NCBI RefSeq assembly: GCF_006345805.1
Contig: NC_043012.1
Coordinates: 31,248,001-31,312,000, forward strand
From: Octopus sinensis
Lineage: Eukaryota
DNA length: 64,000 nucleotides
Direction: 5' to 3'
Shown here: positions 1 to 64,000 of the stretch, piece after piece
Numbering within the stretch: the stretch's first letter is position 1
Layout: the number at the start of each line of letters is the position of its first letter
Notes under the pieces: model-generated
The model's database searches: none
The model's input: only the letters and a program-made list of their open reading frames with translations
What the model was told of the DNA's origin: nothing
Position numbers and translations under genes: made by a program

Positions 1-255
1 CCATAGTCTGATATCAGACTGTGGATGATTAGATTACATCAGTTATTATAGTCCATTGCTGTTATTATAGTGCATTGTTGTGTCATTCAGAACACATTAT
101 TACTATTTATTATTATTGTTTACAAACAATACACAATGCTTCAAGCGAACTACACAATAATAATAACGACCACAGAAGAATGAATTATACTTCGATATTA
201 CGTAAATTAGAGGAATTTATCTATAAATATAATACGTCACAATTAGTTGGTTGTC

Positions 256-319
256 ATAACAAAACTCAGAGTTTCGGATACCGAGACTGAAGTCTGCTCC
301 GGCATCACATCAGTTATTA
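256..319 (-). ncRNA. Hammerhead-ribozyme-like motif (type I, long stem II, degenerate) in a PLE-like repeat end
   Basis: Minus strand reads ttaataa-CTGATGT-GATGCCG..AGACT-TC-AGTCT..CGGTATC-C-GAAAC-TCTGA-GTT-TTGTTA, giving a 6-bp stem I with one G.U. The inverted partial copy at 474-536 has the canonical CTGATGA. Confidence 0.5.
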
Positions 320-536
320 AGACAAAACTTTATGAAAAAAAAACCCGTTGAATAAAGGGATATATATATACATATATGTGTGTGTGTGCGTACATGTATG
401 TGTGTGTGTATATGTGTATATATACGGATTCTATGAATGAAGTATTACTTTCACCATGCCTATTGGAGTAATTTCCCTTTGTTCAACGGTTTTTTTCATA
501 GCGTTTTGTCTTAATAACTGATGAGATGCCGAAGCA

Positions 537-549
537 TCTATTTATCTAT

Positions 550-602
<53 letters not shown>

Positions 603-631
603 ATCTATCTATCTATCTATCTATCTATCTA
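537..631. repeat. (TATC)n microsatellite
   Basis: Directly visible tetranucleotide array. Confidence 0.95.
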
Positions 632-633
632 AG

Positions 634-1695
634 TACAGGGGTAAGATTATGTGCACTTCTGTTTTTGTAATTTATTAAATCAGAAGCAGGGGTTGAACAA
701 TAATACCATTTTTCGACATAGTTTGCTTGCTTTCCGGTTCACTTTTTCCAGCGTCCACAAGCTTGCTGATTCAATGGACGTTGTTCGGCTGGTCGCGCAG
801 TCATTTATTCACCGTTTCCTGCGCTTCTTCGTCCGTAGCAAATTAATGACTATATAAAGGATGCCTGAGCGGTCGAAAAAGATGATAGTCGGAAGAGTGA
901 GCTCTGGACTGTATGCAGGGTGTTCCAGCAACCCGAAACTCAATTTTTCGCTGGTGTCAACGGTGTGAGCAGCCTGTACGGTAGTTCATTATCGTAAGGC
1001 GGCGAGCTGACAGAAACGTTAGCACGCCGGGCGAAATGCGTAGCCGTATTTCGTCTGCCCTTACGTTCTGAGTTCAAATTCCGCCGAGGTTGACTTTGCC
1101 TTTCATCCTTTCGGGGTCGATAAATTAAGGACCAGTTACGCACTGGGGTCGATATAATCGACTTAATCCGTTTGTCTGTCCTTGCTTGTCCCCTCTGTGT
1201 TTAGCCCCTTGTGGGTAGTAAAGAAATAGGTAGTTCATTATCGTGAAACAATAACAGTTGCTTTGATAATAGACCTCAGCGTTTTGCGCGAATTGCTGGT
1301 TTCATTTTGTTGTCCAGCATTTCACTGAAAGTCTATACTGGTGACTGTAGATCTCTTTTCCATGTAATGCTTCAGTACAGGCCATTTTGCGTTCCAAAAA
1401 CGATTAGTATAACTTTCTTGGTACTCATCTCGCACACATTTTATGGAAGCGAAGCTTTTGGATGATTTCGTATGCAGAACTATAACTAATTTGCAGAGAA
1501 TATACCACCTCATCGATGGCCACTCGTCATTTCGCCAGAACCATCCCTCCAGCTTCTTGAATATTCACACCAGTGATGGACGTTGGTAGGTTTCCTGCAC
1601 CCACTTGGTGCTTTATACTTGTCTGACCATTTTTAAACTTCTCGATCCACTCATACACACTTCTATTCTGTAGAGTGTTGTCTATTTGTTGTACG
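634..1695 (-). mobile_element. Degenerate, internally deleted mariner transposon interrupted by a SINE
   Basis: Minus-strand fragments: VYEWIEKFKNG (HTH), YEIIQKLRFHKMCAR, EMLDNKMKPAIRAKR..LLLFHDN, HPAYSPEL (HPPYSPDL-like), RWKK..NYVEK. The left end starts with TA. Confidence 0.8.
996..1228 (+). mobile_element. tRNA-derived SINE family A (young tail), octopus OK/OR-type; exact family not verified
   Basis: Head aaggcggcgagctgacaga..gagttcaaattcc and tail tttagccccttgtgggtagtaaagaaata. 16-bp TSD ggtagttcattatcgt at 980-995 and 1229-1244. Confidence 0.9.
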
Positions 1696-1699
1696 GAAA

Positions 1700-1860
1700 T
1701 ATGGTGTAGTGGTTAAGGTGCTGGATTCTCAATCTGAAGGCCGTGTGTTCGATTCTTTATCGAGCAGCGGAGTATTCTTTGGATAAGGGACAACATTTCT
1801 CATTACCCCAGACAGGTCAACTGAAATGAATACCAGTGGAGGGCAGTAACAGCTCCCACT
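1700..1860 (+). mobile_element. SINE with tRNA-Glu-like head
   Basis: A-box-like tggtgtagtggtt, CTC-containing loop and B-box gttcgattc, with no acceptor stem, followed by a non-tRNA body. Confidence 0.55.
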
Positions 1861-2110
1861 ATTTAAAGCTGCCACTTCCCAGACGATCTGCTAGATCAAA
1901 GGTGGGTGGGAGGAGAAAGTACCGGTGTCTGCTCGTGACAACATAGATTCCTAAATGAATTAGTGAAACATGACGCACGCTGCCATGTCATACTAGTTTA
2001 CCAACGACTCTTTTTTAATTGTAAATATCATCTCAGTTAATTGATTTTGTATGTTGAACATATTTCACTTTAGCTCAAGTCGTGATACACACACACACAC
2101 ACACAGACAT

Positions 2111-2154
<44 letters not shown>

Positions 2155-2290
2155 TTAACACACACACACACACACAAACGCGGTCACGCACATACACACA
2201 CACACATTCTCACAAATACACAAATACGCACAACCTCAAACAGATAAAAGTACACACGCACGCGCACATAAATTTATATCTAACAATATA

Positions 2291-2430
2291 TATGGCAGTG
2301 TGGTAAGAAGCTTGCTTCCCAGCCATATGGTTTCGGGTTCAGTGCCACTGCGTGTCACCCGGGGCAAACTTTGATCGGCTCGAAGCCTTGTGAATGGATT
2401 TTGTAGACGGAAACTGAAAGAAGCTCGTCG

Positions 2431-2500
<70 letters not shown>
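2291..2500 (+). mobile_element. SINE family B 5' half, ending in (TA)n
   Basis: tggcagtgtggtaagaagcttgcttccc..ggttcagt..gtagacggaaactgaaagaagc; matches other copies in the window. Confidence 0.8.
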
Positions 2501-2502
<2 letters not shown>

Positions 2503-3679
2503 CTCAGCCTAACCCACATACTCTACCTCTACCCCACCCAGCCTAACCCACACCCCATCCTTGCTTTCCCCACTCTCGCCTTCTCCACATCCCAACACCA
2601 CCGCACCACTACACCATACACCATCATACCACACAACACCTCATCACATCACCCCCACGCACACACTAGCACTGACCACTTTCCAGCCCCACACCATCAT
2701 CCACACACCTTCACATACACACATGCACGTATCAAGATCACCAGCCCTCTTCCACACGCACATACATGCTCTCTTATACATACGCACGCGCACCTTCGTT
2801 TTGGGATCACCACTACTTTATTATCTCCCTTTCTTCCTAGCTCTCCTATTCTACACACACACATATATAGAGGAGAGAGATAGGAAGAGAAAGAAAGGAG
2901 TGAGGGAGAGAGACGGAAACTAAATAGAAACTCCTCGTATATACGTGTGTGCATGTGTACGTGTGTGTGTTTATGATTGTGTCTTCCATCTTTGTCTGCG
3001 TCACCGAAACTTAGCGATTTGGCAAAGAAGACTCAATAGAATAAATAACAGAGTTTTAAAAGGTAAATGCTGCAGTCAATTACATCCACAAAAAGCCCTG
3101 CAAGGCGCTGGAATGTGGCTACGGACTAATGAATGAAAGAAAAGCATACATACATACATAAATACATACATACATACATACATAAGTGCGTACATACATA
3201 CAGACACGCATATATGTGCACAGCCACACGCCCACACGCACGCCTAATACCAACCTACTTACGTATTTCGCTGTATGCTTGCGCACACAAAGACTCGCAC
3301 ACCCACTCAAACACACACACACACACGCACACACACAATATTGAATGACGGTAGAGTTTGTATGTGATACACAGAAATGTCACAAGTCATGCCATAAAGC
3401 AAAATTACAGGAAAGAACAGTCACATGAAGAAGCGTGAACATGGTTGCATGCTACGAATCTAATATTCAATCAAAACACTGACAACCACCCCAGGCCTGT
3501 TTTACAGAAATTCATACATCTATATTCTTAAACTTGTGCTAGTAGATATTTTAGTTTTTCTGTTGCATTTTTCTTTATTTGGTTCTTTTTTTTTGTTCTT
3601 TTTCACTTAGTCTTTATCTCCAGGGAAAACATTTCTTGTGATTCAATTTGCTTAGTTTTCAAGCTCTCCATATTTTGGA

Positions 3680-4050
3680 TTAGAAACGGCCAAGATATAA
3701 TATCTTTCTCATCCGTGAGCGTACAGCTACATGTTGAGGATTAATATATATATTGTTCGGAAAACGAGGAAACATTCTCCAAATGTAGGTTACAAAAGTT
3801 TGCAAATATTCTGAAGTAAACTGTCTAGAGCTGAGGAGAAATCTATAGCAACCGTGCATTAAACTCTGTATAGAGAGGACAGATAATATTACCACGTGTA
3901 AGGCATGCTATCTTATTGATCGTATGAAGAATTAAGGAAATCATGCATTCTGCAGCGCAGTTTCTATTCTCTACGCCAATATCCACGAGCTTTGATCCAA
4001 TGGCGTCTTCTCCTAACACACAAGCCACAACCCATTTCGTTCTCTGGCGT
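3680..4050 (-). pseudogene. Possible highly degenerate L1/Tx1-like RT fragment
   Basis: Across frameshifts: ENRNCAAECMISLILHTINKI, VAIDFSSALDSL, SEYLQTFV..RFPNNIY, loosely resembling RT domains 2-3. Confidence 0.35.
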
Positions 4051-4419
4051 ATATAACATATATCCTGTTAGTACTAAGTGATTGGCTGGATTCTGTTGTA
4101 TAATATGAAGTAATACAGCTAAAAGTAGTAGAAACGATTCATAGAGTGAATATCAGGAGTTTTAAAGTATAAGATTAAGTAGTATTAGTGATCTAGAGAT
4201 CTAAATTTACATAATATAGTATGTAAATGTGTAAAATAACGAGTGGCATATATTTGCAGAATATTTGTGTGCACCCAGTTTTGGTTAAATCTTCTATCGT
4301 TTCAATGCATACATATTTATGCTTAAATTCCTATTCTTTGCACAATTCGATATACTGGCATGCCGTCGCTTACAACGACTGGGGTTCCAGTTGTAACAAT
4401 CACCTTATGAAATTAATGT

Positions 4420-4628
4420 GCAAGTGGCTGAGCATTCCACTGACACGTGTACCCTTAACCTAGTTCTCAGGGAGATTCAGCGTGACACAATGTGACAAGG
4501 CTGGCTCATTTGAAATACAGGTACAACTCATTTTTGTCACTTCAAAGACAAAATACGCTGCCGGGAATCGAACTCACAGCCTTACGCCCGTCAGTGGAAT
4601 ACTCTAATCAGCAAGCCACGCACCTTCA
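4420..4628 (-). mobile_element. tRNA-derived SINE family C (internally deleted)
   Basis: Minus-strand head gcgtggcttgctgattagagtattcc..gtgagttcgattcccggc and body gtgtcacgctgaatctccctgagaactagg. Confidence 0.65.
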
Positions 4629-4724
4629 ATTCGATGTAATGTCTAATAAAATATATAACATACCGCCTTCAAAAAAACCTCATAACAGCTCCTTCTGTTA
4701 AAGACACAAAGCCTGACATTTTTT

Positions 4725-5346
4725 GGAGTAGGGCTAGTCGAATACATCGACCCCAGTGCTTAACTGGTATTTATTTTATCGACTCTGAAAAGATGAAAGA
4801 CGAAGTCGACCTCGGCAGTATTTGAAGTCAGAGCGTAAATCCGGAAGAAATACCATTAAGCATTTTTTCCGGCGTGCAAAGGATTCTGATAGTTCGCCGC
4901 CTCTATAGCTCCTAATAGTTTCAACTTTTGGCACAAAACCAGCAATTTCATGGGGGGAGTGTAAGTCCATTAGAACGAACCCAGTGCTCAACTGGTACTT
5001 ATTTTGTTGACCCTGAAGGGAAGAAAGGTAAAGTCAACCTCAGCGGAATTTGACTTCAAAAGAAAGACGGACGAAATGATGCTAAGCAGAACGTAAAGAC
5101 AAACGAAATACCTATTTCTTTATTACCCACAAGGGGTTAAACACAGAGCGGACAAACAAGGACAGACATAGGTATTAAGTCGATTACATCAACCCCAGTG
5201 CGTAACTGGTACTTAATTTATCGACCCCGAAAGGATGAAAGGCAAAGTCGACCTCGGCGGAATTTGAACTCACTACGTAACGCAGACGAAATACCGCTAA
5301 GCATTTCGCCCGGCGTGCTAACGATTCTGTCAGCTAGTCGCCCTTG
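4725..5346 (-). mobile_element. Cluster of three SINE family A units
   Basis: Repeated cgaccccagtgc..aagtcgacctcggc..gaaat cores at ~4745, ~4980 and ~5190; the young tail joins at 5112. Confidence 0.85.
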
Positions 5347-5954
5347 TAGCTCCTAATAATTATAACACGAAAGAATAAACCATCGAGGGAGTTACTACAC
5401 GGTCGCTCGGGTTTCTAGAAATAGTAATCACACACTATCGAATCGCACACTATCGTTTTAAAAGAATGGTCATTGGATGATGTAGTTTTAACAGAAGGGC
5501 ACATTGGATAATGTAGTTGTACAAATGTTATCTCTACTCTAAAATAAAAAGAGAAAAAGATGTATATTTACGATTGAAATTTCTTTCCTGAGGCTAAAGA
5601 ACAAGAACAACAAAACGTATGTTATTTTATCTGTGAAATGGGATATTTAGTTACAAACATTAAGAATAAACTTGAAAACAATTGAGATATTTCATCTCTC
5701 ACATTTGAAATACATAGTTAAAGGCAGTTTCTGTCTGTGTAGTTGACAACATCCCAATGTTAGAGTCTACTTTCACTTTCAAGTTACTTTCAGATATCTT
5801 CCAAAGAGATCGATGTTTGATATACGCGGAACACCAAATAACAATATCTTTTGAAATCAATCTCTCCTCTTTGTCCTCTCCCCTCTCACAATCATATTTA
5901 CATAATTCCTTGGCTTTTAGATATTTGGTAATTTTCAGCTGCTTGACTTCTCCC

Positions 5955-6229
5955 AGATGATGATGATGACGACGAAAATGGGATGGAGGAGGAGGATTAC
6001 CACCCCCACAATCATCATCATCATCGTCCTCATTGTCCTCCTCAGCATCTGCCTATTCCTTGTCCACCTCCTCGTTGTGTTCCTCCACTCTGTCGTTCTT
6101 TCCCTTGTTGTCTTCTTCGTCCTCCTCGCCCTCCTTCTCATCCTGCTCGTACTCTTCCTCTTCCTCGTCGTCGTCGCCGCCGCCGTCGTCGTCGTCGTCG
6201 TCCTCCTCTTCCTCCTCCTTCTCCTCATC

Positions 6230-6287
<58 letters not shown>

Positions 6288-6290
6288 TTA
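5955..6290. repeat. Compound triplet low-complexity tract (GAT/CAT/CCT/CGT)
   Basis: Directly visible; explains the overlapping poly-amino-acid ORFs. Confidence 0.9.
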
Positions 6291-6689
6291 ATGTGAATCT
6301 GGCTATGAATATCATTACCTTGATCTTTTATATTCTTATTTTTCCTTTTGTTGTCTTCTAATTTTATTAATTTCTTCCCAACTTTTCTCATTTAATTTTC
6401 ACTGAATGATAATAAGCTGGTGGTGTTAAACTAGACAGTGGATTGAATTTACCTCTTATGTAGGTCACGGGAGGGTTTAATATTTACTGTGGTTATTACA
6501 TATCATGCACTGCAATTTTTAAAATATCTCATTTTTTGTTACTTTATAGTTCTGTATCTGATTACAGCGATCGCTTGGACGAGTCTTTACGACGGCTGAC
6601 ATTTGTTCGCCCAGATGATTATGGATATACGCTTGGAAAGTCTTGTTTCAGTCCTGTTTACTTGACTCTATCAGCTAGCCATTTTTTAT

Positions 6690-6935
<246 letters not shown>

Positions 6936-7986
6936 TGTAAACGTACACACATACACACACATGTATGTATGTATGCATGGTATACGTGATTTGTTGTTTT
7001 CAGGCAATAATGCGAAGTGTTCATGCCTGTGTGTTAGAAGTGTGTAGGTTCTGTTATGATCGTCTGTCGGTAAAATGAATTTTCCCCTCATACCTTAAAT
7101 TTTGGTGTAGTTGACATTACCGAAATACATAACCCTACGGCTTTTATTTTATAAATCCCATCCAACTTTGTCTGAATATTTAATTAGTATACCTAATAGA
7201 ACTTTCTACTATAGTAAAACTTAGCTTTACATAACAAGACTTACCATCCTTGATCTTGAGTTAATCCGAGCTTTAGAATGTTTTACTATTATTGGAAGTT
7301 ATCTTTGACATCACACAGAATTAATGAATTCTATTTGACTGATCGGGGAAGAGAAAACGCTGCTCTGAGCAATAAAACTATTCATAGAACCATGAAATCA
7401 GCTGTATACACGAAAACGCAGGCTTATATACACATCTTCGCGTACAAGTACATACTCGCATTCTCTATCACTCATACCCATTTGTACATACAGACACACA
7501 GACGCAGGCGCACACACAGACACACAAACATGCACACGCAGGCATGCACACATAAGCATGCACACATAAGCATGCACACACAGGCATGCACACATAAGCA
7601 TGCACACATAAGCATGCACACACACACATACACTAAGTAGCTCATAGAACCCCATAAAATGAATTGTTACCAATGTACTTGAATAAATATTTCAAAAACA
7701 TTCTTATCTTTTAAAATGTCTATGGTACCGTATTAAAAGAAGTTAATAGATCAATAAATCTAGTTTCCTGATTCTTGTTTTACTTTCGTTTCAGGCATAT
7801 CTGTTGTAGTTTATTTTTAACCATTAAAACTACTTTTTAAAGTTTTCCTACTTCATATACTTATCCACTTAGATGACACATTCTCACATTAGTCTAAATC
7901 TAATCTAAAACATTATAAATAATTACAATGATATCATTATAATTTCTACAAACATGATACAATCAGTTCAATATCTTAATACGATG

Positions 7987-8207
7987 TACGAGGGGGTGCT
8001 GAAAAGTTCCTGGCTTTGTGTAGAATAAAATACAGGAAGATCAGTAAATTACGATTTTATTCAACATATTCCCCTCTCAAATTCACACACTTATTGCAGT
8101 GGTCCTTCAGTTTTCTAAACTCCACGAAGGAACTCGGAAGATTGGGCCCCCAACAAGGCCTTTCGCAATACTCTTGAAGCCAGGAACTTTTCAGTACATC
8201 CCTCGTA
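7987..8207. mobile_element. Mariner-derived MITE
   Basis: TA-cgagggggtgctgaaaagttcctggctt ... aagccaggaacttttcagtacatccctcg-TA: imperfect TIRs with a TA TSD. Confidence 0.85.
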
Positions 8208-8330
8208 AAACACTATCAGAATAACAAAACGGATGTAGACCATTTAAAACAGGAACACTCAAATTTGCGTATCCCCACTCCTATTTTGTCACTGACAATG
8301 CTTATGTTAGTAAAAGACTACCTAAAAGTC

Positions 8331-8392
8331 ACCAACTGGTTAAGATCGCGGCCTACTAATTTAAAAATTCCAAGTTCGATTCCAAGCAGTGA

Positions 8393-8433
<41 letters not shown>

Positions 8434-8615
8434 TAATAATAATAATATAATAATAATAATATAATAATAATAATAATAATATATTTTAGGAATGAGAACC
8501 CAGGTTCGAAATTTCCCCAAGACACCTGACGAAGGCTGGCGGGTACATCAGCCGAAACGTTAACAACAAACAAAATAAGGGCAAATATCCGTCGAATGCA
8601 AATAATGTAAGTAAT
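8331..8615 (+). mobile_element. SINE-like element: tRNA-like head + (AAT)n + hammerhead ribozyme (family H2)
   Basis: tggttaag..gttcgattcc head, then (AAT)n, then ttaggaatgagaacccaggttcgaaatttccccaagacacCTGACGAAggctg..cagccGAAACgtt. Homologous copies at 63545-64000. Confidence 0.75.
8521..8561 (+). ncRNA. Minimal type-I hammerhead core with extra A
   Basis: gacac-CTGACGA-A-GGCTG-loop-CAGCC-GAAAC-GTT. The stem-I partner GTGTT is missing here but present in the 63637-63682 copy. Confidence 0.7.
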
Positions 8616-9644
8616 AGTTTGTCCTGTACTTTTACAGGTGTAATAACTTGTCTTGTTTATAATCTAGGTTTATTATCTTAAGAATATTACTTTACATGCT
8701 CGTACTTTTCCATGTAATAATAAAAATACTAAAATATGCACACGAATGGAAAGACGAAACCAAGATAACACTGAAGTTAAATATTTGCTTTATGTCTATG
8801 GAATCACTTGAGGATAAATATATATTCATATCTGACAAGTATATAAATTCGAACTAATGTAACAAGATTTGATTTGATATCGACATTATCTATTGGGGCG
8901 AGATTGTTATAACTTGAGTAACGTCAATAATTCTGGCTTTTCTTCTCTTCATGCTTCCAGCTAATTATTTAAACAATGCATTATTGGTCAACCAAGAAGA
9001 AGAGAATGTTCGTACAGATAAGTAACATTCCTAATAAGGATCCCAAGGTCATTAATCTGGTAAGAAGAACAGCTATATGAAAACAGATTTGATAGAAGGA
9101 AGTTTTATGAGAGGTTTTCGCTGTGCTCAGCTTTTCAAACATTTGTGTTACGTGTTGATCCGTATGTGTGTGGCTATCTGTCTGTCTGTCTGTATGTATG
9201 TATGTATGTATGTCTGTCTGTCTGTCTGTATGTCTGTCTGTCTGTATGTCTGTCTGTATATGAATGGATTCAACTAAACCCGTGGTACTCATAAAAAAGC
9301 TCCTTAATGTATCATTCTACAAAACATTACTACATCCAGAGGACACGACTAAGAAGCAGTGATGGAAATAAATTTTAGGAATTTGGGTTACGCTAAAATC
9401 TATGAGGGTCGAGATTGGGCCGGAGGGTTTTAAATGCAATAAATCTTACCCCTCCCGTGAAACTGAAAGTAGATGAATATCATCCTCTTGTGTATGCTAC
9501 CATTTCTGGCACTAACATAAAAGCATGGAACCAGGTGATGTATCTGGGAATTTATTGTTCCCAATATTCTGCAAGGAGCGCATACGCATTATGCTTTTAA
9601 TACATCTTCGACACAAATCTGTTCGCCCCACACGCACACACATA

Positions 9645-9701
<57 letters not shown>

Positions 9702-10004
9702 GCGCGCGCACACACACATACATACAAATTCAAACATGCATACAAATATTCACACCTACCCATAAACATATACACGTTTCAAAGCCTTATGATACTTCAC
9801 TGCGTATTCACTTATATAGATGTTATTGTCTTTTAATAACGTGTCCGATAACCTTTGGAACTGGTTACGCTTATTCAACTGATTTTCACTGGTAATACCG
9901 ATAAGATGCCATCTAACATATTCTGACAGTCCGAACCAACCTGAACCAACCCAGTCTTCAGTTCCTCACTCTACCTCTTTCCTATACATATTACACTAAA
10001 ATCT

Positions 10005-10056
10005 ATTATTATTATTATTGTTATTGTTATTATTATTATTATTATTATTGTTATTA

Positions 10057-10128
<72 letters not shown>

Positions 10129-10352
10129 CATCATCATCATCATCATCATCATCATTATTATTCGCAGAATCATAGAATCAATATAAGTTGTAATGTTTAT
10201 TGTCCGTTAAATATAATAAAAATAGCCTTGAACAGAATGCAGGAAAAGAAAAAAAAAAGGTTGGTCGGTTGTAACAAAAACACCATCCTCATAATCATCT
10301 TCGCCATCGTCATCACCGTCGCTGTTGTCATCGTCGTCGTCGTCGTAATCAG

Positions 10353-10418
<66 letters not shown>

Positions 10419-10420
10419 TA
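10005..10420. repeat. (TTA)n and (CAT)n microsatellites
   Basis: Directly visible. Confidence 0.9.
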
Positions 10421-11795
10421 CTTATTCAGCATCTGTATAACGATCTACGACAATATACAAGGAGTCTCCTCATCAAGAAATACAACTACTACATCCAGCA
10501 CAACTAATGTGACATTTTACGAATTAAATCTGAACAATGATCGCAAAATTCGGTAAATATTGTACAAAATATCCATTGAAATGTCACCTGTTGCCAATTA
10601 TAGCTATGTTAGTGTTTTTGTTCTTAGATGATCTTGGAATTTTGTAAAATCATTGAAGATAAAGTGATTTTTCCATCTAATAAAAGCTAGTGATTAAGAT
10701 GGAGACAGAGAAATACACTATTTTACGATCATACATTTAAGTAACAATAACTATGCTACACACGAAACACACGCACACACACAAATACACAATACACACA
10801 AATACACACACACACACACACATATATATCTAAGTATAATTATAAGAATAGGATTATAATAAAGGGCGCTGAAGTGACACACACACAAGCACACATATAT
10901 AGTTCGTATTTGTATTTGGTTTGCAATTCCTGTTGAAAGAAATACTATTGAACCTTGGGAGGGTCATTATGCCAGGGTAATAATAAACACGCACTGGTTT
11001 AGTCGCTTATTGTTATTGTTCAGTATTGTTCGTGTTGTTATTTCTTTTTTTTTTGTTAAATAATTATTTCATTGCATTTTTACAATCTCTTCAGTGACAC
11101 ATCGCTCTACTTCCATTTCTTTTGAACTTATGTTGAGATTTGCCCGAGATTTGTCCGAGATAAGTCCGAGTGTGTGTATGTCTGTATGTCTGTGTGTTTT
11201 TAAATACTGACTTATGTCATTTTTCATATATATATAAGATGGTGGTTTTGGTTTTCTCTCTGTTTTTTTTTCCGCAGACGCACACGTTCATCCATATAAC
11301 GTTTCTCCCAAAGACAGTTAAACCATCTTCTTAGTTTGATAAATGTTGAATAAATTGATGTCCACCTGTGCGTGAGTATGAGCATGCGCATGCGTGCGTT
11401 TGTGTTCGTGTGTTTATGGGAGTGCTAGTGTGTACGAGCGTGTGTGTCTGTGTTTGCGTGTTCCTGTGTGTGTGTGTTCGTGTGTGTGTGTGTGGGCATG
11501 TGTCTGTGTTTCAGTGTGTCTTTATGTGTGTGTAGCCGTGTGTGAATGTTCGTGTGTATGTTTGTGCGTTCGTATGTGTGTGAGTTCCTGTGTATTTGTG
11601 TTTACGTGTGTACTTCTGTATGCATGTTTCCGTTTGTGTGTGTGTGTGCGTATGCATATGTGTGTGTATCTGTGTGGGCGTCAGGGCATGTCTATGCCCT
11701 TGTTTGTATTTGCATGTGTGTGTGTGGTTGTCCGTTCGTGGGTATGTGTATGTGTGTATGTGTGTGCGGTCCATGAGTCTTTGTAAGTCTTTTGC

Positions 11796-12215
11796 CTATT
11801 GAGAGTATTTACTATTCAAAACCGGTCGTGTTTCGTTTATGAAGACTGACTCTCGTATCTGTCGTCGCGATGCGTAGTCCTGCGTAGACTGAACCCGGAA
11901 CCCTGATGTTGGGAGGAAAAACTTCTTACTACTCAACCTCACCAGACAGTTCGATACCATTCTCTTGACACCGCCAAAAGATATAGACAAGACACTTAAT
12001 CTTGCTAACCTCAGTGATAGTCATTATATAATAGATACCATGACATTGAGAAGAATATTTTTCTCTAGTTTGTTCAATGATACAAACGAATGGAAGAAAT
12101 AAACTGTAGCTGTGGCTCCTTCGAATGGACCCGGATGATTCAGAAACGATTGGCTGAAATACACTAAGGTTTACTGAAAGTAGGGTTTGGGTAACGAGAG
12201 GGAGGATGAGCAAAC
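11796..12215 (-). pseudogene. Degenerate Penelope-like GIY-YIG endonuclease C-terminal remnant
   Basis: FRVQSTQDYASRRQIRESVFINETRPVLNSK resembles the PLE C-terminal R.I.E..I...P.LN motif; upstream CLVYIFWRCQE. Confidence 0.5.
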
Positions 12216-12607
12216 CAAAGCTCCAAGCTATAATTTTGTTTAATTTTAGAGTATTTAGTTTCCAGAAAAAAGGCTAAGGAAGTAGTTCACTAAAAGACCG
12301 ACAATTGGGTTTTGTATCGGGGAATTTTAATAGAGAATAGTTTATTTTCATTTGAACATTTTCTTAGACTTAAGCGATCACATAATAAATAGGCTTGTGT
12401 TGACAGACATTTATCTTTGTTTTAAGTAAATTCAAACTGATTGTATCTTCTAAAATAGCAATTTTAGTCAGTTACAACTGGTAAGTAATGGCCACTTAAC
12501 ATGCAGTAGTTCCTGTGGGTCTTCATTAGAAAACTTGTCTTGAGCAAAGGAGAAGCCAAAGTGAAATGAAGGAGGCCCCAGATTTAGAATCACAGACAAA
12601 GGAAGAT

Positions 12608-12639
<32 letters not shown>

Positions 12640-12791
12640 TTGTGAGAGGAGAAAGGAATGCGTGAGAAGAAAAGAGAAAGTGATAGGAGAAAAAGATAGA
12701 GAGAGGGAGAATATAGAAAAATCATTAGATGTGAATCAAGTGAACAAAATCACACACTTCTTTGATGAATGTGTAAAATATAACGTAATAT

Positions 12792-13082
12792 AAGGCGGCG
12801 AGCTGACAGAGTCATTAGTACGCCGGACAAAATGTTTTGCAGCATTTCGTCCGTCGTTATCTTCTGTTTTCAAATTCCGGCGAGGTCGACTTTGCCTTTT
12901 ATCCTGGCAGAGTCGTCAGCACGCCCGGCAAAATGCTTAGCGGCATGTCGTCCGACTTTACATTCTGAGTTCAAATTCTGTCGAGGTTGACTTGCCTTTC
13001 AACCTTTCGAGGTCGATAAGATTGAGCACTGAGGTCAATTTAATAGGACTTAATCCCTTCCCTTGTGTCAAAATTTGAAATC
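12792..13082 (+). mobile_element. Degenerate SINE family A dimer (old tail)
   Basis: Two head/core segments gaggtcgactttgcc; ends ..tgtgtcaaaatttgaaatc. Confidence 0.8.
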
Positions 13083-14409
13083 TATGTACTGTAATATATA
13101 CTTAAAATACGAAAAAAAAAGAAACAATGTGTCATCGCTTCAAAATGCTTTGAAATTTCACTGAAAATCTTTTAATGAATTTTACTTAATTTCATCCAAA
13201 TGCTTTCTATATATTTACTCTCCTCTCTTTTTCTTCTAAAATCCTTTGTCTTCTTACCCCTTTTTTCCTTCTTTCATCGTCTCTCTTTCATCGTATCTGA
13301 TTGTAAAGCTAACGTCACCTTTATTTCCTGCAGCTTTTCTCTTGTTCAAGACAAGTTTTCTAATGAAGATCTACAGGAACCATTGCATGTTAAGCAGCCA
13401 TTTCTTACCCGTTGTAAATTCTATGAAATGGACGCGAAAGCGTAAATAAGACACTCCTTCTTCGGCCATATTCACTTGTATAACTGAATGAACAAAGCTT
13501 TCATATACACTTTAGTAATTGTTGTAAGTGATTTACTGAATGAAACACCGAGGAATTAGTATTCGTATGTGCATGCAATTATCGCCACTGCTAACTTCTC
13601 AAACGTATAACCACATATTTGTAACTACACAGAATTACTGTCTGGAATAACAATTTCGACTCTCCTGGATTACCATCTTGGATTTCATCGGATCCATTTT
13701 AATCCATCTGCATACAGACTATCTTTTGCTCGTTCAGCGAAGCACATACACAAAAAATAGTAATACATAAATAGACTCATACGCACCATGCAACACGTAC
13801 ACACGCACAGGCCTTGTCCTCTTCTATTGTCCCTCTTTTTCACACCTTCTTTCTCTCACATATGCACACATATACACTTATACACAATCATTGGCGCTCA
13901 CAGACACACACACACTCTCTCTCTCTTTCTTTCTTTCTCACTCTTGTATATTCCGAGAGACTTACAGACGGGAATATAAATGGCAGACTTAAACATAAAA
14001 TCCCCGGCAGACTTAAACATAAAAACGATAATAGAACATTTATAGAAGACATTTTAGATTAAGAATGATTTAAGCAAATACAAAGCCAGATCAAAGTGCT
14101 ATCAAATATATTTCCTAAGAACGTGTCATACCTGGAGCAGGCTATGAACCCAAGACCTACGAACCAATATTATTGCACATATTCACTTCGATTATTATCC
14201 CTTCTGAACTTTACACAAAATAATTCTTTTCTTGCTTTGGTATGAACGTTATTGCTGTTTTGCTATGCGACGTAAATTAACACTGTATTTAATATTTATT
14301 TAATATTTTAGAAAGACCGACGTATCTTCGGAAATGACGTAAGTCGAAACGACTTAACCAGAGATATATGTGTATATTAATATTTAATTAACATATACGT
14401 CGTTTTCTA

Positions 14410-14625
14410 AGGCTGCGAGCTGGCAGAATCGTTAGTGTACCGGGCAAAATACCGTTAGGTATTTTGTCCGTCTTTACGCTCCGAGTTCGTATTTCACCGA
14501 GGTCGACTTTGCCTTTTATTCTTCGGGGTCGATAAAATAAGTTCCAGTTGAGGACTGGAGTCAATGTAAATAACTTAACCCCTCCTCCAAAATTGCTGGC
14601 CTTGTGCCAGAATTTGAAATCAATA
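14410..14625 (+). mobile_element. SINE family A (old tail)
   Basis: aggctgcgagctggcagaatcgttag..gaggtcgactttgcc..aaattgctggccttgtgccagaatttgaaatc. Confidence 0.85.
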
Positions 14626-15029
14626 TATGCGGCATTCTCGAGTACTCCAGTAATTTCATCAACTGAACTGAATTAATTTTGAATTAGAGTGTAAGTAGCT
14701 GAGTATTCCGAAGACAAGTGTATCTTTGGAATGCAGCCAGTGACAAGGCTAATTTGGTTGTTTACATGTACAATAAAGAGTACGGTTTTCTACACACTTT
14801 CCGTTTTCCCAATTCTACTCTAAGACTTAAGTTCATGAGACACTGCTTCAAGACAGCACTCCAAAGGATTGAACCCGGGATTCCATGACCTCGAAGCGAA
14901 TTTACCAACAATTCGGTAACACCTGCACCCTAATAAAAGCAAAATGACAGCACGTAATACGGATAGCTTGGGAGAAAATAGTTAAGTGAATTATATATAT
15001 GTATACATATATATATATATATATATATA

Positions 15030-15215
15030 GTTAAAGTTAATCCAAACAAGAAAACAGAAAAAAAGAGAAAAAAGAGAGAAAAAAACACAGCAACGCAGGA
15101 CGTGGAACAATTAAAGTATTATTGACGCTCAGGAAAGAAGGGAAGGAGGGTTTAAGGTTTCGAGCGGAGCTCTTCGTCGGAAACAAGGAGAAGGAAAGAT
15201 CCCAAGGAGGGAAGA
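15030..15215 (-). mobile_element. PLE-like non-autonomous repeat end with hammerhead core (family H1)
   Basis: Minus strand 15150-15184: gttt-CCGACGA-A-GAGC-tcc-GCTC-GAAAC-ctt-aaac. Homologous to 60876-61050; abuts (TA)n. Confidence 0.65.
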
Positions 15216-15477
15216 CAGAGGAGACAATATTTGAGCTGGTGGTGCTTAAGAGATCACATGTTGAAAGAACAGAATTTGAAGGTAGTTGAAAAATGGTTTT
15301 ATAGTGCAAGAGAGTTCCAAAAAAAGGGAATGCCTATGTGTGTGTGTGTGTGGTGTGTGTGTGTGTGTGTGTGTGCAAGATGACAAGTGTGTTTGTGCGT
15401 GCGTGTGTGTGTGTGTATTTTTGGTGAATAAAGGTAATGACAAAGCCAATACATATATATATATATATATATATACA

Positions 15478-15697
15478 CTCTTTACTCTCTTTTACTCTTT
15501 TACTTGTTTCAGTCATTTGACTGCGGCCATACTGGAGCACCGCCTTTAGTCGAGCAAATCGACCCCGGGACTTATTCTTTGTAAGCCCAGTACTTATTCT
15601 ATCGGTCTCTTTTTTTCGCTAAGTGACGGGGACGTAAACATACCAGCATCGGTTGTCAAGCAATGCTAGGGGGACAAACACAGACACATAAACACAG

Positions 15698-15744
<47 letters not shown>

Positions 15745-15907
15745 CGACAGGCTTCTTTCAGTTTCCGTCTACCAAATCCACTCACAAGGCATTGGTCGGC
15801 CCGGGGCTATAGCAGAAGACACTTGCCCAAGATGCCACGCAGTGGGACTCAACCCGGAACCATGGGGTTGGTTAGCAAACTACTTACCACACAGCCACTC
15901 CTGCGCC

Positions 15908-15908
<1 letters not shown>
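15478..15908 (-). mobile_element. SINE family B, full length, in a (TA)n context
   Basis: Tail ttttactcttttacttgtttcagtcatttgactgcggcc, internal (CA)(TA), head ..cttaccacacagccactcctgcgcc. Confidence 0.9.
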
Positions 15909-15943
<35 letters not shown>

Positions 15944-17060
15944 ATGGAATGAATTTGGATGAAAATCTTAATGAGTGAATATTGTATGGAAATATTTCTT
16001 AATTCTGAAGAGGAAATTTTAAATTAAAATATTTTTCGTTCAAAGCATTTAGAACGCCATCCCATAAATTCTACTAAGTGAACCTTACTAAAATATAAAA
16101 ACGAGAATTCACATCAAAATCCTTTCCTGATTGATAAAACAACGATAAGGCAATTGATTAAGACAGATATAACATTCATGATGATGATTAGCTAAAATAA
16201 AATATATAAAAAAAGTGATAAGGAGCATTACCAAAGAATTTTTAGATGTTTCGAAACGTCGGTGGACCTTTGAATCATATTGTAATATTTCAAGCAAAAT
16301 TGTTTGCAAAGAAATATAAAAGAAACCATTGCAAAAAATTCAAGACTTGGGTATAATGAGATTTTCAATATTACATGTTGAAATGGATATCCGCCTTTCT
16401 ATAATAGACATATATTTATAGAATGTAAGGTGGTGTTTATCGTTCTCAGCTTTACAAGAAATTCGCCATTATCATCATGATGTCATAGAATAAAGGAAAT
16501 AGTTGGAATCATTTTTCGTTAATTTCTTCTCCTCTTCCTCACCCACCGATCTTCTTATTCTTGCTATTTTTCTTCTTCTTTGGTTATTTTCCTCTCACTT
16601 CCCCACCTCGCTATTATCCGCCATGTAACAATACTTGCTATAATGTAAAGCTGGTCACAACTATTACAAAATAAATGATTGCTGGAATACAAATACAAGG
16701 GATGCATAAATTGCATAGAAGACTGTAAATGCATCTTATCAATTGCTTGGAGGCCGCCTAAACGGCATTAATTATAGTTTCAGGTGGCAACATTTCGAAG
16801 TATGCCAACAGGTAGTGTATGATGTTGCAACATTGTCAGAAAGTTAAGTAATACTAGAGAAATCCATTCTTATAAGTAAGCTCTTATATCGTTAGCTTCC
16901 ACCACAGATGAATAAAGAAATATGAACACAGAAACTGAAATCTACAGGCGCAGGAAGAGTAAAGTAAAATTTGAGTATTATTTTTCCTTAAGTAGAAAAA
17001 AAAAATTATTGTGACGTTATCGTAGTAGTTGGAGTTGTATACTAGTGTAAATTAGTTAAG

Positions 17061-17184
17061 ACTAGTAGTATAACCCGGCCTTGCTCGGGATTAAGTTACG
17101 ATTATTAAGGTAAACAAGTTCTTTATTTCAAACCAAACTAAGTAATATATAGACGTCAAATTTGGCGAAATCCATTGAAATTAG

Positions 17185-17250
<66 letters not shown>

Positions 17251-18123
17251 CGGGAAGCTTTATGAAAATAAACAAAAGACGAAGGCAGGTGGAAAACAAA
17301 CGAACAATTGTATATATATATATATCATATATATTATATATATCATATATAAAAATATATAATTTTTTATATATATTATGTTATATTACTTTATATTGTA
17401 TTATATAACAATTACAATATATTTATATTTAAAATAAATATATTGTAATTGTTGTGTGAGAAAGTATATATACTATGATTATAAAATATAGTGTCTTTCA
17501 AAAACAAAAACAGAACATTTTACATTTTATTTTTATGAACGTCATAACTTACTCTCTCTCTCACTCCCTTCCTCTCTCACTTTGTCTTTCCCGTGAAACT
17601 CTCTGCCTCCTTCTTCCACTTTTCTTTATCTTATTTTTTTTGTTAAACGCTGGCAAAAACGTTGTCATTTACTCTATATCTCTCCCTCTCTCAATTTGTC
17701 TTTCCTGTGAAACTCTCTGCCTCCTTCTCCCACTTTTCTTTATCTTATTTTGTTTGTTAAATGCTGGCAAAAACGTTGTCATTTACTCTATGTCTCTCCC
17801 TCTCTCACTTTGTCTTTCCCGTGAAACTGTCTGCCTCCTTCTTCCACTTTTCTTTATCTTATTATTTTTTTTTTGCTAGACGCTGGCAAAAAAGTTAAGG
17901 CTAATATTTTTTGTGGCTAAAAGCTATGTCTGAAAATAGATATTTACGCTACCCAAGGGTGCCTCGGGATAAAAATAAGTTGACAAAATACAGATAGGAT
18001 GTTGATAAATGTCCTCCTAAAATTTGAGCGACATGCGTGCTAATTTGTGGACGTGCATAAATTACAATCACGTACACGCACGCACACACACACGCACACA
18101 CATTCTCCCTTTTATAGATATGA
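17061..18123 (+). mobile_element. Lep1-like non-autonomous Helitron-type element
   Basis: 5' ACTAG + subterminal palindrome cccggccttgctcggg; 3' aaatttgagcg..(CA)n..cattctcccttttatagata. Same plan as 53642 and 60469. Confidence 0.55.
17545..17905. repeat. 114-bp tandem repeat, ~3 copies
   Basis: tttgtctttcc(c/t)gtgaaact recurs at 17581, 17695 and 17809. Confidence 0.9.
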
Positions 18124-18444
18124 TAAATATTAAATAAATTTGTGAGTATTTGACTAGGTTAACTTATGTACTCTTTTAGCTAAAACAGTTCAAATTAAAA
18201 TTAACTATTTGGAAAATATTAAAAAACTTTTCTATATGGACGCTCGCATTTTGTCGCTAATTCGTATCGGCAGTTTAATAATTTGCATTCAGATTTAAGG
18301 ATATGGAATATTTCTTCAAAGCAGAGATCCCATTTCCGATTCCTATTAGTATATGGTAACGCACAACCAATGGTTCAACATTGAATGTCATATTTGGTGT
18401 CTCATTCCCTTTTAAAGTTCAAACGAACCCACTCAAACTTGTAC

Positions 18445-18695
18445 TTGTCTTTTATCTTTTACTTGTTTCGGTCATTAGACTGCGGCCATGCTGGGGCATC
18501 ACCCTGAAGAAATTTAATCTAATGTAACATCACTAGTATTTATTTTTTTAAAAGCCGAGTCGAACAACTGAGTTACAAGGGCATAAACACACCATCACCG
18601 GTTGTCAAGCGGCCGAAGGGTGAGGCAAACATAAACACACTAAGTATATATATATAATATATATATATATATTATATATATATATATATATATAC

Positions 18696-18741
<46 letters not shown>

Positions 18742-18885
18742 ACAGGCTTCTTTCAGTTTCCGTCTACCAAACCCATTCACAAGGCCCAAAGCTACACTAA
18801 AAGACACTTGTTCAAGGTGCCACGCAATGGGACAAAACCCGGAACCATGTGGTTGGGAAGCAAGCTTCTTATCACACAGCTACGC
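18445..18885 (-). mobile_element. SINE family B
   Basis: Homologous to 15478-15908, with an expanded internal (TA)n. Confidence 0.85.
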
Positions 18886-18964
18886 TTTTTACTGTTCCTT
18901 TTTACTCTATTCTTGAAAGGGATTACCTAATCTTCTTTTAAAGTTTGAAAAACATGAAACTATG

Positions 18965-19010
<46 letters not shown>

Positions 19011-19069
19011 TTATATATATATATATATGTATAACATGTATGTATGCATGCATGTATGTATGTGTGTGT

Positions 19070-19275
19070 GTGCGTGCTTTTATGTGAGTGTGTTGACAAC
19101 TGGTGTTGGTGTGTTAACGTCCCCATAACATAGGGGTTCGACAAAAGAGAGCGATAGAGTGAGTTCCCGGTTTAAAAAAGTAAGAGCCGGTGTCGATTCG
19201 CTCGACTAGAATCCTTAAAGGCAGCGTCCCAGTATGACCGTTGTCTGATGACTGAAACAAGTAGAAGCAAAAGAA
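19070..19275 (+). mobile_element. SINE family B 3' half
   Basis: ttgacaactggtgttggtgtgttaacgtcccc..gatgactgaaacaagtagaag. Confidence 0.75.
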
Positions 19276-19633
19276 AAGAAGTGTGATATTACACAGACAC
19301 ACACACACACACGCACGCACGCACACACATACACACACACACACACAACACACATACACACACGTATACATGGATTACATTGACTTCCGTTATCCTTAAT
19401 TACTAATGCACGGCAGGTGGCCATGAGTCTACGTCATTGAACAAATTGTCGTCCATGCCAGTAAAAGGGAGCACGCTTTCAACACGTCACTGAAAATGGT
19501 AAGCGTTAAACATCTAATAACTTCACAACTGATATATGGCTTAACAAATAATCACATCAATTGCTACACCTGCGATTCGCAATAACATTGGAGTTGTTCT
19601 TATCAAACTGAGCGCAATATTGAGAAGTAAATT

Positions 19634-19690
<57 letters not shown>

Positions 19691-19734
19691 ATATATATAT
19701 ATATACAGATCGCCATGTTGATTCGCTAGCTTCT

Positions 19735-19925
19735 GCACGCATTTTTTTTCTTTCCTTGTTTTCTTCCGTGTTTCTTTTCTGTGTATCTTTCTGTTGAAGA
19801 GCGTAGGCTCGAACGTAAAAGACTTGTTTTATTTATATCCTGAGCGCCATACAATACAATTGTTTGTTTGTATTCCACCTGCCTTCGTCTTTTGTTTATT
19901 TTCATAAAGCTTCCCGTTATATAAT
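19735..19925 (+). mobile_element. PLE-like non-autonomous repeat end with hammerhead-like core (family H3)
   Basis: 19786-19822: tcttt-CTGTTGA-A-GAGC-gtag-GCTC-GA(A)AC-GTA-aaaga, with a 5-bp stem I; ends in (TA)n. Relatives at 17248-17305 and 38125-38290. Confidence 0.6.
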
Positions 19926-19929
19926 ATAT

Positions 19930-19973
<44 letters not shown>

Positions 19974-20547
19974 CAAGAGTATACCAAGAGAGACAGAGAC
20001 AGGCAGAAACTAGGAAATGCCCACTTGTATTGAACACTATACAAATTTCTTTTAAAAAAACTTTTCTTTTAATTTTTTATAATTTAATTGTTTTCCATAC
20101 TTACAGTTGAAAAAGTCTCAATGACTGAAACCGGTACTGAATGTTTTTTATAAAATTATTTTAGCATTTTCTATCTTGAATTTTTTCTATATATATATAT
20201 ATATATCTTTCTCTGTTTCTCCCTTTCCCTCTTTTCTTCACAACGAAAGAACTAAGCACACGAAAGACTTCCCCCGAGTGGAATTCTTCAAAATAGTTTT
20301 GCTTTTCTCCTAAAATAATCTCAGCTACTTCTTGGCTGGAATGATTCAACTAAATCGAAATACCAGTTATGTTCGAATATTAAGGATTTCATAGCTAAAA
20401 AAAGAAGAAAGTCAAATTCAACAAATGCATGAAAATACATACGTACAAACACACGTGCATACATATATGCATGCAGACATACATACTCACACGCATACAT
20501 ACTCGCACACATACACACACGCACACACACACACACACGCACACACA

Positions 20548-20603
<56 letters not shown>

Positions 20604-21218
20604 CATACATACATACACACACAACACAAACATACATACATATTCATTTTGTTTTTATGTTCAGCTAGATGTAAAATACTACATCCTCTCAAAGACGAAA
20701 GAAAAAATAATGTAGTGTAATCACTCTTTTGACAAACTTTTCAATCTTAGTACAAGAAAAATGTATTAAATAAGGGAAATCTTAGAGTGAAACAAATATT
20801 AATCAATAACGTGTTCCATAATAGTATAATAACTAAGAATGTAATAGAAAATGAACATATATGCCCGCACAGATATAACAAACAGACCACATAGTAAAAT
20901 GTCACATGGTATATCGCATGAACTAAATGCATCCTACCTACAGAATGAATGAGTACATCATTAAAATTTAATAAAACACACAACATGTACAACTTCTAGC
21001 AATTATTAGGATAGATTAAAACACCAGAATGAAAGATAATTGGAGGCTACAGAACCTAATTCAGACCGACGTACTATACTCGTTTAAATGTAAACAAGAA
21101 TGCTGTAAAGTTCATGGTTAAGTTGCTTATATATATATATATATATTATATATATATATATATATTATATTAAATTAATATATATATATATATATATACT
21201 TCATCGGATGATTATGTA

Positions 21219-21782
21219 TTGGGTTGTCCGGAAAGTTCGTGCCGATTTTTAAGGAAAGAAAAAGGTCAATAAATACTTGTCACTGCATTTTTAATCAACC
21301 AAATATGAACCATTTTGTTGCACAATGCGTCTCCATCTTTCCTTTAACCTGAAAATACCCTCTTCCCAGAATTGAGGTGGTTTCACGGCAACGAATTCAT
21401 CAAGGTATCTTTTTACGTCATCTACGGAATTGAAATTTTTACCATTATGACTATTCTGCAGAGACATGCATAAGTAGAAATCCGAAGGAGCAATATCTGG
21501 TGAATAAGGAGGGTGGGGTAACACATCTCAGCCAAGCTGCAGCAATTTTTGTCTGGTTCCCAAAGCATCAAGTGCTGAAAATGAACTTTTTATCTTCCAT
21601 TTTAAAGGGTGACAAAATTAACACAGGTTATAGGAACATAAATCTTCTTCGACGAAAAGATAGCTTAAACTGTGCTCTAAATGGAGATGTAGTCAAATCC
21701 TATTTTATGGATTCAACTATGTTCTAAAATAAGTTGAAAGGTAAGCTACTATAAATCGGCACGAACTTTCCGGACAACCCAA
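21219..21782 (-). mobile_element. Internally deleted mariner with perfect 30-bp TIRs and TA TSD
   Basis: TIR ttgggttgtccggaaagttcgtgccgattt at both ends; transposase C-terminus LPHPPYSPDIAPSDFYL..RWRRIVQQNGSYLVD (21291-21524). Confidence 0.95.
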
Positions 21783-21787
21783 TAATT

Positions 21788-22200
21788 ATGAGAGTCGGCT
21801 GAAAAGTTCATAAGCTGACTCAGATACTCTCATGGAATGTGAGCAAATGAGGTTTATTTTTCAACATAGACTCATTTGCGGTACACACACTTCTTTCATC
21901 GGTGTTGTAGTACTTGAGTCCCATTAGTACAGAAGCTTTCATCCAGTTGGGAAAAAAAAATCATAAACAGTAGATATCGACACCCTCACAATGAGACTGG
22001 TTACTAGTCAAATGTTTTTTCATGCTTGGGAACAGAAAATAGTCGAATAGGGCGAAATTAAGAGAATAAGAAGAGTTGAAATTAATGTATGGAAGATTTC
22101 ACAGCTCTGGCATCACCCTTTCATAGCCTATGAATCTTTCAGTCCACCATCGTGCAACAAAGGATCATTCCAATATCTTACAAACTGTAGACGATATGTA
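21788..22200 (-). mobile_element. Second mariner relic (transposase C-terminus + one TIR)
   Basis: TIR-like tatgagagtcggctgaaaagttc; minus strand SYSLNFALFDYFLFPSMKKHL and LQHR*KKCV..YVEK. Confidence 0.7.
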
Positions 22201-22309
22201 ATTAGAGAATAACCATCAGTCGACTGCAGTACCATTTGATATTCAATTCAACACACACACACACACACACACACACAACACCACAACACACACACACCAC
22301 ACACACACA

Positions 22310-22377
<68 letters not shown>

Positions 22378-22489
22378 CTTTGAAAGCTTTATTAGTAAAG
22401 AAAGTAAAGAAATCAACAGAGACGCAACCCACTGAAACAAATTATGAAGGGAAATTGGCGTTAACTCATCATCTATGTTGTTAACATTC

Positions 22490-23140
22490 CATTCAAATAT
22501 TGGTCTCAAATTTTGGTACAAGGCTAGCTATTTTTCAGGAGAGGTTAAATCATTTATATTGACCGCAGTACTTAAGTGGTGCTTTATTTTATCGACCTCG
22601 AAGGGATGAAAGGCAAAGTCAACGTCGGCGAAATTTGAACTTAGAACGTAATCTGACGGAAGAAATACCTATTTCTTTACTACCCACAAGGGACTAAACA
22701 CAGAAAGGATAAACAAGGACAGACAAACGGATTAAGCCGATTATATCGACCCCAGTGCGTAACTGGTACTTAATTTATCAACCCCGAAAGGATGAATGTC
22801 AAAGTCGACCTCGGCGGAAGTTGAACTCAGAACGTAACGGCAGACGAAATACCACTAAGCATTTTGTCCGATGTGCTAACGTTTCTGCCCGCTCACCACT
22901 TTCACTTTACAGTCTATTATTGGGACGAAAAAAGATATTGATTTAAAATTTTGGCACAAGGTCAGGAAGTTGGGGGCAGCAATTTACATCGATCCCAGCG
23001 CTCAACTCTTTTTATCGAACTCGAAATGATGACAGGCAAAGTCGACCTCGGCAGAATTTGATCTCAGATCAAAAGGACGGACGAAATACCTCTAAGCATT
23101 TTGCCGGGTTGCTATCAATTCTGCCCTTTCGCCGCCTTTA
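22490..23140 (-). mobile_element. Cluster of three SINE family A units (old, young, old)
   Basis: Young tail joined at 22669 to an old-type headless unit; the third unit (22942-23140) lies between 22-bp direct repeats. Confidence 0.85.
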
Positions 23141-23749
23141 TATTCAATTCAGTCATTGGGACGAAAGAAGATATTGAAACCTGAATGGATTTAGAAATGC
23201 CGTTGTTCCAAACTTAACATAAAGGATTCATAAGGAATATGAAAAATCTTTACAAAAAGAGATTAAATTTAAACAGCCATGGTTTTAATACGAAACGCAT
23301 ACACACGCTCATGCGTGCTCACACAGAGAATACATATATGATATATAAGTATACATGTATACATAGTTATACAGAAACTTGTACGCGTGCGCATATACAC
23401 CCATGAAAATGTATCATTAATATCATTTTATTGTGAAGTGAAATAACAGTTCTGAAGGCGAAAATCCTTTTATATTTCTTTATGAAATTTGTTTTTCCGT
23501 TCCACTCCCAACGCATTACTTTATTCGTTTATATTCTAAATAGCCTAATTGTCCTCCATAAACATGAATATATTTATTGAGTGAAATATGCGTCAATGTA
23601 TTGCAGGTGGAAATTTTGAAAGTAATTGCTCCATGAACTAACAAAAAGGGATGCATGTTTGTATAAAAGCATCTCCCTCTCTCTTTGACTCTCGCCATAC
23701 ATACATACACATATTGTATGCACACATACATATGTACATACATACACAC

Positions 23750-23750
23750 A

Positions 23751-23834
<84 letters not shown>

Positions 23835-23855
23835 CATCCATCTATCTATCCATCC

Positions 23856-23916
<61 letters not shown>

Positions 23917-23990
23917 GCTATCTGTCTGTCTGTCTGTCACTCTGTTTATCTATCTATCTGTCTGTCTGTCTATCTCTCTGTCTATCTATC
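23750..23990. repeat. (TATC)n microsatellite
   Basis: Directly visible. Confidence 0.95.
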
Positions 23991-24041
23991 TACAGTCGTA
24001 TTCATAGATGCCTACGATTTTGGGACACGCACATGCATGCA

Positions 24042-24113
<72 letters not shown>

Positions 24114-24574
24114 GAAGATAGGAATATGTGGGGAGTGAAAGGTGAAGAAGAAAATGAAAATGAATGAGAAAAATGACTACAAGTGTAAAAGAGGAAATGA
24201 GAAAAAATATATGAAATATAAAGTTGTGATGTGAATGATGCAATGATGGTTGAATAAAACAGGTGGTGATAGGGGGAGATAAGTTACGAAGAGGGAGCGG
24301 GGTTTATGTGGTTTACATAGTTTGTTTTATGATGCAAGCTTTTATGTTACATGTTACTAGTTACGAAATGATGCATATTGCATGATAGGGGATGAACGAT
24401 ATACATGATGCGTAGTCAGAATTAAAGGACAAGAAAATAATGGAGCGAGATGAAGAAGAGACAAGTGTAATAGGAAGGTTCTTGAAAGTGCTTGATTCTA
24501 GATGTCCATTGACTCGGTTTCAAGTTCTGGTCACAGGTTGTTGAAATGAGACATATCAGATAGACAGAAAGAAA

Positions 24575-24900
24575 GAAAGATATGTTTTTATTATGGCCAC
24601 ACAGGGCTAAACATTAAAAAATAGACGAAATACAATGTGCAGTTTTTCTTTTCGAGGTGGGATGGGTGGGACACACAAAGAAAAAGTTCGATCACTAGGG
24701 ATCTTTGGGTTATGTGGTGTATGAAAAAGAGATATATAAAGTTCCCCCCAAAAGATATTTTTCACAGTTTAGGTGTAGCCTTGGAAAGAAAAACCTACAA
24801 AAAAGACCAAGGTCACCTCAGACAGTTCAAAATGTACACAAGAGTAAGTACCTTTTCTCTCGTTGTCTCTTATTGTTACAGATTTATGCTTAGATAGATA
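24575..24900 (-). mobile_element. Putative LINE 3'-end fragment flanked by TATC/TTTC repeats
   Basis: Shares gatccct..tgatcgaa and agccctgtgtggcca with 48480-48750. Confidence 0.5.
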
Positions 24901-25340
24901 GATAGGTAGATAGACAAATAAAATACTCAAGTAAAATTTACGAGCAAGCAAATAATTTCAAGTTAAACAAATAAAACTGAATGAAAAAAATGTAGAACAC
25001 TGAAAAGAAATGAAAACAATAAACGAAAGAGTGTAATGGAAATTTTAAAAAGCCAAAATGAGAGAATTAGATGAAAATGTAACTGTGAAAGTACAACTAA
25101 CTGTTGTCTTTCCCAAAATACTTCTTGAAAGGATGAACTAGAGTAAAGCGTTGGTGTATCACTTACTGATGTTATTGAAAAAAACATACAAGGCCCGATA
25201 CGTGCAACGTAACTAATCGTTAAAAAATAAGAACAAATGTGATCCCTCTTCATTGAACAAAAAAAAAAGTACCTATCAGCTGAAGGATCAAAGAATACAG
25301 AAATTTGCAATAAAATGGAATATAGACGAAAACATATACC

Positions 25341-25759
25341 TATTTCTTTACTACTCACAAGGGGCTAAACACAGAGAGGACAAACAAGGCCAGAAAAACG
25401 GATTAAGTCGATTATATCGACCGCAGTGCGTAACTGGTACTTATTTTAATCGACCCCGAAAGGATGGAAGGCAAAGTCAACCTCGGCGGAATTTGAACTC
25501 TGAACGTAGCGGCAGACGAAATACCTGTTTCTTTACTACCCACAAGGGGCTAAACACAGAGAGGACAAACAAGGACAGACAAACGGACTAAGTCGATTAT
25601 ATCGACTCCAGGGCGTAACTGGTACTTATTTTAATCGACCCCGAAAGGATGAAAGGCAAAGTCGACCCCGGCGGAATTTGAACTCAGAACGTAACGGCAG
25701 ACGAAATACCGCTAAGCATTTCGCCTGGTGTGCTAACGTTTCTGCCAGCTCGCTGCCTT
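25341..25759 (-). mobile_element. SINE family A head-to-tail dimer within one TSD pair
   Basis: 21-bp TSD atatagacgaaaacatatacc at 25320-25340 and 25760-25780; internal junction at 25525/25526. Confidence 0.9.
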
Positions 25760-26342
25760 ATATAGACGAAAACATATACCGAGCATCTCAGGAATTTACA
25801 ATATGAATGCAATTGAAAAGGTCGGGATACATTCTAAAAAATGAAATCTTCCCCTCAATTTTACACAGAACACAAATTCGCCAAAAATTTGTGAAAGTTA
25901 AAAAAAACCCCCAAAAGACAAAAAATAAAATAAAAAGAAAAAGAAAAGAGTTATGAGGAGTTACAAGGGGCGCTTAAACCAGAATTCCGCCAATTAAATC
26001 AGCTCCCCGTAAAACCATAATATTATGCAAATTGTTATTTTCAGCGTTTTGATACCATCATTTGGTGGCTTCTAAAAAATCCATTAAATATGTATATATC
26101 TTTTTTTGTAGAAAAATAAGTGTATACGGCCTCTGAACAAGTTGCAATTCCTGGCAAGAATCAGGTTAGGTCGTTCACTCCTTTTCTTTCATCATGAAAA
26201 ATGTGTAAAATTGACACTTGTTTATCAATGGAATCAATGGATTCGTTTACACATTTATGCAGATTCGATAAAATCTTGTATCTTTTCAGTAAGTACATAC
26301 ACACATACATATAGGTGATATTATGTATATATATATATATAT

Positions 26343-29300
26343 ATATTATATAAAAATAGTATTAGAGAAAAACCACTATTTTGCAAACAAAACAAGGAAA
26401 GACTTAATCAATACATAAAATTTAAATAAATAGTCCAAAAAACCGCCACTACAATCTTTCTTGTCTTGATCGACAATCTTCAGTGGACTTCCAATCTAAA
26501 AATCAATATTTTAAAATATAAAAATAATATTTAAAATAATTAAAGTATGAATGAAAAAATATAAGTATATAATCCATATATAACCTAAATAATCCATATA
26601 TAATCAATATATAAACAATATATAAACTAAAAAAACCTATCAACAATAAATATAAACTATAACATATAAAATATAAAATATAAAATATAAAATATAAAAC
26701 AAAAAAAAAAAAATATAATAAGATAATAATAAACTATATACACCCATACACAGATACCTAATTATATATAACCATATCTAACTACATACACTAAATCACA
26801 CACCTATATATATATCCCTATACATACACATAAAAACGTCTAGGCAACTATAAAAAATAAAATAGCTAAATACTTCAACACAATACTTATTCATACTCCC
26901 ACACACACACATACAACCCACATTCACGCTCTAGAAAACGGACATCACTCAAAACTATGACGGAGAAAATGGATAAATGGAATTAAAAATATATTCAATT
27001 GGTAAAAAACGAACACTACTTAAAAATTATGAATGAAACAATGCAATAAAACAACAGACATCGCAAATAGACACAAATTACTACGAATTCCTTAACAAAC
27101 TATCATGATAAACCAAAAACCTCATAAAAACATATAATGATAAAATCTCCATTTACTAAACTCTATATACAAACCTATATAGCAATCCCCCTAACCTAAA
27201 CATTCACACACAAATACACCACGTAAACCACACACCCACGACATATACAAATACCCACACCACTTACACATACAATACATACATATAAACCTCAACATAT
27301 ACTCCAAAACCCACTCAACCCCACACAGACAAATAAACACAAAAATTATGAATGGATTCTTTATAAAACTACCATGATAAGCTAAAACTCACAAAACAGA
27401 AATGATAAAACCTCCCTTTACTAAACAACACTATAACATACTTATATAGCAATCCCTTTAACCTATAATTCACACACAAACACACACGTAAACAACACAC
27501 CCCATAACAAATACAAACACCCACCCCACTCACACACACCAACAAGTACATATAAGCCTCAACATATACACCAAACAAAATTACTTACCAAGGAACTTAA
27601 CATATGTATAAAAAGTATAACCGCCTGGGTAACGAACATCTCTAATTAATGAATGAGAAATGAATAAATGGAATTAAAAATAATATTCACGTGGCAAAAC
27701 GAACACCACTCAAAAATTATGAATGAAACAATGTAATAAAACAACCGACATCGAAAATAGACAAATTACCACGAATTCCCTAAAAAAAACCATGATAAAC
27801 CCAAACTCTTAAAAACATATAACGATAAAATCTCCCTTTGCTAAACTCTATAACAAACCTATATAATAATCCCCTAACCTAAACATTCCACACACTCAAA
27901 TACACACACTAACCCACAGACCCACGACTTATACACATACCTATACTAACTTATAAACCTCAATATACACCAAAACCCACTCACTCCCACACAGACAAAT
28001 TAACACATACATCCCAAAACCTAAATAACAAACCCATATACACATTCACACACAAACACACACACACGCAAAACCCACACACACAACGGATACATATCTC
28101 CCTCACATATACGCATATACATACTCACTAACTCGATATATACAACAATATTTACACACCCACCCATACATAAAATAAATTATACAACTAAAAACTCACA
28201 CACCAAACTCATATACATAAACACTCCTATGAAAACAACATTAAATACATCGTAATAACCAGAATATCAAAAATAACAAATGACATAAGGATAAATAAAA
28301 GACATACTTACAAGTCAGTTTCAAATATGAATGAAATTAAATTCTTATCTTAGCCGTTAAAAAAATCAAACCAAAATTACGTTACCATAGAAATAACTTA
28401 TGTAAAAAAAGAATACGCGCCATGGAAAGTAAACGTCATTTAAATTATGAATGGAGAAATAGAATAAATGGAACTAAAAACTATATCCACGTGGCAAACC
28501 AACACTACTTAAAAAATTTATTATGAATGGATTCTTTAAAAAACTACCATGAAAAATCATTATATACATTTATGAGCTTTAGCTCACCTTAGCAGCTCTA
28601 ACAAACAACTTGCAGTAACCCAAACCCATTCTCTATGCTACCTCACTACTACACTATTCCATTCACAATTCCAAGCACGCTAGTCCACCACCCGGTTATT
28701 CACGTGGCAAAACGAACACCACTCAAAAATTAAGAATGAAACAATGTAATAAAACAACCAACATCGAAAATAGACAAATTACCACGAATTCCCTAAAAAA
28801 AACCATGATAAACCAAAACTCATAAAACATATAACGATAAAATCTCCCTTTGCTAAACTCTATAACAAACCTATAAAGCAATCCCCCTAACCTAAACATT
28901 CACACCAAATACCACACGTAAACCACAGACCCACGACTTATACACATACCTATACTAACTTATAAACCTCAACATACACCAAAACCCACTCCCTCCCCAC
29001 ACAGACAAATTAACACATACATCCCAAAACCTAAATAACAAACCCATATACACATCACACACAAACACACACAACACGCAAAACACACACACACAACGAT
29101 ACAAATACTCCCTCACATATACGCATATACATACTCACTAACTCGATATATACAACAATAATTACACAACCCACACTCATACAGATAATAAATTATACAA
29201 CTAAAAACTCACACACATCTCATATACATAAACACTCCTATGAAAACACATTAAATACATCGTAATTAACCAAATATCAAAAATAATAATATGATATAAG

Positions 29301-29828
29301 GATAAATAAAATACATACTTACAAGTTAGTTTCAAAATTATGAAGTGAAATTAAATTCTTAGCCGTTAAAAAAACAAACAACCAAAATTACGTTACCATA
29401 GAAATAACTTATGTAAAAAAAGAGAATACGCGCCATAGAAAGTAAACGTCATTTAATTATGAATGGAGAAATAGAATAAATGGAACTAAAAACTATATCC
29501 ACTTAGCAAACCAACACTACTTAAAAAATTTATTATGAATGGATTCTGAAAAAAACTACCATGAAAAATCATTATATACAATTATGAGCTTTAGCTCACC
29601 TTAGCAGCTCTAACAAACAACTTGCAGTACCCAAAACTATTCTCGATGCCTACCTCACTACCACAATAATCCATTCACAATTCCAAGCAACGCTAGTCCA
29701 CCACCCGGTTACAATTCCCAACTCCACCCATTCATTCACAATTTCAACGACATTCGCCTCCACAGCGCTACATATAAGCCTCAACATATACACCGGAGAT
29801 ACACTTACACATCCGTGCGGATGGGTGA
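26343..29828 (-). repeat. Left arm: inverted copy of the element 3' region
   Basis: Ends cacatccgtgcggatgggtga, the reverse complement of tcacccatccgcacggatgtg at 32951; starts atattat..attagagaaaaaccactattttgc, matching the right end at 37921-37960. Confidence 0.95.
26447..26488 (-). ncRNA. Hammerhead ribozyme, left-arm copy (two single-C differences)
   Basis: Reverse complement: cca-CTGAAGA-ttgtc-gatcaa-gacaa-GAAA-gatt-GTA-gtgg. Confidence 0.65.
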
Positions 29829-31852
29829 TGATATTCTTTATAATATTAATAAGGCCTCTAAAGTAGTAATGTTAAAATATGAGTTGGATAATAAAACTGA
29901 ACCTTATGTACCTTTGCACCCCAGAATTACTCTTAAAGACCATAAAGATAATTTTTATTCAGACCCTAAAGTTAGATTAATTTGCCCATGTAAATCGGAC
30001 CTAGGTAAATTAAGTAAATTTATTTTAGATAAATATATTGATAAGTTAAATAAACTTAATTATTTAAAATTATGGTTTAGTAATAATAATACATTGAAAT
30101 GTTTAATATATTAAAGATAAAATCGTTATAAATTTATTCAAATAGATATGATAATTATTATTCTTCTATTAATGAAATTGTGTTTAATAAAGCGCTTATT
30201 TTCGCAATGAATAAAGTGGGTATGTCACGGGAAGAGTTAATGTAATTAAAATGGCTAGGAGATCGCTAATTAAATATAAAAAAATTATGGGCTAGGAATG
30301 ATACTAGAGATTGTTTTGATATACCTATGGGAGCACCAGATTCTGCACAGGCTACTGATTTAGTAGGTATTTTTCTTTTATCTGAACTCCAATTAGAAAA
30401 TCTTAAGATAGAGGGTGGTTTATATAGAGACGATCTTCTACTAGTTACAAAGAATTGTACTAATAGGAATCTAGAAGTATATAAGAAAAAACTATATAGT
30501 TTCTTTAAAAGATATGGTTTAAGTATTACTATATATAAGGAGAATTATAATGTTAATTATTTAGATGTTAATTTTAATCTTATTACAGGTAAAACACAAC
30601 CATATCATAAACTTAATGAGAACCTTAGATATATAAATGTTAATAGTAATCACCCATTTTCTATTAAAAAATCGTTGATTAATAATATAAGTAAACGTTT
30701 TCATTACTCTCTTATGATATAGAGATTTTTAATAAACATGCTAATTATTATAATGAGGCCCTTAGAGGGGCAGGTTATAATAGGAATATTAAATTTTATA
30801 ATATTAGTGATAAAGATTTAATTGTTAATTTTCGAGATACTTCTAATAATAATTATATTTTGTTAGGTTAGTGGTAAAAATAATAGATATTATAAAAAAA
30901 ATAATAAAAATGATAAAAATATAAAAGAATAATAATAATAATAATAAATATAATAATATAATATAAATAAGAATAATATAAATAAAAATAAATTTAATAA
31001 TTATTAAATAATTATATTGATAAATTTAATAATATTAATAATTCCTTAAATGCTGTACATAGATATAATTCTGATAATAATTTTAATAAAATAAAGAATT
31101 ATAATATATTTATAATAATGATAATAATAATAAGGTTAATAAGAATAAAATTTGGTTAATAGTTCCTTATGGAGATCAAGTAAAAACGAATATTATTAAA
31201 GAGATTTTAGATGTTATAGAACTATTTATTAGAGATAATCGTAAATATAGAAACATTTTCTCTTTTAATAATTTTGGAGTTGGTTACTCTACCACTAATA
31301 ATGTTGGTAACATTATTTCTTCGTTTAATAAATATAACTGAATAATTTTTATAAAAAGAAATTATTTGATAATAATATTAATAATGATAAGACTTATATT
31401 AATGTACATGTAGAGATAAATCTAATTGTATATTAAATAATAATTGTGATATTAACGATGTAGTGTATAAATGTATAGTTACATTACATGATAATAACTT
31501 TAGAATAATAATTACACAAAAGCGGTTTATATAGGTTCTACTTCCTCAAAAATAAAACTAAGAATCGCACAACATATGAATTCTTTTAAAAATAAAAACT
31601 TAATCAACTCAACCGGACTTAGTAAGTACATTTGGAGTCTTAAATCACTAAATATTAATTATAGTTTACTTTGGGAATAATTTGTAAAACTAAATCATAT
31701 ACTATAGGAGCTAATTGTTGTTATTTATGCTCTAATGAGTTTAAAGAAATTTTATTTTATAAGTATGATAATTTACTTAATACTGGTGAAGAGCGCAAAA
31801 TAAAATGCAGACATAAGTTACTTTACCTATATAATAAGTTTCATGATAAATA
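29821..31852 (+). pseudogene. PLE reverse transcriptase + GIY-YIG endonuclease ORF (5'-truncated, frameshifted in this sequence)
   Basis: ITLKDHKDNF..PKVRLICPCKSDLGKLSK, IQID, PMGAPDS, GLYRDDLL, YLDVNFNL, SNHPFSI, VPYGDQVKTNI, CTCRDKSNC..VVYK..VYIGST..RIAQH..SKYIWSLK..CYLC..LLN..CRHK. This motif set matches what I know of Naiad PLEs. Confidence 0.92.
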
Positions 31853-32950
31853 GCAATAATAGTTCCCTTTTAGGTTACTTTAGTTTAGTTTAAATTAGTT
31901 TAGATAATATATTTTTGGTTATGTTGTCTAGGCTTTAATTATAGTTAGTCTTTATTGATATTTCTTTGTTTTAATTAGTTCATTTTTAATGTATATTAAT
32001 TTTTTTTATTTTATTTTATTTTATTTTATTATGTATTTTTATTATGCATTTGTTATATGTATTTTGGAGGATATATTTATATGTTTTGGGTGTTATTTAG
32101 TGGTGTTTTTATTGAGATTTGTATGTATGTGTGAATGTTTAAGATCCCTTTGTTTTTTGTTTTTTATTTGGTATGTTGAATTGACAGATTTTATTTGGGT
32201 ATTGTCTGTTATAATAAAGTACACACACCCATAACAAATATAAGTGCCCACTTCATTCGTTGTACCTGGAATTGCATGTGAGCCTCAGCATATACACCTA
32301 ACGGCCACTCCCGCCCCACATGGATAAATAAACACATACATCCCCAAAAATGGACTTAATCCCATTCACACCAATTATATGTATACAATTATACACACTA
32401 GAATAATACATAACTAACCCAAATATACAGAACATACTAAAAATCACCAACTAACCACCATCACAAATGAAACCCACACCCATACAATGAAAACACTCCC
32501 CCCTCCATACCCAATTTACACCCACATAGTAATCCCAATATATTCATCCATACATGGACGCAAGTGCGTGAAGCACATGCACATAATTAATACGTACAAC
32601 CCCCTAATACACACTTATATACATACGTATCAAGCTCGACATCCACTGCGATACGCTTACACCCACTCACACCCAGATGGGTGAATTGCACAACCAGGGA
32701 ACGCACACACACACGTGTGCGTTTTTTGATTGTGCAATTCGCCCATATGCATGTATGCGGGCGCGATTACATTGTTGCATATATCGAGCCCAAATAGCAT
32801 GCATATGTACATGTGAGGGGGTACACGCAAATGACGTGCGCGTGTACCCCCTGCATTTATACCCGTGCGTGAATATACACATGGAGACTACCACACAGGT
32901 ACAAATGTGTATAGTAATGGGAGCCCCATCACTACACTCAATGTATACTC

Positions 32951-35900
32951 TCACCCATCCGCACGGATGTGTAAGTGTATCTCCGGTGTATATGTTGAGG
33001 CTTATATGTAGCGCTGTGGAGGCGAATGTCGTTGAAATTGTGAATGAATGGGTGGAGTTGGGAATCGTAACCGGGTGGTGGACTAGCGTTGCTTGGAATT
33101 GTGAATGGATTAGTGTGGTAGTGAGGTAGGCATCGAGAATAGTTTTGGGTACTGCAAGTTGTTTGTTAGAGCTGCTAAGGTGAGCTAAAGCTCATAATTG
33201 TATATAATGATTTTTCATGGTAGTTTTTTTAAGAATCCATTCATAATAAATTTTTTTAAGTAGTGTTGGTTTGCTAAGTGGATATATTTTTTAGTTCCAT
33301 TTATTCTATTTCTCCATTCATAATTTAAATGACGTTTACTTTCTATGGCGCGTATTCTCTTTTTTTTACATAAGTTATTTCTATGGTAACGTAATTTTGG
33401 TTTGGTTTTTTTAACGGCTAAGAATTTAATTTCACTTCATAATTTTGAAACTAACTTGTAAGTATGTATTTTATTTATCCTTATATCATATTATTATTTT
33501 TGATATTCTGGTTAATTACGATGTATTTAATGTTGTTTTCATAGGAGTGTTTATGTATATGAGATTGTGTGTGAGTTTTTAGTTGTATAATTTATTTATC
33601 TGTATGAGTGTGGGTGTGTAATTATTGTTGTATATATCGAGTTTAGTGAGTATGTATATGCGTATATGTGAGGGAGTATTTGTATCTGTTGTGTGTGTGT
33701 GTTTTGCGTGTGTGTGTGTTTGTGTGTGAATGTGTATATGGTTTGTTATTTAGGTTTTGGGATGTATGTGTTAATTGTCTGTGTGGGGAGGAGTGGGTTT
33801 TGGTGTATAATGAGGTTTATAAGTTAGTATAGGTATGTGTATAAGTCGTGGGTCTGTGGTTTACGTGTGTGTATTGTGTGTGAATGTTAGATTAGGGGGA
33901 TTGCTATATAGGTTTGTTATAGAGTTTAGCAAAGGGAGATTTTATCGTTATATGTTTTTATGAGTTTTGGTTTATCATGGTTTTTTTAGGGAATTTGTGG
34001 TAATTTGTCTATTTTCGATGTTGGTTGTTTTATTACATTGTTTCATTCATAATTTTTGAGTGGTGTTCGTTTTGCCACGTGAATAACCGGGTGGTGGACT
34101 AGCGTTGCTTGGAATTGTGAATGGAATAGTGTAGTAGTGAGGTAGGCATAGAGAATGGGTTTGGGTTACTGCAAGTTGTTTGTTAGAGCTGCTACGGTGA
34201 GCTAAAGCTCATAAATGTATATAATGATTTTTCATGGTAGTTTTTTAAAGAATCCATTCATAATAAATTAATTTTTTTAAGTAGTGTTGATTTGCCACGT
34301 GGATATAGTTTTTAGTTCCATTAATTCTATTTCTCCATTCATAATTTAAATGACGTTTACTTTCCATGGCGCGTATTCTTTTTTTACATAAGTTATTTCT
34401 ATGGTAACGTAATTTTGGTTTGATTTTTTTAACGGCTAAGAATTTAATTTCACTTCATAATTTGAAACTGACTTGTAAGTATGTCTTTTATTTATCCTTA
34501 TGTCATATTGTTATTTTTGATATTCTGGTTAATTACGATGTATTTAATGTTGTTTTCATAGGAGTGTTTATGTATATGAGTTTGTGTGTGAGTTTTTAGT
34601 TGTATAATTTATTTATCTGTATGAGTGTGGGTGTGTATTTATTGTTGTATATATTGAGTTTAGTGAGTATGTATATGCGTATATGTGAGGGAGTATATGT
34701 ATCCGTTGTGTGTGTGTGTTTTGCGTGTGTGTGTGTTTGTGTGTGAATGTGTATATGGGTTTGTTATTTAGGTTTTGGGATGTATGTGTTAATTTGTCTG
34801 TGTGGGGAGTGAGTGGGTTTTGGTGTATATTGAGGTTTATAAGTTAGTATAGGTATGTGTATAAGTCGTGGGTCTGTGGTTTACGTGTGTGTATTTGTGT
34901 GTGAATGTTTAGGTTAGGGGATTATTATATAGGTTTGTTATAGAGTTTAGCAAAGGGAGATTTTATCGTTATATGTTTTTAAGAGTTTTGGTTTATCATG
35001 GTTTTTTTAGGGAATTCGTGGTAATTTGTCTATTTTCGATGTTGGTTGTTTTATTACATTGTTTCATTCATAATTTTTGAGTGGTGTTCGTTTTGCCACG
35101 TGAATATTATTTTTAATTCCATTTATTCCATTTCTCCATTCATTAATTTAGAGATGTTCGTTTCCAGAGCGGTTATACTTTTTATACATATGTTAAGTTC
35201 CCGTGTGTGTGTGTTTGTGTGTGAATGTGTATATGGGTTTGTTATTTAGGTTTTGGGATGTATGTGTTAATTTGTCTGTGTGGGGAGGGAGTGGGTTTTG
35301 GTGTATGTTGAGGTTTATAAGTTAGTATAGGTATGTGTATAAGTCGTGGGTCTGTGGTTTACGTGTGTGTATTTGTGTGTGAATGTTTAGGTTAGGGGGA
35401 TTGCTTTATAGGTTTGTTATAGAGTTTAGCAAAGGGAGATTTTATCGTTATATGTTTTTATGAGTTTTGGTTTATCATGGTTTTTTTAGGGAATTCGTGG
35501 TAATTTGTCTATTTTCGATGTTGGTTGTTTTATTACATTGTTTCGTTCTTAATTTTTGAGTGGTGTTCGTTTTGCCACGTGAATAACCGGGTGGTGGACT
35601 AGCCTTGCTTGGAATTGTGAATGGAATAGTGTAGTAGTGAGGTAGGCATAGAGAATGGGTTTGGGTTACTACAAGTTGTTTGTTAGAGCTGCTAAGGTGA
35701 GCTAAAGCTCATAAATGTATATAATGATTTTTCATGGTAGTTTTTTAAAGAATCCATTCATAATAAATTTTTTTAAGTAGTGTTGGTTTGCCACGTGGAT
35801 ATAGTTTTTAGTTCCATTTATTCTATTTCTCCATTCATAATTTAAATGACGTTTACTTTCCATGGCGCGTATTCTTTTTTTACATAAGTTATTTCTATGG

Positions 35901-37960
35901 TAACGTAATTTTGGTTTGATTTTTTTAACGGCTAAGAATTTAATTTCATTTCATAATTTGTAACTGACTTGTAAGTATGTCTTTTATTTATCCTTATGTC
36001 ATATTGTTATTTTTGATATTCTGGTTAATTACGATGTATTTAATGTTGTTTTCATAGGAGTGTTTATGTATATGAGTTTGTGTGTGAGTTTTTAGTTGTA
36101 TAATTTATTTATCTGTATGAGTGTGGGTGTGTAAATATTGTTGTATATATCGAGTTTAGTGAGTATGTATATGCGTATATGTGAGGGAGTATATGTATCC
36201 GTTGTGTGTGTGTGTGTTTTGCGTGTGTGTGTGTTTGTGTGTGAATGTGTATATGGGTTTGTTATTTAGGTTTTGGGATGTATGTGTTAATTTGTCTGTG
36301 TGGGGAGTGAGTGGGTTTTGGTGTATATTGAGGTTTATAAGTTAGTATAGGTATGTGTATAAGTCGTGGGTCTGTGGTTTACGTGTGTGTATTTGTGTGT
36401 GAATGTTTAGGTTAGGGGATTATTATATAGGTTTGTTATAGAGTTTAGCAAAGGGAGATTTTATCGTTATATGTTTTTAAGAGTTTTGGTTTATCATGGT
36501 TTTTTTTAGGGAATTCGTGGTAATTTGTCTATTTTCGATGTCGGTTGTTTTATTACATTGTTTCATTCATAATTTTTGAGTGGTGTTCGTTTTGCCACGT
36601 GAATATTATTTTTAATTCCATTTATTCCATTTCTCCATTCATTAATTTAGAGATGTTCGTTACCAGAGCGGTTATACTTTTTATACATATGTTAAGTTCC
36701 TTGGTAAGTAATTTTGTTTGGTGTATATGTTGAGGCTTATATGTACTTGTGGTGTGTGTGAGTGGGGTGGGTGTTTGTATTTGTTATGGGGTGTGGTTTA
36801 CGTGTGTGTTTTGTGTGTGAATGTATAGGTTAAAGGATTGCTATATAAGTATGTTATAGTGTTTAGTAAAGGGAGGTTTTATCATTTCTGTTTTGTGAGT
36901 TTTAGCTTATCATGGTAGTTTTATAAAAAATCCATTCATAATTTTTGTGTTTATTTGTCTGTGTGGGGTTGAGTGGGTTTTTGGAGTATATGTTGAGGTT
37001 TATATGTATGTATTGGTATGTGTAAGTGGTGTGGGTATTTGTATATGTCGTGGGTGTGTGGTTTACGTGTGTGTATTTGTGTGTGAATGTTTAGGTTAGG
37101 GGGATTGCTATATAGGTTTGTTATAGAGTTTAGTAAATGGAGATTTTATCATTATATGTTTTTATGAGTTTTTGGTTTATCATGATAGGTTTGTTAAGGA
37201 ATTCGTAGTAATTTGTGTCTATTTGCGATGTCTGTTGTTTTATTGCATTGTTTCATTCATAATTTTTAAGTAGTGTTCGTTTTTACCAAGTGAATATAAT
37301 TTTTAATTCCATTTATTCCATTTCTCCGTTCATAGTTTTGAGTGATGTCCGTTTTCTAGAGCGTGAATGTGGGTTGTATGTGTGTGTGTGTGGGAGTATG
37401 AATAAGTATTGTGTTGAAGTATTTAGCTATTTTATTTATTTATAGTTGCCTAGACGTTTTTATGTGTATGTATAGGGATATATATATAGGTGTGTGATTT
37501 AGTGTATGTAGTTAGATATGGTTATATATAATTAGGTATATGTGTATGGGTGTATATATAGTTTATTATTATATTATTATTATTATTTTTTTGTTTTGTT
37601 TTATATTTTATATTTTATATTTTATATTTTATATTTTATAGTTTATATTTAATTGTTGATAGGTTTTTTTAGTTTATATATTGTTTATATATTGATTATA
37701 TATGGATTATATATAGGTTATATATGGATTATATACTTATATTTTTTCATTCATACTTTAATTATTTTAAAATTATTATTTTTATATTTTAAAATATTGA
37801 TTTTTTAGATTGGAGTCCACCTGAAGATTGTCGATCAAGACAAGAAACGATTGTAGTGGCGGTTTTTTTGACTATTTATTAAAATTTTATGTATTGATTA
37901 AGTCTTTCCTTGTTTGTTTTGCAAAATAGTGGTTTTGTCTCTAATAATATTTTATAATAT
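32951..37960 (+). repeat. Right arm: long G/T-rich 3' region with ~1.02-kb tandem units
   Basis: Marker gtggtgttcgttttgccacgtgaata at ~34060, 35080, 35560 and 36580. Confidence 0.9.
37817..37859 (+). ncRNA. Minimal type-I hammerhead ribozyme
   Basis: ccac-CTGAAGA-TTGTC-gatcaa-GACAA-GAAAC-gatt-GTA-gtgg: full conserved core, 5-bp stem II, 4-bp stem I, GUA triplet. Confidence 0.85.
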
Positions 37961-38066
37961 TACTATTAAATTGGATTTAATCCTAAATCTGATTTTTTCC
38001 CTGTAAATTTGGATTTATTCCCTAATATTTATTATATATATATATATATATCATCTATGTATGAGC

Positions 38067-38115
<49 letters not shown>

Positions 38116-38124
38116 TATATATAT

Positions 38125-38290
38125 AGGGAGAGTTTACGAAAAAAAAACAAAAGACGAAGACAGATGATGTACAAAACAAACAGATGTATTAGTATAACGA
38201 TCAAGAATAGAAAAAGTATTTTGCGTTTCGAGCCTACGCTCTTCTACAGAAAGGGACACAGAAAAAAATAAGGAGAGAAAAAATGTGTGT
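38125..38290 (-). mobile_element. Family H3 repeat end with hammerhead-like core
   Basis: Minus strand 38216-38254: ccttt-CTGTAGA-A-GAGC-gtag-GCTC-GAAAC-gca-aaat; next to (TA)n. Confidence 0.55.
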
Positions 38291-38316
38291 ATGGCTACAT
38301 GCATACATACACACAC

Positions 38317-38393
<77 letters not shown>

Positions 38394-38977
38394 GAGGCCT
38401 CTATATATATAATAACGGTTTACTATATTTAAAAACAGTCAGTTTTTCACACACAAACATATTTAAGATTCTTTTTGGGTTTTTCTGAGAAGCTTAAGCA
38501 TTATAAGAAGCTTTAAAGTTTAAGAAGCTTAAAGATTTTTAGTGAAGTGGCGTTCGCCCCTTTGCGTAAACATTGCTGTTGTACGTAAAGTGATATTTTA
38601 TACCCTCATGCTGCATGTATGTTGAAATACATAACTGATAAACACTCCAAGTTCAATATATTTCTCTGGAATAAATTTTAATGGGTGATATGTTATTCTG
38701 GAATATATTGAACGAAAGCCTTTTATTTCTTCTAGAATAAAATATCGTTCAAACCATTCTCTAAACAACTGGTCGTTAAACAAACATTTTTTATACAGAA
38801 AATAAACCTTCCCTGATAAAGAATTCTTATACAATATTATTTACTGTACTTTTAATTAAAGACACGTTGCCTAGTGGAGAGGGTGTTGCAGTTGCGTTCG
38901 TAGTTTCGATTTCCACCATATCTGGTGGCGCGTTGTGTTCTTGAGCAAACATTTCGTCTCATGTTTCCCTGCGATTA

Positions 38978-39133
38978 CAGTGAATAGATATAATTCCTTC
39001 TCTTCAAGTATATTTCTTACAGAATAATAAACATCGAATATATTCATCTCAACCGGGGGTGGGATGACTGTATTCGATGTTTATTATTCTGTAAGAAATA
39101 TACTTGAAGAGAAGGAATTATATCTATTCACTG
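38978..39133. repeat. Perfect 63-bp inverted repeat (foldback hairpin)
   Basis: 38978-39040 is the exact reverse complement of 39071-39133; the 30-nt centre is also partly self-complementary. Confidence 0.95.
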
Positions 39134-39174
39134 GTTTATTACACGGAATGGTTATCTATGTTCTATGTGGCATA

Positions 39175-39395
39175 AAAACAGCGAGCTAGCAGAACATGAG
39201 CACGCTGGGTAAAAATGCTTAGCGGCATTGCGTCCATCTTAACGTTCCGAGTCCAAATTCCGCTGAGGTCGACTTTGCCTTTCATAATTTCGGAGTCGGT
39301 AAAATAAGTACCAGTTGAGCAATGGTGTCGATGTAATCGACCAACACCCCATCCCCGAAATAGCTGGCCTTTTGTCCAAACCTGAAAGCTATATT
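39175..39395 (+). mobile_element. SINE family A (old tail)
   Basis: gcgagctagcagaa..gctgaggtcgactttgcctttc..tagctggccttttgtccaaac. Confidence 0.8.
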
Positions 39396-39844
39396 TTACG
39401 CGGCATAGACATACAGACTAGAGCTCACATACGGTTACGAGATTTTGCACCAGAAGTAAACCCGGTCAAAGTTTTTCATGGAAGATTTTTGCCCATTCAT
39501 GCAAATTCCCCCTTTCCACACCACCGATGATGTTCTAGCGGAAGACAAGGCATCCCATCTTATGTTCTGACGATTTCAGCAACACACCTACTCTTGATTT
39601 GTGAGTCCTTTTATCGACCTCGAAAATAAGAAAGTAAAGTTGACCTCATCCACTTAGCCACTTAGTTAATTAACCGACTTACACGTATAAAGCAGATCTA
39701 AACAAATTAGTGTTATTTAACCCTATGCCAACCTTGATTTTACTTAAAATCAAACACTTTCAATTGGGATTTGAAGCCATCTCACAAAGACTATATATCA
39801 AGAGTTTATATTTTCACTTGCGGGCCTTGCAAACCCATTAGAAT

Positions 39845-40215
39845 TTCTTTTATCCTTTATCTTTTACTTGTTTCAGTCATTTGACTGCAGCCACGCTGTG
39901 CCACCACCTTGAAGGGTCCTAGTCGAACAAATCGACCTCAGGACATATTTGTTGAGCCTAGTACTTATTCTATTGGTCTCTTTTGTAGAACCGCTAAGTT
40001 ACAGTGACATAAACACAGCAACATCGCTTGTCAAGCGATGGTGGGAGATACACACACACACTCACAAAAACAACGGGCTTCTTTCAGTTTCCGTGTACCA
40101 AATCGACTCATAAGGCTTTGGTCGTCCCGAGGCTACAGTAGAAGACACTTGCTCAAGGAACCACGCAGTGGCACTGAACCTGGAACCATGTGGTTGAGAA
40201 GCAATACGTCAACCA
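39845..40215 (-). mobile_element. SINE family B
   Basis: ttttacttgtttcagtcatttgactgcagcc..gaacctggaaccatgtggttg. Confidence 0.85.
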
Positions 40216-40709
40216 TATTTGCATCCATTGATGTTTGATTCACGAAACTCTAAGACAACCCTGGCAGAATTCGAACCATTTACCGAGATAGTGGTGTACT
40301 GTAAGTTTATGTTCTCACCTTTTTGTGAGCTTGTTGCTTTCTGTTTCCTGCTTCTTCTGGACTGAAGTGTAAAAGGCTACATACTTTTGAGTATGGTCAA
40401 AAAGATTTGTTTATAACTTTGTGGCGTAAGATATTTATCAAAATATATACATAATAAAATTCTTATTATGTACAATGCAAAATATATAAATATCTATATA
40501 GAAAATCAAAGCAAATATGGAATATTGATCTCCCTTAATCCTTTAGTTTACGTATAACTTTGGATAATCACACTATTTAAAATGTAGGATTAGAGGAGTA
40601 AATAGGATTAACGAATAGGGGTGGACAGAAAGAAATGATACCGAGATAAACATTGCAGAAAATTAAAGAGACAAATGGAAAAACTATATAGTTATAGATT
40701 ATGAGAGAT

Positions 40710-40780
<71 letters not shown>

Positions 40781-41724
40781 TAAATGAATTTCATTGGGAA
40801 AGACAGAAGGATTAGTATGAATGTAAGTAAACACAATACTTCAGCTCTCAGTATTTTACCGTTTATAATGATTTCCCAATCTGAGGCAATGGTTTCTTTG
40901 AATATCAGAGCTGGCTTTCAAATAAATTTGTGAAGATGAAGTTTTAGATTTATCAAATTAATTTTGTATCTGCTTGTCCCTGGACAATTGAGCAAATTCA
41001 ATATTTTCAAACAAAGGAAATAAATCAAAACAAAAGGGAACAATTCAATTGATTTAACATATCTTACTTGTTACATGGAATTTTAAATAATATTCATCTT
41101 ATTTCCCAATGCAATGTAATTCTCCTCTTACATATATCTATCTCTGAAATCTTAAGTCGACGGTTTTTTTTCCGGTGGAAAAGTTTAAATTTCATTGAAA
41201 TAGAAAGAGAAACACATCTTATAGGTTGGTTGATGTTATTTAAGGAGCTAAAAACTTCAATTTTGCTTTATATTAGAATCGATTCTAAATAATTTGTGTA
41301 AAATGCAATTTCTTATTATAGATAAAAATTCATTTCAGTCAATTATTCCGAATACTTGGATTACAATGTGGGTTTTCATTCCCGCTTAAGAAGATTTAGC
41401 TCCTCTTCTACATCGATCTCCACCTTCTCTGGTTAAGTCATTAATCAAAAGAATACTTTATTGGAAAAGCCATACATGTCTTATTTCTCATTTCCATTCA
41501 CGTAAAATATCGGATATTTCTACCTTGTCGGAAAGAAACCAATATCAAATTTTGAATGGAATTTAGATTCCTGTGAAATAAATACGTGAAACGTTTTCTA
41601 TTCTTAGAGTTATTTATATTTCTATACTTATACGAAAAGATTGCAGCATTAACTTATGTTTCAAGAGAAATATAGCAAGAAAGGGAGAAAATGGACGAAA
41701 GAAGAGCAGAAAGAATTTGATACG

Positions 41725-41796
41725 ATAATTATCCCGGCCTTAGCTTGGTAATCCGATTGATGAACCGGATTATCAAGCTGAGAAGGGGCTAATTAT
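41725..41796. other. 72-nt imperfect hairpin, pre-miRNA-like in shape
   Basis: ataattatccc..cttagcttggtaatccg-attgatgaac-cggattatcaagctgag..ggggctaattat. Confidence 0.45.
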
Positions 41797-41925
41797 ATTA
41801 TTTCTACTCATCCTTCAACCATTTTATTCCCCTTCTTCCAACTTTTAAATAATAGTAAATGTAACTCCTACATAATGTCTGGAGTGCTTCTTTCGCTTGT
41901 CCAGTCACCAGTACACATACACACA

Positions 41926-41977
<52 letters not shown>

Positions 41978-42234
41978 TCACACACACATATTTACAATAA
42001 AATAGGAAAATAGAAATATTTTGATATTATTTATTCTCCATTACACGTGTTTCATTTTCTAATAGGAGTCATAAAGATTTACATGTTAAATAGACATGTA
42101 AAGAATTTCTAATAAGAAATTCTTCAGTTAAAAATAGTTATAATACAAAAATAACAAACACACACACATACACATACATATTCCTATGCGTATATGTATG
42201 TGTATGTTAGTGTGTGTGTATGCGTATATCTCTA

Positions 42235-42430
42235 TGTATGTCTTCGTGTTTGTGTTTGTTCTTCACTACTACTTGACAGCCGGTGCTGCTTTGTTTACGC
42301 CTCCGTCACTTTAGCGGTCAAGCAAAAAGAGACCGATAGAATAAGTTCGCGGTTTTAAAAAATTAGTACTGAAGTCGAATTGTTTCATTAAGCCCTGCAC
42401 GGCCGCTGTTCAATGACTGAAACCTGTAAG
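42235..42430 (+). mobile_element. SINE family B 3' half, degenerate
   Basis: cttgacagccggtgctgc..gagaccgatagaataag..aatgactgaaac. Confidence 0.7.
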
Positions 42431-43519
42431 AGATACACAACGAATTTAAACCAAATCGAGACTGCCTCAATTGGAGAGTCTGTTTAGGAGAAGGACGCGC
42501 ATGTTTTCTTTATATAGATATATTCTTACAGAATAGATCCCTATTTAACTGACCAACAAAACCCGATTTAACCGATCAATTGAATTACTTTTAACTGACT
42601 AATAAGTCCTTCTGAAACTGACCATTGGACCCTTAATTCCTAATGCACATTCTTTCTCAAAGATTGAGATCTCATTTGATTTCAAAGGGTTTTCATTCTC
42701 GCTTAAGAAGATTTAGCTCCTCTTCTACATCGATCTCCACCTTCTCTGGTTAAGTCATTAATCAAAGGAATACTTTATTGGAAAAGCCATGCATGTCTTA
42801 TTTCTCATTTCCATTCGCGTAAAATATCGGATATTTGTACCTTGTCGGAAAGAAACCAATATCAAATTTTGAATGGGATTTAGATTCCTGTGAAATAAAT
42901 ATGTGAAACGATTTCTATTTGATCGTTCTAAAATTCTGGATTTCCTCGAATAAATGTGTTTAAATCTGTTTGCGGAAAAAACGAATAAATTTAAAATTGA
43001 TAAATTCAATTTTTTATCAACAAGGAAAACTTGTGCATGGCGTACTGCTGATATATAGCGTGCAGGTTAATTGACGGAGCGATATAAGTAGCTGTAAATA
43101 TGTCTCTTGACGTTAATTACAGTTATTAACTATTGTCACAAATAATAAGCACATTTCCGAGTAACCATTGCTTGAAATATGTTATTAAAGTCAGCCATCT
43201 TTAATATATTGTTAATTTATTTTGAGCTAGAGGAAAATAGAAAAGAAGACAAAATAGAATTAATTCGTGATGGATTAAAACATAAATCTATTAAAGAAGT
43301 CTTTCATACATTTTAAAGATGTCAAAGATAAGCATATAGGAGAAGTGATGTGACAGGTAAAGGAAAAAAAAACGAAAACAGTTATAATAAGGATTATAGT
43401 CTAGTTCTAGTAATAATGGTGGTGATAGCGGTGGTGGTCGTCGTAGTATTAGTAGTGTTGTAGTAGTAGTAGTAGTAGAAGTGGTATTATTATCATTATT
43501 ATTATTATTATTATTATTA

Positions 43520-43566
<47 letters not shown>

Positions 43567-43585
43567 GTAGTAGTAGTAGTAGTAG

Positions 43586-45893
43586 TGAGCGATGCGAATT
43601 GTGGAAAGGCTTCAGTTGAGTTGAATATGCAACTTAGTTTCAATATAATTTCATATCAATATCACTGCCTCGGGCACCAAGACGTCGCAACTGTCCAACA
43701 AAATCATCCGGTCTATAATTCCAAATCCACGTCTGATTAAGGATATTGCGCGTGAATTTATTGTTTCAATATTAATTTTGGAATTCAGCTTTGACTGCAA
43801 TAATTTTCTGACTCTCCTTGTGTACTCTCTACTGGTCATTTGTTTCATTTCTTCATTTTGTTTATCTCATTTGCTTCCAGGATCCCCAAGTACTGTCCTT
43901 ATACTACTGTCCTTTCTCAACCGCTTTCATTCTTTGTCCATTTAACATTTCAATTCCCTGGCTTCTTTCAAATCTTCCTCGTTCCATTTTCAATATAGCG
44001 CACTTTTCTACTCCAAATTCCATAACTGTGTCATTTGAGAAAATGCGGATAGTATGTACAAGGCTTTCAAGCTGTTTCTCATTTTTCGCATAAACCTTTA
44101 TATCAACCATGAAAAGGAGATGATTTTACCTGATCTTTTCCTTTTCCCAAATCGTAAGCAATTTTAACATTTCATAGTGAGCGGTTTCATGGCCAATACA
44201 AATAGTAATAGAGTTAAGCTATCACGTTGGAATATTCCACGTCTGATATTCACTTTTTCTCCAATCAATTCAGTATTCCAATGATTCATACTTCCATTAA
44301 GCATTTTCTTCACGTTTCTTTGCTATTCCATACATGCTCATTGTTTTACTTATCCAACTGTGCGGTACCATGTCGTATGCTTTTTTGTAATCTAGCCATG
44401 CTACATTCAGTCCTGTCAATCTGCGTCTACAATTTCTAATTATCAGTTTATCAACTAATAAGGGATTTTTTGTTGCCCTGCTATGTTTTCTGCGTCCTTT
44501 CTGTTCCTGTGGAAGCAGATTATTTCTTTCCAGATGGTTGTATAACTCTTCCGCCTTGACACCGGTCGTAAGCTTCGACATTAGTGGTAAACAGATTATA
44601 CGTCGAAAATTTGATGTCAAGTTGAAGCATAGCAGTATTCGTCCACTTGTCATCCAAGTAGGAACGTGACCTTGCTGCAGGCAGTCATCCAGTTGCGCAG
44701 CGATCTTTTCATGCAACTGTGTAAAGTACTTCAGCCGATAGGCTTGTATTCCATCAGGGCCTGGTCCTTTTCAATTCGCTATTTTTTAAACTTCTGTCTC
44801 ACTGTATATAGATTAATTCTAACGCCCTTTTGTCTTGGTACAGTTTCAAGTTGTCTTTCCACCTTTGTTAACCACATCGCGCTTTCTTTAATGTCACGCA
44901 GGCCTGTTCTTTACTTTCTTCCCATTCTGGTAGCAGTTCCTGGTGTTGTCCTCCTTCTCTTTCTTCAAATAGGCGCCTTCTATTTGATTGGAATAGTCAG
45001 TTCTGTTCTAAAACTTTGCATCTAGCATCATGTCGTTTCAATTTGGCCTTTAATGCTGTCACCTTTTGTGTTAATTCTTCACGTGCTGTTTGTTTTCGCC
45101 TTTCAATTTTCTGATTACTGCCTTATTCTTAAGCTCTCCTCTCACTATCCTATTCAGTTGCCCCAGTTCTTTCCGCGCCTTTTCCAGCTTCATTCGTATT
45201 CTCTTCCTCCAGTTTAGTTCTCTCTTTTCACTTGCTTTTATATCTTCAGTTTTTCGCTTGTAGCCTACTATGTTAGCAACGACATTAGCCGCAGCTATGA
45301 TTAGCTAGCTTGTTTCACTGATGTTATCTACTTTAGTGAAGCTTAAAACGTCCTTTACTTTGCCTGTGGCTTTCCTCACTTGTTTTCTATCCATATATCT
45401 TACATTTGGTGGTACTTCATTGTTCCCATTAGTCATTTTGCCTCGCAACATTTCTAAAATCTCCTTCTCTATATCATTCAAGTCTTGTGCAGTACTTACT
45501 GTCACTTGTCTACTTAGATCGTCTTCATTGGTTACTTTATCAGTATTCTCTGGTACTCTGCGGTTTCCATCTCTTTCATGTTCCTCATCTCTTACCCCTT
45601 CCTTACCGCCTTCTGCTATTTCTGTTTCACTCTCATTCTGCTCTTTTTTTTATATGTTTCTCTGAATGTCTTCAATCTCTACAGTCGTAATCCAGTCGTT
45701 CCTACGGATTGCTCTTTCTTCGTCCATCAGTCGCTAGGCTGATGTTTCAAAACCTCCTTTTTCATCCCATATTCTCTTCATTCAATTCACGAAGCCTCTT
45801 TTATTTGGCTCACTTCTCAGCCAGAATTCGATTACTATTTTGTTTACTTCTTTTCCCCCATTTTATTATTTTTCTTTTGCACTTTTGACTGCG

Positions 45894-45894
<1 letters not shown>
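43586..45894 (-). mobile_element. Dong/R4-clade non-LTR retrotransposon, degenerate, internally deleted, in (TAA)n
   Basis: N-terminal WGKEVNKIV..RSEP..RG..MKRIWDEKG; RT HEKIAAQL..PTWMTSGR..LPQEQKG..WLDYKKAYDMVPHSWI, IRRGIFQ.DSL, LLFMVDIKVYAK, FGVEKCA, KYLG. (TAA)n on both sides; no endonuclease domain seen. Confidence 0.88.
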
Positions 45895-45930
<36 letters not shown>

Positions 45931-45950
45931 TATTATTATTATTATTATTA

Positions 45951-45997
<47 letters not shown>

Positions 45998-46240
45998 TAT
46001 TATTATTTTGTAGTAGTAGTAGAAGAAGAATACGAAACATTATTATTATTTTTATTTATAGAAGTAGCAGCAGCAGTGGTTGTAGTAGTAGTAGTAGTAG
46101 TAGTAGTACTAGTAGTAGTGGTAGTAGCAGCAGCAGCAGCAGCAGCAGCAGAAGAAGAAGAAGAAGAAGAAGAAGAAGAAGAAGAAGAAGAAGAAGAAGA
46201 AGAAGAAGAAGAAGAAGAAGAAGAAGAAGAAGAAGAAGAT
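45895..46240. repeat. Compound (TTA)(AGT)(AGC)(AGA) microsatellite
   Basis: Directly visible. Confidence 0.95.
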
Positions 46241-46979
46241 GCAACGGCAGAAGGGTAAGAAAGAATAGAAGTGAGTGTGCAATGGGTTGAGAATGGAACT
46301 AAAATGGAAACGAGGTGTTTCTGAAGATGGCAATATTGGGGACGGCGTAATGAAGAAATCTGTTAACGTTTCATTACATCTTTCCTTGGCTTTTAAGAAG
46401 AAGAACAAAGAGAATATCTTGAATATGTAGAAGCCACTTGCAGAAAGTATAAACAGAAAAGAACCCATTTTAAGACAATAAAATTATTCCAATTCCATTC
46501 TTACACAAAAGCTAACATGACAATAAGATAACAAAAAGTGATTGAAATGCATTTCTGGTACAGGATATTCCTTCAACTCCAGAGATTTCAATAGTTTGAA
46601 CCTCTGCTGCATCTAATCTGGAATTGTGGATAATTCCAAGTTTGTTAGGATCGAAATGTTTAAATTTTAAAAAATATGTGTAAAAATATGATTGTTGCTG
46701 GTATAGAATGAACTTAATACATAAAACAATGGAATATAACCAGAAACCTAAACGTTATCTTAAACAAAACAGAAACTTTATAATCTGCATCTAACACAAT
46801 TCTGACACAAACACGGGAAAATTTAGTTCATTAAGTTCTACATTAATGATTAAGGATTATAAATAAGGGATACTACAGGACCGTTGACAAGATGGTTATA
46901 TTTTGAAAGACCTATTTCAAATAAAATTAGAGGAATTACTTCGAAATATATTTGTCTCTTCCAGTAATATTATCGTTTG

Positions 46980-47283
46980 TTGTTGTTTGTTCCTTTCTGA
47001 GCCCTGCCTGGCTCATAAGGGCCGGTTTCCCAGTTTCATTGGCGTATAGGTTCCCCACCTGGATGGGACGCCGGTCCGTCGCAGGTGAGCTGCTAGATGC
47101 AGAAGGAAGGAGTGAGAGAAAGTTGTGGTGGAAGAGTCAGCAGAAGTTCGCGTGAAGTTGCCGGATTCGCGTGGAGCGTAGGTGTTTCGCTCATAAACAC
47201 ACTCATCGCTCAGTCTGAGATTCGAACCCGCGATCCCTCGACCGCGAGTCCGCTACTCTAACCCCTAGGCCATCTGCCTCTAC
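46980..47283 (-). mobile_element. tRNA-Arg-like SINE family D with (AAC)n tail
   Basis: 14-bp TSD aatattatcgtttg at 46966-46979 and 47284-47297; head gatggcctaggggttagag..gggttcgaatc. Confidence 0.9.
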
Positions 47284-48252
47284 AATATTATCGTTTGGAG
47301 TTCATAAAATATTAAAATACTGAAGTCAGTGTAATCGATTGTTCTATCCTCTAAAACACGTGACATGCCAAAGTAAGAAATAATTATTGTAAAAACCAAT
47401 GTCCGTAGAACGCTGGTTACAAGTAACTCTGTTCACTTTGTACGGAAGAGCAATATCTATTATTGACTCCGATATTGGGGAAAGTGCTCATCGTTTGATG
47501 TCCCGAATAAATTTATCTTGCGTTGTTCTAAGTGCTTTTGTTTTATTTATTAAGAAATATACATGATCTAAATATAAAATGGGTTGCAACGGCATGTAAT
47601 GTACTTTAATTTATGTACTTTAATTTATGTAATGTATTTAATTTATGTCATGCCTGAACGTTTATATAATTTATTCTAAGACATTTATATAACCTGTTCT
47701 CAGACATTGGTTATTCAAAGGGAACTTAGTAAAGTCCTTACTGTCACGTTATTAGGGATATTAACTGAAGAGTCATTATTTTTTGAATCACTATTATTAC
47801 TGCTATTTGACGAGAACACAACTGGAGTAGTATCATCTTTACTAGATTGCGATATATTGGTTAATTGCGGTTATTTTATCGGTTAGATTTGGCGTGGTGG
47901 AATATGAAAATTTTATTAAATGTCTATTAAAGATTTTACTATATCTATTAATGGGGAAAAAGTGCTTCTCCATTGCTTTAAAATGTTACTCTATAGATCG
48001 GATAAAAATTTGTCTATGGATCAGAATGTTAATTTTTATAAAACTTGACATATATTCCAACATTAAAATTAAGAGGCTAATTTACAGAGCATAGAACTAG
48101 AATATTATAGAAATAAAGTAATTTAAATGTGCAACGATGAAAAAATAAACTATTCTTTATCTTCCATGGTATTTCAAACCACGTACTAACTTTTCGAAAA
48201 TATAACTTTCTATGTGAAATTTTAATTTCAACTGCTTTCCTAATATATACTG

Positions 48253-48347
<95 letters not shown>

Positions 48348-48407
48348 CTCTCTCTCTCTCTCTCTACCTACCTACCTACCTACCTACCTACCTACCTATC
48401 TATCTAC

Positions 48408-48479
<72 letters not shown>

Positions 48480-48749
48480 TGGTCGTTTTTTTTCCTCTTC
48501 CCCTTTTTTCTTCTTTTTTTCATTTCTCTTTTCTTTTGTTCCTTTTCCTTTTCTTCTTTTTTTCTTTTTCTTTTTTTCTTTTTTCTTTTATTTTTTTTGT
48601 TCTTTTCTTCCCTTTTACGATCCCTCTTGATCGAAAACCTACGCCACCCCTTTTTTTTGTTTCTTTTGTTTTTTTCATTCCCCAAAAGAAAAGCTCTACC
48701 TTGTAACTTGTCCCATCTGTGTGCAGCCCTGTGTGGCCAATAAAGAAAC

Positions 48750-48838
<89 letters not shown>

Positions 48839-48855
48839 ATCTATCTATCTATCTG
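48253..48855 (+). mobile_element. Putative LINE 3' end (48480-48750) between two (TATC)n arrays
   Basis: Ends ttgtcccatctgtgtgcagccctgtgtggccaataaagaaac-(TATC)n; homologous to 24575-24900. Confidence 0.5.
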
Positions 48856-49140
48856 TATATCATGACAGAATAGTGAAAAACTGCGTTCGTGTGTGTGAGA
48901 GAGGGATATTAATGGAAGATTGAAAAAGAAAGAGAATCAGTCGATGACGTTTCTCTACTTCATAACAATTCTATTCAATTCTTCCTCTAAAGCAGGTTGC
49001 AGTTTTCCAACATTTCTGAACATGACTCATCTTTACTTTATGCCAAGAGAAACTCAGACTTCAGACTTTGTTATGGCATCAGGATCTGCTTTCAAACATT
49101 GGTAATGGCTCATTTCAAAATGGCGACTTTATTGCAAGAC

Positions 49141-49210
<70 letters not shown>

Positions 49211-49253
49211 CACACATACATGCATATCTACGTATGACATACATACAAGCATG

Positions 49254-49286
<33 letters not shown>

Positions 49287-50064
49287 ATATGTGTGCGTGT
49301 ATGTGTGTGTATTTGTATGTTTGTATGTGTACTTGTGAGTGTGTGTGTTTGGGTGATAGAGACAGAGAGAAAGAGAGAGAGAAAGAAAGAGAGAGAGAGA
49401 AAGAGAGAGATTGAGAAAGAAAGAGAATGAGAAAGTGAGGAAGAGGAAGACTGAGGAAGACGCTAAATATTTCAAGCAGTTTTGTGTAAAAGAAGACTTG
49501 TATTTGACGTTGCTTTTATCTTTCCTACAACTGTTGTTCCCGATCACGTGTGGTTGGACTTACTTTTTTCGCATTGTTTTCAACTTGTTCGTTACCTTGC
49601 TTCTTAACTTGTTTAATCTTCTTAGCAATATCAAGGTAGAATACAAGTGATGTTTAATAATGTACTTCTCTTAGTTCTCTGAAAGAAATTTGTTACGCAT
49701 CGATTATTTCAAAATAAGCTTTCGTTAATTTCGATTTCTACATTCTGCATGTTACCATTTAAGTACCTGATATTACCTTACAAGAAGCTTGAATGAGAAT
49801 AAAACTTTGATTGCCAGTGGCAACTATTTGTGTGTTTATCGTAATAGTAGAATCAGTTTCAGTTATTGGATGGAAGTCTGGTTCTGCTGACAAGTACCCA
49901 CTTATAAATGTACTCTACTTCTCTATTGGGATTCACCTTTACTTGATTTATACGAGGTCTTTGTGTGTAGCATTGTTGCAGTAATTTTCAGATATGCATT
50001 CTATTCTTTAGCAAATGCTTGTAGAGCAAGTTACTTATATTGGTTTCAAATTTTAACGCAAGGC

Positions 50065-50500
50065 CAGCTAGTTTTATGGACGTGGTAAGTCGATTACATC
50101 AACCCCAGTGCGTAACTGGTACCTATTTTACCGACCCCCAAAAGGATGAAAAGCAAAGTTGATTTTGGCGGTATTTGAACCCAGAAGGTGAAGACAGGTG
50201 AAATGCTGTTAAGCGTTTTGCCCGACGCACTAACGATTCTGCCAGCTCGCTGACTTATAACTTACTTATATTAAAATATATTTCTTTACTATCCACAAGG
50301 GGCTAAACACAGAGAGGACAGACAAACGGATTAAGTCGATTATATCGACCCCAGTGCGTAACTGGTACTTAATTTATCGACCCCGAAAGGATGAAAGGCA
50401 AAGTCGACCTCGGCGGAATTTGAACTCAGAATGTAACGGCAGACGAAATATGGCTACGCATTTCGCCCGGCGTGCTAACGTGCCTGTCAGCTCGCTGACT
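50065..50500 (-). mobile_element. Two tandem SINE family A copies (old then young)
   Basis: A 36-bp direct repeat, 50243-50278 = 50488-50523, bounds the young copy. Confidence 0.9.
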
Positions 50501-51529
50501 TATAACTTACTTATATTAAAATAACTCACCTAAAATCCATATTGATCACCTTCGAAAAATCGTGTTCCTTTATCTGTTCTTTTTCTGTTGCTAATCTTAA
50601 TTATATGAATTTACAATAAAAAAAAAAGTATAGCTGCATGTAACCGTGTTCCAATTATTCTGGTCTTAGTTTTTGTTCAGAATATGGAGAAAATATTAAG
50701 GATGAAGTCCATTCTATTAAGCTTAACAATATTGATGTTTTGCAGCTATTCATGTTGATATAATCTGTGCGCGGCAGATTGAATGCCTACTAATTAGATT
50801 TCAAAACTACAGAGACGGATCTGCTTCATATTAAAAGGAAAAAAGAAGTTTTTGCCGAAACATATGACTTCAGGTATTGTTTTAAAAATTTCCACTAACG
50901 AAGAACAAAAAACTGAATCTTGCGGTTTAGCAGGGAGGGGGGGTAGAGATAGATAGATAAAGAAGGAGAGAGGGAGAGAGAAAGAAAAAGAGAGAAGAGT
51001 GAAAGGGAGGGAACGAGAGAAAAAGAGGCAGAAAGAGAGACAGAGAAGGATGGATAGATAGATAGATAGAGAGAGAAAGAAAGAAAGAGAAAGAGAGAAA
51101 AAGAGAGAAATATGGGGCGAATGCATGGAAAAAGCCAAGTGTTGCTGGATTAGGTCGCAAATAACGACATCCGCTGCTTTCCAGAACTGTACGCCATTTC
51201 TTTTTACTCTTTTCTTTTTTTTTTTAATCGGGCTTTTATCAACTAAATACATTAAAAGTAACCTACAGCTTTTTTCTCATTTTGAGTTACTTTGAAATGA
51301 AGTCCCCAAGTTTTGAAAACTTTCAGCTACTTTTTATGAAATTTATATGGTAACCATAGGAAAGTCATGATTAAAATGGTGTTTAGTATTTCTAATATCG
51401 CAGACACAGGTACCGTACCGCGAAAACAAAAATCTTAAAAATTCAATACAAGATTGTCTTAAATATTAAAGTAAGCGTTAATGTATTAAATGTGGTAAGC
51501 ACGGCCAGTTTAATGAGACGTTGAGGTTG

Positions 51530-51838
51530 TTGTTTTGTTGTTTATTCCTTCTCGAGCCATGCCTGGTTCATAAGGGCCGGTTTCCCGGTTTCTTGGCGTA
51601 TAGGTTCCCCACTTGGACGGGACGCCGGTCCGTCGCAGGTGAGCTGCAAGATGCAGGAGGAAAGAGTGAGAGAAAGTTGTGGCGAAAGAATCAGCAGAAG
51701 TTCGCCATTACCTTCTGCCGGAGCCGCGTGGAGCTTAGGTGTTTCGCTCATAAACACACACATCGCCCGGTCTGAGATTCGAACCCACAATCCCTCGAAT
51801 GCGAGTCCGCTGCTCTATCCACTGGGCCATGTGCCTCC
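51530..51838 (-). mobile_element. SINE family D
   Basis: 12-bp TSD acgttgaggttg at 51518-51529 and 51839-51850; homologous to 46980-47283. Confidence 0.9.
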
Positions 51839-53641
51839 ACGTTGAGGTTGCCGAACAGTATTTATGTGGCAACGGTAACAACTCAAAAGTTAATAAAATA
51901 ACGTTTGAAATAGGTTGACACACGGAAGTCCAACTTGATGTAATGAGGGGAGGATAGTCTGATCTTTGACAAATCTGGACATGTTTCAGTCTTATTAGAT
52001 CTCTTCAGTAATTCATTGTCATTCTCGTATCTGACTTAAACTTTCAGAAAGACAAGATTCTTATCTAAATAGTTTCCACTTTAAGAGGATAGTTTTTATA
52101 TACACCTTCAATATATTCCCAATATTTTCCTCCTTTTTCCCTTCGAGAAACAACAATAAAATCTTGCTCAAATAAGACGCTATCGTTTTCGAAAGAAAGG
52201 ACCCACTCGCTAATTTGAGGATGAGTTCACTATGTTTGGGAAACAGATTATAGTCAGGGCAGAATCCTTTTGATCAAAGAATTGTTCGAATAGTGTCGAC
52301 CTGAATACATGGGACACACAAACGAATGTGTTATATATTATATACAGTAGCGGCCATAATATAAGGGTAAGTAAGAACAAGTGTATTGAAATAGTTATCA
52401 TAGAGGATTAACAACATGTTGAGACTATAGATATTTTACACATATTTAGATAGATATAATATCTAGCTCTCGTGAAAATATCAAGTGAATGGAATAAAGA
52501 TTTCGTAAGTTAAGAGGAAATAAACAAGCAATCTTCCAAATTGCAGCGGCCAAAAGTTAAGGGTCACTTAAAAAAAAAAACGTATATATATATATGCGTA
52601 ACTTGTAATCGACCTAATAACTTCAACTGACTCAACCCCAGGAATCAACTGTAACATAGAACCAAAACCAAACTCCTTAAAGAATAGAAACTAAACAACA
52701 CTGAGAACTCGGAGAGCAACGGTTTCATTAAAGGGAATCAAAGCAGAGTTCTTTAAATAAAGTTGTATGGGAGAGGACTTTCAAAAGAACGATCATTAAA
52801 TAATTCCACATCATTCGAAACATAGTAAAGGTATTAGGCATGACAAAATGGCGTTGTTGTTTGTAGCAAAGGTGATACAAAGAGAGAATAAACCAGTCGT
52901 ATTTCATCTCTAATTTTGTGTACATTTGTTCGAGAAAGAAAGACATTATGCAAGCTGATGGAACTAATAGAACCAAAGCTATAACAGACCGTAAAAGACA
53001 CTATTCTCAATAAACCAATACTTGGTTTCTTTCCATTTAATTAATTCCATTGATTCCATTATTACAATCGACTTTAGTAAATCTAATTGTGACTAAACTC
53101 AGATTTGTCGCTTTAGAGTGATTATTTTATACACAGTGCATATCTTGTACGCGAAAAGTATCGTATATACAACGCTTGTCTTATATACGATGATCATTTA
53201 AATAAATGTTTCTAGTTTTGTAATCAAAACACTCAGCAACATTTGGGATCAATCTAAAATTAAAATAAAATCTTTAAAATTTACTGTATTTACATTATGA
53301 AGATCAATTCTGAAGAATACCTAAAATCCACAGCTCGTTCTCTGCAGCTTTTAGTTACTGCCATCACCTCATCTTTTTTTTTGTCTTAATCTTTAAACTT
53401 AAGTTCACTTTCTCGACCTTTTCTGTCACTTTTTTTCTGTCACCTGTCAAAGTTTATCTCATTTTCATAGGAAATGTCAATATTGCTATAGCAATTGTAA
53501 TGCTAAAGAAATTAAGGAAGTTTTTCACGTATAGCAAGGGTAGAAAATCAAAGTAGTTACATTGCCTTTTTTTCTGACCTTCGTCTTTTTGAGATTCATA
53601 AAATAAAGAAAACAGTTAAATATTAGTTTCAAATTATAAAT

Positions 53642-53990
53642 ACTAGCAACCGCATCCGTCCTTTGGACGGTTTAAGTTGCTTTATTGGTACAGTGTTCCT
53701 CGTCAATTTAATCTCTGTCGAAATAAATAAATAGACAAAATCCTTTTGGGTGTGTTCGTGCATGCATGTGTGTGTTTATGTGCGTTGCGCTCGTGTGCAT
53801 TTTATGTGTTCATGCATAAACGTTGTGTGTGTTTATAGGTGTATATGTATGTGAGCGAGTGTGCGTGTCCCTGTTATCAGTTGATGTGTGTAAATGGGGC
53901 ACACACATTTCCACTTTCACATTTGTTTCTCTCAGTTTTTTTCAGTCTTAAATGGACTTAGAACGTTTCTTTGAACCTGTCACTTTCATG

Positions 53991-54070
<80 letters not shown>

Positions 54071-54125
54071 CCATAAACATACAAACACACTCAGACAAAG
54101 AGAAATGCTCTCTCAGTTTGTAATA
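53642..54125 (+). mobile_element. Lep1-like Helitron-type element
   Basis: ACTAG + hairpin ccgtcc-ttt-ggacgg at the 5' end; (CA)n near the 3' end. Confidence 0.45.
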
Positions 54126-54984
54126 ATTTAATTAATGTCATAAGACGTTGATGAAAAATGCCATGAGAATTTTTTTCTCCTATTTGACCAACAAAGAATT
54201 AATATTCCGATTCTGAAGGAGTTGGAATAGCAGAACGTGTAAGAACGTGGAAAATGATGTCTTAACATATATGATTTCCTTAGTTTCCATTCTGATTATC
54301 AACCCCATCCTGGCTTACTGTGTTTTTACAGCCTGTAAAGTTTATGAAATAAGCGGCAACTATGTTAAAATTCATCACAAAGGCTACAAAGTTTCTGTTC
54401 AAATTTCTCGTGGCAGAGTAGCAATCTAATGGTGATTTTCGTAACTGTATTTTCAATTAAATTGTACAAGATTTTTGAAAACTAATTGAAAATTTTTCGT
54501 AACTGTATTTTCAATTAAATTGTACAAGTTTTTTGAAAACTAATTGAAAATTTTGAAATCTTTAAGATAATATTCTTTCTAAATCCAAACTTTCTCGTTA
54601 CTGCATATTCCTATTAAAATTAATTTCATGTTTCTATTAATTTTAATTCCAATTTGTTGATAAAATATGGCTTTGGGTAAAAGACCTTGTAATTTCGTCA
54701 TGGACAATTTTCGTCATGGACAATTCCGAAGGGAATGTTTTCATTTCCAATTGTGTAAAAAGATAATAGGATGCGTTATTTTTTCTCTGTCATTACTGAA
54801 ATTCTTCGTATATTTTCGATTCGCGATCACAAAGCTGCTGGTTCAATTCAATTGCGCAGCACCTTATGAAGGTTACTTCTGCCGTATCCTCAAGGTCATC
54901 AATGCTCTGAGAATAAAATTTGTTAGACGTAGACTATTCGGAAAACGCTACATACATGTGCGCGCGCACACACACTTATTGGAT

Positions 54985-55125
54985 GGAAGAAATATGAACT
55001 CTGTAGACGAGGTACTGGAGGAGCATTTTTCGTCACGGACAAGTAAATTTTGGAAGAGGGGCTTTGCAAGTCTACCAGATAGATGGAAGAGCATTCTAGA
55101 AAATGAAGGAAAGTATATTTTATGT
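54985..55125 (+). pseudogene. Mariner transposase C-terminal fragment
   Basis: SVDEVLEEHFSSRTSKFWKRGFASLPDRWKSILENEGKYI matches the mariner C-terminal F..GI..LP.RW..V...G.Y pattern. Confidence 0.65.
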
Positions 55126-55933
55126 TTCCGTGCTCAGTCCCAGTGCGTGGCATCTTGGGCAAGTGTTTTCCACTATAGCCTCAAGTTGACCTGTGTTGAT
55201 GGAAGCTTGAGAACTTGAATCATAAGGAATTTTCATCAGCCGAATCTTTCAGTTAATGAATAATTCATTAGCTGATCACACAACCATGGATACCACCCGC
55301 TCTTGATATAGCTTGGTGATACTGACCTATTTATCTTCTAGGATTCTTTCGTTCAGTATCACTCTCAGAAGCACTGTTGACTCAGTTGAGCTCTTCTGAT
55401 TCCGCTTCACAATCCACCATACTGCAGTCCTATGAATTTGTCATATCCCTTACAGGGTGGCTGAACGGGCTCTATGCCTTATGAAAGGGCATCCTTAACT
55501 ATGTAGGGCACGGCAGTAATTCTGTGAGTACCAATTTTCAAATACATTTATCCTATGTACAACCGCATCGGTAAATAAATTCAATTCGTAAACTACAACC
55601 AACTCTTAAATGCGTAACTAAACAGCGACCAATCCATTAAGTCATACAAAAATTATAATCCCTGCCGTCTTCCGTAGTGTGATATAAAAGTGAAAGCTGA
55701 ATGACTGTATTCATTCATTCAAGCAATCAATCCATTTATAGGCAGGATTAAACATTAACTTTAATAAACTACTACAAAGAAACATAAACCAATGTCCATT
55801 GTATTGGTATTAATAGTAAACCGCAATAACTAAATTATATGCTAAATCGCGCCCAATCTCTAAATACATACAAATAATAATCCCATCAGTCTTCCATTGT
55901 TACTACTATAATAAAAGTTAAAGCTCTATATAA

Positions 55934-56183
<250 letters not shown>

Positions 56184-56389
56184 CGGTACTTATTTGATCG
56201 ATTCTGAACTTGAGAGTATATAGAACACATTTGTCCGTTAGTCTCTTTGGCAGATCAATGTGAAGGAAGGATAATCAGATCTTTTAATGCGTTATAATTA
56301 ATTGAAAAATCAAATCAATGCAAGATAAAAGTATTACGGCAAGCCATACCGTAATTTTACTTAACAGTAAGAAAAAGCAGGAGAATTGA

Positions 56390-57400
56390 GAATGTGCAGC
56401 ATAGAGATATGCCAAAAGGGCATATGAATTCAAAGAGCAGGGAGCCGAGGAGGTCATCCACTCAGCAGGATTTTTATTTAGTTCTCCAAGAGACGTTCCA
56501 ATTTTCTGCTGGAAAATGATTATGTAGATGCGTCAGTACAGAAGGGAGACATACTCGGGGATCCCTATTTCTCTTGAATACACAGGTGTGCTGACCCACC
56601 TCATCAGGGAAACAAGAAAAGGAAAAGAGGGCCTTGCTCTACTTGGGCCAGATCTGACCAATGCCTATGGGTCAGTACCGTACAAGCTAGTCGAGGTTAC
56701 ATTAGAAACATCATATACCACACCAGATAGAGGACTGTATAGACTTTAGCAACACCTTCAGTTCGAGGGTTTTCTCTGGTCTGCTGACGTCTGACTGATA
56801 TTTGCCAAAAGTGAGGATAATTACCAACTACATCATCGAGGTGTCCTTCTTTTGCATTTTCGGTAACGAACATGTTGGGCCAAGCCAGCAAAGGAAAGTT
56901 GGGATCACTTCAGCAACTTTGGGTTGAGACAACTATCGATCTAATCTTTAATCGATGACTTCACAATAAACAACAAAAGTACCGGATGCCAAGTGAAGCC
57001 TGCGGAAGTTAGGGAATCAAGTAGTGTGGATGGAAATATGTTCAAACCCGGAAACTCTTAGTGTATGGTTTTGAAGCATGGGAAGATTACTAACAAATTA
57101 CGCTTGAAAATGATTGAAGACTAGACCCTATTTGTTTCAGAGAATACCGGTGAAGAAACCTGAGAAGGTCTTCAATTTAAAGGACATAGACCCACTAGAG
57201 CTTACCCGATTGATTGAGAACAAGTTTGGGTTACTAAGAAGATTCAAGACCCTGATCTACTGGAACGGGTTCCTCTGAATAAATTTCTGGCCTCTGCTTA
57301 TCTAGGAAATATCCATTACTGTAGCAGAAGATAAACCCTCGACAAAAGCAGTGAATATTGTTTATCAGTTCAAAATACTACTCGGAGTTGCTTAAGTGTA
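56390..57400 (+). pseudogene. Degenerate RLE-type (HERO/R2-like) non-LTR RT fragment
   Basis: FLLENDYVDASVQKG..SLEYTGVLTHLIRETRKGKEGLALLGPDLTNAYGSVPYKLVE resembles SVQKGG..CLEHTGV.TQLIREAR...WLDL.NAYGS.PHKL. Confidence 0.7.
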
Positions 57401-58340
57401 TCAAAAGGTATGGAAGTTAAAACATACCCGATAAGGTTTAAAAAAAAAAAAAAACACGGTCTTTCATACTAAATTACTTTCACTACCATTCCTTAGTTAA
57501 CGCATTCTTTAAAATTTGGTACTAATTCCTTATTAAAAATTGAACCTTTCAATGTAATAAATATCGATTTCAAATTTTGGCACACGGTCAGCATGTTCGA
57601 GGGAGGGAGTATGTCAATTACACCGAAAATTAAACATCTGCCAATACATTGCACGTATCTTCGGAAACAGAATTCTATATGATCTTGCACACAAACCAGA
57701 CACAACGACAGATCTTATAGGCAAAATGTCTTCTAACTGATCGATATGCTCTTATTTTAATGAGGCGATACATCTCTCTACAGAAGATAATCTCGAAGAA
57801 AATGTGAAGCCCGTCTTCAACGGTCTTCATGAAACTAATTTTAGTTTTTGCTACAAGTTGCAATTCCTCATGACAGTACTAATATAAGATTAAGACAGCA
57901 CTAATTACGCTACGACTTCAACCCGTTGTTGGGCCATTCAAACCCTGTTTGCACTACACATTTTAATTATCTCATATTAAAACAAAATTTCTTAATGATT
58001 ATTTCATGTTGCACGTCTTTGTTCTAATATATTTTTAAAAGAACCTGCTGCGTTCCACAGGGAAAATTCAACAACTGTGTGCTGAAGTCGTTTCAGCGAC
58101 TTGGCTGAAATTAAAAAAGAACAATAATGCTGATAATATTATCAACAAATACAAACAATTGTGATGCGATAATAACTATGAGATATTGATTTCTCTTTCT
58201 TTCTTTCTTTCTTTCTTTCTTTTGTTAAAAGAGTTCTTCCTTATAATTGAAGCCGCTTATAACCAATTAATTTCAAACTCAGTATGTTTATTTTAATAAT
58301 ATTAGTTTTTAAAATTTACATTAAAAATTATCTCATCATA

Positions 58341-58665
58341 GACGCAGGCGTGGCTGTCTGGTAAGAGGCTTGCTTCCCAACTACACGTTCCCGGGTTCAG
58401 TCCCACTGCGTGGAACCTTGGGCAAGTGTCTTCTACTATAACCTCGGGCTGACTAAAGCCGTGTGACTGGATTTGGTCAACGGAAACTGAAAGAATGTGT
58501 TTATGTCCCCATAACCTAGCGGTTCGGCAAAAAGAAACCGATAGAGTTAGTACCTGGCTTAAAAAATTAAGTCCTTGGGTTGCTTCACCCGACTAAAAAT
58601 TATTTAAGGTGGTGCCCCGCATGGCCGCCGTCAAATGACTGAAAGAAGTAAAGGATAAAATATAA
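58341..58665 (+). mobile_element. SINE family B with internal deletion
   Basis: ggcgtggctgtctggtaagaggcttgcttccc..aaatgactgaaagaagtaaagg. Confidence 0.85.
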
Positions 58666-59746
58666 GAGAGCAAGAGAGAATCGGTATTGCAATCAGTTTC
58701 ACACATAAGTTTTGCCCGTAATAATTGTACCTCTCTGAGACGCATTTGTGACATAAATTCAGTCAAAAGGCTTTTAACCAGGAAACGAAATCGCATCGGT
58801 GGTATGTCTTACAAAAACACCATAACTTGTTTGCGATGTGCTCATCTAGGACAACGAAATATTATTGGTTCGGTGTTGAAAACCGCAACATAGCAATAAA
58901 ATATTGTATCAGGCAAGTGCTATAATTTGTATCTCGGTTCACACTAATTGCGTTATTAATGGTTTTGATAAAAGCAAGGAAGTTGTACAGTACCATTCCT
59001 GTTAGTAATAAATATAAGGAGTTGTTCCTATGTATAAAAGCACTATTGATTTATTGGATGGGTGAGAGGGCGAGAGCTGCAATGGCCAAGTGGATGATAG
59101 TGATGTCCCTGTAATGAAAAGTTTATAACTTTGCATCTTATCATTGTGACTCGTTAGAGTGGAAAACAGACTCTTTCTGTGCCGATTATCTGTGATTAGA
59201 ACTAATAAAACTCAATATGTTTAAATGGATAATATAAAGGACTGTCAGATCTTAGTGTCAAGTTTAAATTCCATTTAATAATTTTTTTTTTGCTGCTGTT
59301 TATTGTTTTACTCTCATATCCAAAATTAGAAAACTTTGAGCAAACGCTTTCTGGGCTGTGATCATCCGTTCTTTATATAAGTCAAAACGTAGCTAGGACG
59401 ACATTATCCAGTGTGAAATTTCTGTTGTAAGACGATAGACTATGATTGAAGAGAGAGAGGGAGAGAGAGTTGGTATTTGGCTGCTATTTCTTGCAGATAG
59501 AGTAACCATACTGAGATAGTTTTGCTCGCCTGGAGCACAAGGACGTTTAATTTCGAAATAGATGGAAATGTCAAATGAAGTTTTGTGGAATCGATAGACG
59601 ATAATCTGGCGAACTGTAATTAAGATTCATCAATGTCAAGTAAGAAACACTATTGCAATATGTAAACTATATGCACACTCATGCCACATATACGCACCAA
59701 TCACAGACACAAACAAATACACGTACATGTGGGTGTATAATATATG

Positions 59747-59794
<48 letters not shown>

Positions 59795-59998
59795 GTGTGT
59801 GTGTGTGTGTGCATGTGTGTATGCATTACGTATGTATTATGTATGTATTATGTATGTATACTTGTATAAGTATGTATATATGTGTGCCATTTGGAGTGAG
59901 ATCTATTTCAAACTGTTTGAAATGCAAATTTCAAGCAGATTTCAGGACTTAAAAGGCACTTACTCTTTCAGGAAATAGTACATCTAACAAGAAGTGCT

Positions 59999-60165
59999 AT
60001 TGTGTTTATTGACGCAAAGGTATATTTGGTTCTGAAGTTTGATGGTTTAAGCAGCAGAAGCCGAAGAAGGAGAAGGCGAAGAAGAAGCCTTCTCCCTCTT
60101 CGGCTGCTGCTGCTTAAACCATCAAACTTCAGAACCAAATATACCTTTGCATCCATAAACACAAT
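59999..60165. repeat. Near-perfect ~79-bp inverted repeat with 9-nt loop
   Basis: attgtgtttattgacgcaaagg..ggagaaggc-gaagaagaa-gccttctcc..cctttgcatccataaacacaat; about 4 mismatches by eye. Confidence 0.95.
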
Positions 60166-60209
60166 TTTTCTGATCTGCCACTATCAACCTAACGAGCCTT
60201 CACAAAGGA

Positions 60210-60276
<67 letters not shown>

Positions 60277-60431
60277 CGAGAGAGAGAGCGACAAAGGAAA
60301 ATGTTCTGCCTAATTGAAGACTGTGGAAATATTTACAAAACATTTCATTTAATTTTTTTCTCAGTTTAATTGTTTTTCTTGTATTTCATGATAAAATTAT
60401 TTTAGCATTTTCTACCTTGTCTTATTTTCCT

Positions 60432-60468
<37 letters not shown>

Positions 60469-60470
<2 letters not shown>

Positions 60471-60853
60471 TAGCAGTATCGCCCGGCGTTGCTCGGGTTT
60501 GTAAGGGAAATAACTATAGAGCATTTTTAGATAGTTATAGCCAAAATATAGCAAAAAAATGGGAAAAAAATGATGGTAAATTTTTTTGAGAGTTAGAAAG
60601 GTGGAGTTGCGTCCCCTAGACAGTCTGTGGTTTGTGTTTCTGATTCTCGACCCCATGTCGAATTTATCGATTTTTTTCAGAACTGGGGGAACTTTTCAAA
60701 ATTTTCGCTGCGTTAGTTTTGAATTATGACATTGGGCTATGTGTGTGTCAAGTTTCATCAGAATCGGTTGAAAGCCGTGGTCAGGGTGAGGGTACAACCA
60801 AACAGACACACAGAAACACACACAGACAAACTGCCGTTTATATATAGAGAGAT
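60469..60853 (+). mobile_element. Lep1-like Helitron-type element
   Basis: actagcagtatcgcccggcgttgctcggg 5' end; aagtttcatcagaatcggttg..acagacacacag..gccgtttatatatag 3' end, as in Lep1-type elements. Confidence 0.65.
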
Positions 60854-60875
60854 ATACATACATAAATATATATAT

Positions 60876-61050
60876 AAAGTTAATCCAAACAAGAAAGCAC
60901 AAAAAAACACAACAACGCGAGGACGTGGAACAAATATAGTATTATTGGACGCTCAGGAAAGAAGGAAAGAAGGAGGTTTTAACGTTTCCAGCGGAGCTCT
61001 TTGTCGGAAACATAGGAGAATGAAAGATCCAGAGAAGGGAAGACAGAGGG
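60876..61050 (-). mobile_element. Family H1 repeat end with hammerhead core
   Basis: Minus strand 60976-61011: gttt-CCGACAA-A-GAGC-tcc-GCTG-GAAAC-GTT-aaaac. Confidence 0.6.
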
Positions 61051-61078
61051 AAAAAATCGCCAACAGTACACACGCGGT

Positions 61079-61139
<61 letters not shown>

Positions 61140-61260
61140 CTCGCTTATAATCACCCCACATTACTGTATTGTTAAAACAGTATAGTTTTTTTTGGTGCAT
61201 CTAAGTTAGGTACCATATTCAAGTAAATTCATTTAAATTAACTTGAATCTTTATTGCTTT

Positions 61261-61306
<46 letters not shown>

Positions 61307-61344
61307 TATATGTATATATATAACACTCTCCATTTCTCGCTTTG

Positions 61345-61375
<31 letters not shown>

Positions 61376-61394
61376 GCAACAAGTGCTCCTCATA

Positions 61395-61830
61395 CTGCTT
61401 CCCCAGGACCGGACCCACTGAAAACATATTGTTTTATATCACTTGCCAGTGGGCTCTCGATTTAAAAATGATAGCTGAAAGCAATGTTGTTGCTTTAAAC
61501 TTTAGCAAAGGCTTCGACCGTGTCTCTCCTACGAATCTTCTATCAAAGCTTATGGAGCTCTTTCTACTCGGCTCTCAACAAATTCTAGCGTGCCCTTGGG
61601 ATTGTTTTTTCTCCCACACTCTCTACATTTTATACCGTAATGAATCTAATTACCACCACATCGACCACTGCCCACTTGTAGACAAATGAAACACCATTTC
61701 TTTCTTCTATCACTTCGTCCAATCATACATCATCTTCGAGCAACCTAAACATCAGACGACAAACCTGCGTACGTTCCGTAAACGGAAACCTTGATAGCAC
61801 CCTTCAATGGAGTCATGTACTACTCTAGTA
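61395..61830 (+). pseudogene. Degenerate CR1/Jockey-like RT fragment
   Basis: ITCQWAL..VVALNFSKGFDRVSPTNLLSKL (RT domain 3), then a degenerate GVPQGS..LF-like block. Confidence 0.7.
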
Positions 61831-62029
61831 CAATTCATATAAAAAATAAACCCGCTCTACTATATTCACTAAAGAGGGATATTCTTTTTAGCGAAATCAC
61901 ATCCCATTTCAATCTAATATTTTTGCTATCACCAACAAACACAAAACAAAACTCAACATGAATTACCATTCTGCAATTTATATACACGCCTGTCTGTGTT
62001 TATACTACATGGCTTACTGTGTTTCATGT

Positions 62030-62375
62030 TTATCTTTAACTTGTTTTAGTCATTAGTCTGCGGCCATGCTGGGGCACCACCTTGAAGAATTTTAGTCGAA
62101 TGAATCTACTCCAGGACTTATTTTTTTAAAGCCTGTTATTTATTCTATGGATCTCTTTTGCCGAACTGCTAAATTACAGGGACATAAACACACCAATACC
62201 GGTTGTCATGCGATGATGGGGTCAAAAACAGAAACACACATACATACATACACATAGGTGGGTTTCTTTTAGTTTCCATCTACTATATCCACCCACAAGG
62301 ATTTGGTCGGCTATAGTAGAAAACACCCAACCAAGGTGCCACGCAGTGGGACTGAACCTGTGGTTGGGAAGTAAT
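62030..62375 (-). mobile_element. SINE family B
   Basis: ttgttttagtcattagtctgcggccatgctggggcacc..gtgccacgcagtgggactgaacc. Confidence 0.85.
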
Positions 62376-62589
62376 TTCGCAAAATTATTTAAAGCCTAAA
62401 GAGGCGAGAAAGAAAGGAAACAACGAATCTACTATTGTCGCTGTTACCTTGAATATAAAATGTATAAAGAGAATGATCTGAAATAGAAAAAACAAACAGC
62501 AATCTTACAAAAAAAACCTCGAGTCTGTATTACTAGTACAAAGACAATAATAAGAATTTTCTTTAATATTTAGTAGAATATTAAGGAGG

Positions 62590-62757
62590 GCGTTGAGTCG
62601 ATACCGTTGACCCTTGTATTTGAGAGGTACTTTTAGTTTTCGAACCTGAAAGGCGGAAAGGCCTCCATGAAATTTGAACTCAGAACATAAAACCGAAAGT
62701 AATACTGCCGGGCATTATGTTCGACGTGCACACGATTCTGTCAGTCCACTGCCTTCA
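62590..62757 (-). mobile_element. Degenerate SINE family A
   Basis: gaaatttgaactcagaac..cacgattctgtcagtccactgcctt. Confidence 0.6.
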
Positions 62758-62760
62758 ATG

Positions 62761-62830
<70 letters not shown>

Positions 62831-63544
62831 CAGCAACAGTAACAAGAACAAGAACAAGGATAAAAAGAAAAAATGAAGCGAAGGCGGAGGAGGAAGTGGA
62901 GGAGGGGGAGAAGGTGGTGTCGGCGGTGGTGGTGGTAGTGGTAAGTGGTGATTTGTGATTGGTGATTGGTGATGGTGGTGGTGACTGGTGGTGATTGGTG
63001 GTGGTGATGGTGATTGGTAGTGGTGGTGGTGGTGGTAATAATGATGACTATGATGACAATGGTGCTGATGGTGTTTTGTGCGCCAAAGATGATGTTGACA
63101 TTTTCGCGACCATATGTGTCTGTGATCGGTCTGCAAATGCCACGATATTTCACATTTATATGGACGCTAAAAAATATATCTATTATATCATTATCTTGCT
63201 TTCCTCCCATCTGATTTCATTAAATTCACACAGAGAATAATAAATAATGTCACAGATCAAGAGTGATGGGGTGACGTATCGTAATGGTTGAACAAATAAT
63301 GTATTGGCCTCTTCAATAAACAGCCGTGAGATTGTATCCTATGAGTGTCACTGATCTCTCTCCATCTACAACTTCTTTTCTTGGTTAAAATAATCTGAGC
63401 TGAATCACTGCTCAGATATATGTATTTTTTCATTGGTTTATTCTTGGAGAAGTCGCAGTATCTATGGACTACACATGTCTTTGGAGAGATTAATGTTGTT
63501 CTCAACGCTGCCAAACCGACAGCTACAGGGAAAAGCATTTACTT

Positions 63545-63743
63545 AATACAGTTCTATATTTAAGAGATGAGGAATTATGTACATTATTTACATTATTTAC
63601 ATTTGACGGATATTTTCCCTCATCTTGGTTGTTGTTAACACAACGCTTCGGCTGATATACCCTCCAGGCTCCATCAGGTGTCTTGGAGAAATTTCGAACC
63701 TGGGTTCTCATTCCTAACGTATTTTCCGATGTTGTTGTTGTTG

Positions 63744-63801
<58 letters not shown>

Positions 63802-63871
63802 CATTATTATTCAGGTCATTGCCTGGAATCGAACTCGAGTTTGATTTCAGGCAGTAACCTGAATAATTATA

Positions 63872-63911
<40 letters not shown>

Positions 63912-64000
63912 GGATGATGATGATGATAAGGAGGAGGAGGAGGAGGATAACATCGAAAAATATCTTAGGAACGAGAACCTACGTTCGAAATTTCCCCAAG
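63545..64000. mobile_element. Two family H2 (tRNA-head/microsatellite/HHR) copies fused head-to-head
   Basis: Minus copy 63545-63836 with HHR at 63637-63682; plus copy from 63837 to the window end; palindromic junction aactc|gagtt. Confidence 0.8.

What the first reader, a model, noticed from the sequence alone, without database searches (positions are those of the whole stretch)
26343..37960. 11.6-kb foldback Naiad-type Penelope-like element with multi-kb inverted arms
A 3.5-kb left arm and a 5-kb right arm are reverse complements and enclose a 3.1-kb loop holding RT + GIY-YIG. Inverted pLTR copies at 5' truncations are known for PLEs, but typically on a scale of hundreds of bp. Here the post-ORF region is ~6 kb, longer than the retained ORF, and most of it is mirrored. 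The locus could form a multi-kb dsRNA or DNA hairpin (siRNA or ADAR substrate). I know of no description of such a family in cephalopods, but I cannot search.
Basis: partly seen in the sequence, partly recalled or inferred. Interest (0 to 1): 0.85.

Follow-up and report, generated by a model that had tools for sequence, protein, structure and literature searches.

The report
Dead octopus Penelope-like retrotransposon, head-to-head pair
This is a decayed insertion of a Penelope-like retrotransposon in an octopus-type genome, laid down as two truncated copies facing each other, which is how these elements normally insert; only its long repeat-filled tail is unusual, and it belongs to the "Hydra" clade, not "Naiad".

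Summary
The inverted repeat is real. The left arm (26343-29829) and right arm (32951-37960) enclose a 3.1-kb loop with a decayed, 5'-truncated RT plus C-terminal GIY-YIG ORF.

The structure is the standard insertion pattern of Penelope-like elements (PLEs). Two 5'-truncated copies lie head-to-head with their 3' ends outward. Each 3' end abuts (AT)n, and a conserved ~70-nt tail sits on one side only. A minimal hammerhead-like motif lies ~100-140 nt from each 3' end. A miniature version of the same layout (130-bp arms) occurs at an unrelated Octopus vulgaris locus.

"Naiad-type" is wrong. The domain order is RT then EN. The CxCX5C linker and the CxxC/CxH pair around the catalytic E and N match the Hydra clade of Craig et al. 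2021, and the closest full-length relatives also carry DKT and RW(R/K).

The arms are multi-kb because the element has a ~6.2-kb 3' region built around a ~1,017-bp tandem repeat. Units pair by position across the arms (98.2-98.8% against 93.9% within the left arm), so the array pre-dated arm formation. The right arm later gained ~1.5 kb.

I could not establish whether the long tail is family-wide. The one other same-family ORF copy found lacks it.

Verdict: ordinary biology, modest interest.

The parts
26322..26346 (.). (AT)n microsatellite at the left outer end (target sequence)
   Evidence: Sequence read; the repeat finder D1.
26343..29829 (-). Left copy: inverted, 5'-truncated, tail-only copy of the element's 3' region. 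Its 3' end is at 26343 and its 5' truncation point at 29829.
   Evidence: blastn; C/A-rich on the + strand; sharp inner junction.
26446..26487 (-). Mirror copy of the hammerhead-like motif, damaged by a 1-nt deletion in GAAAC
   Evidence: Motif scan; it fails the full descriptor.
27684..29711 (-). Two ~1014-bp tandem units of the left arm (27684-28697 outer, 28698-29711 inner)
   Evidence: Outer unit is 98.2% to right unit 3, inner unit is 98.8% to right unit 1, and the two left units are only 93.9% to each other.
29830..31853 (+). Decayed, 5'-truncated PLE ORF. RT motifs 29830-30870 (KDHK..RLICP, YDNYYSSI, MGAPDSAQ, YRDD); N-rich low-complexity linker ~30875-31150; pre-EN linker 31105-31338; CxCX5C at 31403-31429; GIY-YIG EN ~31440-31850 (VVY..VYIGST..R..H..CYLC..E..N..CRH); stop at 31851-31853.
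   Evidence: tblastn shows colinearity with full-length relatives from about aa 145-160 to the EN. 93.2% ungapped identity to the intact 566-aa O. vulgaris ORF, with 11 frame-breaking indels. RT fold confirmed on that intact relative. Pfam GIY-YIG E=5.7e-4, below the family cut-off.
31854..32950 (+). Proximal, unmirrored part of the 3' region; heterogeneous. G/T-rich 31900-32200; C/A-rich 32200-32650, containing a ~80% inverted fragment of the tandem unit; 47% GC with small palindromes 32650-32950.
   Evidence: It contains no second 3' terminus or hammerhead core.
32951..37960 (+). Right arm: the mirrored part of the 3' region of the ORF-bearing copy. Units at 33068-34084, 34085-35105, partial 35106-35584, 35585-36605; older degenerate partial unit at 36946-37363; unique terminal ~600 bp.
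   Evidence: G/T-rich with ~6% C on the sense strand.
37817..37859 (+). Minimal type-I hammerhead-like motif: CCAC-CUGAAGA-[UUGUC gaucaa GACAA]-GAAAC-gauu-GUA|GUGG
   Evidence: All invariant core positions are present, helix II is 5 bp, helix III 2 bp, helix I 4 bp. It is the only descriptor hit in the 64-kb window, and 2000 simulated 12.2-kb sequences gave none. The architecture matches published PLE hammerheads (PMC4209133). Rfam does not call it and the monomer fold is not more stable than shuffles.
37961..38030 (+). One-sided 3' 'tail' extension, present on the right copy only
   Evidence: The same ~65-70-nt sequence, again on one side only and followed by (AT)n, occurs in O. vulgaris locus L003 at ~7900-7975.
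38025..38125 (.). (AT)n microsatellite at the right outer end (target sequence)
   Evidence: TRF; sequence.

Best explanation
This is one old, dead insertion of a Hydra-clade Penelope-like retrotransposon (RT followed by a C-terminal GIY-YIG endonuclease) in an octopod genome.

Inferred mechanism: the endonuclease cut a (TA)n microsatellite. Reverse transcription was primed from the 3' end of element RNA on both DNA strands. The two cDNAs stopped at different points and were joined head-to-head. That left an 8.2-kb copy (29830 to ~38030, reaching back into the RT) and an inverted 3.5-kb copy (26343-29829, 3' region only). The 3' ends face outward against (AT)n, and a ~70-nt terminal extension sits on one side only.

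The arms are multi-kb because the template RNA had an unusually long (~6.2 kb) G/T-rich 3' region. That region contains at least two already-diverged ~1-kb tandem units and a minimal hammerhead motif near the 3' end.

After insertion, the right arm gained ~1.5 kb by internal duplication, the ORF picked up 11 frameshifts, and the arms drifted 1-3% apart.

The locus has no coding function now. If transcribed through, it would fold into a long near-perfect RNA hairpin.

Shown here: the anatomy, the clade motifs, the (AT)n flanks, the one-sided tail, the hammerhead-like motif and the unit orthology. Inferred: the single dual-priming event, any ribozyme activity, and any dsRNA consequence.
For: The arms and their sharp inner junction have no microsatellite between them.

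Both outer ends lie on (AT)n.

The ORF is colinear with full-length relatives, with RT before EN. The intact same-family ORF in O. vulgaris shows CxCX5C, Y..YxG, R, H, CxxC-E, N and CxH as invariant columns. DKT and RW(R/K) are present in every relative that has an N-terminus. These are the Hydra features listed in PMC8557442, section 11, which also reports (TA)n targeting.

The predicted structure has an RT fold; the top PDB matches are all RTs at probability 1.00.

The hammerhead-like motif sits ~100-140 nt from the 3' end in the sense orientation, with 0 hits in 2000 simulations. PLE hammerheads on opposite strands are described in PMC4209133.

A miniature of the same layout exists in O. 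vulgaris (L003 7640-7990): 130-bp inverted arms, the same one-sided tail, then (AT)n.

Units pair positionally across the arms, so the array was already in the template.

No second 3' terminus or hammerhead lies between the ORF and the right arm. The ORF-bearing copy therefore needs the terminus at ~38030 as its 3' end.

Indel density per lineage is about equal in the ORF (~6.5/kb) and the arms (~6.7/kb).

PMC8557442, section 6, describes exactly this inverted 5'-truncated-copy architecture and the one-sided tail.
Against: The only other same-family ORF copy I could retrieve (L003 26723-28378, 89.6% by blastn) loses similarity within ~50-65 bp after the stop codon and has no arm-like sequence within 15 kb downstream. 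ORF-to-tail continuity is therefore seen only in this window.

The proximal tail (31.9-32.95 kb) is compositionally heterogeneous and flips polarity, which could indicate a composite origin.

Hydra elements are described as generally under 3 kb (PMC8557442), far shorter than the ~9 kb implied here.

Rfam does not recognise the hammerhead, it has U-A instead of the usual G-C at the first helix II pair, and no cleavage was tested.

GIY-YIG support from Pfam is below threshold and the EN fold search was not significant.

No RT phylogeny with labelled clade references could be built. The clade call rests on published diagnostic motifs.
Confidence: 0.72

Rival explanations
1. Composite locus. The arms belong to a separate, non-autonomous hammerhead-bearing element (mobilised by PLE machinery) that formed its own inverted pair. 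The RT-EN fragment is a different insertion or rearrangement product that happens to sit at its centre, so the '6-kb 3' UTR' is not part of the autonomous element.
For: The same-family ORF copy in O. vulgaris lacks the tail. The 31.9-32.95 kb segment is heterogeneous and contains an inverted unit fragment. Tail-only inverted pairs exist on their own elsewhere (L003 7640-7990). Non-autonomous PLE partners are documented in other animals (bioRxiv 10.64898/2026.07.22.740005).
Against: A retrotransposed 5'-truncated ORF copy must carry its own 3' terminus. No terminus, hammerhead or (TA)n lies between the stop codon and the right arm. The ORF's truncated 5' end abuts the left arm's inner end directly. 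Similar indel load in the ORF and the arms suggests the same age. The sense strand is C-poor through both ORF and tail.
Confidence: 0.17
2. Post-insertional DNA-level inverted duplication (fold-back replication or template switching) of the 3' region of an ordinary single PLE copy, unrelated to the integration mechanism.
For: The arms are highly similar (98-99% in orthologous units). The left copy's truncation point lies at a small palindrome, CATCCGcaCGGATG, which could promote a strand switch.
Against: The left arm ends at essentially the element's 3' terminus and abuts (AT)n like the right arm, as expected for a second priming event rather than a random duplication breakpoint. The same inverted-pair-plus-one-sided-tail layout recurs at independent loci and is described as a general PLE property (PMC8557442).
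Confidence: 0.07
3. Assembly artefact: a chimeric or palindromic long read, or mis-joined repeats.
For: PLE tandem/inverted structures are known to trouble assemblies (PMC8557442). In O. bimaculoides the tail of a related copy runs into an N gap.
Against: The arms differ by 71 substitutions, 43 small indels and a 1.5-kb length difference. The loop is 3.1 kb of unique sequence, the outer flanks are different unique sequences, and the one-sided tail matches an independent locus. Mirror-read artefacts give identical arms with no loop.
Confidence: 0.03
4. Naiad-type PLE.
For: (TA)n targeting is shared with Naiads. Rfam finds no canonical hammerhead, and Naiads lack canonical HHRs.
Against: The EN is C-terminal to the RT in this copy and in all nearest full-length relatives. 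Relatives have DKT rather than the Naiad DKA, and there is no CC pair in the GIY-YIG core. A hammerhead-like core is present.
Confidence: 0.01

Closest known systems
Hydra clade of C-terminal EN+ Penelope-like elements (Craig, Yushenova, Rodriguez & Arkhipova 2021, PMC8557442)
   Same: RT followed by a C-terminal GIY-YIG EN. CxCX5C linker motif. CxxC and CxH on either side of the catalytic E and N. No CC pair in the GIY-YIG core. DKT and RW(K/R) in the nearest full-length relatives. Insertion into (TA)n. A hammerhead motif in the terminal repeat. Molluscan hosts are reported.
   Different: Described Hydra families are generally under 3 kb with canonical hammerheads. This copy implies an element of ~9 kb, with a 6.2-kb G/T-rich 3' region containing ~1-kb tandem repeats, and a hammerhead too minimal for Rfam to call.
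Generic PLE insertion architecture (pLTRs, inverted 5'-truncated partner copy, one-sided 30-40-bp tail; Evgen'ev & Arkhipova 2005 and Arkhipova 2006, as summarised in PMC8557442)
   Same: Head-to-head 5'-truncated copies with 3' ends outward, a microsatellite target and a tail at one end only.
   Different: Scale: arms of 3.5 and 5 kb, against 130-390 bp in the other octopus examples I retrieved. The tail is ~70 nt rather than 30-40. No direct (tandem) pLTR upstream of the ORF, because the ORF copy is itself 5'-truncated.
Naiad PLEs (N-terminal EN+)
   Same: (TA)n preference, complex inverted insertions, and presence as old remnants in cephalopods.
   Different: Naiads have EN before RT, a CxC linker, DKA, usually an IFD, and CCHH in the EN. 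Where these could be checked, none applies here.
Non-LTR retrozymes (tandem type-I hammerhead repeats mobilised by PLEs; PMC7229834, bioRxiv 10.64898/2026.07.22.740005)
   Same: Tandem repeats associated with PLE sequences and a type-I hammerhead.
   Different: Retrozyme units each carry a hammerhead. Here the ~1-kb units carry none, and the single motif lies in the non-repeated terminal 150 nt.
Inverted-repeat dsRNA loci edited by ADAR in octopus (PMC5625713)
   Same: Neighbouring inverted copies of one repeat that could form long, near-perfect dsRNA.
   Different: No expression or editing data were examined. The mismatches between the arms show no A/G excess.

Membership tests
Penelope-like elements (EN+) | Reverse transcriptase domain | tested here: met
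   RT motifs A/B/C are visible in the window pieces. The 131-aa piece has 2018 relatives. The predicted structure of the intact same-family ORF matches only RTs at the top of the PDB search (probability 1.00). Pfam RVT_1 does not detect it.
Penelope-like elements (EN+) | GIY-YIG endonuclease fused to the RT | tested here: inconclusive
   Pfam GIY-YIG hits are below the family cut-off but recur at the same C-terminal position (window piece E=5.7e-4; relatives 9e-4 to 0.012). Y..YxG, R, H, E and N are invariant. The model has beta-beta-alpha-alpha-beta-alpha order. The fold search was not significant; the best relevant hit was T4 EndoII at E=1.7.
Penelope-like elements (EN+) | Inverted and/or tandem 5'-truncated copies with a one-sided tail | tested here: met
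Penelope-like elements (EN+) | Hammerhead ribozyme motif in the terminal repeat | tested here: inconclusive
   A complete core with three helices lies at 37817-37859 and is unique against simulations. Rfam is negative, helix III is only 2 bp, the monomer fold is no better than shuffles, and cleavage was not tested.
Hydra clade | C-terminal EN (RT before EN) | tested here: met
Hydra clade | Linker Zn-finger-like motif CxCX5C | tested here: met
   CTCRDKSNC at 31403-31429. The three cysteines are invariant in alignment A1.
Hydra clade | CCHH motif absent from the EN core; CxxC and CxH flank the catalytic E and N | tested here: met
   VVYKCIVTL...VYIGST has no CC pair. CYLC-SNE...LLN...CRH is present. 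C523, C526, E529, N543, C552 and H554 are invariant.
Hydra clade | DKG changed to DKT; RWK motif near the N-terminus | not testable with these tools
   The window copy and the O. vulgaris copy are 5'-truncated past these motifs. All four nearest relatives that have N-termini show DKT and RW(R/K/P).
Hydra clade | Insertion into (TA)n | tested here: met
Hydra clade | RT groups with Hydra reference families in a phylogeny | not tested
   No labelled Repbase references were available, and the paper's supplements are not held.
Hydra clade | Short element (generally under 3 kb) | tested here: not met
   The retained copy alone is 8.2 kb. This is a descriptive tendency in the paper, not a defining character. 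Complete relatives P0005 and P0019 do sit on ~2.6-kb contigs.
Naiad clade | N-terminal GIY-YIG EN joined to the RT by a CxC motif | tested here: not met
   The EN lies downstream of the RT in the window, in the same-family ORF and in all nearest full-length relatives.
Naiad clade | DKA variant of the DKG motif; CCHH retained in the EN | tested here: not met
   Relatives have DKT, and there is no CC pair in the GIY-YIG core.
Non-LTR retrozyme | Type-I hammerhead in every tandem unit | tested here: not met
   No hammerhead core in any ~1-kb unit; the only motif is in the non-repeated terminus.

The most novel reading that the evidence does not exclude
An octopod lineage of Hydra-clade PLEs has evolved a 3' region of 6 kb or more, made of kb-scale tandem repeats. 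Because PLE integration routinely makes head-to-head pairs, this lineage would seed the genome with multi-kb perfect-hairpin loci that contribute disproportionately to the exceptionally high dsRNA and hyper-editing load reported for octopus.
Probability: 0.1. Interest if true: 0.5.

Novelty: new member of a known kind. Interest (0 to 1): 0.22.

Why it matters
Mainly as an annotation lesson. A striking 11.6-kb foldback turns out to be the normal footprint of Penelope-like element integration, scaled up by a long tail.

It adds a curated example of a Hydra-clade PLE in octopods. This lineage is so divergent that Pfam misses its RT, and its remnants are annotated as 'GATA zinc finger domain-containing protein 14-like' and 'uncharacterized protein DDB_G0282133' in Octopus RefSeq.

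If the long repeat-filled tail proves to be a family trait, these loci would be candidate sources of long dsRNA in a genome known for heavy A-to-I editing. That idea is already generic for inverted repeats and was not tested here.

Tried and rejected
1. Rfam scans (E<=1 over 16.5 kb, E<=10 over 161 nt) found no hammerhead family. The motif was found only by a hand-written descriptor.

2. Pfam on the ORF pieces gave nothing except a sub-threshold GIY-YIG hit. A PDB sequence search with the family profile found nothing.

3. An exact look-up of the window's 131-aa ORF found no record, so the source assembly was not identified.

4. I searched for other copies of the tail through the translation of a spurious 150-aa ORF spanning the loop/arm boundary. 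No candidates.

5. The EN-half search with the intact O. vulgaris ORF returned only a 37% relative.

6. Metagenome scan with a motif conserved in all tandem units: no hits. Scan with the tail motif: 69 hits, all 27-nt chance matches inside a gene of AT-rich marine bacteria. Rejected.

7. I first read the O. bimaculoides copies as having short (~0.8 kb) tails. I withdrew this: copy A runs into an N gap, and copy B's G/T-rich repetitive tail is cut by the locus end.

8. ADAR-type signature: arm-to-arm mismatches show no A/G excess (21 transitions, 50 transversions).

9. Homopolymer-error explanation for the many 1-nt indels: not supported.

10. The fold search of the EN domain alone was not significant.


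Full report
OBSERVATION

The inverted repeat is real and far beyond chance. The repeat finder and self-blastn show that 26343-29078 is the reverse complement of 37960-35202 (96.4% over 2784 columns; 97.4% ungapped). They also show 27364-29828 against 35488-32951 at 92.7%. The inner ends are sharp...GGATGGGTGA|TGATATTC at 29829/29830, mirrored at 32951. No other copy of the arms exists in the window. The loop (29830-32950) is 3.12 kb.

ARM ANATOMY

The arms are not simple. Each contains a ~1017-bp tandem repeat, with two units on the left and about 3.5 on the right.

Pairwise unit comparison shows positional orthology across the arms. The inner-left unit is 98.8% identical to the inner-right unit. 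The outer-left unit is 98.2% identical to the outer-right unit. The two left units are only 93.9% alike.

So an array of at least two already-diverged units existed before the arms were made. The 92.7% figure comes from an out-of-register alignment. The extra ~1.5 kb in the right arm is a later internal duplication (right unit 2 against unit 3, 98.9%).

The sense strand of the 3' region is strongly G/T-rich and has ~6% C.

THE LOOP

Three-frame translation gives at least 8 stop-free pieces on the + strand. In order they carry:
- KDHK..RLICP, YDNYYSSI, MGAPDSAQ and YRDD (RT motifs);
- an N-rich low-complexity stretch;
- LIVPYGDQVKTNI;
- CTCRDKSNC;
- VVYKC...VYIGST..R..H;
- CYLCSNE...LLN...CRH, then a stop at 31851.

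tblastn with full-length relatives confirms colinearity from about residue 145-160 through the EN. The ORF is therefore 5'-truncated and reads RT then EN.

The 131-aa RT piece has 2018 relatives in the 1.84-billion-protein library. The closest are Octopus bimaculoides XP_052826861, O. sinensis XP_029653623 and an Argonauta hians protein, so the window is octopod.

A same-family copy in O. vulgaris (L003 26670-28367) keeps an intact 566-aa ORF. Against it, the window copy is 93.2% identical (ungapped) and has 11 frame-breaking indels. These indels are not concentrated in homopolymers.

The predicted structure of that intact ORF (pLDDT 73.7) matches only reverse transcriptases at the top of a PDB fold search.

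The GIY-YIG assignment rests on four things:
- repeated sub-threshold Pfam hits at the C-terminus;
- invariant Y..YxG, R, H, E and N;
- the secondary-structure order of a confident domain model;
- a weak, non-significant match to T4 EndoII.

CLADE

Craig et al. 2021 (PMC8557442) define Naiads by an N-terminal EN joined to the RT through a CxC motif, with DKA, usually an IFD, CCHH retained and no canonical hammerhead.

They define Hydra as C-terminal EN+, with these features:
- DKT instead of DKG, and an RWK motif;
- no CCHH;
- a CxCX5C linker;
- CxxC and CxH around the catalytic E and N;
- insertion into (TA)n;
- hosts that include Mollusca.

The window copy, the intact O. vulgaris ORF and five full-length relatives show the CxCX5C, CxxC-E, N and CxH positions as invariant columns. 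DKT and RW(R/K) are present in every relative that has an N-terminus. The element is therefore Hydra-clade by published diagnostic motifs, not Naiad. I could not run a labelled phylogeny because no reference set was available.

TERMINI

Both outer ends are 3' ends and both lie on (AT)n.

The right copy continues ~70 nt beyond the point where homology with the left copy stops (37961 to ~38030) before the microsatellite begins.

At an unrelated O. vulgaris locus (L003 ~7640-7990) there are two ~130-bp inverted copies of a related terminus. There the same ~65-70-nt extension is again on one side only and is again followed by (AT)n. Two further small (AT)n-flanked inverted pairs turned up in the O. 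bimaculoides and O. sinensis loci (240- and 386-bp arms).

This is the architecture described for PLEs in general: an inverted 5'-truncated copy next to the main copy, and a tail at one end (PMC8557442, section 6).

HAMMERHEAD

A hand-written descriptor finds one hit in the whole window, at 37817-37859 on the sense strand. It reads CCAC-CUGAAGA-UUGUC/gaucaa/GACAA-GAAAC-gauu-GUA|GUGG. It has every invariant core nucleotide, a 5-bp helix II, a 2-bp helix III with a 4-nt loop, and a 4-bp helix I.

None of 2000 simulated 12.2-kb sequences gave a hit. The mirror copy in the left arm has lost one base of GAAAC.

This matches the metazoan PLE hammerheads of Cervera & de la Pena 2014 (PMC4209133): helix III of 1-2 bp with a 2-4-nt loop, a short helix I, probable dimeric action, and frequent occurrence as nearby pairs on opposite strands.

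Rfam does not call it and the monomer fold is no more stable than shuffles. Activity is unproven.

MECHANISM (INFERRED)

EN cleavage occurred in a (TA)n tract. Reverse transcription was primed at the RNA 3' end on both strands. Both cDNAs were truncated at the 5' side and joined head-to-head.

The lack of any microsatellite at the inner junction argues for one concerted event rather than two independent hits. The left copy's truncation point lies at a small palindrome (CATCCGcaCGGATG), which could have been a pause or switch site.

Indel density per lineage is similar in the ORF (~6.5/kb) and the arms (~6.7/kb). This is consistent with both having decayed since the same event.

WHAT REMAINS OPEN

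Is the 6.2-kb tail a property of the family? In favour:
- the tandem array pre-dated arm formation;
- there is no alternative 3' terminus between the ORF and the right arm;
- tails of related octopus copies are also long and G/T- or T-rich.

Against:
- the only other same-family ORF copy loses similarity ~50-65 bp after its stop codon, and a different repeat follows;
- the proximal tail (31.9-32.95 kb) is heterogeneous and includes an inverted unit fragment.

Every route to more copies failed.

An assembly artefact is unlikely. The arms differ by 71 substitutions, 43 small indels and 1.5 kb, and they enclose a unique loop.

NOVELTY

PLEs are a recognised and abundant repeat class in octopus (PMC13282606, PMC8967140). 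Hydra families in molluscs and the inverted-pair architecture are published (PMC8557442). Inverted repeats as dsRNA and ADAR substrates in octopus are published (PMC5625713).

What is unusual is the size: an implied ~9-kb element in a clade described as under 3 kb, with kb-scale tandem repeats in its 3' region. I rate this a new member of a known kind, with low-to-modest interest.

Noticed in passing
window 31854-38030 (mirrored in 26343-29829); also L002 11900-14600 and L001 20205-21083: Extreme strand asymmetry of the PLE 3' region. The sense strand is ~70% G+T with only ~6% C. Tails of related O. sinensis and O. bimaculoides copies are also T/G-rich. The cause is unknown (intrinsic sequence, or directional mutation or editing).
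   Followed up: partly
window 32200-32650: Inside the 'unique' loop there is a C/A-rich stretch containing a ~80%-identical inverted fragment of the tandem unit (32283-32348 against 34835-34773 and others). This suggests an older round of inversion within the tail.
   Followed up: partly
window 32956-32969 (mirror 29811-29824), and 32670-32860: The left copy's 5' truncation point coincides with a small palindrome, CATCCGcaCGGATG. Several other short GC-rich palindromes cluster just upstream.
   Followed up: no
window 47854-47982 (- strand): A 43-aa remnant of the pre-EN linker of another Hydra-clade PLE (tblastn E=4e-6 to P0005), with nothing else of that copy left.
   Followed up: partly
window 44297-44716 (- strand): A 139-aa ORF with a sub-threshold Pfam RVT_1 match (E=1.1e-4). 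It looks like a fragment of a different retroelement RT, possibly a LINE.
   Followed up: partly
window 25336-25763, with copies at 995-1236, 5089-5335, 22659-22894, 50281-50504, 39179-39341, 14408-14577 and 12904-13017: A dispersed ~240-bp repeat, locally duplicated in tandem (185-bp period) just left of the element. It is SINE-like in abundance, but ARAGORN finds no tRNA-like head.
   Followed up: no
window 38979-39132 (- strand): A long near-perfect hairpin that scores 76 bits against Rfam MIR2606 (gathering score 139.7). It is more likely a MITE-like palindrome than a microRNA.
   Followed up: no
L003 26670-28367 (O. vulgaris OX597818.1): An intact 566-aa 5'-truncated RT-EN ORF of the same family. 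Part of it is built into a chimeric 23-kb gene model annotated as 'hypothetical predicted protein' (P0164).
   Followed up: yes
L001 ~11920-12650 (O. bimaculoides CM046609.1): An N gap starts ~160 bp downstream of a related PLE ORF. The assembly failed exactly where the repetitive tail would be.
   Followed up: no
L001 3606-4305; L002 15345-16566; L003 7640-7990: Small (AT)n-flanked inverted pairs with 130-390-bp arms. One has a CUGAUGA...GAAA core at L001 4101-4125. They are probably heavily truncated PLE head-to-head insertions.
   Followed up: partly
Proteins P0001 and P0002 (XP_052826861.1, XP_029653623.1): RefSeq names for these PLE remnants ('putative uncharacterized protein DDB_G0282133', 'GATA zinc finger domain-containing protein 14-like') appear to come from their N-rich low-complexity linker and are misleading.
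   Followed up: no
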